A stretch of 64,000 nt of DNA. Origin: Patescibacteria group bacterium (GTDB lineage: Bacteria; Patescibacteriota; Patescibacteriia; 2-01-FULL-39-33). This document shows positions 1 through 64,000 of this stretch, one piece after another (positions within the stretch are counted from its first letter, which is position 1; each line of letters begins with the position of its first letter). The translations under genes and the position numbers were made by a program. The notes under the pieces were generated by a model, which did no database searches, had not been told where the DNA came from, and was given only the letters and a program-made list of their open reading frames with translations. Where the stretch lies: NCBI GenBank assembly GCA_041650895.1, contig JBAZKF010000001.1, positions 829,181-893,180 of the forward strand. The letters are read 5' to 3'.

Positions 1-632
1 ATAATTCCTGTATCCTTACTTCCGTTTCCAAATTGCCCGACGGTTCCATAATCCAGTACGTCGGTTCCAAAGATATTTATTTGATTGACGCCGGCACCAA
101 AAGGAAGGTCACTACCAATGGTTTTAGCGTTAATGGCTATAAAGACAGTTCGGTTATTAAAAACGTCCCGACTACCATGACCTACACCAGCGGCAAGACC
201 TCAGTGACGGCGGCCGAGCGCGGTTTGTCCATTCTTTATAGTTTAGCTTATAGCTTGACTCCGACTTCGCCGACTAAGCCTGATCTGATTGTTTACGATA
301 TTATTTTTCCTACCTCGCAACCCAAAGCTAACACCAATTATAATGTGGTGTTGCAAATAAAAAATACCGGTTCGGCTTTGACGACTTCGGCCGGCTTGCG
401 TAATATTTCTTTTATCGGTCAGGATTTTACAATTAATACCATTAACCATGGCGACTATCCTTCCATCTCCAGACCGCTTGGCACTAGTCAAATTTTTGAA
501 ATAACTTATAATGGAAAATTCATTGCCAGCGGTAAGAAAACTTTAACCGCTAAGGTGGACGAGCCAAGCGAGTTAGCGGAAGTGAATGAAAACAATAATA
601 CTTATTCCGAGTATGTTACCGTTATTCCGTAA
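1..632 (+). CDS. C-terminal fragment of a surface protein with CARDB-like domain (5' end outside window)
   Basis: Frame is open from window edge to stop at 632. Sequence PDLIVYDIIFP...VVLQIKNTGSAL...TAKVDEPSELAEVNENNN matches CARDB (cell-adhesion related domain in bacteria) pattern ending DExNExNN. Confidence 0.5.
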   Translation, partial: NSCILTSVSKLPDGSIIQYVGSKDIYLIDAGTKRKVTTNGFSVNGYKDSSVIKNVPTTMTYTSGKTSVTAAERGLSILYSLAYSLTPTSPTKPDLIVYDIIFPTSQPKANTNYNVVLQIKNTGSALTTSAGLRNISFIGQDFTINTINHGDYPSISRPLGTSQIFEITYNGKFIASGKKTLTAKVDEPSELAEVNENNNTYSEYVTVIP

Positions 633-658
633 CAGTTTATTTTTAGATGTTTTTTATA

Positions 659-687
659 AAACCTCGTTGATTCGGGGTTTTTATTTT
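659..687 (+). terminator. Rho-independent terminator (8-bp stem AAACCTCG/CGGGGTTT plus T-run)
   Basis: Hairpin followed by TTATTTT directly after stop of upstream CDS. Confidence 0.5.
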
Positions 688-698
688 GGGCAAACATC

Positions 699-727
699 TT
701 GACAACAAGTTTAAGATTTGGTACAAT
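699..727 (+). promoter_or_regulatory. Sigma70-like promoter TTGACA-17bp-TACAAT
   Basis: Consensus -35 at 699-704 and -10 at 722-727 with 17-bp spacer, upstream of CDS 819. Confidence 0.5.
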
Positions 728-818
728 TATATATTGATTTGGAATGGTTCAAATCAAGTCAATGAGTTTAAGAACATTAAAACAAACTCCGCTTAACAGC
801 GGAACAAGGAGATGAATC

Positions 819-1442
819 ATGGGTTACTTTTCCATCTTAGTCGTCATCGCAGTATTATCGGTATTATTTGGTTGGGCGTTGCATGCATATTCCGAACTCA
901 ATCATTTAGAAAGCAAAAAAAGAAAACGAGCAGAAACGCTAGTGTGGCTTAAGGCGGTTTTACCGGAAATTAAAAAGGGGGAAAAACAGTATAGTTATTT
1001 ATTTTTAAGGGAAGATAAAATGGATCCCCTCGGTATTTTTGAGGAAGAATTAGGCTTGAAGCCGGGAGAATTAGAGAAATATTGCGATGCTGGCTTTGAA
1101 AGGGATGAGATATTCGATATTCTTATTCCCGAATTGGAAGAGGGGGCCCTTGATTATGATGAGCGTTTGAGGGGGCTTTATGAGACTATCAAGAGGTATT
1201 CCCCACTCTTAGACGATCTGCTTCCCAGTGAAGATCAAGTCAAAAAATATGAGTTAGCTGGAAGGATGGAAAGACGTCGTTTGGCAGTAGTGGCAGTGAT
1301 TGATGCCGATGATCAGATGCGCATGGCCGTCGCGAAGCTTTATGAAGTTCTTGCAAGCTTTAGCCAAAAAGAGATTGGAGAGTTGGGCTTGGGAATCTCA
1401 GATGGTGTTTTGTTAGAACGCATGAAAGCTTACCTTGAGTAA
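819..1442 (+). CDS. Hypothetical protein with N-terminal TM helix
   Basis: 207-aa ORF, AAGGAG Shine-Dalgarno 6 nt upstream, hydrophobic N-terminus, no recognisable domain. Confidence 0.55.
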   Translation: MGYFSILVVIAVLSVLFGWALHAYSELNHLESKKRKRAETLVWLKAVLPEIKKGEKQYSYLFLREDKMDPLGIFEEELGLKPGELEKYCDAGFERDEIFDILIPELEEGALDYDERLRGLYETIKRYSPLLDDLLPSEDQVKKYELAGRMERRRLAVVAVIDADDQMRMAVAKLYEVLASFSQKEIGELGLGISDGVLLERMKAYLE

Positions 1443-1470
1443 GCTTTGTTACCCGCATAAAATTTGTAAT

Positions 1471-1499
1471 CCCCGAACAATTTGTGCGGGGTTTTTATT
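1471..1499 (+). terminator. Rho-independent terminator
   Basis: CCCCGAACA/TGTGCGGGG stem followed by TTTTT. Shares the GGGGTTTTTATTTTGGGC tail with the terminator at 659. Confidence 0.5.
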
Positions 1500-1540
1500 T
1501 TGGGCGAATACTTTGCAAGGTAATATGCTATAATTTATTT

Positions 1541-2425
1541 ATGAACAAGAAGTATACAAAGTATTTAATTGGCATTGCTGTTGCAGTTTTGTTGCTGGTT
1601 GGTATTAATTTTTATCAGCGTCACCCCGGCGCTGTTTTAGGAACTTTTAATATTCGTTCCACCTCGTCTTTGGAACTAATATTTTTTAATGTCGGCCAAG
1701 GAGATAGCTCGCTTATCATCACTCCTGATGGCCAGGATATCTTGATTGATGGCGGACATGATAATAAAGTACTATATGGGTTGGGTAAGTATCTGCCGCC
1801 AACCGATCGCACTATTGAAGCAATGATTTTGAGTCATCCGCATTCAGATCACGTCGCCGGCTTGGTGGAAGTTCTTAAGAGGTACCAAGTGGATAAAGTG
1901 ATTATGACCGGAGTAACCCATACCGCGCCTGATTATTCGGAATTTTTAAGGTTAATTGAAGAAAAAAAAGTTCCAGTGGAAATAATCGACCGGCCGCAAG
2001 AGGAGACAATCGGCGGGCTGACTCTGCAATTTTTGATGCCGGAGAGGAGCTGGCAAGGTGAGCATGTGGCCAATCTTAATAATACTTCTATTGTCTTTAA
2101 GTTGGTTTATGGCTCTACTACGGCTCTGTATACCGGAGATTTTGAAAACGAGGAAAATTTGCTGTTGCAATCAATGGTTCAGATTAAGTCAGACGTACTC
2201 AAGGTTGGGCATCACGGCTCAACCAACGCCAATGATAAGGGGTTCTTGTCGGCTGTGGCGCCAGATTGGGCGGTGATTTCTGTTGGCGTTGATAACCAGT
2301 ATGGCCATCCTCACTATCGTACGCTTTATTATTTGAAGCAGTTGGGTGCCAATGTTTTTCGTACTGACTTAGATGGGGATATCCGTTTGTTCAGCGACGG
2401 CCAGGGATTTATAACCGCCGACTAA
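1541..2425 (+). CDS. MBL-fold metallo-hydrolase (ComEC-type beta-lactamase domain)
   Basis: HPHSDH and GHHGS metal-binding motifs, N-terminal TM anchor. ATG at 1541 chosen; the track's upstream extension reads as non-coding. Confidence 0.7.
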   Translation: MNKKYTKYLIGIAVAVLLLVGINFYQRHPGAVLGTFNIRSTSSLELIFFNVGQGDSSLIITPDGQDILIDGGHDNKVLYGLGKYLPPTDRTIEAMILSHPHSDHVAGLVEVLKRYQVDKVIMTGVTHTAPDYSEFLRLIEEKKVPVEIIDRPQEETIGGLTLQFLMPERSWQGEHVANLNNTSIVFKLVYGSTTALYTGDFENEENLLLQSMVQIKSDVLKVGHHGSTNANDKGFLSAVAPDWAVISVGVDNQYGHPHYRTLYYLKQLGANVFRTDLDGDIRLFSDGQGFITAD

Positions 2426-2496
2426 TTTTTTGACTTTACAGTTGATTTTTGTTAAGATTTCTTTGTTATTTAATTATTAATTTAATTTTTATTATT

Positions 2497-2874
2497 ATGC
2501 CAGGTGATAAAATTAAAGTGTTGCTCGTAGAAGACGACGCTATGATCGTAGATATGTATAAGTTGCGATTGGAGGAGGAGGGTTATGAGGTCATTATAAC
2601 CGATAGGGGCAGTCAAGCGATAGAACTAGCTAAGAAGGATGATCCGGATATTATCTTGTTAGATATTATCTTACCGGAAGTTGACGGTTTTTCCGTTCTC
2701 AGTTCACTTAAGAGCGAAGTAGCGACCAAGAAAATCCCGACAATTATCATGACTAACTTAGGACAGGAATCCGATCAGGAAAGGGGTCAGCAGCTGGGCG
2801 CTGAAGAATATTTCGTTAAAGCGCAACATACGCCGGCTGATGTAATAAACGTTATTAAAAAATATTTAAAATAA
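2497..2874 (+). CDS. Single-domain response regulator receiver (CheY-like)
   Basis: KVLLVEDD...DIILLDIILPEVDGF...TNL...LGAEEYFVK receiver signature with no output domain. Confidence 0.75.
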   Translation: MPGDKIKVLLVEDDAMIVDMYKLRLEEEGYEVIITDRGSQAIELAKKDDPDIILLDIILPEVDGFSVLSSLKSEVATKKIPTIIMTNLGQESDQERGQQLGAEEYFVKAQHTPADVINVIKKYLK

Positions 2875-2875
2875 T

Positions 2876-3367
2876 ATGATTGAACGAACATTGGTTTTGC
2901 TTAAACCAGACGCGGTCAAGCGCGGTGTGATGGGGGAGATAATAGCTCGTTTTGAAAAAGTGGGCATGAAGATCGTGGCTTTGCGTTTGGCTTGGGTCAG
3001 TGAAGAGAAGGCCAAAGCGCATTATACCGAAGACATTGCTATTCGACGGGGCGAGCATGTCCGCAATTATTTGGTTGATTTTATCACCTCGGGCCCGGTC
3101 TTAGCTTTTGTAGTTGAGGGCGTAGACGCTATTGAGAATGTGCGAATGATGGTCGGCGCGACTGAGCCGAAATCCGCTATTCCCGGCACTATCCGTGGCG
3201 ATTATTCCCATGTTTCTTATTCTCATGCCGATGCGGAGAAAAAAGTTGTAGCCAACCTTATTCATGCTTCCGCTGACAAGGCTGATGCGGAAAGAGAAAT
3301 TTATGTCTGGTTTAACGAGGATGAGATTTTTGATTACAAGACGGCTTACGAAGCGCATACTTTATAA
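2876..3367 (+). CDS. ndk: Nucleoside diphosphate kinase
   Basis: LVLLKPDAV...GEII.RFE..G..I...TIRGDY...NLIHAS...AEREI..WF. Carries a ~10-aa insertion before the catalytic His and HASA instead of HGSD. Confidence 0.8.
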   Translation: MIERTLVLLKPDAVKRGVMGEIIARFEKVGMKIVALRLAWVSEEKAKAHYTEDIAIRRGEHVRNYLVDFITSGPVLAFVVEGVDAIENVRMMVGATEPKSAIPGTIRGDYSHVSYSHADAEKKVVANLIHASADKADAEREIYVWFNEDEIFDYKTAYEAHTL

Positions 3368-3383
3368 AGTTATTTAAACTAAA

Positions 3384-3414
3384 AAATCGCTAGCTTCGGC
3401 CGGCGATTTTTTAT
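3384..3414 (+). terminator. Rho-independent terminator after ndk
   Basis: AATCGC...GCGATT stem followed by TTTTTT. Confidence 0.45.
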
Positions 3415-3472
3415 CACTTTTAATATTTCTCCCTCCTTAATAGTGAGTTAAATGGTTAATTTTTTGTTCCAG

Positions 3473-3730
3473 TTATTCTACCGCTCCTTCAATACACCAA
3501 TAACCTCCGTTTAAGCTGTGTTCGATAGTAATCGGGCAACCGCCGCATAAGCAGCCGCTTTTTTTGATCTCACAGGAAGCTTTGCCTGAGGCGCAAAATA
3601 AACTTTCCGTTCGATCTCGTAGGCAATCGCTGTAAGAAGGACATTGCCCACAAATACATCTTTTCGAGTTTTCCTCGGTTTTTCGTATGGCCATATGTTT
3701 AATTGGCACTATTGACTGTGTGCCAGTCAC
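3473..3730 (-). CDS. Small cysteine-rich protein (13 Cys in 85 aa), probable metal-binding
   Basis: CICGQCPSYSDC, FCASGKASC and GCLCGGCP clusters. Overlaps the 3' end of the upstream flavoprotein gene by 32 nt on the same strand, suggesting an operon. Confidence 0.4.
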   Translation of the reverse strand: MTGTQSIVPIKHMAIRKTEENSKRCICGQCPSYSDCLRDRTESLFCASGKASCEIKKSGCLCGGCPITIEHSLNGGYWCIEGAVE

Positions 3731-4616
3731 TAATGCCAGATTTACGAAATAACTTTGCTGATTTGATAGTGTTATCGGCTAAAAGGCTTACTTCTTCAAT
3801 GAAACAAGGCCCGGTTACGATAGCTTTGTCTGCCGAAGTCGGGTTACAGATTGAGGACATCGCATATAAAGCGGAGAAGGGTGGGAAGATCATCCCAAAA
3901 TGATTAAGGGTCATAAATAGACTACTGATAGTTAAGGCTGCGCCAGCCTCATGTCCGGTAACAATCACTCCGGCGGTTTTTCCGCTGAAGCGACGGATAA
4001 AACCGCTACCCGGAACGTCATCGGAAGCAGTGAGGCGGATAAACTCGGTATGTTTTTTATTGAGTTCGCGATCTTTGGTTTTTTTAGGATCAGCCGGAGG
4101 CAAACTGCCGTCTAAACTGATACAGCGGTCTAGAAACAAGGACATGAGTGATGACATTTTAAAATTGTTCACAGGCGTGGCAAAAATAATCGCATCCGCG
4201 GCTAAAATCTTGTCGTACAAAGTTTTACTCATATCATCGGCACGCGGTGTGCCTTTTTGATAACAAGAACAAGGGAAGTGGCACTGGGTATTGACCGTAG
4301 AATAGCAGGCTTTGCAAGGTTTGATATCGTATTTTCTCAACAGTAATAATTCAGTTTGCGCGCCAAGTTCGTGGCAACGTTTTAGGCATGACTCCAATAA
4401 TGATTCAGAATTAGATTTCTCTTGCGCCATATCCAATTCATCACGTGCCGAGCCGGATATTCCCAGTATTTTGATTTTGCCGCTCTTCTTTTTTGCCAAC
4501 TGCCGGACTTCATTAATCCCTTGTTCTTGGATGTCTTTAAACCGTTTTAAGGTGGTGGCGTTAATTTCTAATTGTTTTGTTATCTCCCTATCACTTAGGT
4601 TTTTTTGTTTGATCAT
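3699..4616 (-). CDS. Flavodoxin-like fold protein (NADPH-dependent FMN reductase / iron-sulfur flavoprotein family) with N-terminal extension
   Basis: KILGISGSAR...AADAIIFATPV.N pattern of FMN_red-type flavoproteins. CKACYSTVNTQCHFPCSC cluster. Upstream AAGCTATCCG motif 9 nt before the ATG. Confidence 0.5.
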   Translation of the reverse strand: MIKQKNLSDREITKQLEINATTLKRFKDIQEQGINEVRQLAKKKSGKIKILGISGSARDELDMAQEKSNSESLLESCLKRCHELGAQTELLLLRKYDIKPCKACYSTVNTQCHFPCSCYQKGTPRADDMSKTLYDKILAADAIIFATPVNNFKMSSLMSLFLDRCISLDGSLPPADPKKTKDRELNKKHTEFIRLTASDDVPGSGFIRRFSGKTAGVIVTGHEAGAALTISSLFMTLNHFGMIFPPFSALYAMSSICNPTSADKAIVTGPCFIEEVSLLADNTIKSAKLFRKSGISDWHTVNSAN

Positions 4617-4667
4617 ATGGTGTGACGGATAGCTTGCATTAATTATATCACTTTAAGACTAGAGCAA

Positions 4668-4700
4668 CAAAAAACCCGGCCGGAGCCGGGAAAATCATCA
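4668..4700 (-). terminator. Rho-independent terminator of rpmB (CCCGGC-TCCG-GCCGGG plus T-run on minus strand)
   Basis: Perfect 6-bp GC stem followed by TTTTTTGTTG on the minus strand. Confidence 0.55.
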
Positions 4701-4717
4701 GGGCGTAACAGCAGTAA

Positions 4718-4894
4718 TTACTTTTGTTTTTTAGTTTTGGTTTTTAGGCAGGCGGTGCAGATAGCGGTTGATCTGCCATCCAACTTCTTGCTTTTCAGAT
4801 TGATTTTCTGAGTGCGCTTGGATTTGATATTGGAGTGAGAAACGGAAAAACTGCTTCTGGTGCCGCGTCCGCAAACGGAACATGCTTTAGGCAT
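4718..4894 (-). CDS. rpmB: 50S ribosomal protein L28
   Basis: Not in the ORF track (58 aa). Translation MPKACSVCGRGTRSSFSVSHSNIKSKRTQKINLKSKKLDGRSTAICTACLKTKTKKQK matches L28 (C..CG......VSHSN.KTKR...NLQ). Confidence 0.8.
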   Translation of the reverse strand: MPKACSVCGRGTRSSFSVSHSNIKSKRTQKINLKSKKLDGRSTAICTACLKTKTKKQK

Positions 4895-4945
4895 AAAATT
4901 AAATAAAAAGTTAAAGTCTCAAAATGTAAAGTTATTCTAACAAAT

Positions 4946-4974
4946 TTGAATAAAAAAGTCAAATCTGCTAGAAT
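4946..4974 (+). promoter_or_regulatory. Promoter TTGAAT-17bp-TAGAAT (TGn extended -10)
   Basis: Hexamers with 17-bp spacer about 18 nt upstream of the M50 protease start. Confidence 0.4.
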
Positions 4975-4991
4975 ATAGTTAGATTTTAACT

Positions 4992-5636
4992 TTGAATTAT
5001 TTTTTTATGCCTTTAAATTGGTTATTTACCGAACCGTTATTTTTTCTTTCTTGGATTTTGGCTATTTTAGTTACTTTAACTATTCATGAGTTTTCCCATG
5101 CCTTGGTCGCTAATATGTTAGGTGATTCCACAGCTAAAGATGGGGGACGGTTGAATTTTAATCCTTTAGTACATTTGGATCCATTGGGATTCATTATGAT
5201 GCTGATAGCCGGCTTTGGCTGGGCCAAACCAGTGCCGGTTAATCCTTACAATTTGCGTGGCGGTCGTTGGGGTATGGCCCTGGTGTCTTTTGCCGGTCCT
5301 TTATCTAATTTTTTTGGAGTGCTGGTTTTTGCTGTATTTTTTAAGATGATTTCTCCTGTATTAGGACCGATGAATTTGCTGGTTAATTTTTTGTTTTTAT
5401 TGATTTTGATTAATATTTCGCTTTTTGTTTTTAATTTGATTCCTATTCCTCCGTTAGATGGTTCCAGAGTGTTGCTTGCTGTTATTCCTGATAAATTTTA
5501 CGATTTTAAAGAAAAATACCTCATGTATGGCCCGTATATTCTGTTGGCCTTGGTCTTGATTGACAACTTTACCAATGTCGGCATTTTTGGCAGACTTTTC
5601 CAGGGAATTATAAATATATTGAGTAGATTTTTATAA
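4992..5636 (+). CDS. Site-2 protease family zinc metalloprotease (peptidase M50)
   Basis: HEFSHA (HExxH) inside a TM helix, multiple TM segments, LDG motif near C-terminus. Confidence 0.75.
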   Translation: MNYFFMPLNWLFTEPLFFLSWILAILVTLTIHEFSHALVANMLGDSTAKDGGRLNFNPLVHLDPLGFIMMLIAGFGWAKPVPVNPYNLRGGRWGMALVSFAGPLSNFFGVLVFAVFFKMISPVLGPMNLLVNFLFLLILINISLFVFNLIPIPPLDGSRVLLAVIPDKFYDFKEKYLMYGPYILLALVLIDNFTNVGIFGRLFQGIINILSRFL

Positions 5637-5650
5637 AATTGTTTTTAGCG

Positions 5651-5679
5651 TTGACTTTTAGGCGGAAATCGGTTAAAAT
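5651..5679 (+). promoter_or_regulatory. Promoter TTGACT-17bp-TAAAAT for the str operon, followed by a ~250-nt leader with hairpin+T6 at 5745-5775
   Basis: Consensus hexamers. Leader contains TCCCATTCCGGAATTGGGA hairpin followed by TTTTTT (possible attenuator). Confidence 0.4.
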
Positions 5680-5931
5680 AATATCTATAAAAAACAGTAA
5701 AAATATTTTCGGTTAAATTGTTTAAAATTAGCCAAGTTATCCGAAGGATCCCATTCCGGAATTGGGATTTTTTCATTCTCTGCCAACCGCTTGCTTATTG
5801 AACGTGAGCTCTCGTCTGGCACTAATGAACTTTGGTAATTTTCGCTGAAATTCAATGTTTTAATCGTTAAATTTTATTAAATATATAATTTTGATTCTTA
5901 ATTCTTAATTTAAATTTGTAACTATTCAGTT

Positions 5932-6360
5932 ATGCCTACAATAAATCAATTACTCAAAAAGGGACGCAAACCCAAGATTGTCAAATCTAAGACGCCTGAC
6001 ATTCAGACGACTTTGGATAGTTTGCATCGCCGTAAACATACCATGCAGAAAGGCAACCCCTTCAAACGTGGCGTGTGTACGGTTGTAAGAACCACTACGC
6101 CGAAAAAGCCGAACTCCGCTTTGCGTAAAATCGCCCGCGTCCGTTTGTCTAATGGCCAAGAGGTTACTGCTTATATTCCCGGCATCGGCCATAATCTGCA
6201 GGAGCACTCCATTGTCATGGTGCGTGGCGGCAGGGTTAAGGATTTGCCTGGTGTCAGATATCATATTGTCCGCGGCGTTTATGATTCCGCCGGTGTGGCT
6301 AATCGCAAGCGCGGTCGTAGCTTGTATGGAATGAAGAAAGAGAAGAAGGCAGCCAAGTAA
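5932..6360 (+). CDS. rpsL: 30S ribosomal protein S12 (with ~15-aa N-terminal-region insertion)
   Basis: MPTINQL..KGR...KSK.P...[57 protein letters not shown]. Confidence 0.95.
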
Positions 6361-6476
6361 TTACGAATTTCAAATTACTGATTACTAATTTTCATGTTTA
6401 ATCGCTAATAATTTCGTAAGTGTAATTTGAAGTTTAATTCGTAATTCTTAATTCGTAATTCTTAATTGAATAACAT

Positions 6477-6944
6477 ATGAGAGGTAAACCAGCAACAAAA
6501 AGAGTGATTGCCCCCGACGAGAAATATAGTCGCGAGGATATCGCTAAGTTCATCAATTATATTATGGAGCGCGGCAAAAAATCGGTCGCCAAAAATATCG
6601 TTTACGAGGCCTTGGAAATTATTTCCGATAAGACTAAAGTTGATCCTTTAGTTGTGTTTGATACGGCCATTAAGAATGCCGCTCCAACCGTAGAAATCAA
6701 GGGTCGCCGCGTTGGTGGCGCCAACTATCAAGTGCCGATGGCTGTTCGTCCTTCCCGCAGCTATACTTTGGGCTGCCGTTGGATTATCGGCGCCGCTAAA
6801 GCCAAGAAAGGCCGGCGTATGGCCATTAAGTTGGCGGAGGAGTTAACCGCCGCTTACAATAATGAAGGTGCCGCTATCAAAAAGAAACAGGATACTTACA
6901 GAATGGCTGAAGCTAACCGCGCCTTTGCGCATTTTTCCAGATAA
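6477..6944 (+). CDS. rpsG: 30S ribosomal protein S7
   Basis: Conserved S7 sequence (GKK..A..I...A......TVE.K.RRVGGANYQVP..V...R). Confidence 0.95.
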   Translation: MRGKPATKRVIAPDEKYSREDIAKFINYIMERGKKSVAKNIVYEALEIISDKTKVDPLVVFDTAIKNAAPTVEIKGRRVGGANYQVPMAVRPSRSYTLGCRWIIGAAKAKKGRRMAIKLAEELTAAYNNEGAAIKKKQDTYRMAEANRAFAHFSR

Positions 6945-7034
6945 AAGTAATAAATAATACTTAATAAGTAACCAGTACTTTTAAAATAATATAGTCAAAT
7001 AATCAATAAGATAGCCACAAAAGGAGATAGATTA

Positions 7035-7307
7035 ATGGGCGGGAAAAACACTGTTAGGGAACTTCAAGAGAGACTGAATGTTATTGAAAGGCAGATTAAA
7101 AAAATACAGGCGGATGCTGGGAAAAATATTAAGTCTGCTCGAAAAAGGTATCGCCAAATACAAAGACAGATTAGGCAATGTCAGGTTGCCTGTAAACATG
7201 GCTGGGTAGAACAAGGTTTTGACGCGAATTGTGTTTACTATTCATGCATTAAATGTGGTCGAGAAAATAAAATAGTAAGGACACGCACTGAATATAAACC
7301 TTATTGA
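7035..7307 (+). CDS. Small coiled-coil / zinc-ribbon protein (CxxC...CxxC)
   Basis: 90-aa ORF with strong SD AAAGGAG, CQVAC...CIKC pair. Inserted between rpsG and fusA. Confidence 0.5.
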   Translation: MGGKNTVRELQERLNVIERQIKKIQADAGKNIKSARKRYRQIQRQIRQCQVACKHGWVEQGFDANCVYYSCIKCGRENKIVRTRTEYKPY

Positions 7308-7316
7308 TTATTTTTT

Positions 7317-7351
7317 GAGGCGATAGTCCGTGTTTTCGCCTCTTCCAAAAA
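7317..7351 (+). promoter_or_regulatory. Conserved hairpin element copy A (GAGGCGA...TCGCCTC + TTCCAAAAA)
   Basis: 7-bp stem. Near-identical unit recurs at 7884-7918 with a compensatory base change. Confidence 0.4.
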
Positions 7352-7489
7352 TATTTAGGATTTTTAATATTTATTATTTGTATTCAAAACGCGAATGCAA
7401 GAAATATTGTGCCGATTCTTGGTGGGAATAGCAAATCCTCGTAATTTTGAACCTTAAAAGAAAAAATCAACTGACAGGAGGGAAAAGCA

Positions 7490-7810
7490 ATGGAAGTTAG
7501 CCGGGCTGAACTGGGGGTCAGTATCAGCAAATTAGAATTGGATTCCTTGACGGTAAAAATTGGTCAGTTCATTGGCTATGATGGCGGAGAAGTTAAGTTT
7601 AGATTTTCGTCCCGTTTATGCCTGAATGATAATTTTGATCATCCCATTTTGCATACCGAAGCCGTATTTAAAACTCCTGAAGAAGCAACTGAGTGGGGCG
7701 ATAGGTTATTGGATCTATTAAAAGGATTACCGCCGAAATCTCATACTTTTAGTAAAGGCCAGGTCGATCCCGATAAACAGAATAGGGTAATTATTTTAAG
7801 ATTGCCTTAA
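7490..7810 (+). CDS. Hypothetical protein
   Basis: 106-aa ORF with strong SD CAGGAGGG, no recognisable domain. Second insertion in the str operon. Confidence 0.5.
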   Translation: MEVSRAELGVSISKLELDSLTVKIGQFIGYDGGEVKFRFSSRLCLNDNFDHPILHTEAVFKTPEEATEWGDRLLDLLKGLPPKSHTFSKGQVDPDKQNRVIILRLP

Positions 7811-7883
7811 TATTATTGACAACTTCGAGAACCTGTAAAAAATATGGAAAAAGGTAATGGAAATGCTAAGCAGTTGATTTTTC

Positions 7884-7918
7884 GAGGTGGCAGCTCGTGC
7901 TTCCGCCTCTTCCAAAAA
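7884..7918 (+). promoter_or_regulatory. Conserved hairpin element copy B (GAGGTGG...CCGCCTC + TTCCAAAAA)
   Basis: Matches the CGTG(T/C)TT(T/C)CGCCTCTTCCAAAAA core of copy A at 22/24 positions, with the stem preserved by a T-G wobble. Confidence 0.4.
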
Positions 7919-7996
7919 GTTTTATAAAATTTAAATATTTATCAGTATTATCATTAAAATTAGTAATCATTAATTCGTAATTTGTAATTAACCAGT

Positions 7997-10129
7997 ATGC
8001 CCCGTAAAACACCCTTAGAAAGAATTAGAAACATTGGTATTATCGCCCACATTGATGCGGGCAAGACTACCGTATCAGAGCGCATTCTTTTTTATACCGG
8101 AAAGAAGCATAAGATCGGTGAAGTCCATGAAGGTGAAGCCACTATGGACTGGATGGAACAGGAACGCGAACGCGGTATTACCATTACATCCGCCGCTACC
8201 ACTTGTTATTGGCCTAACGCCGATTGGCTGGGCGGTCAAGATATCCAAATCAACTTAATTGATACCCCAGGCCACGTGGACTTTACTGCTGAAGTGGAGC
8301 GCTCTTTGCGCGTCTTGGATGGCGGTGTCATTGTTTTTGACGGCGTGGCCGGCGTGGAACCGCAATCTGAAACCGTCTGGCGTCAATCAGAGAAATATCA
8401 TGTGCCCAAACTTGGTTTCATTAATAAAATGGATCGCATGGGCGCAAACTTCTATAATGATCTAAAATCAATCTATGATCGTTTGACTCCTCATGCCCAT
8501 CCTATCCAGTTGCCGATCGGCGCCGCTGAGACTTTTACCGGCATCATTGATTTGCTTGAAATGAAAGCCGAGGTTTACAAGGATGATTTGGGAACCAAAT
8601 GGGAAATCACCGACGTGCCTGCCGATGAAGCGGAACGCGCTAAAAAATATCGCCACGAGTTAGTGGAAGCTATTGTGGAAACTGACGAAGCCTTGATGGA
8701 AAAATATTTGGCCGGTGAAGAGATCTCGGTAATTGATTTGAAGAAGGCATTGAGGAAAGCCACTATTGCTAATAAGCTTATACCGATATTATGCGGTAGC
8801 GCCTTAAAAAACAAAGGCGTGCAATTTTTGCTGAATGCCGTAGCCGAATACCTGCCTAATCCTTTGGAGGTTCCGGCTCCTATTGGCCACAGTGTTGAAG
8901 ATGAGACAAAAGAAATACCTTTAGTTGTCTCTGATGATGTGCCGTTGGCCGGTTTGGCATTTAAGATTGCTACCGATCCCTTCGTCGGCAAATTGGTATT
9001 TTATCGCGTATATTCCGGCGTTTTGAAATCCGGCTCTTATATTATTAATAACAAAACCGGCAATAAGGAACGCATCGGTCGTATTTTGCGCATGCACGCT
9101 AATTCGCGCGAAGAGGTTGATGAGGTATACGCCGGAGAAATCGCCGCCTTAGTCGGCATTAAGGATGTTACTACCGGTAATACTCTGTCTGATCCGTCTT
9201 TCCCTATACTTTTGGAATCAATTAAATTTCCCGATCCGGTTATTGATATCGCTATCGAGCCTAAAACTAAGGCCGATCAAGAAAAGATGGCTTTGGCTCT
9301 ATCCAAGTTGGCAGAAGAGGATCCGACTTTCCGCGTTCACACTGATGAAGAAACCGGCCAAACAATCATCTCCGGTATGGGCGAGTTGCATCTGGATATT
9401 ATTGTAGATCGCATGAAACGTGAGTTTAAAGTAGAAGCCAATATTGGCAAGCCCCAGGTCGCCTATCGTGAAACTATTAAAGGCAAGGCCGAAGCTGAAG
9501 GCAAATATATCCGCCAATCCGGCGGTCGTGGCCAATACGGCCATTGCTGGTTGCGTGTGGAACCGTCCGAACCTAATCAGGGTTTTGTTTTTGCTGATGA
9601 AGTTAAAGGTGGTGTTGTGCCTCGCGAATTTATTAAGCCGATTGAAAAGGGCGCCAGGGAAGCGACAGAGCGAGGTATTCTGGCCGGTTATCCCTTGATT
9701 GATGTCAAAGTCACCGTTTATGACGGTTCTTACCATGAGGTTGATTCGTCCGAAGCCGCCTTTAAGATTGCCGCCTCAATGGCTTTGCAGGACGCCGCCA
9801 AGCGCGCCACCCCGGTCATCTTGGAACCGGTGATGAAAGTCGAAGTTACTACCCCGGAGCAGTTCATGGGCGATGTTATCGGTGATTTGAATGCTCGTCG
9901 CGCTGTCATTAATTCTATGGAAGATCGAGGTGTCGGAGCTTCGGCCGTTAAGGTCATTAGCGCGCAAGTGCCGTTGGCCGAGATGTTCGGCTACGCCACT
10001 ATCGTGCGTTCCATGACCCAGGGTCGCGCTAATTACTCTATGGAGTTTTCTCGCTATATGGAAGTGCCGAAGAATGTGGAGATGAAGATCATTGAAGGTC
10101 GCCAGGGCAAAAAAGAAGAAAGACGCTAA
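7997..10129 (+). CDS. fusA: Elongation factor G
   Basis: [17 protein letters not shown]1 motif, DTPGHVDF, full-length 710 aa. Confidence 0.95.
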
Positions 10130-10294
10130 AGATTTTAAATATAAAAAATACTCCGATAATTGTCGGGGTGTTTTTTTATATTAATTCGTTTATAATCAAG
10201 ATTAAAATTTTATTAAATATTAAAATAAGGTTATTAATTATTTGTGGTAGGTGGTTTTTATGTTATAATAGGGTTGTTATAATAAGCTATAGTT

Positions 10295-10549
10295 ATGCAT
10301 AAATCATTTGAAAGAACCCTTATCGGTCCTTATCGCGATATCGCCAGGGAACAGATGCAGCAAAGCAGAGAACCGGAAGTTACCAGTAAAGACAAAGCAG
10401 AACTTGAAATGGTGTTAAATTGGCATCTTGAGAATAGGGCTAAGCAGTCATCTTTGGAGAGGGGTACTGTTAAGGGGAAGCAAAAGACTCTCAGTAATCA
10501 AAGAGAAATTTTTGAAATTCAAAAAAAGAAACAGAAGTTGGTGGAATAG
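10295..10549 (+). CDS. Hypothetical protein; 5' part of a gene interrupted by an in-frame TAG
   Basis: Same frame as ORF 10682-11401. The 44 codons after TAG 10547-10549 are open and the downstream ORF has no ATG near its beginning. Confidence 0.4.
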   Translation: MHKSFERTLIGPYRDIAREQMQQSREPEVTSKDKAELEMVLNWHLENRAKQSSLERGTVKGKQKTLSNQREIFEIQKKKQKLVE

Positions 10550-10681
10550 CTGGAAAATGAGAGGGTCAAATTAAATAATCCTGACTATCGCCCGGAAAGA
10601 ATTCCCGGAAGTCGTGAAGTCATTGCCGAAGGAGATCAGTATTATGTTATTGAGGAGGACGGCGGTAGGGTCCCGATAACT

Positions 10682-11401
10682 TTGGGAGAAATAATTACTG
10701 ATCAGAGATTGGGTTTGAAATATTATTTGGATTCGGCAAGTATTTCCAGAGCCGTTAGGAAAAGATATATTTTTGAGAGAGTAAAAGGCCAATTGCAGGA
10801 TTTATTGGATTGTCAGATTATTTTGGATCAGCCGGAAATGGCTCCCGCCGTTGTGATTAAAAAAACTATAATTAACGGAAAGCGTAAATTTTTGGATAAT
10901 AATAAGGGTTTTATTGCGGAAATCATGGTAACTAATTTTTTGGATAAATTATCCTGGGATTTGGACGCTGATTTTGAATTGATTAGGACTGATGTTTACG
11001 AAGACGCAAAAAATAAGATTGATTTCGCTATTAGGCGCAAGCGTCATTATCGAGGCGTCAAAATTGAGAATGAAGAAATTGATAGCCAACGGCCAGCCGC
11101 TAAATTAGGTTTGGGTATTCAATTTACCATTAAAAAGGAAGGATTAGGAAGAAAACGTAAACAAGTTCAAGGAATTAGAGAAACAGTAAAAGAGGGAGGA
11201 GAATTGGACGATATTGTTTTAGTCAGGGTGCCATTAGAGAGTTTAAACATCATTTTTTCTCAGTGGGTAGCGGACGGTCGTCAGCCCGGCGGACCGGACA
11301 AGCTTTGGGATACGGCGATTAAACACGCTATCATTGGGGGTGTATTGAAGGGTCTGATGAGTCCCGAAGAAATTCAAGAGATTAAGGATAAGGTTAAATA
11401 A
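10682..11401 (+). CDS. Hypothetical protein; 3' part of TAG-interrupted gene (possible pseudogene)
   Basis: Long ORF whose first in-frame ATG lies ~52 codons in. Continuous with 10295-10549 across a single TAG. Confidence 0.4.
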   Translation: MGEIITDQRLGLKYYLDSASISRAVRKRYIFERVKGQLQDLLDCQIILDQPEMAPAVVIKKTIINGKRKFLDNNKGFIAEIMVTNFLDKLSWDLDADFELIRTDVYEDAKNKIDFAIRRKRHYRGVKIENEEIDSQRPAAKLGLGIQFTIKKEGLGRKRKQVQGIRETVKEGGELDDIVLVRVPLESLNIIFSQWVADGRQPGGPDKLWDTAIKHAIIGGVLKGLMSPEEIQEIKDKVK

Positions 11402-11415
11402 AGATCAGCGGTAAA

Positions 11416-11446
11416 AATACTCCGGCAGCTGTGCCGGAGTATTTTT
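11416..11446 (+). terminator. Rho-independent terminator (TACTCCGGCA/TGCCGGAGTA stem + T-run)
   Basis: Perfect 10-bp stem, loop GCTG, then TTTTTGTTT. Confidence 0.6.
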
Positions 11447-11501
11447 GTTTAAAAACTTGAAAAAAATAGCATATTTTAGTACTATTAAGGCAATATAATA
11501 T

Positions 11502-14195
11502 ATGTCAAAAATAGAATTAGCCAAGGCGTATGACGCCGAATCTGTCGAAGACGGAATCTACCGCAAATGGGAAGAATCCGGTTATTTTAATCCCGATAAT
11601 CTGCCGGGTGAACGGCCGGAGAAATTTGTCGTCTCCATGCCCCCGCCCAATGTTACCGGCGTTTTACACTTGGGTCATGCCCTGGAGAATTCTATTATGG
11701 ATATCGAGTTGCGTTACCAGCGACTCAAGGGTAAGCGAGCATTACTTGTGCCTGGAACAGATCATGCGGCTGTGGCTACTCAAGCCAGGGTGGAAGATGA
11801 ACTCAAAAAACAAGGCATCAAGCATCCGCGTCAAGAGTTGGGTCGCGAGGAACTGCTGAAAAAAATTCGCGAGTATGCAGAAGAAAAAAAATCAGTTATT
11901 TTATCGCAGATAAAAAAAATAGGTACATCCTGCGATTGGTCGCGTTTAGCTTATACTTTTGATGAACCTCGTACCAAGGCGGTGAATGAATTATTCCGTC
12001 GGATGTTTGCCGATGGTTTGATTTATCGCGGTTATCGCGTAGTCAATTGGTCGGTTAAGGGGCAATCCACCTGCTCTGATGATGAGTTGGTATATGAAAC
12101 CGTTAAGACTACGGTTTATACTTTTAAGTATAGTCAGGATTTTCCTATCGCTATTGCCACCACTCGTCCGGAAACCAAATTGGGTGATACGGCTGTGGCA
12201 GTTAATCCTGATGATGATAGATATAAACAATACATCGGCCAGAAGTTTACGGTAGATGTTGGTGCGGCTAAGCCGCTTGTCATTACGATTATTGCCGACA
12301 AAAATGTTGATGTGAATTATGGCACGGGCGCGGTCGGCGTTACGCCGGCGCACAGCCAGATTGATTTTGAGATGTATGAGCAGAATAAAGATATTGGTAT
12401 TATTCCGGTTATCGGTAAAGACGGTCGGATGTTACCTGTCGCGGGCAAAGATTATGATGGTTTGACTATTAATGAAGCCCGGGAAAAATTCGTAGATTGG
12501 CTTAAAGCTAATCATCTCTACATTAAAGAAGAGGAGGTTGAACATAATGTCGGCAAGTCGGACAGGTTCGGCGATGTGGCTGAAGCGCTCCCCATGGAGC
12601 AATGGTTTGTGGATGTAAAAAAGCAGATTCCCGGCCGCGGTAAAACCTTAAAGGATTTGATGCGCGAAGCCGTAACCATCGGCCATAATCATGACAAAAA
12701 CAAAATTATCAAGATTACGCCGGAGAGATTCCACAATACTTATTTGCATTGGATTGATAATTTACGCGATTGGTGCATCTCCCGTCAAGTTTGGTGGGGT
12801 CACCGCATACCCGTGTGGTATTGCGACGATTGCGGAGAAATATTTTACTCTGATCAACCGGTAGACAAATGTCCCAAATGCGACAACAGCCAGGTACGTC
12901 AAGATGAGGATACCTTAGATACTTGGTTTTCTTCGGGTGCCTGGACTTTTTCCACTTTGGGCTGGCCGGAGCAAACTGACGATTTAAAAAAATACCATCC
13001 GACAACTTGGATGCAAATGGGTTATGAAATTTTATTTTTCTGGATGGCCAGAATGATCCTGATGACCACTTATGCTCTTGATGACATTCCTTTCAAAGAT
13101 GTTTATATTCATGGCATTTTACGCGCCAAAGACGGCCGTAAGTTTTCTAAATCTTTGGGTAATGGCCTAGATCCGTTAGAAATTATTGAAAAATACGGCA
13201 CTGACGCTTTACGTTTGTCTTTAATTAAGGGTACGACCGCCGGCAACGATGCCAGGTTTTATGAAGAGAAGGTGGAGGCGGCGAGGAATTTTGTCAATAA
13301 ATTATGGAATATTTCCCGCTATATCCTGTCTACCGTGGAAAATCCTCGGTTGGTAGAAGTGGCGCCGGAACCCATTACCCTAGCTGATAAATGGTTATTG
13401 GATAAGTTAAATGCTAAAATCTACGAAGCCACCAAGCAATTGGACAATTGTGAGTTCTCTTTGGCCAGTGAGATTTTGTATGACTTTACTTGGAGTGATT
13501 TTGCCGATTGGTATTTGGAGGTCGCCAAAATAGAAAAAGGTAAGGATGATATTCTGCTTTATGTTCTGCAAACGCTATTAAGACTCTGGCATCCGTATAT
13601 GCCGTTTATCACTGAAGAGATTTGGGACAAATTAGCGGACGAGAGAATATTAATGGTGGAGTCCTGGCCGGTTAGTAAAGAAGTGGGATTATGGGATAAG
13701 ATAAAAGAGATAGCATATTTGTCAGTCAGCGAAGGTGGCAATGATTTTGAAGTTGTCAAAGAGTTAATCATAGCGATTAGGAATCTGCGCGCGGAAAATA
13801 AGATTGAACCAGCTAAGTTGATTGATATTGTAATTATTAGCGCTAAAAAGGAATTATTGGAGTCGCAAGCAAAGATTATTAAGCGTCTGGCACGGCTGCA
13901 AAATTTGGCGATTGATTCTGTCGGAGTCAAACCGGAAAATTCCGCGGTTAAAGTTATTGAAGGATCGGAGATTTATTTAGTCTTGGCCGGGCTGATCAAT
14001 ATTGGAGCAGAAAAGGAACGCTTGGCTAAAGAAATTATGGAGACGGAAAAATACTTGAGCGGTTTGCAAAGCAAGATGGATAATGAGGAATTTGTGAAAA
14101 ATGCACCCAAAGCAGTGGTGGAAAAAGAAAAAGAAAAGTTGACTGTTGCCGAAGAGAAGCTTGCTAAATTACGCGAGCAAGTCAATAGTCTATAG
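11502..14195 (+). CDS. valS: Valine--tRNA ligase
   Basis: Class I HIGH motif (PNVTGVLHLGHAL), KMSKS variant KFSKSLGN, C-terminal coiled-coil, 897 aa. Stop is TAG. Confidence 0.95.
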   Translation: MSKIELAKAYDAESVEDGIYRKWEESGYFNPDNLPGERPEKFVVSMPPPNVTGVLHLGHALENSIMDIELRYQRLKGKRALLVPGTDHAAVATQARVEDELKKQGIKHPRQELGREELLKKIREYAEEKKSVILSQIKKIGTSCDWSRLAYTFDEPRTKAVNELFRRMFADGLIYRGYRVVNWSVKGQSTCSDDELVYETVKTTVYTFKYSQDFPIAIATTRPETKLGDTAVAVNPDDDRYKQYIGQKFTVDVGAAKPLVITIIADKNVDVNYGTGAVGVTPAHSQIDFEMYEQNKDIGIIPVIGKDGRMLPVAGKDYDGLTINEAREKFVDWLKANHLYIKEEEVEHNVGKSDRFGDVAEALPMEQWFVDVKKQIPGRGKTLKDLMREAVTIGHNHDKNKIIKITPERFHNTYLHWIDNLRDWCISRQVWWGHRIPVWYCDDCGEIFYSDQPVDKCPKCDNSQVRQDEDTLDTWFSSGAWTFSTLGWPEQTDDLKKYHPTTWMQMGYEILFFWMARMILMTTYALDDIPFKDVYIHGILRAKDGRKFSKSLGNGLDPLEIIEKYGTDALRLSLIKGTTAGNDARFYEEKVEAARNFVNKLWNISRYILSTVENPRLVEVAPEPITLADKWLLDKLNAKIYEATKQLDNCEFSLASEILYDFTWSDFADWYLEVAKIEKGKDDILLYVLQTLLRLWHPYMPFITEEIWDKLADERILMVESWPVSKEVGLWDKIKEIAYLSVSEGGNDFEVVKELIIAIRNLRAENKIEPAKLIDIVIISAKKELLESQAKIIKRLARLQNLAIDSVGVKPENSAVKVIEGSEIYLVLAGLINIGAEKERLAKEIMETEKYLSGLQSKMDNEEFVKNAPKAVVEKEKEKLTVAEEKLAKLREQVNSL

Positions 14196-14291
14196 CTCAC
14201 TATTTTTTACGATATTTTCATATTCATTTTTATAAAAAGTTAGTGCAACACCTGTTTGTTAGCGTCTTTATTAAATACATAATTTTTTGAA

Positions 14292-14330
14292 TAAAAAAGA
14301 AACCCCGCACTGCGCAAGCAGGGCGGGGAG
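14292..14330. terminator. GC-rich hairpin between convergent valS and the minus-strand gene; T-run is on the minus-strand side
   Basis: CCCCGCACTGCGCAAGCAGGGCGGGG nested palindrome. A-run upstream on plus strand, which is a T-run for the minus-strand gene. Confidence 0.5.
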
Positions 14331-14338
14331 TTGTGTAA

Positions 14339-15043
14339 TTAGGCGATCTCGGCGGCTTCCGAGCGCATTTTATCAAAGGCGCTTTTTTTGGTGGCGTGAG
14401 ATCCCCATTTAACATAAGAACTATGACTCATCTGCTGGGCTTTTGCAATATTGCCTCGGCAGATCATGAGGCAGCAGCCAAACAAGTCAAATAGATCGCG
14501 CGGGGCGTTGCGATGGCCGTACTTTATTTTTCCCGCAACGATTTGTTTTTTCCCGTCAGTGATAAGCTTTTGGCGGTATTGTCTTGCCCGATATATGGTA
14601 GCTAACGCCCCTATGGTTTCGGCGGCTCCCAATTGTACGCCGATTTCCAGGCAGACGAAGTCATACCAATAGCCATACCCGAATGGCAACGGCTTGAATA
14701 AATACCGACAGCCGTCGATGGTGTCGACATACTCTGACAATTCTTCCGCTTTGGGAATGCGCGGTATTTTCTGGAAAAAAATGTCGGCTTCAATAAAGTA
14801 TTCTTCCGCTGATTTTAGTATTCCGTCGAAACACGGGGCGTCGGTCAGCAGTACGCTTCCCGTGCATTGTAGCGCGGCTAAGTCGGCTCTGCCGATTTTG
14901 TCAGCTAAGACGTTCATGGCTTCCAAGAAAAGCTCATCCGCGATATGCAGGGCGAAGTTATTGTTGTTGAAATCGCTTGCATTTCCTTCGCCTTCGTTTA
15001 TGAACACAACATGCAGGTCGCGGCGTGGTCCGTATTCTCTCAT
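14339..15043 (-). CDS. Hypothetical protein
   Basis: 234-aa ORF with AAGGAG SD 6 nt upstream, convergent with valS. No domain confidently recognised. Confidence 0.55.
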   Translation of the reverse strand: MREYGPRRDLHVVFINEGEGNASDFNNNNFALHIADELFLEAMNVLADKIGRADLAALQCTGSVLLTDAPCFDGILKSAEEYFIEADIFFQKIPRIPKAEELSEYVDTIDGCRYLFKPLPFGYGYWYDFVCLEIGVQLGAAETIGALATIYRARQYRQKLITDGKKQIVAGKIKYGHRNAPRDLFDLFGCCLMICRGNIAKAQQMSHSSYVKWGSHATKKSAFDKMRSEAAEIA

Positions 15044-15347
15044 TCTCTGATACTCCTTGTTCTTCGGACTTTAATAAGGAACAGATAGAACCGCCATCGT
15101 CCACATAAACGATTTTGGTTTCGGATATAGCCAATCGCCCGACAAAGACGATTAACATAGTATTATATCAAATAGTCATGCTTTTGTCAATGTTTTTAAC
15201 AAATAGTTATCCACACCCTTTAATTTAGTCGTTACTACTTTACAAAGTCCTGCTTTTACTATATTATTATTAAATCAACGCTAAATTATTGCCAGTTAAA
15301 GCGGTTAGACAGTATTCAGCCGCTAATTTATCAACTCAGCAATTAAT

Positions 15348-15704
15348 ATGCCTAATCTCACAAAATTAGTAAATTTACTCAAAAAAACAGGTGATAAGGC
15401 CATTGTTTTGGATGAGCACGGTGAACCGGGCTATGTTATTATGACTGTCGCTGATTATGAAGATTTAATTTTAGGTAAATCCGGCGTCTCGGGCTTGACA
15501 GAAGACGAACTTTTAGATAAAATAAATCGTGATATCGCCATTTGGAAGGATAATCAAGAATTAAGAGAATTATCAGTTGATCAGTACAATTTTGCTAAAG
15601 ACATCGGAGTTGTCCCTGGTGATGAAGTTTTCTCTGAATTTAGCCAAAATAGTCAAGAGATTCAGGATGAGGATCGATATTATTTTGAGCCGGTAAGTGG
15701 TTAA
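15348..15704 (+). CDS. Hypothetical protein; N-terminus weakly resembles Phd/YefM antitoxin fold, acidic C-terminus
   Basis: KAIVLDEHGEPGYVIMTVADYEDL resembles the Phd/YefM N-terminal pattern. No toxin partner adjacent. Confidence 0.4.
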   Translation: MPNLTKLVNLLKKTGDKAIVLDEHGEPGYVIMTVADYEDLILGKSGVSGLTEDELLDKINRDIAIWKDNQELRELSVDQYNFAKDIGVVPGDEVFSEFSQNSQEIQDEDRYYFEPVSG

Positions 15705-15749
15705 ATTGATTGTGAGGTAACTGTGGAAAAAACATAGTACCGCTCCCTC

Positions 15750-15777
15750 TTGATTTTTTTTGTTTTTGTGATATAAT
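15750..15777 (+). promoter_or_regulatory. Promoter TTGATT-16bp-TGaTATAAT (extended -10) upstream of tuf
   Basis: Hexamers about 100 nt upstream of the tuf start. Confidence 0.45.
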
Positions 15778-15876
15778 AGTCAAGCTAATAAAAATAATAA
15801 ATAATACTAAATAATCTTGAGTTCTGGCTAAAACTCCCCGGATTTGAGGGCGAGGAACTCAAAAAGGATAACTAAC

Positions 15877-17061
15877 ATGGCAGAAGCATTCAACAGAAGC
15901 AAGCCCCACGTTAATGTGGGTACCATCGGTCACGTCGACCACGGCAAAACCACTTTGACCGCGGCTATTTTGGCTACTTTAAGCGCTCGCGGTTTTACCG
16001 CCCAGCACAAATCAGTCGATCAGATTGACGCCGCTCCGGAAGAAAAAGCCCGCGGTATCACTATTGCGACTGCTCACGTAGAATACGAAACTGAAAAGCG
16101 CCACTATGCTCATGTGGATTGCCCAGGTCATGCTGATTATATCAAGAACATGATCACTGGCGCCGCCCAGATGGACGGAGCTATTTTGGTTGTGGCCGCC
16201 ACTGATGGTCCTATGCCTCAGACTAGAGAGCATATCCTTTTGGCTTATCAAGTCGGCGTGCCTTATATCGTTGTTTTCATTAACAAGGTTGATCAAGCCG
16301 ATCCGGAAATGATTGATTTAGTAGAAGGTGAAATCCGCGAATTGTTGACCAAGTACAATTATCCCGGCGAAACCACCCCGATTATCAAGGGTTCTGCTTT
16401 GAAGGCCTTAGAAAATCCGAATGGTTCTGACGCTGATTGCATTATAGAGTTAATGAACGCCTTGGATACTTATATCCCTGAGCCGCAGCGCGCTACCGAC
16501 CAGTCTTTCTTAATGCCGATTGAAGATGTCTTCTCTATTGAAGGCCGCGGTACCGTTGTTACCGGTAGAATTGAACGCGGTATAATTAAGACTAACGAGG
16601 AAGTAGAAATCGTTGGTTTGGCCGATACTAAGAAAACCGTTGTTACCGGCATCGAAATGTTTAATAAATCTTTAGATGAAGGCAGAGCTGGTGATAATGC
16701 TGGCATTCTCTTGCGCGGTACTAAGAAAGAAGAAGTTGAGCGTGGCCAAGTTTTGGCCAAACCGGGTTCCATTACCCCGCACTCAGAGTTTGAAGCCGAA
16801 GTCTATATCTTGTCTAAAGAAGAAGGCGGACGCCACAAACCCTTCTTTAATGGCTATAAACCACAATTCTATGTCAGAACAACTGACGTAACCGGTGAAA
16901 TCACTTTGCCGGCCGGAACGGAAATGGTTATGCCTGGAGATACCGTTAATGTTATCGTCAAACTAGGTAAAACCGTTGCCATGGAAGAGAAAATGAAATT
17001 CGCTATTCGTGAAGGTGGCCATACTGTCGGCGCCGGCGTTGTAACGAAGATCGTTAAATAA
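15877..17061 (+). CDS. tuf: Elongation factor Tu
   Basis: [38 protein letters not shown] at 15877 chosen over the track's upstream alternative start. Confidence 0.95.
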
Positions 17062-17221
17062 TTTTTCAGGATTCATCATACTTAGCGGGGAGAAGCGCAA
17101 GTTTGTCCCCGCGATAGTAGAATGGATTAGTTAAATTTGTAATTTTTAAAACTATTCTGCCTTAGTCATTGCGTCCGTTATAAATTAATTAACGTATTCG
17201 GACGGTAAGACCAGTATAACT

Positions 17222-17554
17222 ATGACCACTAAAGTAGCCGAGGGCAAAGCCCACCAAAGAATCAGGATCAAGCTTAAAGCGTACGATCATAAGATTATTG
17301 ATAACTCTGCCAAGAAAATTATTGAGAGTTGCCATCGTTTTGGCGTGAAGGTTGTCGGTCCGGTACCCTTGCCTACAGAAAAACGCAAGTACACCGTTAA
17401 CCGTTCCACTTTCGTGCACAAGAATGCACGTGATCAGTTTGAAATGCGTACGCACAAGCGTTTGATTGATATTATTGATCCGACCGCCCAGGTCGTTGAC
17501 GCCTTAATGGGGCTAAATTTGCCAGCTGGCGTAAATATTGAAATTAAAATGTAG
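17222..17554 (+). CDS. rpsJ: 30S ribosomal protein S10
   Basis: Conserved S10 sequence ([16 protein letters not shown]...........GP.PLPT). Confidence 0.95.
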
Positions 17555-17561
17555 TTTTACA

Positions 17562-17807
17562 ATTAGGAACCAAAGACAGTACGTTTTTTTTGGGGGGGGG
17601 AGATGAACGTCAGAAACCCTGACGCGGGACAAGCTATATTCAAGGTGTGGCCGAGGGAGTTACACAGTATTTCCCGTTGATAGCAGGTACTAAGTCCCCC
17701 TCCCCTTATTTTGGGAGAAAGGTCCGTAAACTTCTGATTAGATTTCTGGGGGAGCGCCTCAGTATCGAAAAGAATACCTTTCTCCTTTGTCTCTGGTTCC
17801 TAATTGA
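17562..17807 (+). ncRNA. Candidate structured non-coding element between rpsJ and rplC (identity unknown)
   Basis: No ORF and GC higher than surroundings. 18-bp terminal inverted repeat (AATTAGGAACCAAAGACAG / TGTCTCTGGTTCCTAATT), internal perfect 9-bp pair GGAGAAAGG/CCTTTCTCC, GTCAG-AAACC-CTGAC hairpin, T8G9 tract pairing with CCCCCTCCCC. Confidence 0.3.
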
Positions 17808-18084
17808 TAATTAAAATATAATTCGCTTCGTTATTAAACGAGGCTAGGCCTAAGCGGCCGCTAAAGAAAATGAAGAAAGATCCCAAGCTTAAAGCAGCAA
17901 TCAGCGGGAAAACCTTCATGAGTAGGGAGCAGCCCGCAAAAAGGAGTTTTACCTAAAAACCACAACTTAATAACGACTGTAGCCAATTTTTGTCTTTAGA
18001 AGATGAATTGGGTAGGGCGTGTTAAAGTTAAGGTTCGGGTAAAACCGGACTTTTTGTTTAAATAGCAAATGTGATTCAAAGATT

Positions 18085-18897
18085 ATGAAATTCATTTTGG
18101 GAAAAAAAGTAGAAATGACACAGCTGTACAAAGAAGATGGCACAGTTGTTCCAGTAACGGCAGTTTTGGCTTTGCCTAATGTTGTTACTCAAGTCAAATC
18201 AACCGATACCAAGGATGGCTATAACGCTGTTCAAGTCGGTTTTGGCGTTGATAAAAAACCGGGTAAATCCAGAATCGGTCATTTGAAGGATTTGCCATTA
18301 GTTAAAACCGTCCGCGAATTCCGCTTGGCCGATAAAGAGGTTGCCGGTGTTAAACGCGGTGACATTATTACGGTGGAAGTTTTTGCCGAAGGCGATGCTA
18401 TCGCTGTAACTGGTCAATCCAAGGGTAAGGGTTTTCAGGGCGTGGTCAAACGTCATGGTTTTCATGGTCAGAATTCTTCTCATGGCCATAAGGATCAAGA
18501 AAGAATGCCTGGTTCTATTGGCGCCGGTGGAGTTCAGCGTGTTTTTAAGGGCCGGAGAATGGCAGGACAAATGGGTGATGAGCAGGTTACTGTATCCGGA
18601 CTTCAGATTATTGCCGTTGAACCGGAAAAAAACATTTTATATGTCAAAGGCGCTGTTCCTGGAGCCCGTCATGGTTTGATCATGATTTACGGTCCCGGAG
18701 AGATGATAATCAAGCAAGAAGAGCCGATGAAAGAAAATTTAGCGGAACAAGTCGTTGAAGCTCCGATTGCTGAAACTAAGGAAGTTAAGGTGGAATCACC
18801 GGAAGAAAGTGTTACTGAGACTAAAACTGAAACTAAAGAAACTATTGTTGAAGCAGCACCAGTTGAAGAAAATAAAATCGAAGAAGCAAAAGAATAA
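18085..18897 (+). CDS. rplC: 50S ribosomal protein L3 with ~60-aa acidic/lysine-rich C-terminal extension
   Basis: MKFILGKKVEMTQLY...GKGFQGVVKRHGF.G. Extension is rich in E/K/T/V. Confidence 0.9.
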   Translation: MKFILGKKVEMTQLYKEDGTVVPVTAVLALPNVVTQVKSTDTKDGYNAVQVGFGVDKKPGKSRIGHLKDLPLVKTVREFRLADKEVAGVKRGDIITVEVFAEGDAIAVTGQSKGKGFQGVVKRHGFHGQNSSHGHKDQERMPGSIGAGGVQRVFKGRRMAGQMGDEQVTVSGLQIIAVEPEKNILYVKGAVPGARHGLIMIYGPGEMIIKQEEPMKENLAEQVVEAPIAETKEVKVESPEESVTETKTETKETIVEAAPVEENKIEEAKE

Positions 18898-18907
18898 ATA
18901 AGTTATT

Positions 18908-18954
18908 GGCCATAAGCTATCCGCCAGTTGGCAGAGCTATACGCCATAAGCCAT
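18908..18954 (+). promoter_or_regulatory. Conserved ~47-bp intergenic element (ATAAGCTA...CCGCCAGTTGGCAG...CATAAGCC) upstream of rplD
   Basis: Near-identical copy at 21932-21977 upstream of rpsC. Contains a palindromic stem around GCCAG(C/T)TGGC. Confidence 0.45.
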
Positions 18955-18962
18955 ATATAAGT

Positions 18963-19691
18963 ATGAAATTCCCCGTATACAATTATCAAGGTGAACAAAT
19001 AAAAGATACAGAGCTGCCCGCTCGGTTGTTTGGCCGTGCCGTCAATACAGCCGTAGTTCATCAAGTGGTTATTGCCCAAGAAGCTAATTCTCGCGAAGTT
19101 CTGGCTCACACCAAAACTCGGGCGGAAGTACGCGGTGGCGGTAAGAAACCCTGGCGCCAAAAAGGCACCGGTCGCGCTCGCCACGGTTCCAGCCGTTCCC
19201 CGATCTGGGTTGGCGGCGGTGTAACTTTTGGTCCGAGAAATGATCGCAATTTCACCCAAAAGGTAAATAAAAAAATGAAGCAAGCGGCTCTGGCTATGTG
19301 TTTATCCGATAAAGCCGCCAGCAAGGGATTAATCATTTTTGATAAATTGGAGAATCCTGCCGGTAGAACCAAGGACTTGAATGCTTGGCTTAAAAATATT
19401 AAGAAAGCGATTACTGGACTGAAAGACAGCAAGAAATTTCTTTTGGTGATGAGCGAAGCGGATGATAAACTGACTCGTGCCGCTAAGAATCTTAAAGGCG
19501 TGTCAACGATTTCTGCCAAGAGCTTGAATTGTGTTGATCTGCTTAAGGCCGATGCTTTGCTGGTTGGTATCAAATCAGTGGAAGAAATTGATAAAGCTTA
19601 TAAACAAGTTAAAGAAAAAACTAAGGAAAAGGCCGTAGTCAAAGTTGCTAAGGTTAAGAAGACCAAGACCGCTAAGACTAAGACTAAGTAA
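18963..19691 (+). CDS. rplD: 50S ribosomal protein L4 with lysine-rich C-terminal tail
   Basis: [40 protein letters not shown] at 18963 (MKFPVYNY). Confidence 0.9.
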
Positions 19692-19695
19692 GCAT

Positions 19696-20133
19696 ATGGG
19701 TTTATTCAATAAAAAAACAACTAAAGAAGAAGAACCGAAGGTTGTGGCGGAAAAAGCCATTGAAGTTAAAGAAGAAGCCAAGGCTGTTAAGGCTGTTAAA
19801 CCAGTGAAGTCTGCTAAGGCCGTTACTGATAAAAGCAGTGTTAAGGTTTCGGTTTATGGCGTTTTGATCGCTCCATTATTGACGGAGAAGACCGCTTCCG
19901 GCGAAGCTAATAACCAATATGCCTTTGCGATTGACGCCAAGGCGACTAAGAATGAAGTTAAAAAAGCGGTAGAAAGCCGCTATGGCTTGAAGCCGGTTAG
20001 TGTTAATGTTTCAAATGTACGCGGTAAATTCGTCCGTTTCGGTCAGCAATTCGGCAAGCGTAAGAATTGGAAAAAAGCCATTGTTACCTTACCCAAAGGC
20101 AAGTCGATTAATGTTTATGAAGGTATTAAATAA
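19696..20133 (+). CDS. rplW: 50S ribosomal protein L23 with ~50-aa K/E/A/V-rich N-terminal extension
   Basis: C-terminal part matches L23 (LLTEK....E.N.Y.F.....ATK.E.K.AVE..Y...V..VN). ATG at 19696 is 4 nt after the rplD stop. Confidence 0.85.
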   Translation: MGLFNKKTTKEEEPKVVAEKAIEVKEEAKAVKAVKPVKSAKAVTDKSSVKVSVYGVLIAPLLTEKTASGEANNQYAFAIDAKATKNEVKKAVESRYGLKPVSVNVSNVRGKFVRFGQQFGKRKNWKKAIVTLPKGKSINVYEGIK

Positions 20134-20138
20134 CAGAT

Positions 20139-20987
20139 ATGTCCATCAAGATTTATAAACCAACAACTCCCGGGCGTCGTCAGACTTCGGTCTTGACCCG
20201 CCAAGATATTACCGCCACTAAGCCGGAAAAGTCTTTATTGATTTCAGCCAAACGTATGGCCGGCCGTAACGCTCAAGGGAAAATAACTGTACGCCATCAA
20301 GGCGGCGGAGCCAATAAAAAGATCCGCGTGATTGATTATCGTCGCGATAAGTTTGATGTGCCTGCCGTGGTTAAGACGATTGAGTATGATCCAGGCAGAA
20401 ATGCCCGTATCGCTTTACTGGCTTATGCCGATGGCGAGAAACGTTATATTGTGGCACCTCAGGGTTTGCAAGTCGGTGAAACTGTCTTGAGCTCACAGAA
20501 TAAAATTGAATATAAATCAGGCAATGCCATGCCTCTTAAGCATATTCCCGCTGGCGTTGTTGTTTATAATGTGGAGATTCTGCCCGGTCGCGGCGGCCAA
20601 TTGGCTCGCGGTGCCGGCACTGGCGTTAATTTGATGGGTTTTGACCGCGGTTTTGCTCAACTTAAGATGCCATCGGGAGAAGTTCGCTTGGTGCCTGAGA
20701 CGGCTTTGGCGGTTATCGGCATAGTGTCTAATCCTGATTTTAAGAATATTCGCTGGGGCAAAGCCGGCAGGATGCGCCATCGTGGCATCAAGCCGACGGT
20801 TCGAGGCAAGGTTATGAATCCGGTTGATCATCCTCATGGTGGCGGTGAAGGCGTAAACCCGATTGGGTTGAAGCATCCTAAGACTCCTTGGGGCAAACCA
20901 GCTCTAGGCGTTAAAACCAGAAAACAAAAGAAGGCATCCGGTAAGTTTATTCTAAGCCGACGTCCATCCCGAAAAAAGAAAAAATAA
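20139..20987 (+). CDS. rplB: 50S ribosomal protein L2
   Basis: HPHGGGEG...KTPWGKPA motif region, 282 aa. Confidence 0.95.
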   Translation: MSIKIYKPTTPGRRQTSVLTRQDITATKPEKSLLISAKRMAGRNAQGKITVRHQGGGANKKIRVIDYRRDKFDVPAVVKTIEYDPGRNARIALLAYADGEKRYIVAPQGLQVGETVLSSQNKIEYKSGNAMPLKHIPAGVVVYNVEILPGRGGQLARGAGTGVNLMGFDRGFAQLKMPSGEVRLVPETALAVIGIVSNPDFKNIRWGKAGRMRHRGIKPTVRGKVMNPVDHPHGGGEGVNPIGLKHPKTPWGKPALGVKTRKQKKASGKFILSRRPSRKKKK

Positions 20988-21090
20988 AAATTAGTCAAAA
21001 GCTAAAAATCTATAAAGCTGAAAGAAATAATAATCTGTTAATGAATTGACTTTATAGACTTTAGACTTTCAGACTTTATAAATAATATTT

Positions 21091-21381
21091 ATGTCTAGAA
21101 GCCTTAAAAAAGGTCCCTACGTCGATCCCAAACTGTTAAAGAAAGTCCAAAACACCCCCAAGGGTGCTAAGGTTGTCATTAAAACCTGGGCCAGAAGCAG
21201 TACGATTACTCCGGAAATGGTTGGTTTGACTTTTGGCGTGCATAACGGCAAAGAACATTTGCCGGTGTTTGTGGTAGAAAACATGGTCGGCCACAAGCTA
21301 GGGGAATTTTCTCCGACTAAGAAGTTTTTCCGTCATGGCGGCAAAATCCAAAAAGCCATTGAACAGGGAGCCAAAGTTTAA
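21091..21381 (+). CDS. rpsS: 30S ribosomal protein S19
   Basis: [14 protein letters not shown]...........KTW.R.S.I.PEMVG.T..VHNGK. Confidence 0.95.
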
Positions 21382-21386
21382 ACTAT

Positions 21387-21908
21387 ATGCAAGTTATCGC
21401 TAAAATGAACAATTTGAGAATAAGTTATCGTAAGGTGAGATTAGTGGCTAATCTGATTAACGGTTTGACTGTGGAAAAAGCCTTGATGCAATTAACTTTC
21501 AGCAAGAAAGCGGCGGCTAAGGAATTATTAAAATTACTTAAATCCGCTATTGCTAATGCCAAGGAGAATTATGATTTGACCCCGGATAATTTGAAGATTG
21601 CCTCGATTACGGTTGATGCCGGTCCGGTATTGAAACGTTGGCAGCCCAGAGCTTTCGGTCGCGCCACGCCTCTTCGTAAGGAATCATCCAAGATCAAAGT
21701 AATTTTGGAAGAAATTGTCGCTTCCGGTAAGGCTAAAAAGGAAAAGAAGACTGATACCTCTGATATTATTAAGGTCGGAACCGGAGAGTTTGATGAACTC
21801 AAAGATATCGCTGGCAAACAGGAAGGCAAGAAAGAGATAAGGAAAGCCAAAGCTAGCGATAGGGGATTCGCCTCTAAAATTTTGAATAGGAAAACAGGTA
21901 GCAAATAA
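21387..21908 (+). CDS. rplV: 50S ribosomal protein L22 with ~60-aa lysine-rich C-terminal extension
   Basis: L22 core sequence in the first ~110 aa, then a K/E-rich tail. Confidence 0.9.
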   Translation: MQVIAKMNNLRISYRKVRLVANLINGLTVEKALMQLTFSKKAAAKELLKLLKSAIANAKENYDLTPDNLKIASITVDAGPVLKRWQPRAFGRATPLRKESSKIKVILEEIVASGKAKKEKKTDTSDIIKVGTGEFDELKDIAGKQEGKKEIRKAKASDRGFASKILNRKTGSK

Positions 21909-21931
21909 GAAATAAGAATTAAAAAGTTATC

Positions 21932-21977
21932 GGCTATAAGCTATCCGCCAGCTGGCGGAGCTACAAGCCATAAGCTA
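21932..21977 (+). promoter_or_regulatory. Second copy of the conserved ~47-bp element (TATAAGCTATCCGCCAGCTGGCGGAGCTACAAGCCATAAGCTA) upstream of rpsC
   Basis: About 85% identical to 18908-18954. Perfect GCCAGCTGGC palindrome. Ends 7 nt before the rpsC ATG. Confidence 0.45.
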
Positions 21978-21983
21978 ATATTT

Positions 21984-22664
21984 ATGGGTCAAAAAGTTAA
22001 TGCCAAAGGTTTACGGCTAAATATCAATAAAACTTGGGAATCGCGTTGGTTTACAGAGAATGATTTTTCCGAGTATCTGAAACAGGATGTCCGCATCCGC
22101 AGGTTTGTGATGAAAAAATTCCGTAATCTGGGAATCTCCAAAGTCGAAATGGAACGCTCACCAAACGCCATTGTTTTGAATATCCACGCCTCCCGCCCCG
22201 GATTGATTATCGGTCGCGGCGGTTCTGGAGCTGAAGATTTGAAGAAGGAGATTAAGGATAAATTCCTTAAAGATGATTTCAGCCGCAAGAAGGGGTTAAA
22301 GAATATCAATGTCAATATTCTGGAGTTAAGCGATCCTAACTTGGACTCTGCTTCTCTTATTCAGTCTATGGCAAGCGATATTGAAAAACGCATTCCTTTT
22401 CGTCGTGTTGTCAAACAAGCCATGGGTCGGGCGGAAAAGGCCGGCGCCAAAGGCATTAAGGTTATCATTACCGGACGTCTGGATGGGGCGGAAATCGCTC
22501 GTCGCGAGCTTTTTCTGTACGGTAAAGTGCCTCTACATACCTTGCGCGCCGATATTGATTATTGTCGCGGCATTGCCCAGACTATTTACGGCACTATCGG
22601 AATCAAGGTGTGGATCTATAAAGGCGATATCTTTAATGACAAGGAAAGTAATAAGCAAAAGTAA
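21984..22664 (+). CDS. rpsC: 30S ribosomal protein S3
   Basis: MGQKVNAKGLRL....W.S.W, KH domain, GRLDGAEIAR. Confidence 0.95.
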   Translation: MGQKVNAKGLRLNINKTWESRWFTENDFSEYLKQDVRIRRFVMKKFRNLGISKVEMERSPNAIVLNIHASRPGLIIGRGGSGAEDLKKEIKDKFLKDDFSRKKGLKNINVNILELSDPNLDSASLIQSMASDIEKRIPFRRVVKQAMGRAEKAGAKGIKVIITGRLDGAEIARRELFLYGKVPLHTLRADIDYCRGIAQTIYGTIGIKVWIYKGDIFNDKESNKQK

Positions 22665-22690
22665 TAAATAATTAATTTAAACAAGTTAAT

Positions 22691-22718
22691 AATTACGGAT
22701 TACGGATTACGGATTACG
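22691..22718 (+). repeat. Tandem heptamer repeat (CGGATTA x3 + CGGCTTA) in rpsC-rplP spacer, followed by an inverted copy (CCGTAAT)
   Basis: Repeat read directly in sequence. Belongs to the ATTACG/CGTAAT motif family. Confidence 0.6.
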
Positions 22719-22795
22719 GCTTAGGCCTAATTTACAATCCGTAATTGTCAGAATAATGATTCGTAGTTCGTAATTTGAAATTCGTAATTGAATAT

Positions 22796-23206
22796 ATGTT
22801 GATGCCTAAAAAGTTAGCCCACAGAAAACAACATCGCCCCGATGTCAAAGACGGCGTTGCCACTTCCGGCAACTACGTAGCTTTTGGCTCGTTCGGACTC
22901 AAAGCGACAACGGCCGCCTGGGTGTCGGCACAGCAATTGGAAGCGGCTAGACGCGTCTTGGCTAAATATATCCGTCGCGGCGGCAAGAGTTGGATCAGGG
23001 TTTTCCCGCACAGCGCCATAACAGCTAAAGGCAGTCAGACCACGATGGGTGGCGGCAAGGGCGCGCCGGAAAAATATATTGCCACAGTCCGTCCGGGGAA
23101 TATTATTTTCGAGCTTGATGGTATCTCCGAAGTTGAAGCGAGACAAGCCCTAACCTTGGCCGCTTATAAACTGCCGATTAAAGCAAAAGTAGTGAAGAAA
23201 CAATAA
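22796..23206 (+). CDS. rplP: 50S ribosomal protein L16
   Basis: MLMPKK...HRKQHR....G...G...FG.FGLKA, ATG at 22796. Exact 22-mer TTCGTAATTTGAAATTCGTAAT ends 7 nt upstream. Confidence 0.9.
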   Translation: MLMPKKLAHRKQHRPDVKDGVATSGNYVAFGSFGLKATTAAWVSAQQLEAARRVLAKYIRRGGKSWIRVFPHSAITAKGSQTTMGGGKGAPEKYIATVRPGNIIFELDGISEVEARQALTLAAYKLPIKAKVVKKQ

Positions 23207-23207
23207 T

Positions 23208-23393
23208 ATGAATATCAAGGAATTAAATTTAAAAGAAGTTCCCGAGCTTAAATCGTTGATTAACGATGCCAGAAAAAAACTGGACGAATTGAAATTCAAG
23301 GTTCATCAGGGGCAGTTGAAAAGCGTCAGGGAAATTCGTGTCCTAAAGAAGGACATTGCTTTGATTTTGACTGCTTTAGCGTCCAAGAAATAA
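23208..23393 (+). CDS. rpmC: 50S ribosomal protein L29
   Basis: 61 aa, L29 pattern (EL..K....L..........L.FK...GQL). Confidence 0.85.
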   Translation: MNIKELNLKEVPELKSLINDARKKLDELKFKVHQGQLKSVREIRVLKKDIALILTALASKK

Positions 23394-23414
23394 TTAGTTA
23401 TTTAGCATACATAT

Positions 23415-23654
23415 ATGTCTGAGAAGATTTTAAGAAAATTTAAAGGTACAGTGGTGTCGGACAAGATGGCCAAGACTTTAGTCGTGGTGATACAATCTTT
23501 TAAGATGCATCCCAAGTACGGTAAACGCTACAAAGTCAGCCGAAAATTCAAAGTGCATGATGAGAAAAACCAGTATCATGAAGGCGACGTGGTGGAATTT
23601 GTCGAATGCCGGCCGTTGTCTAAAGACAAGAAATGGCGAGTAATATACAAATAA
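23415..23654 (+). CDS. rpsQ: 30S ribosomal protein S17
   Basis: G.VVSDKM.KT.VV........HP.Y.K..........HDE.N....GD.V...E.RPLSK.K.W. Confidence 0.9.
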   Translation: MSEKILRKFKGTVVSDKMAKTLVVVIQSFKMHPKYGKRYKVSRKFKVHDEKNQYHEGDVVEFVECRPLSKDKKWRVIYK

Positions 23655-23692
23655 CAGTTAAAAGTCATTAGGATTCATAAGCTAACCATTAT

Positions 23693-24061
23693 ATGATTCA
23701 GTTAAGATCAATAGTTAAATCAGCGGATAATACCGGCGCCAAACGCTTGGCTGTTTTTCGTGTCTGGGGAGGTTATAAAAAGCGTTATGCCGGGATTGGC
23801 GATATTGTCACTATGTCGGTTAAAGAAGCCGTACCCCATTCCGCGGTTAAAAAGGGCGATGTGGTTCATGGTGTTGTGGTCAGGGCCAGAAAGGAAATTC
23901 GTCGCGCTGACGGTTCTTATATCCGTTTTGACGATAATGCCGTAGTTTTGATTGATGCCAAGAAAGAAATGCGCGGCACGCGTATTTTCGGGCCGGTTGC
24001 CAGAGAACTGAGAAATCTTGGTTACCAGAAGATAATCTCTTTAGCGCCGGAAGTGCTATAG
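23693..24061 (+). CDS. rplN: 50S ribosomal protein L14
   Basis: MIQ..S...ADN.GAK.......GG......IGD.V..SVK, 122 aa. Confidence 0.95.
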
Positions 24062-24157
24062 AAAGCTAAAAGTCAAAAGTCCATAAAGCTAAAAGATTAA
24101 TCCGATACTTATGCCTTTACAGGCTTTCGACTTTACAGGCTTTTAAATAATAATACT

Positions 24158-24463
24158 ATGAAAATAAAAACAGGAGACAAAATAAAGATGCTGGCAGGCA
24201 AGGATAAGGGTAAAACCGGTAAGGTCTTGCAGGTAATGACTACAGACAATAAAGTCGTGGTTGAGGGTTTGAATTTGCTGATCAAGCACCAGCGTCCCAA
24301 GCGTTCCGGAGAAAAAGGCCAGAGAATACAGTTTCCTTCCGCTGTGGCCATGGCTAAGGTCGCCTTAGTTTGTCCCAAATGCGGCCAGGCCGCCAGAGTT
24401 GGTTATAAGATAGTCGAGGATAAGAAGTTTAGATTTTGTAAAAAATGTAAAGAAACAATTTAA
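24158..24463 (+). CDS. rplX: 50S ribosomal protein L24 with C-terminal zinc-ribbon (CPKCG...CKKC)
   Basis: KOW motif IK.GD.I....GKDKGK.GKVL followed by a CxxC...CxxC extension. Confidence 0.9.
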   Translation: MKIKTGDKIKMLAGKDKGKTGKVLQVMTTDNKVVVEGLNLLIKHQRPKRSGEKGQRIQFPSAVAMAKVALVCPKCGQAARVGYKIVEDKKFRFCKKCKETI

Positions 24464-24465
24464 AT

Positions 24466-25014
24466 ATGACATTACGTTTACAGGAAAAATATAAAAAAGA
24501 GGTCGTACCCGCTTTGCAGAAAGAATTCGGCTATAAGAATATTATGGCTGTGCCTAAAGTTACTAAGGTGGTGTTGAATGTCGGCATAAACTCCCGCAAT
24601 ACCGATAGTGGCTTTCTTGATGCTGTGGAAAATACTTTAACCAGAATCAGCGGCCAAAAACCGGTTCGCACTAAAGCTAGAAAAGCCATCTCTGCCTTTA
24701 AAGTTCGGGAAGATATGGTAGTCGGCGTAGTCGTGACTTTACGTGGTCGAAGGATGTATGATTTTTTGGACAAATTGATTAATGTTTCTTTGCCTCGCAT
24801 CCGTGATTTCCGCGGTATGTCAGAAAAAAATATTGACCAACAAGGCAATCTGACAGTCGGTTTTAAAGAACATATTGTTTTTCCGGAAATCCGCTCTGAT
24901 GAAGTTGAGCGTATCCATGGCTTGCAAGTTACTGTTACTACTAATGCCGGAGAACAGAAAGCTGGCAGTGAATTATTCCGCTTACTGGGTTTTCCTTTCC
25001 AAAAGAAACAATAA
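24466..25014 (+). CDS. rplE: 50S ribosomal protein L5
   Basis: L..KY.....P.L...F.Y.N.M.VPK..KVV.N.G, 182 aa. Confidence 0.95.
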   Translation: MTLRLQEKYKKEVVPALQKEFGYKNIMAVPKVTKVVLNVGINSRNTDSGFLDAVENTLTRISGQKPVRTKARKAISAFKVREDMVVGVVVTLRGRRMYDFLDKLINVSLPRIRDFRGMSEKNIDQQGNLTVGFKEHIVFPEIRSDEVERIHGLQVTVTTNAGEQKAGSELFRLLGFPFQKKQ

Positions 25015-25053
25015 CTTATTTTATTAATTTAGAGATTTCATTTTAAATATTTT

Positions 25054-25239
25054 ATGGCTACCGAAGCACAAATTGCTAAATCCAAAAGGAAACCGAAGTT
25101 TTCCACCCGAAAGGTCAACCGTTGCTGGAGATGCGGCCGACGTCATGGTTTTATCCGTGATTTCAAACTTTGCCGTATTTGCTTCCGCGAACTCGCTACT
25201 AGCGGCCAGATTCCTGGTATTACTAAATCCTCTTGGTAA
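25054..25239 (+). CDS. rpsN: 30S ribosomal protein S14 type Z (zinc-binding)
   Basis: 61 aa, C.RCGR..G....F.LCR.CFRE. Confidence 0.9.
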
Positions 25240-25251
25240 ATAATTATATCT

Positions 25252-25653
25252 ATGACTGACACAATCGCAGACATGCTTACTCGCATCCGGAATGCTTCTC
25301 GGATAAAAAAGGGTGAAGTTTTCATACCGTTTTCCAAAATGAAGTTGGAGATTGCCAAAATTTTAAAGCGCGAAGGCTTTATTTCTGATTTTGAAGAAAT
25401 CCAACCGGGCACCGAAGGTTATAAATTCGGCGGACTTAATGTTGTCTTAAAATATGAAGACGGCCAGCCGGCAATAACTGCTATTAATCGTATTTCCAAG
25501 CCGGGACGTCGCATTTATGTTGATAAGGACAATTTGCCTGTTGTTATAAATAATTATGGCATTGCTATTTTGTCTACCTCCAAGGGATTGATGACTAATC
25601 GTCAAGCCAAAAAAGTGGGATCGGGCGGAGAAGTTTTGTGCGAAGTTTACTAA
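25252..25653 (+). CDS. rpsH: 30S ribosomal protein S8
   Basis: DTIADMLTRIRNA...K.......S.....IA.ILK.EGFI, 133 aa. Confidence 0.95.
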   Translation: MTDTIADMLTRIRNASRIKKGEVFIPFSKMKLEIAKILKREGFISDFEEIQPGTEGYKFGGLNVVLKYEDGQPAITAINRISKPGRRIYVDKDNLPVVINNYGIAILSTSKGLMTNRQAKKVGSGGEVLCEVY

Positions 25654-25691
25654 TCTAATTATTATCATCAATTACTCAATTGATTCAATAT

Positions 25692-26237
25692 ATGTCCAGA
25701 ATCGGAAAAAATCCTATTAGCTTTCCGGCCGGAGTCGAGGTCAAAGTTTCTGACGGCTTGGTTACGGTCAAAGGTCCCAAAGGCAGTTTACAAGAGAAAC
25801 TGCATCCTTTAGTTTCCGCTGAAGTTAAAGACAATTCTATTATAGTCAGTGTTGAAAATCAGGAAGTCAAATCACAGCGCGCCTTATGGGGGTTATTCGG
25901 CAGTTTGATCCGTAATATGATCAAGGGAGTCACTGATGGTTATAGTAAACAGTTGGAGATTTCTGGTGTCGGGCAAAAATTTGCTGTCAGCGGCAAGAAG
26001 GTTGTCTTAAATGTTGGTTTTTCTCATCCCGTAGAGTTTGCCATTCCCGAAGGTATTACTATCACAACTGAAGGCAATATTATGACGATCTCCGGCATTG
26101 GCAAGCAGTTGGTTGGTGAGACAGCCGCGCAAATTAGACGCATTAAGAAAGTTGAGCCGTATAAAGGCAAAGGAATTAAATATGTCGGCGAACAGTTTAT
26201 TAAGAAAGCTGGCAAGGCGGCGGCGAAAGCGAAATAA
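25692..26237 (+). CDS. rplF: 50S ribosomal protein L6
   Basis: MSRIGK.PI..P.GV.V......V.VKGPKG.L; ATG at 25692. Confidence 0.9.
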
Positions 26238-26248
26238 TAGCAATTATT

Positions 26249-26602
26249 ATGAATAAAGTCAAAGCTAATAATTTAAGAGTCGAAAGAAGAGCCCAGCGAG
26301 TGCGAGCTAAGGTTTCCGGTACAGCCGGTTGCCCGCGGCTTTCAGTTTATCGCAGTTTAAGTCATATCCAAGCCCAATTGATCGATGATGCCAATAGTAA
26401 GACGATCGTGGCGGCTACTGACCTAGAAGTCAAAGTTAAAGGCGGTAAGACGGAAAAGTCCCAAGCCGTAGGAAAACTTTTAGCGGAGAAAGCCAAGGAG
26501 AAGGGAATCGCTTGCGCCGTGTTTGATCGCGGCCAATTTAAGTATCACGGCAGGGTTAAGGCCTTGGCCGAGGGCGCCAGAGAGGGCGGATTAAAAATAT
26601 AA
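26249..26602 (+). CDS. rplR: 50S ribosomal protein L18
   Basis: R.R.....K..GT...PRLSV.RS..HI.AQ.IDD....T..AA..........A..VG..LA..A...GI....FDRG...[16 protein letters not shown]. Confidence 0.9.
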
Positions 26603-26604
26603 AT

Positions 26605-27162
26605 ATGTTGAAAGATAACAATAAAAAAGATTTTAGAAGAAAAGGTCCAAGACCTCCGCGTGAAAAACCGGAGTTTGATCAAACGATTGTAGAGATCGCC
26701 CGCGTTACCCGTGTTATGGCCGGAGGCAAACGTTTAAGTTTCCGCGCCTGCGTGGTTATCGGTGATCGCAAGGGTCGTGTCGGCATGGGATTGGCGAAAG
26801 CCAAAGATGTGCCGCAAGCCGTACAGAAAGCTGTGCGTCAAGCCGAGAAGAACATAATCAAGGTGCCGATCCACGAAGGTACCATCACCCATCAGGTGAG
26901 GATTAAAGTTGGCGCGGCTAAAGTCCTGCTCAAGCCGGCTCCTCCCGGTACCGGTATTATCTCCGGCGGCGCCGTTCGTATTGTTTTGGAATTGGCCGGC
27001 ATTGAGAATATCGTGTCCAAGATTTTTGGCACCGGCAACAAGATTAACAACATCCGCGCCACCATTGAAGCTTTATCTATTCTGAAAAAATCCAAGTTCG
27101 GCAAGAAGGAAAAAAAAGAAGATAAAAAAGAAGAAAAAGCGGTAGTAGCCGAAATTGCCTAA
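26605..27162 (+). CDS. rpsE: 30S ribosomal protein S5 with K/E-rich C-terminal extension
   Basis: RV.RV..GG.R..F.A.VV.GD..G.VG.G..KAK.V..A..KA. No rpmD (L30) gene between this and rplO. Confidence 0.9.
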   Translation: MLKDNNKKDFRRKGPRPPREKPEFDQTIVEIARVTRVMAGGKRLSFRACVVIGDRKGRVGMGLAKAKDVPQAVQKAVRQAEKNIIKVPIHEGTITHQVRIKVGAAKVLLKPAPPGTGIISGGAVRIVLELAGIENIVSKIFGTGNKINNIRATIEALSILKKSKFGKKEKKEDKKEEKAVVAEIA

Positions 27163-27230
27163 TTAGTCCTATTCAATTGTTAATATTATAAAGCTACGGG
27201 CCACCGGCCATAAGCTATAAGCTATTACGT

Positions 27231-27665
27231 ATGTCATTATCATTATCTAATATCAAGCCCGCCAAAGGATCCAGAAAGAAAGCCAAAGAAATCGGACGTG
27301 GCGGTAAGCGCGGTTCATTTTCCGGACGCGGCATCAAAGGCCAAAAAGCCAGAAGTGGCGTTTCCGGCTTGAAAGCCTTGGGATTGAAGCGTTTAGTGCA
27401 GTCTACGCCAAAATTGCGCGGTTTCAGGTCAATTTATCCTAAATTGGCCGTCGTTAGTGTTGGCAAATTAGAAGCTTTTGAAGACGGCGTTATTGTGGAC
27501 ATCAAAAAATTAATTCAACACGGTCTCTTGGATAAAAACAATAAACAGGTTAAAATTCTAGGTGAAGGCAAATTGACCAAAAAATTGACCGTTGTGGTTG
27601 ATGCTTGCTCTGCTTCAGCTAAGGACGCTATTGAACAGGTCGGCGGCAAAGTGGAAATAAAGTAA
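27231..27665 (+). CDS. rplO: 50S ribosomal protein L15
   Basis: L..L.P..GS.K..K..GRG...G.G...G.G.KGQK.R.G. Confidence 0.9.
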   Translation: MSLSLSNIKPAKGSRKKAKEIGRGGKRGSFSGRGIKGQKARSGVSGLKALGLKRLVQSTPKLRGFRSIYPKLAVVSVGKLEAFEDGVIVDIKKLIQHGLLDKNNKQVKILGEGKLTKKLTVVVDACSASAKDAIEQVGGKVEIK

Positions 27666-27725
27666 GTCAAAAGTCTTTGAAGCCGAAAGAATAGTTAGCT
27701 TTACTGATTTTATAAACTAATTTCT

Positions 27726-29003
27726 ATGTTCGAAAAGTTCAGCCAAATTTGGAAACTTAAGGATCTGCGCAACAGCATCTTGTTTGTGTTGGGCATATTG
27801 GTTGTTTCTCGCATCGTCGCTACCATTCCCATATCGGGAATCGACGCGACCGGCCTGAAGCGGATTTTTGATAATAACCAGATTTTGGGATTAATGAATA
27901 TTTTTTCCGGCGGTGGCATGAGCAATTTTTCTATCGCCATGATGTCGGTGGCTCCTTACATCACTTCTTCCATTATTTTTCAGCTCTTAACCATGGTGGT
28001 GCCTTCTTTGGAGGAATTATCCAAGGAAGGGGAGTATGGGCGCAATAAGATTAATATGTGGACACGTTGGCTGACTGTGCCTTTGGCCATTGTGCAATCC
28101 GTGGCCATGATCCAATTATTGCGTAAGGCCGGTGGCGCCGCCCTATTTGCTTCTTTCACTCCAATGAATATGCTGGTCGCTGTTGTTTCCATCACTGCCG
28201 GCACGATTTTTGTCATGTGGTTGGGAGAGCTTATTTCCGAAAAGAAAATCGGCAATGGCATATCGCTGTTGATTTTTGCCGGTATCGTTTCTCGCTTGCC
28301 CAGCGTCCTCACTCAAACAGTTAATAATTATACTCAGGCGGAGATTATTAATACCGTAGTTTTTGCCTCTATCGCTTTAGTGACGATTATCGGTGTGGTT
28401 ATCATCACCGAAGGCCAACGAAATATTCCGGTGCAATACGCCCGGCAGATGCGTGGCGGCCGAACTGTAGGTGGCGCTTCTAGTCATCTGCCTTTGCGCG
28501 TTAATATGGCTGGAGTTATTCCGATTATTTTTGCCATCTCTTTAATTATCATGCCTCAGACCCTGGCTCAGTTATTTACCCAGGCGAAAACCGAAGTCGT
28601 TGCCCACGCCGCCCAATGGGTGATTATGCTGTTTGGCAACCAATGGTTCTATGGCATTGCTTATTTTGTTTTAGTGGTTGCTTTTACTTATTTTTATACG
28701 GCCGTAGTCTTTCATCCGGAACAGGTGGCGGAAAATCTTCAGAAGCAAGGCGGTTTTGTCCCAGGCACTAGGCCGGGAAAACCTACGGAGGAGTATTTGC
28801 AGAATATTGTATCCCGCATTGTTTTAACCGGCGCGTTGTTTTTAGGTATTATAGCTGTTTTGCCGATGATTACCGCCGGCTTAACCGGTACTAGGAGTAT
28901 GGCCATCGGCGGCACTTCGCTTTTGATTGTTGTTTCTGTGGTTATTGAAACCGTTAATCAGATTAATGCCCAGTTAGCTATGAGGGATTACGAAGAAATC
29001 TAA
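27726..29003 (+). CDS. secY: Preprotein translocase subunit SecY
   Basis: 10 TM, LGIMPYITSSII.QLL-type motif (MSVAPYITSSIIFQLL), 425 aa. Confidence 0.95.
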   Translation: MFEKFSQIWKLKDLRNSILFVLGILVVSRIVATIPISGIDATGLKRIFDNNQILGLMNIFSGGGMSNFSIAMMSVAPYITSSIIFQLLTMVVPSLEELSKEGEYGRNKINMWTRWLTVPLAIVQSVAMIQLLRKAGGAALFASFTPMNMLVAVVSITAGTIFVMWLGELISEKKIGNGISLLIFAGIVSRLPSVLTQTVNNYTQAEIINTVVFASIALVTIIGVVIITEGQRNIPVQYARQMRGGRTVGGASSHLPLRVNMAGVIPIIFAISLIIMPQTLAQLFTQAKTEVVAHAAQWVIMLFGNQWFYGIAYFVLVVAFTYFYTAVVFHPEQVAENLQKQGGFVPGTRPGKPTEEYLQNIVSRIVLTGALFLGIIAVLPMITAGLTGTRSMAIGGTSLLIVVSVVIETVNQINAQLAMRDYEEI

Positions 29004-29042
29004 GTCAATTACCAATCATAATTTTTATTAAAATATATAAAA

Positions 29043-29067
29043 AGAGGCGTACAAACGTCTCTTTTTA
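29043..29067 (+). terminator. Rho-independent terminator after secY
   Basis: AGAGGCGT-ACAA-ACGTCTCT stem (one G-U) followed by TTTTT. Confidence 0.5.
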
Positions 29068-29129
29068 GTTGATTTTTTGTTACATTTAAGTTAAGATGGA
29101 GGAAGTATAAATTACTAATTGAATTATCT

Positions 29130-29807
29130 ATGAATAAAAATGACAAGCCATTCGAGCTAATTGTTTTGGGCCCGCCAGTCTCCGGTAAAGGAACTCAAAC
29201 TGAACTTATCGCTAAGACTTTTGATATCCCGCACATCTCTACTGGTGTTATTTTGCACGCCATCAAATCCGATGTTTCTAATCCTTTAGCTGTCGAAGTT
29301 GTGGGTTATATGGATAAAGGCCAATTAGTTCCGACAGAGTTGGTTAACCGCTTGGTAGCCGATAGGATTAAGCAGGATGATTGCCGTTTAGGCTATGCTA
29401 TGGACGGTTTTCCGCGTACTTTGGAACAGGCGGAATTTTTGGATAAAAGCGCGGATGTTGATTATGTATTTTCGATTAATGTTTCTGATGAGACGATTGT
29501 GGAGCGCATGTCCGGTCGTCGGGTCTGTAAGAACGGCCATACTTTTCATTTGAAGTATTCACCGCCTAAGGATTCGGCAGTCTGTGATATTTGCGGTGAG
29601 CCGTTATTCCAGCGTGATGATGACAAAGAGGAGACCATTAAATCACGTTTGGAAGTGTATCACCGTGAAACCGATGCCATTGTTAAATTTTATCAGGATA
29701 AAGGATTATTAATGGAGATTGACGGCGAAAAACATATTGAAGAAGTTTATCAGCAAATCGTCAGAAAAATGGTAGGAGATTTACGAGGCAGGATCGGCTG
29801 GGAATAG
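29130..29807 (+). CDS. adk: Adenylate kinase (zinc-lid type)
   Basis: LGPPVSGKGTQ P-loop, CKNGH...CDICGE lid cysteines. Confidence 0.9.
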   Translation: MNKNDKPFELIVLGPPVSGKGTQTELIAKTFDIPHISTGVILHAIKSDVSNPLAVEVVGYMDKGQLVPTELVNRLVADRIKQDDCRLGYAMDGFPRTLEQAEFLDKSADVDYVFSINVSDETIVERMSGRRVCKNGHTFHLKYSPPKDSAVCDICGEPLFQRDDDKEETIKSRLEVYHRETDAIVKFYQDKGLLMEIDGEKHIEEVYQQIVRKMVGDLRGRIGWE

Positions 29808-29821
29808 ATTCATATAAATTA

Positions 29822-29862
29822 AAAACCCCGGGTCGGCGCAATTGCAGACTCGGGGTTTTTTG
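29822..29862. terminator. Bidirectional terminator (A-run, CCCCGGGTC...GACTCGGGG hairpin, T-run)
   Basis: Hairpin flanked by A5 and T6 runs. Confidence 0.55.
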
Positions 29863-30101
29863 TGCGATTTTATTAATGTGGAATAAGACTGTGCAGAAGT
29901 GCAATACGTATCATTTGGGTTAGTAGGGCGGATGCCGATATTATCAAAAAAATATAAGCAAAACACGCGTCCCGAGTGGAAATCTGTTTATTTTTTTCTC
30001 CTTCCCAGACTATTGTTCCTATGTATGCTAATGCGAGCATTAATACTAAGCCAATATAGAGTATCATGTTTTTTCTCCTTTTGCTAGTTATTAATTCGAT
30101 C

Positions 30102-30350
30102 TTACTTTTTCCAGCGACTGTCCATATTCCGCTGGAATTGCTGTTCAGCTTCGTATCGCTGTCTCAGATCATTTGGGTTCATTAGGAGCTCCCACAGAAG
30201 TTGTCCGCGGCAATCCGGTGCTGTCGTTTTGTGTAACTTTTTCCACATCCGGTATTCTTCGACGAATTCTTGGCAACGTTTTTTGATCATATCCCACATA
30301 AGTGTCTCCTTAGTGTCTCCTTGTAATGTCCCTTTTCCTAAAGACTTCAA
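30102..30350 (-). CDS. Hypothetical small protein (start uncertain: TTG at 30350 or internal ATG at 30299)
   Basis: ORF preceded on the minus strand by a near-consensus TTGACA-16-TATAAT promoter. No recognisable domain. Confidence 0.35.
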   Translation of the reverse strand: MKSLGKGTLQGDTKETLMWDMIKKRCQEFVEEYRMWKKLHKTTAPDCRGQLLWELLMNPNDLRQRYEAEQQFQRNMDSRWKK

Positions 30351-30356
30351 TATAGT

Positions 30357-30384
30357 ATTATAGCATACTTTGTTTTTTTGTCAA
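30357..30384 (-). promoter_or_regulatory. Promoter TTGACA-16bp-TATAAT on minus strand
   Basis: Plus-strand TGTCAA at 30379-30384 and ATTATA at 30357-30362. Confidence 0.5.
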
Positions 30385-30452
30385 TATATTTATCCATAAC
30401 TTGATTATTAATTTATTATTTGTTTAAATTTAGCTAAATTAAGCTAGATAAG

Positions 30453-30482
30453 TTGGTAAAAAAATAGCCGATAAGTTATAAT
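30453..30482 (+). promoter_or_regulatory. Promoter TTGGTA-18bp-TATAAT ending 6 nt before the map ATG (leaderless transcript likely)
   Basis: Hexamers at 30453-30458 and 30477-30482. ATG at 30489. Confidence 0.4.
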
Positions 30483-30488
30483 TAATTT

Positions 30489-31256
30489 ATGATTAAACTT
30501 AAAAACCAAGAACAAATTAAGATTATAGCGGAAGGCGGTAAAATCTTGGCCAAAATTTTGGATTTAGTGGAAAAGCGGATAAAGCCCGGCGTCACTACGG
30601 CCGAACTCAATGATTATGCCGAGCAACTAATTAAGGAATACGGGGCAACGGCCAGTTTCAAGGGTTATAAAGCCGCTTGGGCGGAACACGTTTACCCGGC
30701 GGCTTTATGCGTCTCCACCAATGAAGAAGTGGTTCACGGCATTCCTGATGATAATCGCCGTTTAAAGGAGGGTGATATTGTCGGGCTTGATTGCGGAATA
30801 AAGTATAAAGGATTATATACTGACATGGCGCGAACCGTGGCTGTGGGAGTTATAACGCAAGAAGCCAGACGTTTAATGACTATTACTAAGGATTCGTTGT
30901 ATTTGGGCATCAAAGAAATCAAATCGGGTAAAAAGTTATCCGACATCGCTAAAGCCATCCAAGCCGAGGCTGAGCGAAACGGTTTTGGCGTGGTACGGCA
31001 GATGTGCGGCCATGGCGTTGGCTTCGCCGCCCATGAAGAACCGCAGGTGCCCAATTTTTGGCCGGCTGGCGTGCCGGATGCAGTTTTGGAAGAAGGCATG
31101 GTGTTGGCGATTGAGCCCATGCTGAACTTAGGTGGCTGGGAGGTTGACACTTTGGATGATGGCTGGACGATTGTTACGAGTGACGGGTCGCTATCAGCGC
31201 ATTTTGAACATACGGTCGCCGTTACTGCTGATGGTTATCAAATCTTAACAAAATAA
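30489..31256 (+). CDS. map: Methionine aminopeptidase type I
   Basis: Pita-bread metal-ligand pattern (D..G......DMARTV, H.E.Q, CGHGVG, E...H..EP), 255 aa. Confidence 0.9.
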   Translation: MIKLKNQEQIKIIAEGGKILAKILDLVEKRIKPGVTTAELNDYAEQLIKEYGATASFKGYKAAWAEHVYPAALCVSTNEEVVHGIPDDNRRLKEGDIVGLDCGIKYKGLYTDMARTVAVGVITQEARRLMTITKDSLYLGIKEIKSGKKLSDIAKAIQAEAERNGFGVVRQMCGHGVGFAAHEEPQVPNFWPAGVPDAVLEEGMVLAIEPMLNLGGWEVDTLDDGWTIVTSDGSLSAHFEHTVAVTADGYQILTK

Positions 31257-31260
31257 TGTT

Positions 31261-31644
31261 ATGAAATATTTAGGTATAGATTATGGCGAAGCTAAAGTTG
31301 GACTGGCCATGGGCGATGATGAGTCGGGTATGGCTTTGCCGCTTAAGATAATCAAAAATTCGGGTCGGCAAAATTTGCTTAAGGAATTGGCGGAATTTAT
31401 TATTGCCGAAGATACTGAAAAAGTAGTGGTGGGGTTGCCCATTAATACTCGAGCCGAATCTTCAAATCAAACGGAAAACGTCAGGCGCTTCAGCGAGGAA
31501 TTAGCTAATTATACTCAGGTGGAAGTGATTCTTCATGACGAACGTTTTTCTTCTCAGGAAGCACAAAAATTGCGTCCCGGAGTCCAGGATGATGATTTGG
31601 CCGCCATGATTATGCTCCAGTCATATTTAGATATTAATCGATGA
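31261..31644 (+). CDS. ruvX: Putative pre-16S rRNA nuclease / Holliday junction resolvase YqgF
   Basis: MKYLGIDYGEAKVGLAMGD......PL......VVGLP.N.....S......V..F...L, 127 aa. Confidence 0.8.
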   Translation: MKYLGIDYGEAKVGLAMGDDESGMALPLKIIKNSGRQNLLKELAEFIIAEDTEKVVVGLPINTRAESSNQTENVRRFSEELANYTQVEVILHDERFSSQEAQKLRPGVQDDDLAAMIMLQSYLDINR

Positions 31645-32201
31645 CTTTTTTAACCAACGCTTACATTTTACGCCAGGCTCCCCGCGGCGATTATGACTTG
31701 GCGGTTACGGCTTATACCAAAGAGTCGGGTAAAATTACCGTCGTGGCCAAAGGCGCCAAGAAAATGACCTCCAAACTCCGGTCGCATCTGGAGTTTTTTT
31801 GCTTGACCAGATTAATGGCCGCTCCCGGCAGTGGGGTTTTTCGCTTAGCCGGAGCCAGTATCATCCAGGTTTTTAAAGCGATTTGTCTGGAGCCGAGCCG
31901 GGCTGTTTATGCTTTAGCCTATTTGGAGACGGTAGATCTTTTGACTCCCAGCCAGTCGCCGGATCAAGAGTTATTTTGTTTATTGAACAATTTTTTTGTT
32001 CAGCTTGATGCGGCTTCAGATGGCAAACAGCAACGGCTGGCATTTAATCTGTCCGCTTATGACCTATTGGCTCATCTGGGTTGGCGGCCACAGCTTAAAT
32101 CACGAAGTCAGAAACAATTAACCTTGGAGCTTGGCCGGCTGATAACCGAGGCGGGGGATAAAGAGTTAAAATCTTTTTATTCTTTGTCGCGTCAGGAATA
32201 A
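31641..32201 (+). CDS. Short RecO-like DNA repair protein (N-terminal OB fold recognisable)
   Basis: AYILRQAPRGDYDLAVTAYTKESGKITVVAKGAKK resembles the RecO N-terminal pattern. 186 aa is shorter than canonical RecO. Confidence 0.45.
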   Translation: MTFLTNAYILRQAPRGDYDLAVTAYTKESGKITVVAKGAKKMTSKLRSHLEFFCLTRLMAAPGSGVFRLAGASIIQVFKAICLEPSRAVYALAYLETVDLLTPSQSPDQELFCLLNNFFVQLDAASDGKQQRLAFNLSAYDLLAHLGWRPQLKSRSQKQLTLELGRLITEAGDKELKSFYSLSRQE

Positions 32202-32202
32202 A

Positions 32203-32232
32203 AGTGGAGAATAATCTCCACTTTTATTTTTG
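32203..32232 (+). terminator. Rho-independent terminator (AGTGGAG-AATAAT-CTCCACT + T-run)
   Basis: Perfect 7-bp stem followed by TTTTATTTTT. Confidence 0.6.
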
Positions 32233-32252
32233 TTTATGATATAATAAAATAT

Positions 32253-33101
32253 ATGGAAGAAACAAACATGCCGTCTATTCCTTCAAGCGAATTGACTAGT
32301 AAACAACTAAAATGGAGTTATTGGTATGTGACCAATAAATTATTTTTGCGCCGGGTATTGATTGTATTCCTAATCATCGTGGCTGTTTTATTTTGGCTTT
32401 ATGCTTTGTACGGCTTAATTACTTATTTGTTGGATTTTAATCGCCTAAATACCGAAGCGGCCAGCATGTTGCATTCGCCTTCAGCCGCTCAAACTATTTT
32501 AGATCAGAGTCGCCCCCAGCCCTTGAAGTTTTCCGAGGTAATAGTATTGCCCGCCGCTGCCGGCCATTATGATTTAGCGGTAGAAGTTAGAAATCCTAAT
32601 GCAGATTGGCTGGGTTTGTTTGATTATCGTTTAAGCGCCAACGGTTCAACCTCCCCGGTTCGTTCCGGTTTCATCCTTCCTGGCACTGATAAATATCTTA
32701 TCGGCATCGGTTCGGACAGCACGCAAGCGAATTTTATCGCCGAGAACTTTCGTTGGCAAAAAGTAGAGAACTTTTCCGTCCTGCAGAAAAGTCGCGATCG
32801 TTTTGTTATTGAAAATGAGCAATATTTGTCCCCGACCAAAGTCGGCGAACCGTCGCGCATAAGCTTTGACATTAGCAACGATTCATCCTATGGTTATTGG
32901 CAGGTTAATGCCGTAGCGCTGCTTTATAGCAGAGGATCCATTGCCGCTGTTAATTATGCCACTATCACTCGCCTGGAATCATTGGAAACAAGGACGGTTG
33001 AAATGAATTGGGCGCAAGATTTGCCGACAATTGATAGTATTCAAATCTTGCCCGAGGTAAATTATCTTGATGTGAGCAGTATTATACCGCCCGGCTATTA
33101 A
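32253..33101 (+). CDS. Hypothetical membrane-anchored protein
   Basis: 282-aa ORF with one TM helix near the N-terminus. No recognisable domain. Confidence 0.5.
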   Translation: MEETNMPSIPSSELTSKQLKWSYWYVTNKLFLRRVLIVFLIIVAVLFWLYALYGLITYLLDFNRLNTEAASMLHSPSAAQTILDQSRPQPLKFSEVIVLPAAAGHYDLAVEVRNPNADWLGLFDYRLSANGSTSPVRSGFILPGTDKYLIGIGSDSTQANFIAENFRWQKVENFSVLQKSRDRFVIENEQYLSPTKVGEPSRISFDISNDSSYGYWQVNAVALLYSRGSIAAVNYATITRLESLETRTVEMNWAQDLPTIDSIQILPEVNYLDVSSIIPPGY

Positions 33102-33325
33102 ACGGTTGACATTAGATTTATCAGTATTTAGAATAGCGCCAGATTTTTGGCGTTGTTTTTTTACAATAGAATGACTGATTATGCAACCTAAACCGCTCTG
33201 ACAGTCTGACTAATAGAGTGAGGACATTGGATAGAGCTTTTAAACCCCGATTAAAGCGTTTTTTAAGTTATTAAAAGCGAAGTTTGCTCGACCGGGGTGA
33301 TTGTGATAAAATAAGATTATCATAT

Positions 33326-34588
33326 ATGAAAAAAATCATCTCACATATTTTATTTTTTGTCTTGACGGCGGCAATTATTATGCCGTCTGGAGTTTTGGCT
33401 GCCACCAAGAAGCCAGTTGTGACGTATAAGGGTTACAGTATGGCGCAGTTGTCTGGACGTTTGGTTTTGCAAGCCAACACCGATAATCGTTTTTGGTATG
33501 TCGCCTCGGACGGCAAATCACGTTATATCGTGGAAAACGATGTGGAGATGTATGAGCTTATCGCCCAAGTCGGAGTCGGTATCGCTCAAGCCGACATCGC
33601 AAAATTCACCGTCCAGAAAAAGCTTTCCGCCTCTTTTCTTAAAAAATATTCCGGCAAATTCGTATTTTTAGACAACCAAAGATCACAGATTTATTACATT
33701 AATCCGAGTAATGGTTATGCTTACCGCGTCGCTACTTTCAATAAGGTTTTTGACGCTTCCAAAACTATCGGTTTAAGGGCTACCGACGCCAGTCTGCGTC
33801 AGGTGCCGATGAATGATTATCAATTCACTTATGATCCGCTTTATAACGATATTGCTTATGTCAGTTATAATGGCAAGAAGTACGAAGATAATTATCACAG
33901 TCAAACCATCCTGCCCCTAGCGTCACTGTCAAAAGTCATGACCGCGTTGGTATTAAAAGATCAAAATATTAATTGGAATAAGATCGTTGAGATTACACCG
34001 GAAGAAATACGCTATCCCTGTACCCTGCAACCCTGCGGTTCCACCAGCGAGGTTAATTTGAAAGTCGGCGATAAGATTAGAATGATGGATTTATGGATTT
34101 CCATGCTGACTGCCTCCTCCAACCAATCGGCGGTGATTTTGGCGGACAATAGCGGTTTAACGCGGAAAGAATTTATTAAGAAAATGAACGACAAAGCTAA
34201 GGAGTTAGGACTTGTCAAAACTCACTTTGAAGAGATGTCCGGCTTGTCGGCTGATAATATTTCCACAGCCGAAGAGTTTGCGGTCATTGCTAAGGTCGCT
34301 TTTGACAATGAACTCATATCTTCGGCTACCCGATTTACCGATTATACTTTTACCGTGGAGCAAGCTGACGGTTCATTGCGAAATGTCGGAGTATCAAATC
34401 GCAATTATTCTCTATTGGCATTTGATGTGGCGGCCTCCAAAACCGGTTATTTGGTGGAAGCACAACGCAATGCCGCTATTGCCAAGGACGGCAGGGTGAT
34501 TGTAGTGTTACATGCTGCGTCTTTGTCACAGAGGAATAATGTAGTGGCCAAGATATTGTCTGCCGGTTGGTTGGCCACGGCTCAGTAA
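33326..34588 (+). CDS. Serine-type D-Ala-D-Ala carboxypeptidase (peptidase S11 / PBP5-like) with N-terminal extra domain
   Basis: SxxK (ASLSK), SxN (SSN) and KTG (SKTGY) motifs in order. Signal/TM at N-terminus. Confidence 0.7.
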   Translation: MKKIISHILFFVLTAAIIMPSGVLAATKKPVVTYKGYSMAQLSGRLVLQANTDNRFWYVASDGKSRYIVENDVEMYELIAQVGVGIAQADIAKFTVQKKLSASFLKKYSGKFVFLDNQRSQIYYINPSNGYAYRVATFNKVFDASKTIGLRATDASLRQVPMNDYQFTYDPLYNDIAYVSYNGKKYEDNYHSQTILPLASLSKVMTALVLKDQNINWNKIVEITPEEIRYPCTLQPCGSTSEVNLKVGDKIRMMDLWISMLTASSNQSAVILADNSGLTRKEFIKKMNDKAKELGLVKTHFEEMSGLSADNISTAEEFAVIAKVAFDNELISSATRFTDYTFTVEQADGSLRNVGVSNRNYSLLAFDVAASKTGYLVEAQRNAAIAKDGRVIVVLHAASLSQRNNVVAKILSAGWLATAQ

Positions 34589-34635
34589 TTTTCTTGTAGC
34601 CTTAGATTAATTATTAATTTTTCATTTATTTTATT

Positions 34636-34989
34636 ATGTCCAACTTGCAGGAAGTGTTCAGTCGTATCAGAGAAACCAAGAAAGAACAAAAGAAGCTCAA
34701 AGAAATTTATCGCGACGCCTTAATTAATTTGCCGGAATATAAAAAAATCACAGATGAACTGAAGGAATTAAGGGATCGGAAAAAAAAGATTGAAAATGAC
34801 GTCCGGGAGCAATTGTCCTCCGAATTGACTAAAATAGATGACTTAAAAATAGATTTGGAATCGGATTATACTGTTTTGTCGGATATCGCCTTAAATCAAT
34901 TAGTCAAAGGCGAGACCGTCAAAGTTAAGGATGAATATGAGATTGAATATGAACCGATTTTTACGGTTAAATTCAAAAAAATGGCTTAG
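34636..34989 (+). CDS. Hypothetical coiled-coil protein
   Basis: 117-aa K/E-rich ORF, no domain recognised. Confidence 0.45.
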   Translation: MSNLQEVFSRIRETKKEQKKLKEIYRDALINLPEYKKITDELKELRDRKKKIENDVREQLSSELTKIDDLKIDLESDYTVLSDIALNQLVKGETVKVKDEYEIEYEPIFTVKFKKMA

Positions 34990-35246
34990 TATGCAGTATG
35001 CTTCCGGCGTGGCGTCAAGCCATTGACACTATGCCGGTTTTTTGATAAGCTGAAGTGAAATATCGTCTCCATAATTGAGGCGAAAAAGTTCGTTACAATC
35101 TGTGTTTAAGCCGGAAAACTTAGCTAATGTGAGGTTAGGCGGTTTCGGTTAATTCGGCGGATCGGTTGGCATCAGGCCAATCCATCGCGTCACCCACTCC
35201 GATTTTGGCTTAAATCGGGGTCGGTAACCAATAGGAGGATCAAACC

Positions 35247-36440
35247 ATGATCCAGAAGAAGATAGCAGAAGCCCAGGTTCCCAATTACGCCCCCATACCG
35301 TACGGAGGAATAAAGATTTTTCTTTATACTATCTTTGTTGGTTTTGTGCTTTTCATGGCGTTTGTGATGTTCGGACAGTTACATCCCGCCGTCAGTATTG
35401 GGTGGAAGCTATGCTCCAGCATAAGCGTAGTCGTTGTAAGTTTATTTCTCTTCGGCCCGTCGCTTAATTTTCTGAAAGAATATTATCAGCGCAATATCCG
35501 CGGATACATTTTGATTATTATACGAAACCAAGGTCTAACGGATGAAAATTTCTATTTAATCACTGAAATATCTCGTGCTTTTAAGAAAATAGATATCGCA
35601 AAAGATTACTATATCGTCTTGCGTTTGGGCGGTTGGTTCGGTCAATGGCGAAGTGGGAGTTATTGTCGAACTTTTTTTTGTTCTGATGATGGCCGCATAG
35701 GAGATCCTTTTGTTAGTTTTGGGTTGGTCCATTTATTTTTCCGTTATGTGGACAAAGTTAAATCATCCATAAACGCGCCGGAGGACTGGCTGATAGAAAT
35801 ACGTGACTACGAAGGTAATCGGATTATCTGTGATTGGCGCAAGGCCTTCGTTTTGCTTAGAGAGATAAGATTTTCGCCAAAGGAATTTGAGAGCGGCCAA
35901 AGCCATCATATTCTTTTTAATGTTTTGACTAATTTTATTTCGCGTAGTATTTGGTTGACTTCCGCCGAATCGGCAAAGAAACGGTTGACTGATAATGCTG
36001 CATCGCAGCAAAAAGATTTTTTAGAGTTGCTTTTTGATTGTACCGACGGCATTAATGAGAGCAAGCGTTTCATTCAATCCAAAGAGGCGCAGAGGCTAAG
36101 ACTGTCGCTGGTAAAGAAATGGCTGCCGCGAATAACGTCCTGGTTGCCCGATTGGGATCCGCGCCGGCAAGAACTGGAAAAAATATTTAAGTGTTCCGGT
36201 GAAACTAGCCGGTTGCAATCAGAAACAAAGCCGGCTGAAAAGGATGATCCGGCTGAGGCGGAAGAGTGTTGCTCCGGCTGTACTTTGTGCGGAACCTCCT
36301 GTCTGCCAGCGATACCAACTCCGGCACCGACAGAGTCTAATGCCACGACTCCTTTCTGTGCTACTTTCCGTTATTGCCAGTATTGTGGCGAATGCATACC
36401 AGCTGCTTTGGATTCTTGCCCTGTTTGTTCGGGAAAATAA
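35247..36440 (+). CDS. Hypothetical membrane protein with cysteine-rich C-terminus
   Basis: Strong SD AGGAGGA. 2-3 TM segments at N-terminus. C-terminal ~60 aa contain 12 Cys (CCSGCTLCGTSC...CQYCGEC...CPVC). Confidence 0.5.
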   Translation: MIQKKIAEAQVPNYAPIPYGGIKIFLYTIFVGFVLFMAFVMFGQLHPAVSIGWKLCSSISVVVVSLFLFGPSLNFLKEYYQRNIRGYILIIIRNQGLTDENFYLITEISRAFKKIDIAKDYYIVLRLGGWFGQWRSGSYCRTFFCSDDGRIGDPFVSFGLVHLFFRYVDKVKSSINAPEDWLIEIRDYEGNRIICDWRKAFVLLREIRFSPKEFESGQSHHILFNVLTNFISRSIWLTSAESAKKRLTDNAASQQKDFLELLFDCTDGINESKRFIQSKEAQRLRLSLVKKWLPRITSWLPDWDPRRQELEKIFKCSGETSRLQSETKPAEKDDPAEAEECCSGCTLCGTSCLPAIPTPAPTESNATTPFCATFRYCQYCGECIPAALDSCPVCSGK

Positions 36441-36549
36441 CAACCTCAGGTGTTGCCGGCAGTCGGTATTCCACCCTTGGAATAGTTGAAATTTTAGCTC
36501 ATTTTACGGCACTGCCTTATCGGCGGTGCCTTTTATTTTGGCAGAATCC

Positions 36550-36578
36550 TTGACTTTTGTTAAATTTTACTGTATAAT
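36550..36578 (+). promoter_or_regulatory. Promoter TTGACT-17bp-TGTATAAT (extended -10) for typA
   Basis: Consensus hexamers 10 nt upstream of the typA ATG. Preceded by a terminator hairpin. Confidence 0.5.
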
Positions 36579-36587
36579 AAAGCAATT

Positions 36588-38372
36588 ATGGAAATCAGAA
36601 ATATCGCAATCATCGCTCACGTTGATCATGGCAAAACCGCTTTGACCGACAAATTACTCAAGCAGACCGGCATGGTGTCTGAGGATTTTTCTATGGATCA
36701 AAACGCCCTGGAAAAAGAACGCGGCATCACAATTTATTCCAAAAACGGTTCGTTGTTTTACAAAGACACTAAGATTAATATCGTGGATACTCCGGGTCAT
36801 GCCGATTTCGGTTCTGAAGTGGAGCGGGTTCTACGCTCCATTGATTCGGTTATTTTGGTGGTGGACGCGCAGGAAGGACCCATGCCTCAAACCAGATTCG
36901 TCTTGAAGAAATCATTGGAATTGGGCATTAAGCCGATCGTCGTCATTAACAAAATTGATAAGCCGGCAGCTCGGCCGGATATTGTTCAGGAAGAAGTATT
37001 TGAATTATTTTTGGATTTAGGCGCGACTGATGAGCAATTGGAGTTTCCGGTGGTTTATGCCATTGCTCGTGAAGGGTTTGCCAAAATTAATTTGGATGAT
37101 CTTAATCATGATTTGACTCCGCTTTTGGAAACTATTATCGCTAAAGTAGCGCCGGCTAAAAATGACACGGCTAGCCCGTTGCGCGCCCAGCCCTTTAACT
37201 TGGCTTATGACGATTATCTGGGCCGTTTGGCCATTGCTCGAATTTATGAGGGCACGATTAAAAATGGTGATAATATAGTAGTCAAGAAGCCTGATGGCAC
37301 GGTGATGGACGGGAAAATCACCAAACTGTTCACTTTTCGCGGTTTGAATCGTGAGGAAGCGGTCGAGGCTGAGGCGGGCGACATTGTTATGATCGCCGGC
37401 TTGCCTGATATTTATATTGGCGATACGATTTGCCGGGATGCCGGTCAAGAGAGCTTGCCGGCTATTAGTATTGACGAGCCGACTATCGCTTTGAATTTCT
37501 TGGTCAACAGCTCGCCGTTTGCCGGCCGGGAAGGAAAATATGTCACTAACAAACAAATTAAGGAGAGATTGCAGAAGGAATTGGAAGTCAATGTCGGTTT
37601 GAAAATTGATTTTTCTTCTTCTGAATATTTTAAGGTTTTCGGTCGCGGAGAATTGCATATTGCTATTCTGCTTGAGAACATGCGCCGTGAAGGTTATGAA
37701 CTGTCAGTTTCCCAGCCCCAGGTTATCATCAAAGACGTCGTCGGAGTAAGATCCGAGCCGTTTGAAGAAGTGACCATTGATATACCAACCGATTATTCCG
37801 GTTCGGTGATTGAAAAAATGTCCAAGCGCAAGGGCTTGATTAAAGATATGAAAACCGAAGGCTCGCTGACCAGGATTATTTTTGAAACTCCTACTCGCGG
37901 ACTTTTGGGTTATCGGGGAGAGTTCACTGTAGATACGCGCGGTGAAGGAATTTTATGTTCCCGTTTTGTCGGCTTTAAGCCGTATGCCGGTGAAGTAGAA
38001 AAACGCGATGTCGGCAGTATGATTTCCATGGTCACCGGTAAGACCGCCAGTTATGCCTTGGCTAATTTGGAAAATCGCGGCTTATTGTATGTCGGTGGCA
38101 GTGTGGAGGTTTACGAAGGCCAAGTTATCGGTAACGTAACCAAAGGCAATGATTTGACGGTTAATCCTATCAAAGGTAAGAATTTGACCAATATGCGGTC
38201 TTCCGGCGCCGATGAAGCTATTAAACTGACCCCGCCCTGGGAACTGTCTCTGGAACGAGGATTGGAAGTTATGGCCGAAGATGAATATTTGGAAATTACG
38301 CCGTCTAATATTAGATTGCGCAAACAGATGTTGTTAGAAGTGGAACGTGTTCGCCAGGCCAGAAAAAATTAG
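36588..38372 (+). CDS. typA: Translational GTPase TypA/BipA
   Basis: IRNIAIIAHVDHGKT, DTPGHADF, NKID, EF-G-like domain arrangement without domain IV, 594 aa. Confidence 0.9.
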   Translation: MEIRNIAIIAHVDHGKTALTDKLLKQTGMVSEDFSMDQNALEKERGITIYSKNGSLFYKDTKINIVDTPGHADFGSEVERVLRSIDSVILVVDAQEGPMPQTRFVLKKSLELGIKPIVVINKIDKPAARPDIVQEEVFELFLDLGATDEQLEFPVVYAIAREGFAKINLDDLNHDLTPLLETIIAKVAPAKNDTASPLRAQPFNLAYDDYLGRLAIARIYEGTIKNGDNIVVKKPDGTVMDGKITKLFTFRGLNREEAVEAEAGDIVMIAGLPDIYIGDTICRDAGQESLPAISIDEPTIALNFLVNSSPFAGREGKYVTNKQIKERLQKELEVNVGLKIDFSSSEYFKVFGRGELHIAILLENMRREGYELSVSQPQVIIKDVVGVRSEPFEEVTIDIPTDYSGSVIEKMSKRKGLIKDMKTEGSLTRIIFETPTRGLLGYRGEFTVDTRGEGILCSRFVGFKPYAGEVEKRDVGSMISMVTGKTASYALANLENRGLLYVGGSVEVYEGQVIGNVTKGNDLTVNPIKGKNLTNMRSSGADEAIKLTPPWELSLERGLEVMAEDEYLEITPSNIRLRKQMLLEVERVRQARKN

Positions 38373-38420
38373 AAAGACAATTTTGGTTGAATAATTATCA
38401 GATTATTATATAAAAGATTA

Positions 38421-38452
38421 AAACCCCTTCGGCCAGTCGAAGGGGTTTTATA
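38421..38452. terminator. Bidirectional terminator (AAAACCCCTTCG-GCCAGT-CGAAGGGGTTTT)
   Basis: Perfect 12-bp palindrome arms with A/T runs on both sides. Sits between convergent typA and minus-strand genes. Confidence 0.65.
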
Positions 38453-38512
38453 ATTCAAAGTGCTAAGCGGTCGCTAAGTGGTCAAGGTGATAGAACTGGG
38501 TGCTTCGTTTTT

Positions 38513-38842
38513 CTAATCAATCAATTTCTTGATTCCTTCCATATCAACCCAAAACAACCGATAGCATCTAATCTCGAATATTACGCAATTGAATGATTGT
38601 ATTAAAGCGCAAATAATGATCAGCATGGGTAGAACAACACTCGCGCAACCAATCAGAGTCAACCATTGAAATTTTAAAGCGGCGACAACTCCCATAATAA
38701 CAAATAGTAGGCCTATCAAAAACGCTATAATCACGCCAACCAGTAAAATCACGCCTTGCCAGCGCTTAGCCCTGATCTTTTTTTTGAACAGTGATTTTGC
38801 CGTTTCGGCCTGTTTCAGTAGGGCTTCTTTATCTTTTATCAT
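38513..38842 (-). CDS. Hypothetical small membrane protein (2 TM)
   Basis: 109-aa ORF with AAGGAG SD. Confidence 0.45.
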   Translation of the reverse strand: MIKDKEALLKQAETAKSLFKKKIRAKRWQGVILLVGVIIAFLIGLLFVIMGVVAALKFQWLTLIGCASVVLPMLIIICALIQSFNCVIFEIRCYRLFWVDMEGIKKLID

Positions 38843-38853
38843 TATTCTTCTCC

Positions 38854-39321
38854 TTATACCCAGTGAGCTTGGCCGTTTGTAATCAATTCTTCTAATTCTA
38901 CCGGTGATAAGCCGTAACTGCCTTCCTCATTTTCCCACCAAAGACTGTCTTCAAACGACATTAGTTCGTATATCCCGGGTGTCAGCCCGACCGTTTTTTC
39001 TGGGGGAGAAATTTTCATGTTATACAGCACCGCCGGACTAAGTAATTCGATTTTTCTCTTGATTATTGGCCAGGGAGGCGAATGTACCAGATCTGACAGA
39101 TCAGCATTGTCATCTATCCCCGGATAATACCAACCGCTGTAGATTCCTTGGCGGCTGAGCCAGCTTTCAAGGAATAGCAAGCCGATAGTCATGGCAATGA
39201 AAACGATTAATGGCGGTATGATCTCCAGCCGGCCCGTGGCCAAGGAGCAGATTAATACGGATACTAGAATTAGAAGCAGGCCCAACTCAAAGATGACCGT
39301 GGCAGAAACCTTGATTTTCAT
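38854..39321 (-). CDS. Hypothetical membrane protein
   Basis: 155-aa ORF with GGAGGG SD and 2 TM helices at N-terminus. Confidence 0.45.
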   Translation of the reverse strand: MKIKVSATVIFELGLLLILVSVLICSLATGRLEIIPPLIVFIAMTIGLLFLESWLSRQGIYSGWYYPGIDDNADLSDLVHSPPWPIIKRKIELLSPAVLYNMKISPPEKTVGLTPGIYELMSFEDSLWWENEEGSYGLSPVELEELITNGQAHWV

Positions 39322-39593
39322 GGTTATCCCTCCAATCGTTGATTTTAAGGTTCTTTTTGCTTATTTTAAGCTTATTTTGTTGATAATTTATTGTATCATA
39401 TTTCTAAAGAAAGTCAAGGTGTCCAGTTTAACTTTAGATTGGCACTTATTTTTATTTGTTATTTAAATGGCAACCATTGACATTTTATTGGCTTTTTTTA
39501 AGGTTTTGCGTTATAATTCAGACATGTGGATAAATCCGGCGCCAAGTCGCCGCGACCGCACTTAAATAATTAAACAACTAATAACAAAGATTT

Positions 39594-39875
39594 ATGGCTA
39601 AGATGACCAAATCTCAAATCATCGCCGCTTTGGCTGATGCCACAGAGCTGTCCAAGAAGCAGGTCGTGGATTTAATGGACAAGATAGTGTCCATGGCTTA
39701 CAGTGAAGTAAAGAAGAGCGGTGAATTCGTTGTTCCCGGCATTGGCAAGCTGGTCAAAGTCCAGCGCAAAGCCCGAGAAGGCCGCAATCCGGCTACCGGC
39801 GAATCCATTAAGATTCCAGCTAAGACTGTCGTAAAATTCCGCGTGGCAAAAGCTGCTAAGGAAGCTGTTCTGTAA
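39594..39875 (+). CDS. hup: DNA-binding protein HU
   Basis: MTKSQIIAALAD...G.F.V.GIGKL.KV.R.AR.GRNP.TGE.I.IPA..VVKF..AK, 93 aa. Confidence 0.9.
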   Translation: MAKMTKSQIIAALADATELSKKQVVDLMDKIVSMAYSEVKKSGEFVVPGIGKLVKVQRKAREGRNPATGESIKIPAKTVVKFRVAKAAKEAVL

Positions 39876-39898
39876 TTTCAGTTTAGTTAAATTATCAT

Positions 39899-39931
39899 TA
39901 AACCCCGCTTGGCTCGCCAACGGGGTTTTTG
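39899..39931 (+). terminator. Rho-independent terminator after hup
   Basis: CCCCG...CGGGG stem followed by TTTTT. Confidence 0.5.
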
Positions 39932-39950
39932 GTATGCTATAATATAGTAT

Positions 39951-41303
39951 ATGCCGACTAAAAAAATAAAAACTCTGCCTCGCAAGGCTTGGGTGGTGAC
40001 GGTGGATATGGGTTACGGTCATCAACGCGCCGCTTATCCGTTCAAGGATATTGCCCAAGGCGGTATAATTTCCGCCAACACCTACCCCGGAATTCCGGAT
40101 AAAGATAAATATATCTGGAATAATAGCCGGGTATTCTATGAATTCGTTTCCCGCTTTAAAATGGTGCCGATAATCGGGGAAGCGGTGTTTGATTTGTATG
40201 ACCGGTTGCAAGAGATCCCCAGTTTTTATCCGCGTCGCGATTTGTCCAAATCCACCGTCCAATTGAAAGAGATTTATAAGTTTTTTAAGGAAGGCGAATG
40301 GGGCAAACATTTGATTAAAAAGTTATCGCGCAAGCCCCTGCCGTTTGTAACGACTTTTTTCGCCACCGCTATGATGGCGGAATATTTTGATTATCCGGCG
40401 GAAATTTATTGCATTTTATGCGATGCCGATATTTCTCGCGCTTGGGTTCCGCCTGAGCCGAGCAAAAGCCGAATTATTTATTTTGCTTCCAATCGCCGTG
40501 TGGCCGATCGTTTATTATTGTACGGCGTCAAGCCGGAGCGGGTGATTTTCACCGGTTTCCCGTTGCCTGAAGAAAATGTGGGCAAAAGTTTAAGTATCTT
40601 GCGCAAGGATTTGGGTCGGCGTCTGCCGATTTTGGATCCGCAAAAAGTTTATATCAATCAATACAAGAAAGTCTTGGTGGCACAGTTGGGTCGCCACAAC
40701 CTAAAAACCAAAGCTACCCGTCCACTGACTATCACTTTTGCCGTCGGCGGCGCTGGCGCGCAACGCGAGTTGGGCATTGCCATCGTGGAAGGTTTGCGCG
40801 AACAGATTTTGGACGGTCAGGTGCGAGTCAATTTAGTGGCCGGCGTCAATCAGGATGTAGCCAAGTTTTTCCGCGATTCTTGCAAACAATTAAAACTTTG
40901 CCGGGAATTCGATCGATCAATCCATATTTTGTATGAACCGGGAAAGATGGAATATTTCAAGAAGTTTAATGAATTGTTAAGAGAGACGGATATCTTATGG
41001 ACTAAACCGTCGGAATTGTGCTTTTACTGCGCCTTGGGCCTGCCGATTGTTATGGCGCCGCCCATCGGCAGCCAGGAAAAGTTTAATCGCAAATGGCTGA
41101 CATTAATCAATGCCGGTATTGATCAGGATGATCCTCGATATACGGGCGAGTGGCTCAAGGATTGGTTGAATTCCGGTTGGCTGGCTGAGGCGGCGATGCA
41201 AGGATTCATTGAAGCGCCTAAATATGGCACCTACAATATTAAGAAAATAATCTTCCATCGCGAGAAAGAATTCAAGAAAGTCAAGACAGTATTACAATAC
41301 TAG
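39951..41303 (+). CDS. Putative GT-B fold glycosyltransferase (MurG/MGDG-synthase-like)
   Basis: N-terminal VVTVDMGYGHQRAAYP resembles the glycine-rich G-loop of GT28-type enzymes. Second glycine-rich stretch TFAVGGAGAQRELG mid-protein. Assignment tentative. Confidence 0.35.
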   Translation: MPTKKIKTLPRKAWVVTVDMGYGHQRAAYPFKDIAQGGIISANTYPGIPDKDKYIWNNSRVFYEFVSRFKMVPIIGEAVFDLYDRLQEIPSFYPRRDLSKSTVQLKEIYKFFKEGEWGKHLIKKLSRKPLPFVTTFFATAMMAEYFDYPAEIYCILCDADISRAWVPPEPSKSRIIYFASNRRVADRLLLYGVKPERVIFTGFPLPEENVGKSLSILRKDLGRRLPILDPQKVYINQYKKVLVAQLGRHNLKTKATRPLTITFAVGGAGAQRELGIAIVEGLREQILDGQVRVNLVAGVNQDVAKFFRDSCKQLKLCREFDRSIHILYEPGKMEYFKKFNELLRETDILWTKPSELCFYCALGLPIVMAPPIGSQEKFNRKWLTLINAGIDQDDPRYTGEWLKDWLNSGWLAEAAMQGFIEAPKYGTYNIKKIIFHREKEFKKVKTVLQY

Positions 41304-41406
41304 AACCAATTACAAATCAATAATTGCTAATTATAATATTCAGTTGTATCTTTGTTTCGTAATTCGTAATTTGAAATTCGTAATCTTATGAGTGATTATT
41401 GATAAT

Positions 41407-41862
41407 ATGGAAAAGCAAATACATGTTGTTCTAGACAATATTCGCAGTTTGTATAATGTCGGGTCAATTTTTCGTACCGCGGATGCTTTGGGGGTATCAA
41501 AGGTTTGGCTAGGCGGCATTACCGGCACTCCCGAACAAAAAGGAGTGAAGAAGGTTGCTCTGGGGGCGGAAGAAGCAGTACCTTGGGAACATATTAAACA
41601 GCCTTGGCGTGCAGTTGAAAAACTTAGACGCCAAGGTTTTAAAATCGTGGCTCTGGAATTGACAAAAGACAGCCAGAATGTTAAGGTATTCAAGCCAAAG
41701 TTCCCCTTGGCTTTGATTGTAGGCAATGAGGTTGCGGGCGTTTCGCCGGCATTACTGAGTCGTTGCGACGCTGTAGTGCATATCCCGATGCGGGGAGTAA
41801 AAGAATCATTAAATGTTTCTGTGGCTTTCGGTATTGCGACGCATGAAATTATAAGCAAATAA
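41407..41862 (+). CDS. SpoU/TrmH family RNA 2'-O-methyltransferase
   Basis: VLDNIRSLYNVGSIFRTADALG...LIVGNEVAGVS...CD..V.IPM.G...SLNVSVA.GI. Exact 22-mer TTCGTAATTTGAAATTCGTAAT upstream. Confidence 0.75.
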   Translation: MEKQIHVVLDNIRSLYNVGSIFRTADALGVSKVWLGGITGTPEQKGVKKVALGAEEAVPWEHIKQPWRAVEKLRRQGFKIVALELTKDSQNVKVFKPKFPLALIVGNEVAGVSPALLSRCDAVVHIPMRGVKESLNVSVAFGIATHEIISK

Positions 41863-41866
41863 ACTT

Positions 41867-42091
41867 ATGGAGATTAAAATTATCGATGGCGCCAATATGG
41901 ATATTGATCTGGTCTCCGGGGATGAAGCGTCTTGGCAACAAATGAGGTGTCCATGGAATGAAGCGGAAGGAGTAAAGAGCCATAGGTGCGCGGTGAAGAA
42001 TATTTCCATTTGTGATTATTTTTGCGGCATAGAATATTTGGATAATGTTAAGTGTTGTTATCCGGATAAGAATGAATTAGTGGATAATTAA
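41867..42091 (+). CDS. Small cysteine-rich hypothetical protein
   Basis: 74 aa with 7 Cys. Starts 5 nt after the methyltransferase stop. Confidence 0.35.
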   Translation: MEIKIIDGANMDIDLVSGDEASWQQMRCPWNEAEGVKSHRCAVKNISICDYFCGIEYLDNVKCCYPDKNELVDN

Positions 42092-42136
42092 GTGAAACAA
42101 CCATAGTTTAAAATTAATAATTAGTAATTTAATATT

Positions 42137-42209
42137 CGGGGTATAGCGCAGTTGGTAGCGCGCGCCGTTCGGGACGGCGAGGTCGTGGGTTCAAGTCCCG
42201 CTACCCCGA
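42137..42209 (+). tRNA. tRNA-Pro (anticodon CGG)
   Basis: Hand-folded cloverleaf: acceptor CGGGGTA/TACCCCG with C1-G72, D-arm GCGC-AGTTGGTA-GCGC, anticodon stem CGCCG/CGGCG with loop TTCGGGA, T-arm GTGGG-TTCAAGT-CCCGC, discriminator A, no encoded CCA. Confidence 0.85.
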
Positions 42210-42376
42210 TAAATAAAAAAACCGCCTTAAGCGGTTTTCTTATTTAATGAGGCGGGACTTGAACAGGTCAGAAGTGAGACAAGCGCGAGAGCGCGCAGTC
42301 GAACGTCGCCAACCTGCCAGTGACAGGTTGGCGCTGACCCTGGACGAGCTGAGCGAGAGCGAAGCGAGATGATATT

Positions 42377-42390
42377 TCCCGCTACCCCGA
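42377..42390 (+). repeat. 14-nt exact direct repeat of tRNA-Pro 3' end (TCCCGCTACCCCGA)
   Basis: Identical to 42196-42209. An inverted copy of the T-arm (GCGGGACTTGAAC) lies at 42251-42263. Confidence 0.6.
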
Positions 42391-42449
42391 CATAATGAAA
42401 CATCTCATTTTTTTCATTTTTTCGCACCTTACAAATAGGAGAGCGCAAC

Positions 42450-43202
42450 ATGCGTTGGCAAAAGAAACAGGCTCAGGTTGAAGGGCTAGTTTATGACGCG
42501 TTGGCAGAATTATCTGAATGTTTGTCCATTGAATTAAGCTGTTACCCCGAGGTTTGGTGGATCGGTAAAACCGTCAAGTTTAATGATCTTGGTTTGCCTA
42601 AATCATTAAAAGACGAATTTGAAATAAGGTTGGCTGGCGGTTTGAGTTATTATTTGGTAAAGCAACAGATAATAATCATTGGTAGTAAATCAACCAGACA
42701 TTCCATTTTAGAGGAATCGTCACACGCTTTTAATTTTTTGTCTTCCGGTGTCTCTTATAAAGTAGCCAATAAGAGAAGAAATGTTAAGGATTATATGGCA
42801 CTGGGGATGCTGGTTGAGTTGATGGGGATGTTAGGTGCCAGATTGCTCGGCAGTGATTGGGAAAATCCCTATGAAGATTTCCCCGATCTGATGCTATTTG
42901 ATGATAAATCGAGAGATAATATTCGACGGGTGTTGCTTGAAGCTTTAGGTGAAAATATTGATTTTGAAGAGTTTTTTATCCACCAGCAGGATTATGGCTT
43001 AGCCGATAGGATTTATGCCAAATATCTAAGCGGTGAAGTCGGCTTGGCTTGGATTAGAAAGCTGTTCCTTGATGATTTTAGCGGGCCGGATGGAGCGATA
43101 AACGCCTATACCAGATTAAGGAATAGATTTTGGCCCAAAGAATCTAGCAAGTTGCAATTGAGCGACTTGCTTTTAATTTTATTAAATTGTCCGGCCAATT
43201 AG
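42450..43202 (+). CDS. Hypothetical protein
   Basis: 250-aa ORF with AGGAGA SD, no recognisable domain. Confidence 0.5.
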   Translation: MRWQKKQAQVEGLVYDALAELSECLSIELSCYPEVWWIGKTVKFNDLGLPKSLKDEFEIRLAGGLSYYLVKQQIIIIGSKSTRHSILEESSHAFNFLSSGVSYKVANKRRNVKDYMALGMLVELMGMLGARLLGSDWENPYEDFPDLMLFDDKSRDNIRRVLLEALGENIDFEEFFIHQQDYGLADRIYAKYLSGEVGLAWIRKLFLDDFSGPDGAINAYTRLRNRFWPKESSKLQLSDLLLILLNCPAN

Positions 43203-43291
43203 GTAGACATTTGGTGCATATTAATTTTGCTTGTGGTATAATATTATGGTATACTATATTTAACTAACTTGGAGGGTAATTTAACTAAATT

Positions 43292-43711
43292 ATGTTGAAG
43301 AATATTCTTGGCTTTGCAAGGAAGAGTCAATCCAAAAGTCAGACCAAAAAAATTTTAGTCGTAGAAGATGATTCTTTGTTGTCTAAGGTGCTGGCGGAAA
43401 CCCTGAAAAAAGAGGGTTTTGAAGTTATGGTGGTTGATAACGGCAATGACGCCGTTACTATGATCAGGAAGTTTTTGCCTCAATTGATTCTATTGGATCT
43501 GGTTATTCCTGGCATTGACGGTTTTGCAGTGCTTAAAGAGTTGAAGGCTGACGACAAATTAAGGAGTATCCCCGTAGTTATTTTGTCCAATCTTGACGAG
43601 ATTGGCGATGTTAAATCAGTTAAAGCGCTGGGTGCCGATGATTATTTCATAAAAGCCAATACGGAAATGAAGAAGATCGTTGATTATGCCAAAAGAGCAT
43701 TAAAGGCTTAA
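43292..43711 (+). CDS. Single-domain response regulator receiver (CheY-like)
   Basis: KILVVEDD...LILLDLVIPGIDGF...IPVVILSNL...LGADDYFIKA. Confidence 0.75.
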   Translation: MLKNILGFARKSQSKSQTKKILVVEDDSLLSKVLAETLKKEGFEVMVVDNGNDAVTMIRKFLPQLILLDLVIPGIDGFAVLKELKADDKLRSIPVVILSNLDEIGDVKSVKALGADDYFIKANTEMKKIVDYAKRALKA

Positions 43712-43742
43712 TTGAATTAAAAGATTAATACGAAATATCGTT

Positions 43743-44126
43743 ATGGCGAAGGAAGGAACAAAGATAATTTTGATGGTTGAAGACGATGAAGTCCTGCTGA
43801 GGGCGCTGTATTTGGTTTTTCACGAAGGCGGTTTTACTATTGCCACCGCCACCGATGGCGAAACGGCCCTGCGCATGGCCGAAAGGACAAAACCAGACAT
43901 TATCTTGCTGGATTTACTGTTGCCCAAGATGAACGGTTTTGAGTTTCTTAAGAATATTAAGGCCAATGCAAATTTACGGTCTATACCGGTAGTGGTTTTG
44001 TCTAATTTGGGTGATGATGACAATGTCAAGAAAGCTAAGGATTTGGGCGCTGTAGATTATTTTATCAAGGCCGATACTGATTTATCCGTCCTGAATGATA
44101 AAGTCAAGAAAATTTTAAACACTTAA
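43743..44126 (+). CDS. Single-domain response regulator receiver (CheY-like)
   Basis: ILMVEDDE...DIILLDLLLPKMNGF...IPVVVLSNL...LGAVDYFIKA. Confidence 0.75.
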   Translation: MAKEGTKIILMVEDDEVLLRALYLVFHEGGFTIATATDGETALRMAERTKPDIILLDLLLPKMNGFEFLKNIKANANLRSIPVVVLSNLGDDDNVKKAKDLGAVDYFIKADTDLSVLNDKVKKILNT

Positions 44127-44138
44127 AAATAACAATAG

Positions 44139-44960
44139 ATGAAGAACAAATGGTTAAATCTCGTGCTGCTTTTAACCAATCGCATCTATAATCGCAAACA
44201 ACTCATCGTAGGGCAAACTGGTTTGGAGGCAGTTTATAACATTTTCCTACTTTTTCTCTGGGAGATATTTTTAGCCGTGGTCTCTTTTCCTCTTTACCTG
44301 ACTCTGAAATCGCGCGAGGTCACAGCTTATTTTGCTGACCGGGGGTCGTATGCCCAGGTGAATTTTGACTATAATTTGCGTCGCATTTTGACTGTTACCG
44401 GTGTCGGCGCTATCGCCCTGGTTTGGCTGATAAAACTATTGATTATTGTTTTAACTCCGACTATTTTCGGCCCTTTGCAGCTTTACTCTGTGGGTGATTT
44501 ACAGCCGGCCGATATTACGCAAAAAGATTTGGTGGCAACTGACACTGGCATTCAGACGGCTCGCGTAGTGAGCACCATAGCCAGACCGGAGTTGCAGCAA
44601 GTCAAAAAAATTCGAGGGGGCAATTACGTCTTTTCGGGCATCGGACAACCGCTGACTACGGTTGTTTTATTATTGTCGGACAAACAGACTGCCGTGTATA
44701 CGGCCGACGCTGATAGCCAAGGCAAATGGCAGATAGAACAGTTACAGAGTAACTTTCGTTTAAGCGAGGGCAATCATTCGGTGTTGGTTTTTAATTACGA
44801 CAAACAACAGGGGATAAGGAGCGAGACCGCGCCAACTCAATATTTTAAAGTGGCTACGAACTGGTTTGATTTAGCCGCTAAGAACGTTGATTCCTTGGCT
44901 AATTGGTCGGTGGTCATTATTATCCTGTTAGGAATTTTCTTAACCATTCTAACCCTTTAG
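44139..44960 (+). CDS. Membrane protein, miniature paralog of the adjacent giant protein (N-terminal TM region + one Ig-like domain + C-terminal TM anchor)
   Basis: N-terminus (K.KWLNL...AVVSFPLYL...RRIL.V.G.GA..L...KLL) aligns with the giant protein N-terminus. VLLLSDKQTAVYTADADSQGKWQIEQ matches the giant C-terminal Ig-like segment VIVYIHSDQALIYRTHTDSQGNWRIDH. Hydrophobic C-terminal anchor. Confidence 0.6.
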   Translation: MKNKWLNLVLLLTNRIYNRKQLIVGQTGLEAVYNIFLLFLWEIFLAVVSFPLYLTLKSREVTAYFADRGSYAQVNFDYNLRRILTVTGVGAIALVWLIKLLIIVLTPTIFGPLQLYSVGDLQPADITQKDLVATDTGIQTARVVSTIARPELQQVKKIRGGNYVFSGIGQPLTTVVLLLSDKQTAVYTADADSQGKWQIEQLQSNFRLSEGNHSVLVFNYDKQQGIRSETAPTQYFKVATNWFDLAAKNVDSLANWSVVIIILLGIFLTILTL

Positions 44961-44962
44961 CT

Positions 44963-47900
44963 ATGTCCAAACGCTGGCTAAATTTATTTTTGTCTTATTC
45001 CGGCTATGTTTTCGGTTTGCGTCAAAAAGTCGTTAAGACCGGCCAGTGGTACAAGGTTTTGCCTTTAGCTGTAGAACTATTGGCGATAGAAGTGGTGTTT
45101 GCCGTTGTTTCTTTGCCCATGTATTTGTTGGTTCCGCCGGATCGGTTGCAAGAGCAAGGGATGATTTTTCCCAGCCGGCAGAAAGTCGCTAAGCCCCTGC
45201 GAGTTTATACTGTCAGGAGGAGAATCAGTTTGGCTACCGCATCCGGTGCGGGAGGCCTTTTTGTTTTGAAAATTTTAGTTGTCGGCGTCCTATCTTTTAT
45301 TTTTCTTGGTGCTATTCAAATTTTGGCTGATACGCAAGACTGGACATTCAGCACGCCAGGTGATTACGTCTATAACCCAGCTAAGATTGAAGTTACCGGA
45401 GGTGTGGCGCGGTTGAAAAATTTGGGTGGTCTGGTTTCCGGCAGCACTGTTAATTCCGGCTTTAACACCGATGCCAGCGGTTGGACTGCCGTTCCTGGCT
45501 GGGACAATGCTCCCGGTAAGACTAATACCGCTGCCTGGCAATCCTCCGGCGGTAACTCCGGCGGCTATGTCGATATTTATTTGGATGGAAAAAAGAATAA
45601 TGATTCCGCCGGTTACTGGTACCAGAGTTTTACTACCACAGTCAACTCTCCGGATACGGCCGTTTTGAGTCTGGATTGGAAGGCGGTTTCAGTCACTGGC
45701 GCGCCCGTTTCATACGTGCTTTATGCTTTTATCGGTACTGACAGCGGCAACCCGACAATCGGCGGGGCTAATCAAGTTTGGTCCAGTGGCAATATATCCG
45801 GCGCAACTTCTTTCGCCACTACAACCCCCATTGATATAAAATCCAAAGTAACGGCGGCTGGTACTTATTACTTGAAGATAGCCGCTTATGTAAATTGCCA
45901 GGCTTCCGTTGACTGCAAGGCTACCGCCGGTTTTGATAATGTAATTGTTAATTGGTCAAAAACTACAGTCAGTTATGCTTCCGACAAGCCGACTACGACC
46001 CCGGTGAGCTCTTTAACTATGACTAAGGCCATCAGCTGGAATTCTTTCGCAGAAACGGCGACTAAAAACGGCGGTGAGATTTATTATCAATTGTCGGCCG
46101 ATAATGGCTCCAATTGGCAATACTGGAATGGTTCAGCTTGGGCGACTACTACCTTAGCGACCAATTATAATACGGCGACTGACGTCAACTCTAATATTTC
46201 CAAATTCACTACTTCTACCAATCAGATAAAATGGCGCGCTTATTTGTCCAGCGACGGTACTCAGCAGGTGATTCTGGACAATATTACTATTACTTATACC
46301 CAGAATCAGCGGCCCCAGGTGCAATCTCTGGCGCCGGCGCAGAATACGGCCTACGGCTATGTCCATGTCAATTATAACTTGCAAGATGCAGAAGGTGACC
46401 TGTCCAGTTTGACGGCTTATGAATATTCCTTGTCCGGCACTTTTGCCGATGCCGTAACTATGACCGCCTCCACCACTGATCCGGCTCATAGCGGAGTTTC
46501 CGGACTGTCGGCGTCTTCCGGCGGTACGCCCCATGTTTTTGTCTGGGATGCTCGGTCGCAGTTGGGTAATATCGCGACTACCACCTATGTCCGTTTGCGG
46601 CCTAATGACGGCATTGGCAATGGCATTTATACCACTTCCTCGGTCTTTACTGTGGACTATGTTTCTTCCACTGTTTCCAATATTTCAGTTTCTCAACCCT
46701 TAGCTACAACGACTGTTACTATTGCTTATGATTTATTTGATAATACCGCCGATAATATTTTAGTGGAAATGCAAATATCGGGCGATGATGGCAGTACCTG
46801 GACGGTGCCGTCGACGAGCGTTAGCGGAGCTGTTGGCGCGGGGGTTGCTGCCGGCAATAGCAAAGTGATTTATTGGAATGCCGGGGCTGATTATCCCAAC
46901 CAACAAAAAAATAATCTTCAAGTGCGCATCCGAGCTAAGGATAAATGGCAGAATCAGGGTGCTTACGTTTCCTCAGCTAATTTTTCTCTTGATACTTTGC
47001 CGGCGGCGATTTTGTCTGTGGCCGATCTTAAGGCTCAGCCTAATGCCGGTGATACCGCAGTTTTAATCGGCGGATCATTTACCGAGGTTAATCCCGACAC
47101 CAATCATTTTTATGTGGCGATTAATAGCGGTAGTTACAGTTCCTCTACGGCCGGGGATAGCGATACGGCTACTCCGTCTAATCAGTCTACGGCTGTCGGT
47201 ACTACTTTAGATGGCAATGACTATATTTCTAAAGTTAAGATTATTCATACTGATGACTACTCCAATGTAGGAACCAATGAAAACTTGACTCCGGATGCTG
47301 CTTATAAGTATGTTAAACCTTATACGCCATCAGCCCCGACTCTGAGTAATCCGGTTACCACGCGTCTGGATTTGACGATTAATCCGCATGTCGGCGAGGC
47401 CAGCGATGTGCCATACGCCCTGTTTGAAACGACGACTTCCAAATACGTACAAAGCGACGGTACCTTAGGTGTTAATCCGGTTTGGCAAATCATTGGTACC
47501 GGCTCCGGCCAATGGGGCAATAATACCGGTTCAGCAGGTATGGTCAGAATAACCGGTTTGTCTTCGCCGGTGGCTAATTATATTTTTAAGGTTAAATCGC
47601 GCAATCCCAGCGATTCCGGTCATGCGGCATCTTCGGAATCGTCTTTTTCCGCTTCGGCGCAAATCACCAACACCGCTCCCGGCATTGCTTTGAGCAGTTA
47701 CGCCCAAACAACCGATGGTTCGCAGTACAGCCCTATTGCCTATACGGGTACGGATGGGCAAGGTGATATTACTTACCTGAGTGCTTACGAGTATTCGGTT
47801 GACGGTTCCACCTGGCATACCATGACGGAAAAATCAGGTGTGGGCAGCAACGGCACGACCAATCTGGTATTTTTGCCAACCGGAAGTGCTTACAGTTTTG

Positions 47901-50900
47901 TTTGGGATTCGGGTGCGGATTTGTCGAATATGGAAACAACCACGGCCAAGGTCCGCTTAAGGGGCAATGACACCTTGACTGACGGCAGTTTAAGTACCTC
48001 GGCCAACTTTGTTTTAGATAATAAGGCCCCGGTCGTCTCGGCCGTAGTTGCCAGCCAAACTGCCGGCGATAGAACCATAGCAATCACTTATGATTTAACC
48101 GATGCCAATAATTCTCTGATTCAGATAGATATTTCCAGCGACGGCGGAACGACTTGGACTGTCGCCACCTCAAGCTTAACCGGCGCTGTCGGTTCGGGGG
48201 TAACGTCGGGAACTGGCAAAAGCGTTACTTGGAACGCGGGTACGGACTATAATAATCAATACAATACTAATATCATGGTAAGGATTCGGGCTCGTGATAC
48301 CTTCGGTAATCAGGGGTCTTATAGTAGTTCTGCTATTTTTACTGTTGATACGCACGCGCCGATGTTGTCTAATCTTTCCGCCAATCAAGATAGCAACGCT
48401 AACACTTTCACTTTCCATTACGACGTGTCCGAAGACGCGGGCAATATTAATACATTATTGGCGATTTCCGCCGATGGGGGGTCAACTTGGACCGTCGCCA
48501 CATCCTCGGCGTCTGGCGATTTGGGCGTAGCTGTTGCGCCGGGCACCAGTAAAACCATTACCTGGGATGCCGGCGCTGATTACAATAATCAGGAAAAGAC
48601 TAACATGCAATTTCGTTTAGTCGCGACTGATGGTTTTAGCAATAGTAGCTCTCTGGCTTCCTCTGATTTCTCTTTAGATACTAAAGCTCCGCGTATAACC
48701 AATGTTTCAGCCACTCAACCTTTGGGTGAGACCAGTGTGACAGTTTCTTATGATTTGGCCGACCAGAACAATTCCCTGGTAATGTTAGATATTTCTAACA
48801 ATAGCGGAGCAACTTGGACGGTTGCCACCTCAACCTTAAGCGGTGAAATCGGCATCGGCAGGACTCCGGGGATAGGCAAAATAGTCACTTGGAATGCGGC
48901 GGCTGATTTCCCCAATCAAAATCTGTCTACGATGCAAGTGCGAGTCAGGGCTCTGGATGTTTTTGCCAATCAATCGGCTAATGTGCCCTCAACTGATTTT
49001 TCCCTTGATACTTTGCCGCCGGCGGTTAGTGTCATAGCCAATTTGTCAACTCAGCCTTTGGCCGGAGCAACAACGACGTTGATCAGCGGTTCTTTTACCG
49101 AGGCTAACCCTAATATTAATAATTTTTATGTGGCGATTAATGGCGGTGCTTACGGATCGGCCACTATTGGGAGCGGTAATACTGCTTCACCGGCTGATCA
49201 GGCTACGGCCGTCGGCGCTACTCTGGATGGCAATGATTATGTTTCTCAAGTTAAAGTTGTCCATACCGACGATTACGGTCAATCTGTAACCAATGAGAAT
49301 AATTCGCCTAATTCGGCTTACAAATATGTGAAGCCCTACACGCCGTCGGCGCCGACCGTCAATAACCCCAGCGTCGGCACCGTAGATGTTTTAATCAATA
49401 AAAATCCGGCGGAAATAGACGGTTTGGAATACGCTATTTATGAAAGTTCCCAGAACAAATATGTGCAAAGCGATGGAACCTTAGGTATCAGCCCCGTTTG
49501 GCAGGTGATTGGCACCGGTTTTTTTCAATGGGGATTTTACTCGGGCGTAAGCGGCAAAATTAACATTAGTGGTTTAACTCTTGATTCTTACTACTATCAA
49601 TTTCAGATTAAATCGCGTAATAGTAGCGACGCCTCTCATGCCGCCTCCAGCGATAGTACTTTGTCCAGCGGCGCTTCCTCGGTTAACCAGTCGCCGACTA
49701 TTGTCATTGATTCAGTCGCCCAAACGACTGACGGCACTAAGTATGTGGTTATCAACTATACCGGTTTTGATTTGGAAAGCGAAACCACCACCTTAGTTAC
49801 CTATCAGTATTCTACTGATAATGCTATTTGGCACACCATGACTGAAAAGTCCGGTGTGGGCTCGGACGGCAAGATTGGTTTATCTTTTATTTCTGTCGGA
49901 ACAGCGCATGATTTTATGTGGGATGTTGGTGTGGATTTTCCCAACACCGAAGATGAAACGGTTTACGTCAGGTTACAGGCTGATGACAGTACTAGTAGCG
50001 GCGGAGTAACGGCTTCTTCGGCATTTATTGTTGATACCAAAAACCCCATAACAGCTTCGGTAACCGCCAGCCAGGATGCCAATTCAAATAATGTGTCGGT
50101 GAGTTATAATTTGACTGACTTATCCGATTCTTATATTGAGTTTGATGTTTCATCCGATAGCGGATCAACCTGGACTGTCGCAACTTCTACGGCTTCCGGA
50201 GATGTCCATGATAATGTCACGCCGGGTAGCGGCAAGGCTATCAGTTGGAATCCAGGTATGGATTATTCCGGCCAGGAATCAGGCACGATGAGGGTGCGAG
50301 TGGGCGCCAGAGACAATTTTGGCAATAGCGGATCCTTGGTTTCATCTGTTAATTTTGCCGTTGATAGTAAGGCCCCGGTTTTTGCCAATATTTCCGCGGC
50401 GCAGGTCGTTAGCAGCAGTTTAGTGTCTATAAGTTATGATTTTAGCGATGCCAACAGTTCTGTTGTGGCTATGGATATTTCATCGGACGGAGGCGGTTCT
50501 TGGGATGTTGCTTCCTCAAGTGTTAGTGGTGCCATTGGCGCAGGCATAACAACCGGCAATAGCAAAATTATTATTTGGGACGCCGGAGCGGATTTCCCTA
50601 ATCAGCAGGTTAATAACATGCAGATTCGTCTGCGAGCCGTTGACGCTTACGCCAATGCGACCGGCAATGTCGGTTCCAATTTGTTTGCCATTAATACCCA
50701 AGCCCCAGTGATTAATACTGTAACCGCAGAACAAGTCGTGGGGTCCGATAATGTCGTCATAACTTATAACCTGTTTGACAGCGATAATGTAGTTATCAGT
50801 GTGGGTATTTCCAGCGATGGTGGCGCCACTTGGACCGTAGCTACCACTACCTTGACAGGCGATGTTGGTTACGGAGTCGCACCAGGACTGGGCAAAACAA

Positions 50901-53900
50901 TTAATTGGAATCCGGGAGTTGATTTCAACAGCCAACAGAATGGCAGTATGAAGGTTCGTATCCGTGGCACCAATACTTACGGTAATAGTAGCGCTTATGC
51001 CGTTTTGGTTGACACTTTTAGCGTGGACACTCTGGCCCCGACGATTTTGACGATTGCGGATTTGACTGCTCAGCCACTTGCCGGCGATACGAGCGCGACT
51101 GTTAGCGGGTCGTTTACCGAGGCCAATCCAACCTCTAATGAGTTTTTAGTCGCTTTCAGCAGTGATGTCTATTCGGCTACTACCACCGGAGAAAGCAATA
51201 CGGCGACTCCGGCTGATCAGGCGGTGCCGGCAAGCGGGGCGCTTACTGGTCATGATTACATTTCTAAAGTTAAGCTGGTAGAAACCGATAATTACGGCCA
51301 TACAAGAATAAACGAGAATACTTCTCCTACAGCGAGTTACAAATACGTCAAACCGTATACGCCGGGAGCGCCGACGGTTAATAATCCGCAGAATACTACA
51401 GTGGATGTAACAATTAATTCGGCTTTCGGCGAGGCTAGCGATGTGCCTTATGTCATTTATGAGGTTTCCACCGGACAATACGTGCAGAGCAATGGCACTT
51501 TGGGTGTTAGCGCTGTCTGGCAGACGCTCGGCACCGGCGCCGGCCAATGGGGCCAGGGGAGCGGTATTAGCGGTCAAGTTACTATTAGCGGTTTGTTCTC
51601 GCCGGTGGCTAATTATAGTTTTAAGATCAAGTCACGCAACCCGAGCGATGCGGCACATCTGACGACTTCCGAATCTGATTTTTCTACAATAACGGGAATT
51701 GCTAATACTGCTCCGGCAATTAATATTTCAAGCGCAACTCAACAAGCCAGTGGCGGTTATGTGTTAATCAATTATATCGGTACGGATGCGCAAAATGATA
51801 CTAATGATTTAACTGTTTTTGAATATTCCATTGATAACGCCAATTGGCAGGTTATGACCGAAAAATCGGGGGTGGGTTCAAACGGTACCTCCAGCTTGAT
51901 TTTCTCTTCGGTTGGCACGGCTTACATTTTTGCTTGGGATATAGCGACTGATTTGCCTAATCAGGAGAATTCCACAGTTTATGTACGCTTAAAGTCATCT
52001 GATACTTTGGCTGACAGTAACTTGGCGGTGTCCTCGGCTTTTTATGCTGATACTTTGGGGCCGGTTATTTCCAATATTGATTTAACGCAAACGCCAGGTA
52101 CGGGATTGGCCGTAATTATTTATGACTTGATCGATAATTCCGGAGCTAGCAATACTGTTAGTTTATTAATTTCCAATGATGGCGGTTTGACTTATACTGT
52201 GCCCGTTACTACGGCCAGTGGCGATGTCGGTAATGATGTTACGGCTGGCGTCGGCAGGAGTATTAGTTGGAATCCGCAAATTGACTTGGCCAATCAGGAG
52301 AATTCTGCGGTTAAAGTCAAACTTCAAGGTGCGGATCGCTATGGCAATGCCGGTTTAATTTCTATTTCTGACAATTTTACCGTTGATACCAAGGGGCCGG
52401 TGGTAAGCGGTGTTTCCGCCGGCCAATCAGCCGGTACGACGGATGTGGTCATAAATTATAACTTGGCTGATATTACGCCGGCCGGTAATCTGGTTGAATT
52501 TAATATTTCTGATGATGGTGGGGCTACTTGGACAGTATCTACAACCACTAGAAGCGGACAAATCGGTTCCGGTCAAACCATCGGGGCAAAGGCGTTTATT
52601 TGGTCGGCCGGTACGGATTTCGTTGGTCAAGATTTATCCAGTATGAGAGTTCGCGTCCGCGCTAAGGATTATTTCGGTAATCAAGGCGCTTATGTTGCCT
52701 CTGGTAATTTTGCTTTAGATACCAAAGCCCCGGTTATTTCTGGCGTCTCCGCCAGTCAAATCGCCGGCACAGATAGCGTAGCGGTTAGTTATGATTTAGG
52801 AGAAAATGCTGATGTTGCCTGGGATATCTCTAGTGATGGCGGTTTGACTTGGACGGTTATTAAAACTACAGCCGTTGGGGATTTGGGCGCGGTAACAGCA
52901 GGCAATAATAAATTAGTCACCTGGAATACCGGCGTTGATTTTATTAACCAAGAGAATTCCCATATGCGGGTCCGTTTCAGCGGCACGGATAGTTTTGGCA
53001 ATGTCAGCACTTATTATGAATCGGCTGATTTTTCAGTTGATACAGGGGCGCCCTTGGGACTTGCTTCCTTGAGTAAATTTTCGGAAACCGCCACAACCAT
53101 TACTATGAATTGGCAGACGGCAACTGATGCGAATTTTAATCACTATGAATTATGGCATGGCGCAACGGAAAGCGATGTGGTAAATCGCACGGGCACAGCC
53201 GACAAATGGAGCGTAATTGATGATGTTAATTTGTCTAACTCCTTAACCATATCGACGGTTATTACCGGTTTGAATATTACCAATAATTATTATGTTAAGA
53301 TTTGGGCCATAGATGATTATGGCAACGAAGCAACGGTTGCCCAGCTTAACGTTTTTGCCCCAGTAACTCCGCCGGTTGTTTCGCCTGTAATCCCGCCGGT
53401 AGTCGGCGGTGGCGCTATTTTGGTGCCCGATACAATTGCGCCGGTTAAACCACTTTTGAACTCGTTGGATTCACCAACTAACAGCACAAGGATTGCCATC
53501 GGCGGTTTGTCTGAGCCGGGCTCAAACATCGACTTGTTTGATAATGGCGTTTTGTTTGCCCGGCTTAATAACAGCGCCGATAGCGGCGGCAGGTTCAGTC
53601 AGATTTTTAATTTTTCGTCAGGCAATCATTCCTTAACTGTTCGGGCAACTGATAGATCAGGCAATATCAGCCAGTTGTCCGATCCAGTCAACTTGCTTAT
53701 TATCGGCGTGGCCCCGGCCGCCCCGATAATCTTAAACCCGATTAATAATTCGGCTATTGCGGAGGCAACTCCGACAATCACTGGCGTAACTGAACCGTTA
53801 GGCGAAGTGCTTATTGCTTTGGACGGTCGAAGTAGGTTTACGGTGACAGCAGATTTATCCGGCGCTTGGAATTTTAAGTTGCCTAGCGCCTCGGCTCTAG

Positions 53901-54508
53901 TGGATGGTCGCCATACTATTAGCGTTACTGTTCGCGATCAAGCCGGCAATGTCAGTAATCCAACCGTCATAAGTATTAATAAAGTTGTTGCCTTACCGGC
54001 GTCAGTCACTCCGATTATAACCGTGGCCGGCATTACGCCTATTCAGCCGGTTCCCACGGCTCAATTAGTGGAATTGAACGCCCAAGCGGTGGAATTGGCC
54101 GGCATACCGGTGCCGCAAGTCACTAATATACAAACCATAGCTGTCGGCGATACTTTAAGTTTCTCCGGCACCTCTTTGCCTAATCAAGATGTCATCGTCT
54201 ATATTCATAGCGATCAAGCCTTGATTTATCGCACTCATACTGATAGTCAGGGCAACTGGCGCATTGACCATTCGCAAGACATTACAGAGTTGTCTCCTGG
54301 CCAGCATACGATTTTTGCCGTCGCTCTGGACTCCACGGCGCAAATTAAGAGCCGACCCAGTCCGGTTAGCACCTTTACTGTTAGAAGAAATTTTTGGGTG
54401 ATGATTTATCGTTACTTAAATTGGCAGACAACGGTCATAACCTTAGTCATTTTAGTGGCTACTATTTTCTGGCTTTATCGGGCCAGAAAGAGACAGTTGA
54501 TCGGTTAA
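44963..54508 (+). CDS. Giant (3181 aa) membrane-anchored repeat protein: N-terminal 2-TM region, ~10 Asp-box (SxDxGxTW) beta-sandwich modules, FN3-like and Ig-like domains, C-terminal TM anchor
   Basis: ATG at 44963 (MSKRWLNL) 3 nt after the upstream stop. Ten SxDGGxTWTV motifs. Three ~2-kb super-repeats starting near 46990, 49000 and 51030, each containing YKYVKPYTPSAPT. C-terminal FN3 then Ig-like segments, then hydrophobic anchor + RARKRQ. Confidence 0.85.
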   Translation: MSKRWLNLFLSYSGYVFGLRQKVVKTGQWYKVLPLAVELLAIEVVFAVVSLPMYLLVPPDRLQEQGMIFPSRQKVAKPLRVYTVRRRISLATASGAGGLFVLKILVVGVLSFIFLGAIQILADTQDWTFSTPGDYVYNPAKIEVTGGVARLKNLGGLVSGSTVNSGFNTDASGWTAVPGWDNAPGKTNTAAWQSSGGNSGGYVDIYLDGKKNNDSAGYWYQSFTTTVNSPDTAVLSLDWKAVSVTGAPVSYVLYAFIGTDSGNPTIGGANQVWSSGNISGATSFATTTPIDIKSKVTAAGTYYLKIAAYVNCQASVDCKATAGFDNVIVNWSKTTVSYASDKPTTTPVSSLTMTKAISWNSFAETATKNGGEIYYQLSADNGSNWQYWNGSAWATTTLATNYNTATDVNSNISKFTTSTNQIKWRAYLSSDGTQQVILDNITITYTQNQRPQVQSLAPAQNTAYGYVHVNYNLQDAEGDLSSLTAYEYSLSGTFADAVTMTASTTDPAHSGVSGLSASSGGTPHVFVWDARSQLGNIATTTYVRLRPNDGIGNGIYTTSSVFTVDYVSSTVSNISVSQPLATTTVTIAYDLFDNTADNILVEMQISGDDGSTWTVPSTSVSGAVGAGVAAGNSKVIYWNAGADYPNQQKNNLQVRIRAKDKWQNQGAYVSSANFSLDTLPAAILSVADLKAQPNAGDTAVLIGGSFTEVNPDTNHFYVAINSGSYSSSTAGDSDTATPSNQSTAVGTTLDGNDYISKVKIIHTDDYSNVGTNENLTPDAAYKYVKPYTPSAPTLSNPVTTRLDLTINPHVGEASDVPYALFETTTSKYVQSDGTLGVNPVWQIIGTGSGQWGNNTGSAGMVRITGLSSPVANYIFKVKSRNPSDSGHAASSESSFSASAQITNTAPGIALSSYAQTTDGSQYSPIAYTGTDGQGDITYLSAYEYSVDGSTWHTMTEKSGVGSNGTTNLVFLPTGSAYSFVWDSGADLSNMETTTAKVRLRGNDTLTDGSLSTSANFVLDNKAPVVSAVVASQTAGDRTIAITYDLTDANNSLIQIDISSDGGTTWTVATSSLTGAVGSGVTSGTGKSVTWNAGTDYNNQYNTNIMVRIRARDTFGNQGSYSSSAIFTVDTHAPMLSNLSANQDSNANTFTFHYDVSEDAGNINTLLAISADGGSTWTVATSSASGDLGVAVAPGTSKTITWDAGADYNNQEKTNMQFRLVATDGFSNSSSLASSDFSLDTKAPRITNVSATQPLGETSVTVSYDLADQNNSLVMLDISNNSGATWTVATSTLSGEIGIGRTPGIGKIVTWNAAADFPNQNLSTMQVRVRALDVFANQSANVPSTDFSLDTLPPAVSVIANLSTQPLAGATTTLISGSFTEANPNINNFYVAINGGAYGSATIGSGNTASPADQATAVGATLDGNDYVSQVKVVHTDDYGQSVTNENNSPNSAYKYVKPYTPSAPTVNNPSVGTVDVLINKNPAEIDGLEYAIYESSQNKYVQSDGTLGISPVWQVIGTGFFQWGFYSGVSGKINISGLTLDSYYYQFQIKSRNSSDASHAASSDSTLSSGASSVNQSPTIVIDSVAQTTDGTKYVVINYTGFDLESETTTLVTYQYSTDNAIWHTMTEKSGVGSDGKIGLSFISVGTAHDFMWDVGVDFPNTEDETVYVRLQADDSTSSGGVTASSAFIVDTKNPITASVTASQDANSNNVSVSYNLTDLSDSYIEFDVSSDSGSTWTVATSTASGDVHDNVTPGSGKAISWNPGMDYSGQESGTMRVRVGARDNFGNSGSLVSSVNFAVDSKAPVFANISAAQVVSSSLVSISYDFSDANSSVVAMDISSDGGGSWDVASSSVSGAIGAGITTGNSKIIIWDAGADFPNQQVNNMQIRLRAVDAYANATGNVGSNLFAINTQAPVINTVTAEQVVGSDNVVITYNLFDSDNVVISVGISSDGGATWTVATTTLTGDVGYGVAPGLGKTINWNPGVDFNSQQNGSMKVRIRGTNTYGNSSAYAVLVDTFSVDTLAPTILTIADLTAQPLAGDTSATVSGSFTEANPTSNEFLVAFSSDVYSATTTGESNTATPADQAVPASGALTGHDYISKVKLVETDNYGHTRINENTSPTASYKYVKPYTPGAPTVNNPQNTTVDVTINSAFGEASDVPYVIYEVSTGQYVQSNGTLGVSAVWQTLGTGAGQWGQGSGISGQVTISGLFSPVANYSFKIKSRNPSDAAHLTTSESDFSTITGIANTAPAINISSATQQASGGYVLINYIGTDAQNDTNDLTVFEYSIDNANWQVMTEKSGVGSNGTSSLIFSSVGTAYIFAWDIATDLPNQENSTVYVRLKSSDTLADSNLAVSSAFYADTLGPVISNIDLTQTPGTGLAVIIYDLIDNSGASNTVSLLISNDGGLTYTVPVTTASGDVGNDVTAGVGRSISWNPQIDLANQENSAVKVKLQGADRYGNAGLISISDNFTVDTKGPVVSGVSAGQSAGTTDVVINYNLADITPAGNLVEFNISDDGGATWTVSTTTRSGQIGSGQTIGAKAFIWSAGTDFVGQDLSSMRVRVRAKDYFGNQGAYVASGNFALDTKAPVISGVSASQIAGTDSVAVSYDLGENADVAWDISSDGGLTWTVIKTTAVGDLGAVTAGNNKLVTWNTGVDFINQENSHMRVRFSGTDSFGNVSTYYESADFSVDTGAPLGLASLSKFSETATTITMNWQTATDANFNHYELWHGATESDVVNRTGTADKWSVIDDVNLSNSLTISTVITGLNITNNYYVKIWAIDDYGNEATVAQLNVFAPVTPPVVSPVIPPVVGGGAILVPDTIAPVKPLLNSLDSPTNSTRIAIGGLSEPGSNIDLFDNGVLFARLNNSADSGGRFSQIFNFSSGNHSLTVRATDRSGNISQLSDPVNLLIIGVAPAAPIILNPINNSAIAEATPTITGVTEPLGEVLIALDGRSRFTVTADLSGAWNFKLPSASALVDGRHTISVTVRDQAGNVSNPTVISINKVVALPASVTPIITVAGITPIQPVPTAQLVELNAQAVELAGIPVPQVTNIQTIAVGDTLSFSGTSLPNQDVIVYIHSDQALIYRTHTDSQGNWRIDHSQDITELSPGQHTIFAVALDSTAQIKSRPSPVSTFTVRRNFWVMIYRYLNWQTTVITLVILVATIFWLYRARKRQLIG

Positions 54509-54545
54509 TTATTAGATAAACTCATAAGTTGTAAAACAATATACA

Positions 54546-57530
54546 ATGACTTGGCCAATTTTTAATAAAAAACTTTCTTGTCCCACTCCAGAAAGATTAA
54601 TAGTCGGTGACGAAATTAATTATCGGATATTGTTCAATGCTACAGCCGATGCTATTGTGATTGCTGATTTATCAGGCAAAATCATCGATGCTAATCTCGC
54701 CGCTTGTAGCTTGTTCGGTTATGACAAAAAAGAATTTTTTAGATTATCCGTTAATCAATTACACCCGGCCGATGCTGTCAAGGAAACTTTAAAAATTTTC
54801 AGGCAATTGTCTAAAGGCAATAAGCTTGATAAGAATATTGAATTGCAAATAATTACCAAGGATAAGAAAGTTAAAATCGTTTCCGCCAGCTTCGGTAGAA
54901 TAAAAATTGATTCTCATTATTGTTTGATTGCCTTTTTTCGCGATATTACCAAAGCAAAGGAAAGCGAAAAACGCTATAAGATATTGACTGAGGTGGCCCA
55001 TGACAGCATTTATTTGGTTAATAGAAGCGGTATAGTGACGTATGTTAATTATTTCGGAGCCGGGCAGTTCAAGGCCAAGCCTGAAGACATTATTGGCAAG
55101 AATATCAAAAACTTATTCCCGCCAACTGTGGCCCAACGGCAAATGGCCAACATTATTAAGGTATTTCGTAGTGGTCAGCCGATTTATCAAGAGGGTCTAT
55201 CATTTTTTCCTTCAGGAGAAGCATGGTTGAGTACGCAACTAACTCCAATCAATGATCAATCGGGCCGAGTGGAAAGCGTTATGGGCCTATCTCGTAATAT
55301 TTCCAAGGTTAAGGAGTCGGAGATAGCCATAAAAAACTATTCTTCTTTATTGGATTCAATCACTGCTACATCGCAGGAGGGTATTTTGGTGATTGATCAA
55401 CGGGGTAAGGTCACTTTTTATAATAAAAATTTTTTGAAAATGTGGAAGATACCGCAAGAACTGGTGAAAAGTAAAGACGATAAAAAACTATTGTCTTTTG
55501 TTATGAGTCAATTGTCCGATGCCAAGGAATTTTTGGTTAAAGTGGATTATCTTTATCGGCATCCGGCAAATAAAAGTTCCGATACTATTTATTTTAAAGA
55601 TGGCCGAGTTTTTGATCGTTTGTCTTTACCGCAAAAAATTGACGGTAAAATTGTGGGCCGAGTTTGGCGTTTCACTGATATTACTAAGGATATAAAAGTC
55701 CGAGAAAGTTTAGTTAGGTCAGAGCAGAAATACCGCCGACTTTTTGAAGCGGCCAAGGATGGTATTTTGATTCTTAATGCTAAAACTGGAGAAATTGAAG
55801 AGGTTAATCCGTATTTGATTGAGATGCTGGGTTATAGCAGGGGAGAATTTTTACAGAAGAAATTGTGGGAAATCGGGTTATTTAAGGATATAGCGGCTTC
55901 CAAGAAATCTTTTAAAATTTTAAAGAAGAAGAAGTATGTTCATTATGAGAATTTGCCTTTAAGAACTAAGTCTGGCAAGTCGATCAGTGTGGAATTTGTC
56001 AGTAATGTCTATAATATTGACCATACCAAAGTCGTTCAGTGCAATATTCGCAATATTACCAGTCGTCACCAAATAGAAATGGAGTTGATTAACAGCGAAG
56101 ATCGTATGCGGGCGATTTATGAAAATAGCCCGGTACCGATTGTCCTGGTCGGCTTAGACAATAAATTTATTAGCGCCAACCCGGCCGCTGTAAGATTGTG
56201 GGGTTATTCCGAGGAGCGACTTAAAAAAATGACTTTTGCCGATATTACTCATCCTGATGAAATTAAAAGGGACGTAGAAAAAGTCAAGCTTCTGCTTAAA
56301 GGCAAAATTCCTATCTATAATGTGGATAAACGTTATATTAGGAAAGACAAGAAAATCATTTATGGCCGAGTCAGCGCTACTTTAATTAAAGATAATAGCG
56401 GGGAGCCATTGTATTTTTTAACGATTATTGAGGATATTACCCAGCACAAAAAGTGGGAGGAAGAAATCAAGCAATCGGAAGAAAGATACAGTAATCTGGT
56501 GGAGAATAGCAATGACGCCGTGATTTTAATTCAGGAAGGCATAGTTAAATACGCCAATCCGGCCATAAAAAATATTACCGGTATGGTCCCTTCGGATGTT
56601 GTCGGCAAACCCATGATTGATTTCATCGCCCCCCAGTATAAAAGTTCAGTTGTTTCAAATTATCAGCGCCGCATGCGAGGAGAGAAGGTGGAAACCCGCT
56701 ATGAGTTCGCTGTTATTGACAACCATGGCAAAGCTATACCGGTAGAGACAAACAGTTCGGTGATTATTTTTGAAGGCCGGCCGGCTGACATGGCTATTTT
56801 ACGCGACATCAGCAAAGCCAAAGAAGTTGATCGGTTGAAATCGGAGTTTATATCCATGTCTTCGCATCAATTGCGGACGCCTTTAACCGGTATCAAGTGG
56901 TTTGGAGAACTACTGTTAAAAGAAAAAATCGGCAAATTGAATACGGAACAGCGCGATTTTGTTGAACAGATTTATCATAGTAATGAACGGATGATTAAAC
57001 TGGTTAATGACTTGCTGGATGTTTCGCATATTGAGACGGGGCGTAAATTTGTTTTGAAAAGGAAATCAAGCGACTTGCGTTTGGCTTTTAGCCGCGCCGT
57101 AGAAGACCAAAATTTGGCCGCCGCCAAAAATAAAATCAGCTTTGTTTTGGGTCGTGGTTTTGATGAAAAAATCATCGCCGTTTTTGATTTTGAAAAAATT
57201 GTCCAGATGTTGAATAATTTAATCAGCAATGCCTTGAAGTATTCTCCGGAGAAAACTAAGGTAACTTTTGATTGTCAGCGCCAAGGAAATTATTGGCACT
57301 TTTCTATTGCCGATCAAGGTTATGGCATACCGGCCTACCAGCAACATCGGATATTTGAAAGGTTTTTCAGGGCGGATAACATTAGGGGAGTGGCTCCGGA
57401 AGGCACGGGTTTGGGATTATATATCGCTCGAGGCATAGTTGAAGCTCATGGCGGCAGGATTTGGTTTGATTCCAAAGAGAATAAGGGCACGACTTTCTAT
57501 TTTACTTTGCCGATTTATTCTGCTAAATAA
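54546..57530 (+). CDS. Cytoplasmic multi-PAS sensor histidine kinase (994 aa)
   Basis: At least five PAS/PAC-like modules, HisKA H-box (SHQLRTPLTGIKW), HATPase_c G-boxes (GTGLGLYIARGIVEAHGG), no TM helix. Confidence 0.85.
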   Translation: MTWPIFNKKLSCPTPERLIVGDEINYRILFNATADAIVIADLSGKIIDANLAACSLFGYDKKEFFRLSVNQLHPADAVKETLKIFRQLSKGNKLDKNIELQIITKDKKVKIVSASFGRIKIDSHYCLIAFFRDITKAKESEKRYKILTEVAHDSIYLVNRSGIVTYVNYFGAGQFKAKPEDIIGKNIKNLFPPTVAQRQMANIIKVFRSGQPIYQEGLSFFPSGEAWLSTQLTPINDQSGRVESVMGLSRNISKVKESEIAIKNYSSLLDSITATSQEGILVIDQRGKVTFYNKNFLKMWKIPQELVKSKDDKKLLSFVMSQLSDAKEFLVKVDYLYRHPANKSSDTIYFKDGRVFDRLSLPQKIDGKIVGRVWRFTDITKDIKVRESLVRSEQKYRRLFEAAKDGILILNAKTGEIEEVNPYLIEMLGYSRGEFLQKKLWEIGLFKDIAASKKSFKILKKKKYVHYENLPLRTKSGKSISVEFVSNVYNIDHTKVVQCNIRNITSRHQIEMELINSEDRMRAIYENSPVPIVLVGLDNKFISANPAAVRLWGYSEERLKKMTFADITHPDEIKRDVEKVKLLLKGKIPIYNVDKRYIRKDKKIIYGRVSATLIKDNSGEPLYFLTIIEDITQHKKWEEEIKQSEERYSNLVENSNDAVILIQEGIVKYANPAIKNITGMVPSDVVGKPMIDFIAPQYKSSVVSNYQRRMRGEKVETRYEFAVIDNHGKAIPVETNSSVIIFEGRPADMAILRDISKAKEVDRLKSEFISMSSHQLRTPLTGIKWFGELLLKEKIGKLNTEQRDFVEQIYHSNERMIKLVNDLLDVSHIETGRKFVLKRKSSDLRLAFSRAVEDQNLAAAKNKISFVLGRGFDEKIIAVFDFEKIVQMLNNLISNALKYSPEKTKVTFDCQRQGNYWHFSIADQGYGIPAYQQHRIFERFFRADNIRGVAPEGTGLGLYIARGIVEAHGGRIWFDSKENKGTTFYFTLPIYSAK

Positions 57531-57547
57531 TTATAATTTTAAAATTT

Positions 57548-57934
57548 ATGATGAAAAAAATGATGAAAAAATTGTTAGTCATTGATGATGAACCGATCGT
57601 GCTTAAAGCTTTGTCGTCACAGTTTGATGCCAAAGAGATTGAGGTGTTGCTTGCCAAGGATGGCGCTGAAGGTTTAAAATTGGCTAAGAAAGAAAAGCCT
57701 GATTTAATCTTATTGGACCTGGTAATGCCTAAAATGGACGGATTGGAAATGTTAGCTAAGTTGCGCAAAGATAAATGGGGCAAGAAAGCGGAAGTAGTGA
57801 TTCTGAGTAACTTGAGTGATTCGGCCAAGGTAGCTCAAGCTGTTGCTTTAGGGACCTTTGAATATTTGGTTAAGGTGGACTGGAATGTGGCTGATGTGGC
57901 CACTAAGGTGAAAAAGAAGCTGGGATTAAAATAA
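57548..57934 (+). CDS. Single-domain response regulator receiver (CheY-like)
   Basis: KLLVIDDE...DLILLDLVMPKMDG...VILSNL, 128 aa. Confidence 0.75.
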   Translation: MMKKMMKKLLVIDDEPIVLKALSSQFDAKEIEVLLAKDGAEGLKLAKKEKPDLILLDLVMPKMDGLEMLAKLRKDKWGKKAEVVILSNLSDSAKVAQAVALGTFEYLVKVDWNVADVATKVKKKLGLK

Positions 57935-58080
57935 TTAAATTAAGCATTGTTTAGTCAACTCGGAAGAAATTTTCGGGTTGACTTTTAGTTATCCCCAGAG
58001 CAGATTATGCGACTTGTTTTTGAATGGCAAAGCATGTTATAATATATTAATAACTAACCATAAAACATTGGTTAAAAAAT

Positions 58081-58443
58081 ATGGTCGCTAAGAAAAGAAT
58101 TCTCATCGCCGAGGATGAGAAATCCATGGCTAACGCCTTGGAACTAAAACTGAATAAATCCGGCTTTGAAGCTAAGGCCGTTTATGACGGCGAGCAGGCT
58201 TTGGCCACTGTGACTGAAGGTGGCTATGACTTGATGCTGTTGGATTTGATGATGCCGAAATTAGATGGTTTTGGCGTATTGGAAGGCATAAAAAAGAAGA
58301 ATCTTAAGATCAAAGTTATTATTACTTCTAATTTGTCTCAAGAAGAAGATATCAAGAAGGCCAAAGATTTGGGGGCTATTGACTACATCGTTAAGTCGGA
58401 TACGCCTATTCAGGCGATCGTAGAAAAAATTAAAAGTCTTTGA
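58081..58443 (+). CDS. Single-domain response regulator receiver (CheY-like)
   Basis: RILIAEDE...DLMLLDLMMPKLDGF...VIITSNL...LGAIDYIVK, 120 aa. Confidence 0.75.
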   Translation: MVAKKRILIAEDEKSMANALELKLNKSGFEAKAVYDGEQALATVTEGGYDLMLLDLMMPKLDGFGVLEGIKKKNLKIKVIITSNLSQEEDIKKAKDLGAIDYIVKSDTPIQAIVEKIKSL

Positions 58444-58474
58444 TTAAGTTATCATCTTAATTCCATGCTTTAAG

Positions 58475-60121
58475 ATGAATTTAGACAACAAACAACTCAG
58501 AGCCATCCTGGTTGATGGTGATTATTTGTCCGCCGGCGATTGGCAGAAAGCCGAGGCCGTTGCGGCAAAAAAAGAAATCGACATAATCGATTATCTTTTG
58601 CGTGAAGGTATTTTGAATAAGGATTTATTCGGCCAAGCCATGGCCGAATATTTTAGTTTGCCTTATGCGGATTTGAATTCCAATATGCCGATAAAGGAGC
58701 AGGTTTTGGCTCTGCCTGAAGATATCGCCAGAGAATATCGTTTGGTGGTGTATTCCGCCGACAGTAAGACCGTGGTAGTAGCGACAGATCAGCCGGATAA
58801 TCAGAAATTGCCAGAATTATTAAAAAAAGTAATACCAAACCGGCAGGTTAAATTAGCTTATTCTTTAACCGAGGATATTGATGCCGCTTTCGTCAATTAT
58901 CGCAAGACATTAGAAACTCGTTTTGCCGCCATTATTAAGAAAAGCCGACAGGTGGTGCCGGAAATAGTTGATGAAATTTTTGCCGATGCCGTTACTTTTA
59001 AGGCTTCAGATATACATTTTGAACCAACGGAAGCAGAGGTGCTGGTGCGATTCCGCGTAGATGGCGTCTTACAAGATGCCGGGCACATCCCTAAGGAATT
59101 CTATGGCAATATTGTCAATCGTATCAAAGTAAAGAGCCACTTGCGCATTGATGAGCATTTTGCCGCTCAAGACGGCAGTTTGAATTATGTCAGCGACGGT
59201 CTGGTTACTGACATGCGCGTGTCCGTAGTGCCGACTATTGAGGGGGAAAAAATCGTCATGCGTCTTTTGTCGCATTACGTTCAGGGTTTTGATTTGAATG
59301 ATCTGGGTTTATCAGTTAAAGATCAAACTAATTTTAATGTGGCGGCGCAAAAACCGTTTGGTATGATTCTTGTTGTCGGTCCAACCGGTTCAGGCAAGAG
59401 CACCACCTTGTACGCCGTTTTAAAACAACTTAATCAACCGGCAGTAAATATCACTACCATTGAAGATCCGGTGGAATACCGGGTGCCAGGCATTAATCAG
59501 ATCCAAGTTAATTCTCAGACTGGCTTGACTTTCGCCCGCGGTTTGCGTTCCATCGTTCGCCAGGATCCTGATATTATCCTAGTTGGGGAGATTCGCGATT
59601 TGGAGACCGCCGAGATTGCAGTCAATGCCGCTTTGACCGGCCATTTGTTGCTTTCCACTTTCCACTCCAATGACGCGGCGACCGGCATTCCGCGTTTACT
59701 GGATATGAAGATTGAGCCTTTTTTGCTCGCTTCCACCCTGCAAGCGATTTTGGCGCAACGCTTGGTGAGGAAGATTTGCGACCATTGTCGTGTCAGCTAT
59801 ACGATTTCTCCCGCTCAATTAACCAAAGAGTATCCCTTAGCCGCTAAATATTTTCCTCGTCGCAATCTGACCTTATATCGCGGTAAGGGTTGCCCGGCCT
59901 GTAATAATACCGGTTATAAGGGGCGGACCGCTATTTTTGAGTTGATTTTGATCACGCCGGAGATGCAGGAATTAGTTATGAAACATCCGTCGTCTCGGGA
60001 AATTTGGCAGTTGGCTAGCCGTCAAGGGTCGCGGCCGCTCTTTGAAGATGGAATGGAAAAGGTCAAAGACGGCGTTACCACTATGGATGAAATCTTCAGA
60101 GTGGCTGAACCGCCACAGTAA
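58475..60121 (+). CDS. pilB: Type IV pilus assembly ATPase PilB / GspE family
   Basis: N-terminal GspII_E-type domain, Walker A GPTGSGKST, Asp/His boxes, tetracysteine CDHC...CPAC. Confidence 0.9.
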   Translation: MNLDNKQLRAILVDGDYLSAGDWQKAEAVAAKKEIDIIDYLLREGILNKDLFGQAMAEYFSLPYADLNSNMPIKEQVLALPEDIAREYRLVVYSADSKTVVVATDQPDNQKLPELLKKVIPNRQVKLAYSLTEDIDAAFVNYRKTLETRFAAIIKKSRQVVPEIVDEIFADAVTFKASDIHFEPTEAEVLVRFRVDGVLQDAGHIPKEFYGNIVNRIKVKSHLRIDEHFAAQDGSLNYVSDGLVTDMRVSVVPTIEGEKIVMRLLSHYVQGFDLNDLGLSVKDQTNFNVAAQKPFGMILVVGPTGSGKSTTLYAVLKQLNQPAVNITTIEDPVEYRVPGINQIQVNSQTGLTFARGLRSIVRQDPDIILVGEIRDLETAEIAVNAALTGHLLLSTFHSNDAATGIPRLLDMKIEPFLLASTLQAILAQRLVRKICDHCRVSYTISPAQLTKEYPLAAKYFPRRNLTLYRGKGCPACNNTGYKGRTAIFELILITPEMQELVMKHPSSREIWQLASRQGSRPLFEDGMEKVKDGVTTMDEIFRVAEPPQ

Positions 60122-60133
60122 AGAGATTATTTT

Positions 60134-61360
60134 ATGGCTATCAAGAAAAACAAAAAAGATCTTACCGTTAAACTGCCTAGTAACAGTCCGGTGGTGCCGG
60201 TTAAGGCGATTCAAGTTGAGTCTAAGAAGAAAACGAAGGGAGAGTTGATTATTGCCAAATCCGTGTATGCCGGAAATAATCGGCGCCGATTACTTATTAA
60301 AACTTTTAACTTTGGCTGGCGCGATCAAAGGGAAGGGTTAATGGAAAATCTAGCGTTATTGCTCACTGCTGGTATGGACTTATTGGGCGCTTTGGAGGCA
60401 ATACGGCCGGATCGCGGTTTTTGGCGTTTGAATTTTTTGATTAGGATATTGCAAGAGGATATTGAAAGCGGTTTTGCTTTCTGGCAAGCTTTGGAACGAA
60501 CGAAAATATTCCGCGCCCAAGACATTTCTTTAATTAAAATAGGGGAGCAGACCGGTAAATTGGATGAGACTTTGAAAATGTTGGTCTTACAGCAACAGAA
60601 AGAGCGTGATTTCTCTTCTAAAGTCAAGTCGGCCATGGCGTATCCGGCTTTTGTTTTGTCAGTAACTTTTGCCGTCGGCTTGGGTATCGCTTGGTTCATT
60701 TTGCCGCGTTTGGCTACGGTTTTTGCTTCATTAAGCATTGAATTGCCGCTTATTACCCAAATATTGATTAATTTCGGAAAATTTCTAGGGACTTACGGCA
60801 ATACGGTTGTCCCGGCAATTATTGTTGCATTCGTGGTTTTATTTTATTTGCTGTTCTTTTTTCCTGGCACTAAGATTATTGGTCAGTTTTTGTCTTTACA
60901 TACTCCGGCCGTCGGCAAACTAATCAAGCAATCGGAAGTGGCGCGTTTCGGTTATGTTTTAGGCACACTTTTATCTTCGGGTATGCCGGTTTTGGAAGCG
61001 CTGAAGTCATTGTCGCAATCAACCGAGCTCAGGTCTTATCGCAAGTTTTATCGCTATTTGGAAAAAAATTTAGAGGAGGGAGCGTCGCTTAAGGATTGTT
61101 TTCTTTCTTATCGCACAGTAAGCGGTTTATTCCCCAAATCATTACAGCAACTTCTAATCGCCGGCGAGCAATCGGGTAGCCTGTCTAACGCTTTGATTAA
61201 AATTGGCGAGATGTATGAGGATAAAATAGAGATAACCACCAAGAATTTGGCTATTATTCTGGAACCGTTGCTTTTGTTTATCGTATGGCTTGGCGTATTG
61301 GCGGTGGCGGTAGCAGTTATTTTGCCGATTTATAGTCTGGTTGGCTCCTTAAATAATTAA
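60134..61360 (+). CDS. pilC: Type IV pilus / T2SS platform protein PilC (GspF family)
   Basis: Two GspF-type repeats, three TM segments, 408 aa, directly downstream of pilB. Confidence 0.85.
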   Translation: MAIKKNKKDLTVKLPSNSPVVPVKAIQVESKKKTKGELIIAKSVYAGNNRRRLLIKTFNFGWRDQREGLMENLALLLTAGMDLLGALEAIRPDRGFWRLNFLIRILQEDIESGFAFWQALERTKIFRAQDISLIKIGEQTGKLDETLKMLVLQQQKERDFSSKVKSAMAYPAFVLSVTFAVGLGIAWFILPRLATVFASLSIELPLITQILINFGKFLGTYGNTVVPAIIVAFVVLFYLLFFFPGTKIIGQFLSLHTPAVGKLIKQSEVARFGYVLGTLLSSGMPVLEALKSLSQSTELRSYRKFYRYLEKNLEEGASLKDCFLSYRTVSGLFPKSLQQLLIAGEQSGSLSNALIKIGEMYEDKIEITTKNLAIILEPLLLFIVWLGVLAVAVAVILPIYSLVGSLNN

Positions 61361-61361
61361 T

Positions 61362-61829
61362 ATGCCTAGGGAAACAAAAACAAAACATCTCGGTTCAAAC
61401 GGTTTTACTTTAGTAGAGGTGTTGTTATCCTTGGCTCTTATAGCTGTTATTTCCGTGATGGCTATTCCGGTTTATCAATCGTTTCAGACCAAAAACGATT
61501 TAGCCGTCGCCACCAATAGCTTGGTTCAATCCTTGCGCCGCGCTCAGATTTTATCACAGAGCATGGCCGGAGACAGTGGTTGGGGGGTATTTATAACCAC
61601 TGGCAGTGTCGTGTTGTTTCGCGGCTCGTCTTACGGTAGTCGTGACATCCTCTATGATGAGAGCTCCACCGTGCCAACGACAATCACTCCAAGTGGTTTG
61701 AGCCAAGTTGTGTTTGATAAGTTTACCGGCAAGCCGGTCGCCACCGCCACAGGAAATATTTTATTAGTTTCCGTGGCTCACGAAACCAGCACCGTTAATA
61801 TTAACAGTCGAGGGACGATAACTTATTGA
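61362..61829 (+). CDS. Pseudopilin / minor pilin with prepilin-type N-terminal cleavage/methylation motif
   Basis: G-FTLVEVLLSLALIAVI class III signal (GFTLxE) followed by hydrophobic helix. Confidence 0.75.
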   Translation: MPRETKTKHLGSNGFTLVEVLLSLALIAVISVMAIPVYQSFQTKNDLAVATNSLVQSLRRAQILSQSMAGDSGWGVFITTGSVVLFRGSSYGSRDILYDESSTVPTTITPSGLSQVVFDKFTGKPVATATGNILLVSVAHETSTVNINSRGTITY

Positions 61830-61830
61830 T

Positions 61831-62424
61831 ATGTTATTGAGAACAAGTCAATCCGGTTTTAATTTGGTAGAAGCGATCCTAAGCGTTGCAGTTTTTGGCT
61901 TGATGATTACGGCTTTAGTCGGCGCTTGGCTTTATGGCCAGCAAAGTACGGCTATCGCCGGACAGAGATCCCGAGCCATATTTTTAGCCGAAGAAGGGTT
62001 GGAGGCGACGCGTAATCTGCGCGATGCGAACTTTTCTAATTTGACTGCCGGATCACATGGTTTGGTTATTGCCGGAAATGTTTGGACTTTCTCCGGCGTC
62101 TCTGATTTGATTGACAGCTATTATCGGCGGCAAATTAGTATAAGACCGATTGACGCCAACCGTTTTCAAGTAACTTCCACCGTGGCTTGGCAGCAGACTC
62201 AACAACGTTGGGCAACTATCACTCTGGCTACTTATCTGACTAATTGGCAGGTCCAGGGAACTATTGCTAGCTGTTCTTCTTACTGCCAGTCTTTAGGGAT
62301 ATATATCGCCGGCGCTTGCCGCAGGAATAATAGCGCTTGTAATGCTAACGGGGAGACCAGGGAGACGGGTGGCGCCGTCTATTGTACGATTGATAAAAAT
62401 AATACCTGCTGTTGCCAGCCTTAA
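61831..62424 (+). CDS. Pseudopilin with cysteine-rich C-terminal tail
   Basis: SGFNLVEAILSVAVFGL prepilin motif. C-terminal 60 aa contain 9 Cys ending CCCQP. Confidence 0.7.
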   Translation: MLLRTSQSGFNLVEAILSVAVFGLMITALVGAWLYGQQSTAIAGQRSRAIFLAEEGLEATRNLRDANFSNLTAGSHGLVIAGNVWTFSGVSDLIDSYYRRQISIRPIDANRFQVTSTVAWQQTQQRWATITLATYLTNWQVQGTIASCSSYCQSLGIYIAGACRRNNSACNANGETRETGGAVYCTIDKNNTCCCQP

Positions 62425-62427
62425 CTT

Positions 62428-62940
62428 ATGAAACCCCGAATAACCAATCGCCAAGGTTTTACTTTAATAGAATTGTTGCTCTATTTGGCTATTGCCTCAG
62501 TTATTTTATTATCAGTTTCTGTTTTTTTGTCGTTAATTCTGCAAAGCCGGGTTAAAAATCAGACCATAGCCGAAGTGGAACAACAGGGACTGGAAGCGAT
62601 GCATGCCATTACCCAAACTATCAGAAATTCCAGCAGCGTGACTGTTCCTATTGTCGGCGGCTCCAGTGTTACTTTGATTCTGGCAGTGCCCCTGCCGGAA
62701 AAAAGTCCTACGGTTTTTGACCTATCCGGCGGAGCATTAAGGATTATTGAGGGCGCGAACGGAGCCGTGGTCCTGACTAATAATCGCGTGACAATAAGTA
62801 ATTTGAGCTTCACTAATTTATCCAGTACCAGCTCTAAGGATATTATCAGAGTGCAGTTCATCTTGAAACATTTAAATCCCGGGAGTCGCAATGAATATGA
62901 TTATCAGAAAAAATTTTATGGTTCGGCCGAACGCCGCTAA
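62428..62940 (+). CDS. Pseudopilin / minor pilin
   Basis: QGFTLIELLLYLAIASVIL prepilin motif. Confidence 0.7.
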   Translation: MKPRITNRQGFTLIELLLYLAIASVILLSVSVFLSLILQSRVKNQTIAEVEQQGLEAMHAITQTIRNSSSVTVPIVGGSSVTLILAVPLPEKSPTVFDLSGGALRIIEGANGAVVLTNNRVTISNLSFTNLSSTSSKDIIRVQFILKHLNPGSRNEYDYQKKFYGSAERR

Positions 62941-63319
62941 GCCGAGAGGCTACATCTTGTTGTTAAGCATCTTGGTGGTGGGTGCGGTCGGTTTAGCCGT
63001 AACTCTGTCGCTTTTATTACTGGGTTTGGATGCCTCACGGACTGTCTTGGCCGTGGAGCAGGCTAGTGGAGCCAGGGCACTGGCTAATGCTTGCGCTGAA
63101 GAGGCCTTACAGCAAATTAGGATTGATAGTCTATTTGTTGGTTCGGGCAACTTGGCTTTTAATGGCGGTATTTGCAACTATACGGTGGTAAATACCGGCG
63201 GTAACACGCGAGGAGTAACGGTCAGTGCTAGTAAAAGTAACACTTTCAGCCGTTTGGCGGTTAGTATTAGCGCTCTTTACCCGCTAATTACTTATACTTC
63301 CTGGCAAGAAGTTCCCTAA
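62891..63319 (+). CDS. Putative pilus minor component (PilX-like hydrophobic N-terminus; start may be ATG 62921)
   Basis: Overlaps the preceding gene by 50 nt. N-terminal hydrophobic segment without canonical GFTLxE motif. Confidence 0.45.
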   Translation: MNMIIRKNFMVRPNAAKPRGYILLLSILVVGAVGLAVTLSLLLLGLDASRTVLAVEQASGARALANACAEEALQQIRIDSLFVGSGNLAFNGGICNYTVVNTGGNTRGVTVSASKSNTFSRLAVSISALYPLITYTSWQEVP

Positions 63320-63350
63320 GAATACATTAACATAAAATAAGATAAAATTT

Positions 63351-63812
63351 ATGAACAAAAAACAATCAGGTTTTACTTTGCTGGAGGTGTTGCTGGTCGT
63401 AGCGATTATCGCTATTCTGGCCGGCATCGTTATTTTGGCCTTGAATCCCAGCAAGCAATTGGGTGATACAAGGAACGCCCAACGTCGCGCCGATGTTAAT
63501 ACTATTTTGAGCGCCGTTTACCAGTACGCCATTGATAATAATGGCATCGTGCCGGCCAGCATTTCGGTTGATACGGCCTGTTATGCTTCTAATAATGAGA
63601 TATGCAGTATAGACGGGACCTGTACCGGTAAAGTCAACCTAAAGCAATACTTGGTTAGTACGACATCAAAATATTTGGTTTCATTGCCGGCCGATCCTCA
63701 GAACGTAAGCAGTGAAGGCACTGGCTATTACATCAGCAAGGATTCAAATAATCGGATTACAGTTTGCGCGCCCATTGCCGAGAATAATGCCAGTATCAGC
63801 ATTAGCCGATAA
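63351..63812 (+). CDS. Type IV pilin (PilA-like)
   Basis: [28 protein letters not shown] prepilin signal. C-terminal Cys cluster (CYASNNEICSIDGTC...C). Confidence 0.8.
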   Translation: MNKKQSGFTLLEVLLVVAIIAILAGIVILALNPSKQLGDTRNAQRRADVNTILSAVYQYAIDNNGIVPASISVDTACYASNNEICSIDGTCTGKVNLKQYLVSTTSKYLVSLPADPQNVSSEGTGYYISKDSNNRITVCAPIAENNASISISR

Positions 63813-63859
63813 ATCAATATAAATAAAATAGTTAACAATTAATTTATGAACAAATAATT

Positions 63860-64000
63860 TATGAACAAAAAAAAATCAGGGTTTACTTTATTGGAGGTGT
63901 TGCTGGTCGTAGCGATTATCGCTATTCTGGCCGGCATTGTCATTTTGGCTTTAAATCCCAGTAAGCAATTAGGCGACGCTAGGAACGCCCAGCGTCGCGC
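63860..64000 (+). CDS. Second type IV pilin paralog (3' end outside window)
   Basis: First 47 aa differ from the 63351 gene in one residue (Q5K plus an added K) and DNA is ~90% identical. Starts ATGAACAAAAAAAAATCAGG (A9 tract). Preceded by abortive ATGAACAAATAA. Confidence 0.7.

Follow-up and report, generated by a model that had tools for sequence, protein, structure and literature searches.

A giant Asp-box and Ig-like repeat protein of Patescibacteria with a linked mini-paralog and response regulators

What end is served by devoting about 1% of a genome of about 1 Mb to one giant gene is the question raised by a Patescibacteria locus, examined here within a window of 64,000 nucleotides. 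A large part of bacterial diversity belongs to the Patescibacteria, and those in culture live attached to other cells; type IV pili aside, next to nothing is known of how they hold or sense their partners. Regulated attachment is the probable role of the giant protein, as a fibre rather than an enzyme of sialidase type, and its linkage to a mini-paralog and two CheY-like receivers makes it a concrete, testable candidate for regulated attachment. All genes and domains located below lie on the forward (+) strand.

The giant gene and its Asp-box modules

The gene occupies positions 44963..54508 and encodes 3181 aa plus stop. It is entered in the ORF list as 44903..54508 with a TTG start; the ATG at 44963, 2 nt past the stop of the upstream mini-paralog ORF, gives the 3181-aa protein, and the start MSKRWLN is kept in more than 60 homologs. 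The initial annotation had delimited the same 3181-aa ORF and allowed that it might prove to be broken by frameshifts; because the ORF is intact and collinear with more than 60 homologs, a pseudogene or assembly artefact is excluded. The product is a real, conserved protein, presumably of the cell surface, with about 26 beta-sandwich domains; it is rich in Ser, Thr, Asn and Gly and has only two Cys. A database entry, 'MAG: Ig-like domain-containing protein [Patescibacteria group bacterium]', has the identical protein sequence. Pfam and NCBIfam searches with the whole protein, and Pfam searches with single A, B, C and H1 domains, returned no family except Big_13, Big_6, Ca_tandemer and a sub-threshold fn3, and roughly 85% of the protein is currently without annotation. 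Sequence searches of the PDB with the protein and with a module profile found no relative past the bare Asp-box motif, and no description of the giant-protein family was found in the published literature searched.

The ten Asp-box motifs that had been reported are present, and all four of those quoted were located (aa 606, 1058, 1169 and 1278). Seven fit the strict pattern S.D.G.TW and ten a relaxed one, against 0.004 and 0.11 expected from composition, and the maximum in 2000 shuffles was three. The motifs are spaced 107-112 aa apart inside triplets and 452-454 aa from triplet to triplet, and each belongs to one of ten Ig-like (D) modules of 107-112 aa. Nine of these modules lie inside super-repeats, where all ten had been placed; the first, D0 (46655..46990, aa 565-676), precedes them. 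An 11th Asp-box, SADNGSNW at aa 378, is found in a different domain, H2. Four further modules are homologous to D and have no motif, namely the Ig-like C0 (46304..46654, aa 448-564), which matches the D HMM, and those at aa 901-1018, 1575-1690 and 2247-2362, so that related modules total 14. By hhalign C is clearly related to D (probability 98.4%, E 5e-15), B shows no relationship to D, and for A no more than a remote kinship is indicated (probability 37%).

The initial annotation had proposed a fold other than the propeller, to be checked by structure prediction and profile searches, with a lack of defined modules counting against it. The predicted module is a defined, self-contained beta-sandwich (pLDDT 96.9), and the models give high confidence that the Asp-box modules are FN3/PKD-like Ig sandwiches with one Asp-box hairpin each and not propeller blades. 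Profile HMM searches matched Big_13 and Big_6, with fn3 below threshold, and gave no BNR or sialidase match in Pfam or NCBIfam. Within the D module S40, G44 and W47 are invariant or nearly so and lie in the turn that links strand 33-40 to the one after it. Each Ig module would have the Asp-box as a structural hairpin at its C/C' turn, where it would probably stiffen its module or the junction with the next one.

The rival reading is that of an Asp-box beta-propeller enzyme or lectin of the sialidase/BNR type, spread along a long protein. The ten to eleven good motifs favour it, as does a PDB profile search with the module that returns sialidases, although only over the motif of about 12 residues and at E 0.01-0.2. 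In BNR propellers and sialidases, however, the Asp-box occurs once per four-stranded blade of about 40-70 residues, with 6-10 blades, and the spacing of 107-112 aa seen here does not fit; furthermore, each module is confidently predicted to be a sandwich of its own, and the protein has no [FY]RIP motif. This reading is scarcely credible and was rejected on motif spacing and predicted fold.

[quoted passage not shown] Like the sulfite oxidase (Mo-co_dimer) domain, the chitobiase C-terminal domain and the reelin subrepeats, the D modules have one Asp-box hairpin per beta-sandwich. They differ from all three in being arrayed ten times in tandem, with four motif-less copies, in what would be a surface fibre, and from the first two in having no attached molybdenum enzyme or glycosidase. 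A role of the Asp-box in domain-domain contacts and rod-like arrays is adopted here as proposed in PMC2716378. The sole Pfam matches of Asp-box type are weak, being Mo-co_dimer (PF03404; 21.8 bits against a 22.7-bit cut-off, in one module only) and Reelin_subrepeat-B (15.6 bits, on H2). By Foldseek the D module matches a sulfite dehydrogenase at E 0.02, a resemblance and not a demonstrated homology, and its top match is the BIg domain of SiiE. No Pfam model covers the Asp-box Ig module, and no solved structure in the PDB matches it significantly in sequence; a word-indexed search with its profile returned nine short fragments.

Super-repeats, head and family

The three super-repeats of about 670 aa that had been described begin at aa 677, 1349 and 2022 and are about 672 aa each. 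As delimited by BLAST of protein fragments, they occupy 46991..49006 (aa 677-1348), 49007..51025 (aa 1349-2021) and 51026..53038 (aa 2022-2692), each in the order A, B, C, D, D, D. Pairwise identity is 48-49% in protein and 55-58% in DNA, falling to 40-44% at third codon positions; exact DNA matches reach 20 nt at most, and no tandem repeat was detected in the gene by TRF at the DNA level, which bears out the earlier observation of divergence at synonymous sites. The super-repeats are positionally orthologous between species.

Ahead of the repeats lies a putative head. The H1 domain (45329..45970, aa 123-336) is modelled by AF2 at a pLDDT of about 90 as a jelly-roll of the CBM, MAM or gingipain-adhesin type and contains both Cys of the protein (C312 and C318). 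A single-domain search gave it no Pfam family; by Foldseek it matches MAM-Ig-FN, CBM28, CBM11, CBM4 and the Kgp K1/K3 adhesin domains (E 1e-6 to 1e-4), at fold level only, with 9-16% identity and TMt about 0.5, and the matches do not point to a particular ligand. The adjoining H2 (45971..46303, aa 337-447) is a beta-sandwich with its own Asp-box, is found in all cargo-bearing members of the family and is about 50% identical to repeats of unrelated large proteins. Behind the repeats follow an FN3-like domain (53039..53362, aa 2693-2800; Pfam fn3 22.4 bits, just below the 25-bit cut-off) and a Pro/Val-rich linker with three Big_13-type Ig domains identified by Pfam and NCBIfam (53363..54382, aa 2801-3140). 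Their matches, to Pfam Big_13 (48 bits) and Big_6 and to NCBIfam Ca_tandemer (53.6 bits), are restricted to aa ~2825-3140; the last of the three is the conserved Ct domain, which the mini-paralog also has.

The architecture recalls the giant adhesins BapA, LapF and SiiE, which likewise are tandem Ig-like rods of several thousand residues with a region of ligand-binding type at one end. C-terminal Big_13/Ca_tandemer domains are shared with the BapA family at 27-33% identity. The tandem Big_13/Ca_tandemer array characteristic of BapA, Bap, LapF and SiiE is, however, confined here to aa ~2825-3140, no such model being matched over the remaining ~85% of the protein. Unlike type I secretion (T1SS)/RTX adhesins, the protein has no T1SS signal and no RTX GGxGxD repeats and ends in a TM helix and basic tail; no T1SS component was named by Pfam among the ORFs between 39951 and 61360. 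It further departs from the giant Ig adhesins in its TM segments at both ends, its hierarchical six-domain super-repeat, its dedicated mini-paralog and its linkage to receiver-only regulators.

Proteins that run from an N-module to a Ct-module are defined here, from their sequences, as a new Patescibacteria family, to which the giant belongs by both its modules and its gene order. Homologs with the full architecture number 65, all from Patescibacteria, and both modules are present in 87 of the 146 best representatives. The domain grammar is N-[H1]-H2-D-D-([A-B-D..])n-FN3-Ct, with n from 0 to about 7 and lengths of 446-5686 aa. Super-repeat copy number falls into discrete classes, and length is tuned by gain or loss of the six-domain cassette, varying five-fold between related species. 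The family is confined to a few Patescibacteria lineages and is nearly universal in several (record names Buchanan-, Magasanik-, Uhr- and Falkowbacteria). Several of its domain families lack a Pfam model, namely the Asp-box Ig module, A, B, the H1 head and the N-module.

Membrane ends, mini-paralog and gene cassette

The N-module (44963..45328, aa 1-122) was characterized from hydropathy, AF2 secondary structure, invariant columns and charge counts. A conserved amphipathic helix (aa 3-25) precedes a hydrophobic helix at aa 29-56 with invariant E43 and P52, a basic, disordered loop (aa 57-94) and a second hydrophobic helix (aa 95-122) with invariant K103 and A122. The family signature is a W-L-N helix, a helix with an invariant Glu and SLP.Y, a basic RR loop and a helix with an invariant Lys, together with a C-terminal Ig domain and TM helix. 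At the other end, a conserved pre-TM motif, LN(W/L)xTT, and a TM helix at aa 3152-3173 are followed by the tail ARKRQLIG (helix and tail 54416..54505, from hydropathy and charge), which carries +3 and is conserved across the family, as is the helix. The two N-terminal hydrophobic segments of the initial annotation (aa 29-58 and 95-122) and the C-terminal one (aa 3152-3173), which RARKRQ follows, are confirmed.

Whether both ends are embedded in the membrane, as had been concluded, is less certain. Both ends are conserved and the mini-paralog consists of the two ends only, which makes anchoring at both ends plausible but unproven; the charges of the N-tail and loop and a possible cleavage site speak against it. 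The earlier interpretation as a whole is supported in part. Because the N-tail (+5) and the inter-helix loop (+8) are both basic, the topology of the N-module is ambiguous, and a simple two-TM hairpin does not account for them. A signal peptidase might cut at the invariant LLA|[AD][TS]Q that follows the second helix. None of the sorting motifs LPXTG, NPXTG, PEP or PGF is present; a hydrophobic stretch with a basic tail is shared with sortase-anchored LPXTG proteins, but LPXTG and NPXTG are lacking.

Most of the novelty lies in the gene context, which the initial annotation had overlooked, in the form of the mini-paralog, the response regulators and the kinase. The newly recognized 273-aa ORF directly upstream (44139..44960) is, by sequence comparison, a paralog of the N-module and the C-terminal Ig domain and TM helix only, joined almost directly to each other. 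It matches the giant by BLASTP at the N-terminus (E 3e-6) and the C-terminus (E 6e-12) and by giant-derived HMMs (N 1.6e-15, Ct 1e-19), and its more than 200 homologs are nearly all 272-275 aa. E42 and K99 are invariant in the mini family, so that an invariant Glu and Lys within predicted membrane helices, likewise newly recognized, are common to both families, together with a conserved polar face on the N-terminal helix. Within the 64-kb window both the N- and Ct-modules were found in the giant and mini ORFs only.

Upstream of the mini gene lie two stand-alone CheY-like receivers (43292-43711 and 43743-44126; Pfam Response_reg E 1e-22 to 1e-23), to which NCBIfam gave no specific name. Two response regulators (RR) directly precede the mini gene in all 46 loci, and a gene for a large N...Ct protein immediately follows it in 34 of 36 mini-selected loci; loci L037 and L039 have RR, RR and mini without an adjoining giant gene. 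The order RR, RR, mini, giant, a new finding, recurs in almost every one of some 40 genomes at species level, in many cases with a PAS histidine kinase close by, and the cassette is nearly universal within several lineages. Its genes are tightly spaced or overlapping, and the outer flanks vary between loci. Downstream of the giant gene lie a soluble histidine kinase with five PAS domains by Pfam and no TM segment (54546-57530), a third receiver-only regulator, RR3 (57548-57934), and, 3' of it, a terminator-like hairpin (57953-57983). Such hairpins flank RR1 to RR3 on both sides and would delimit a transcription unit. A kinase falls within the flanks in 19 of 47 loci, many of the contigs being short.

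A functional link to type IV pili was considered and dropped; because PilB and PilC adjoin the cassette in this window only, and not in L001-L006, it is unsupported.

Possible roles of the protein

The reading given moderate preference is that the giant is a membrane-tethered surface fibre which, with its mini-paralog and under two-component control, acts in regulated attachment, as an adhesin, or as a spacer. On this reading, a very long fibre on the Patescibacteria (Buchananbacteria-like) cell would run from the N-module through the H1/H2 head into a stalk of about 20 Ig-like sandwiches, the length of which would be set by the expandable six-domain super-repeat (A, B, C, D, D, D), and end in FN3, three Big_13 Ig domains, the TM helix and a cytoplasmic basic tail. 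About 26 domains would give a contour of roughly 100 nm. Given this reach and a head of glycan-binding type, the fibre would most likely touch a host cell, some particle or the envelope of the cell itself. The 273-aa paralog, with the same membrane ends and no ectodomain, would work with the fibre, perhaps in a physical complex. The giant gene would be co-transcribed with the two CheY-like receivers and, in this window, with the cytoplasmic PAS kinase, and fibre production or state may therefore be under two-component control, although conserved synteny is no proof that the response regulators act on the fibre. In line with this reading, CheY-like genes are about two-fold enriched in sediment-attached ultra-small MAGs (PMC9938205). 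A further difficulty is that the head would adjoin the membrane if the N-module is retained, an odd site for the binding domain of an adhesin.

That difficulty disappears if signal peptidase I cuts after LLA (A122), leaving a single C-terminal anchor and the H1-H2 head about 100 nm out, an alternative that has a fair number of points in its favour and yet is not the one preferred. Among the giants the sequence L-L-A|[A/D]-[T/S]-Q varies little or not at all, A122 being invariant; in distant members the corresponding position has A-x-A-like sites (AKA|D, QAA|T); and the +8 loop ahead of the helix and the acidic sequence after it resemble an n-region and a mature N-terminus. The second hydrophobic helix could then be an internal signal sequence, with the N-terminal ~122 residues left as a small membrane protein, a corollary that is possible but not favoured, and the head would occupy the usual position in a classical adhesin layout. 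Against this, the conservation of the N-module exceeds what a signal peptide needs (E43, P52, R86 and K103 invariant, the amphipathic helix conserved), the module is also retained in the mini-paralog, and Leu at position -3 is atypical, if tolerated.

The position of the head beside the N-terminal membrane module is, by contrast, in keeping with an envelope scaffold or spacer instead of an adhesin, a doubly anchored long loop or arch with the mini-paralog at its base that orders or spaces the cell wall or S-layer. This is unlikely, as is the associated suggestion that the CBM-like head binds the cell's own envelope glycans near the membrane. Hydrophobic, conserved ends, a mini-paralog made of ends only, ruler-like discrete copy classes and a cassette nearly universal in its lineage, as for a housekeeping envelope part, agree with it. 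However, the family is limited to few Patescibacteria lineages, two genomes have no giant gene at this locus, and five-fold length variation between related species is easier to reconcile with adaptation to partners than with an envelope of fixed dimension.

The strictly kept order RR, RR, mini, giant amid differing outer flanks raises another explanation, in which the fibre and mini-paralog form a surface sensor, serving the neighbouring two-component proteins as their input or output device; the odds are heavily against it. In one version, itself quite doubtful, a pull or ligand on the ectodomain would act through the charged membrane helices on the cytoplasmic helix and loop; in another, no less doubtful, phosphorylated CheY-like receivers would dock on the helix or loop and switch the fibre from inside. 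The receivers have no output domain and so can act only through a bound partner; the kinase, with its five PAS domains, is soluble and has no membrane sensor of its own; and the intramembrane Glu and Lys and the polar helix face are kept in both paralog families. The argument is nevertheless one of association, the kinase lies within the flanks at a minority of loci (albeit often on short contigs), and operon linkage could mean mere co-regulation of an adhesin. Only a slim chance can be given to the proposal that the chassis shared by giant and mini is a signalling device, not a passive anchor, with receivers docking on its cytoplasmic face. It would comprise, on the same slender footing, the amphipathic cytoplasmic helix, the Glu/Lys helices, the basic loop and the C-terminal Ig domain with its TM helix. 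Docked receivers might, at a similarly low likelihood, couple the PAS kinase to deployment or conformation of the ~100-nm fibre, or report mechanical or host contact inward. If true, this would be an integrin-like or LapD-like inside-out/outside-in system specific to ultra-small episymbiotic bacteria. CheY-like genes are about two-fold enriched in sediment-attached ultra-small MAGs (PMC9938205).

As a putative attachment fibre, the giant bears comparison, for its tandem Ig-like rod, with several large proteins of other bacteria. Among these are the giant Ig-repeat adhesins MpIBP and, from Gram-positive bacteria, Ebh. By analogy only, it also recalls Gli349, the gliding 'leg' protein of the wall-less Mycoplasma mobile, which has about 3,200 residues, an N-terminal membrane segment and many repeats of about 100 aa and reaches out to surface glycans; no gliding machinery genes were seen in the window. 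The ORFs beyond 61360 are pilin-like, judged by sequence only.

Reading frame, Asp-boxes and super-repeats

The giant protein is encoded by a single uninterrupted reading frame (44903..54508, forward strand), whose first ATG, at 44963, lies two bases past the stop of the ORF upstream and yields 3181 aa. Because more than 60 homologs conserve the resulting N-terminus (MSKRWLNLF...), the start chosen in the initial annotation is right. The identical protein is recorded from a 957,791-bp Patescibacteria contig; about 85% of it is without a Pfam or NCBIfam model, and a literature search found no published description of its family. The best-supported interpretation is that of a long membrane-tethered surface fibre, held by a C-terminal TM anchor whose basic tail would be cytoplasmic, accompanied by a small paralog and under two-component control.

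Seven Asp-boxes match S.D.G.TW and ten match a relaxed form, where 0.004 and 0.11, respectively, would be expected from the composition of the protein; all of the motif strings quoted initially, and the count of ten in the relaxed form, were recovered. These motifs form a single module (aa 606) followed by three triplets (aa 1058/1169/1278, 1730/1840/1950 and 2404/2516/2623). Fragment BLAST and alignment place three super-repeats at aa 677-1348, 1349-2021 and 2022-2692; their first nucleotides (46991, 49007 and 51026, forward strand) are near the positions first proposed. They are 48-49% identical in protein and 55-58% in DNA. The earlier reading that their DNA has diverged at synonymous sites agrees with a third-position identity of 40-44% and the absence of any exact match longer than 20 nt between them, and TRF found no tandem repeat. 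The super-repeats are more similar to repeats at the same position in other species (62-71%) than to their own paralogs (50-58%), which argues that the triplication predates the split of the lineages compared.

Domains of the stalk and head

The ten Asp-box modules (D) are 107-112 aa long with D-T-x-A-P at their borders and are 40-50% identical in alignment. An HMM derived from them also matches four modules that lack the motif (C; 'YEYS...W..MTEKSGVGS' units), and C and D are homologous by profile-profile comparison (probability 98.4%, E 5e-15); the super-repeat is therefore composed of domains A, B, C, D, D, D. Domain A is related to D remotely at best (profile-profile probability 37%) and domain B is unrelated to it at the sequence level. 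Although B reads as FN3-like, it has no match to fn3, and its sole Pfam hint is a chance-level one to CRLF2-like_D2 in one of three copies (E 0.16). One of the C and one of the D modules (C0 and D0) precede the super-repeats, which are followed by an FN3-like domain (fn3 22.4 bits, slightly below threshold), a Pro/Val-rich linker, three Big_13-type Ig domains and the TM anchor.

Folded with a 103-sequence alignment of family modules, one D module is predicted to be a seven-stranded sandwich (pLDDT 96.9, pTM 0.88) in which the Asp-box residues S40, D42, G44, T46 and W47 form the turn following strand 33-40. The initial suggestion of a non-propeller fold was thus correct; a sialidase-type propeller is ruled out by motif spacing, fold and motif tests. 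Foldseek returned no match to the D model better than E 1e-3, the nearest being the SiiE BIg domain, SrpA and sulfite dehydrogenase. A single Asp-box in an Ig-like domain is already a known phenomenon: Quistgaard and Thirup (PMC2716378) list Ig-domain singlets for sulfite oxidase and chitobiase and jelly-roll singlets for reelin, and describe the Asp-box as often supporting domain-domain contacts and rod-like superstructure. The only Pfam matches of this kind in the giant, both weak, are to the same types (Mo-co_dimer and Reelin_subrepeat-B), and its modules resemble the sulfite oxidase domains, a likeness that falls short of establishing sequence membership in that Pfam family. In the stalk, structural Asp-box hairpins would stiffen the Ig-like sandwiches.

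Two head domains, H1 (aa 123-336) and H2 (aa 337-447, nt 45971-46303), the latter with an eleventh Asp-box (SADNGSNW), precede the stalk. A model of aa 1-564 (pLDDT 84 overall, ~90 in beta domains) contains three beta domains after the N-terminal helices; its Foldseek matches include MAM-Ig-FN of PTPRK (E 1.8e-6), the EphA2 ectodomain, reelin, the 'cleaved adhesin' domains of gingipain K1/K3, and CBM28, CBM11 and CBM4 (TMt ~0.5). At the level of fold, H1 is consistent with a binding-type jelly-roll, which would form the head at one end of the fibre. The only two cysteines among the 3181 residues, C312 and C318, lie in H1 (NCQASVDCK; nt 45896-45916), where they may be disulfide-linked within an extracellular loop; only some homologs have them. 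Repeats ~50% identical to H2 occur in unrelated large proteins with Laminin_G_3 or F5/8 type C domains (P0067, P0069, P0071, P0073, P0074), and H2 is therefore a mobile module without its own Pfam model.

Sixty-five homologs share the giant's architecture, their lengths falling into classes of 6, 14, 18, 20 or 26 C/D-type modules. Profile searching across 1.84 billion representatives, together with local HMM annotation, revealed one family grammar, N-[H1]-H2-D-D-([A-B-D...])n-FN3-Ct (N, N-terminal membrane module; Ct, C-terminal Ig domain), with n from 0 to ~7 and lengths of 446-5686 aa. The super-repeat behaves as an expandable length cassette.

Membrane ends and the mini-paralog

Hydropathy bears out the hydrophobic segments originally noted, two strong ones at the N-terminus and one at the C-terminus followed by RARKRQ. 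Within the N-module (aa 1-122) helices are modelled at 3-25, 29-56 and 90-121, the last two separated by a disordered loop. Directly upstream, a 273-aa protein (mini; 44139-44960, forward strand) aligns over its first ~115 residues to giant aa 1-120 (E 3e-6) and over its last ~125 to aa 3048-3169 (E 6e-12), and matches HMMs built from giants only (N, 1.6e-15; Ct, 1e-19). By sequence it is a paralog of the giant's two ends, in which hardly anything separates the N-module from the C-terminal Ig domain and TM helix. More than 200 homologs of mini were found, nearly all of 272-275 aa.

In giants and minis alike, the first hydrophobic helix has an invariant Glu and the second an invariant Lys (E43/K103 in giants, codons at nt 45089-45091 and 45269-45271; E42/K99 in minis). 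Together with SLP.Y and RR motifs common to both N-modules, these amount to conservation that exceeds the needs of a passive anchor or signal peptide. Placed inside membrane helices, the charges suggest pairing or some role in addition to anchoring. Charge counts orient TM2 clearly from inside to outside: the loop preceding it is basic and the sequence following it acidic. As the N-tail is basic too (+5), one of three arrangements should apply: helix 3-25 is a membrane-crossing segment as well, the first hydrophobic helix is re-entrant, or the N-tail is translocated.

After the second helix comes a conserved LLGAxxLLA[AD][TS]Q.W.F (aa 116-129, nt 45308-45349) with an invariant A122, and A-x-A occupies the matching site of distant family members; LLA|[AD][TS]Q could be a signal-peptidase I site. 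Cleavage there would leave the giant held by its C-terminal TM anchor alone, and the head would form the distal tip of the fibre, ~100 nm long. Alternatively, an uncut giant would be anchored at each end as a loop, its head near the membrane, and a role as envelope spacer or sensor would fit better than classical adhesion.

Gene linkage and comparison with known adhesins

Loci from Buchanan-, Magasanik-, Uhr-, Falkow-, Parcu- and Paceibacteria (by record name) were compared, six found via giant homologs and 41, from species-representative genomes, via mini. Two receiver-only response regulators lie directly upstream of mini in 46 of 46 loci (43292-44126, forward strand, in the window), and a large N...Ct protein directly downstream in 34 of 36 mini-selected loci. 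Genes within this cassette overlap or lie close together, and beyond it the flanks of the loci are unrelated. A PAS histidine kinase occurs within the flanks of 19 loci; in the window, a soluble multi-PAS kinase and a further receiver (54546-57934, forward strand) follow the giant, and terminator-like hairpins (43146-43171 and 57953-57983) bracket all six genes. In the best-supported interpretation the fibre operates together with mini, possibly as a physical complex, and the receivers may act on that complex.

The giant resembles BapA/SiiE-type Ig-repeat adhesins in its likely way of working and shares Big_13 domains with them; however, it lacks their defining secretion features, and its sequence contains no T1SS signal, RTX repeats or LPXTG. 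We infer a giant repetitive surface protein, serving as adhesin or spacer, whose unusual and testable features are a lineage-specific membrane chassis, the mini-paralog and the regulator cassette.

Loci L037 and L039 (OW818634.1, an 895,742-bp chromosome) retain the two regulators and mini but lack a giant gene immediately after mini, where L039 instead has a histidine kinase. A fourth receiver-only regulator (58081-58443) precedes a type IV pilus cluster in the window (58475-63812, forward strand), which comprises a PilB-like ATPase (T2SSE), a PilC-like platform protein (T2SSF) and five small ORFs whose N-termini carry GF(T/N)L(V/I)E prepilin-type signals; among the genomes compared, pilus genes adjoin the giant only here. 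Some cassette-bearing MAG records (TPA assemblies; L012, L020, L022, L026, L028, L032-L034, L044) are titled 'uncultured Gammaproteobacteria bacterium' and, carrying a Patescibacteria-specific cassette, are probably mislabelled bins.
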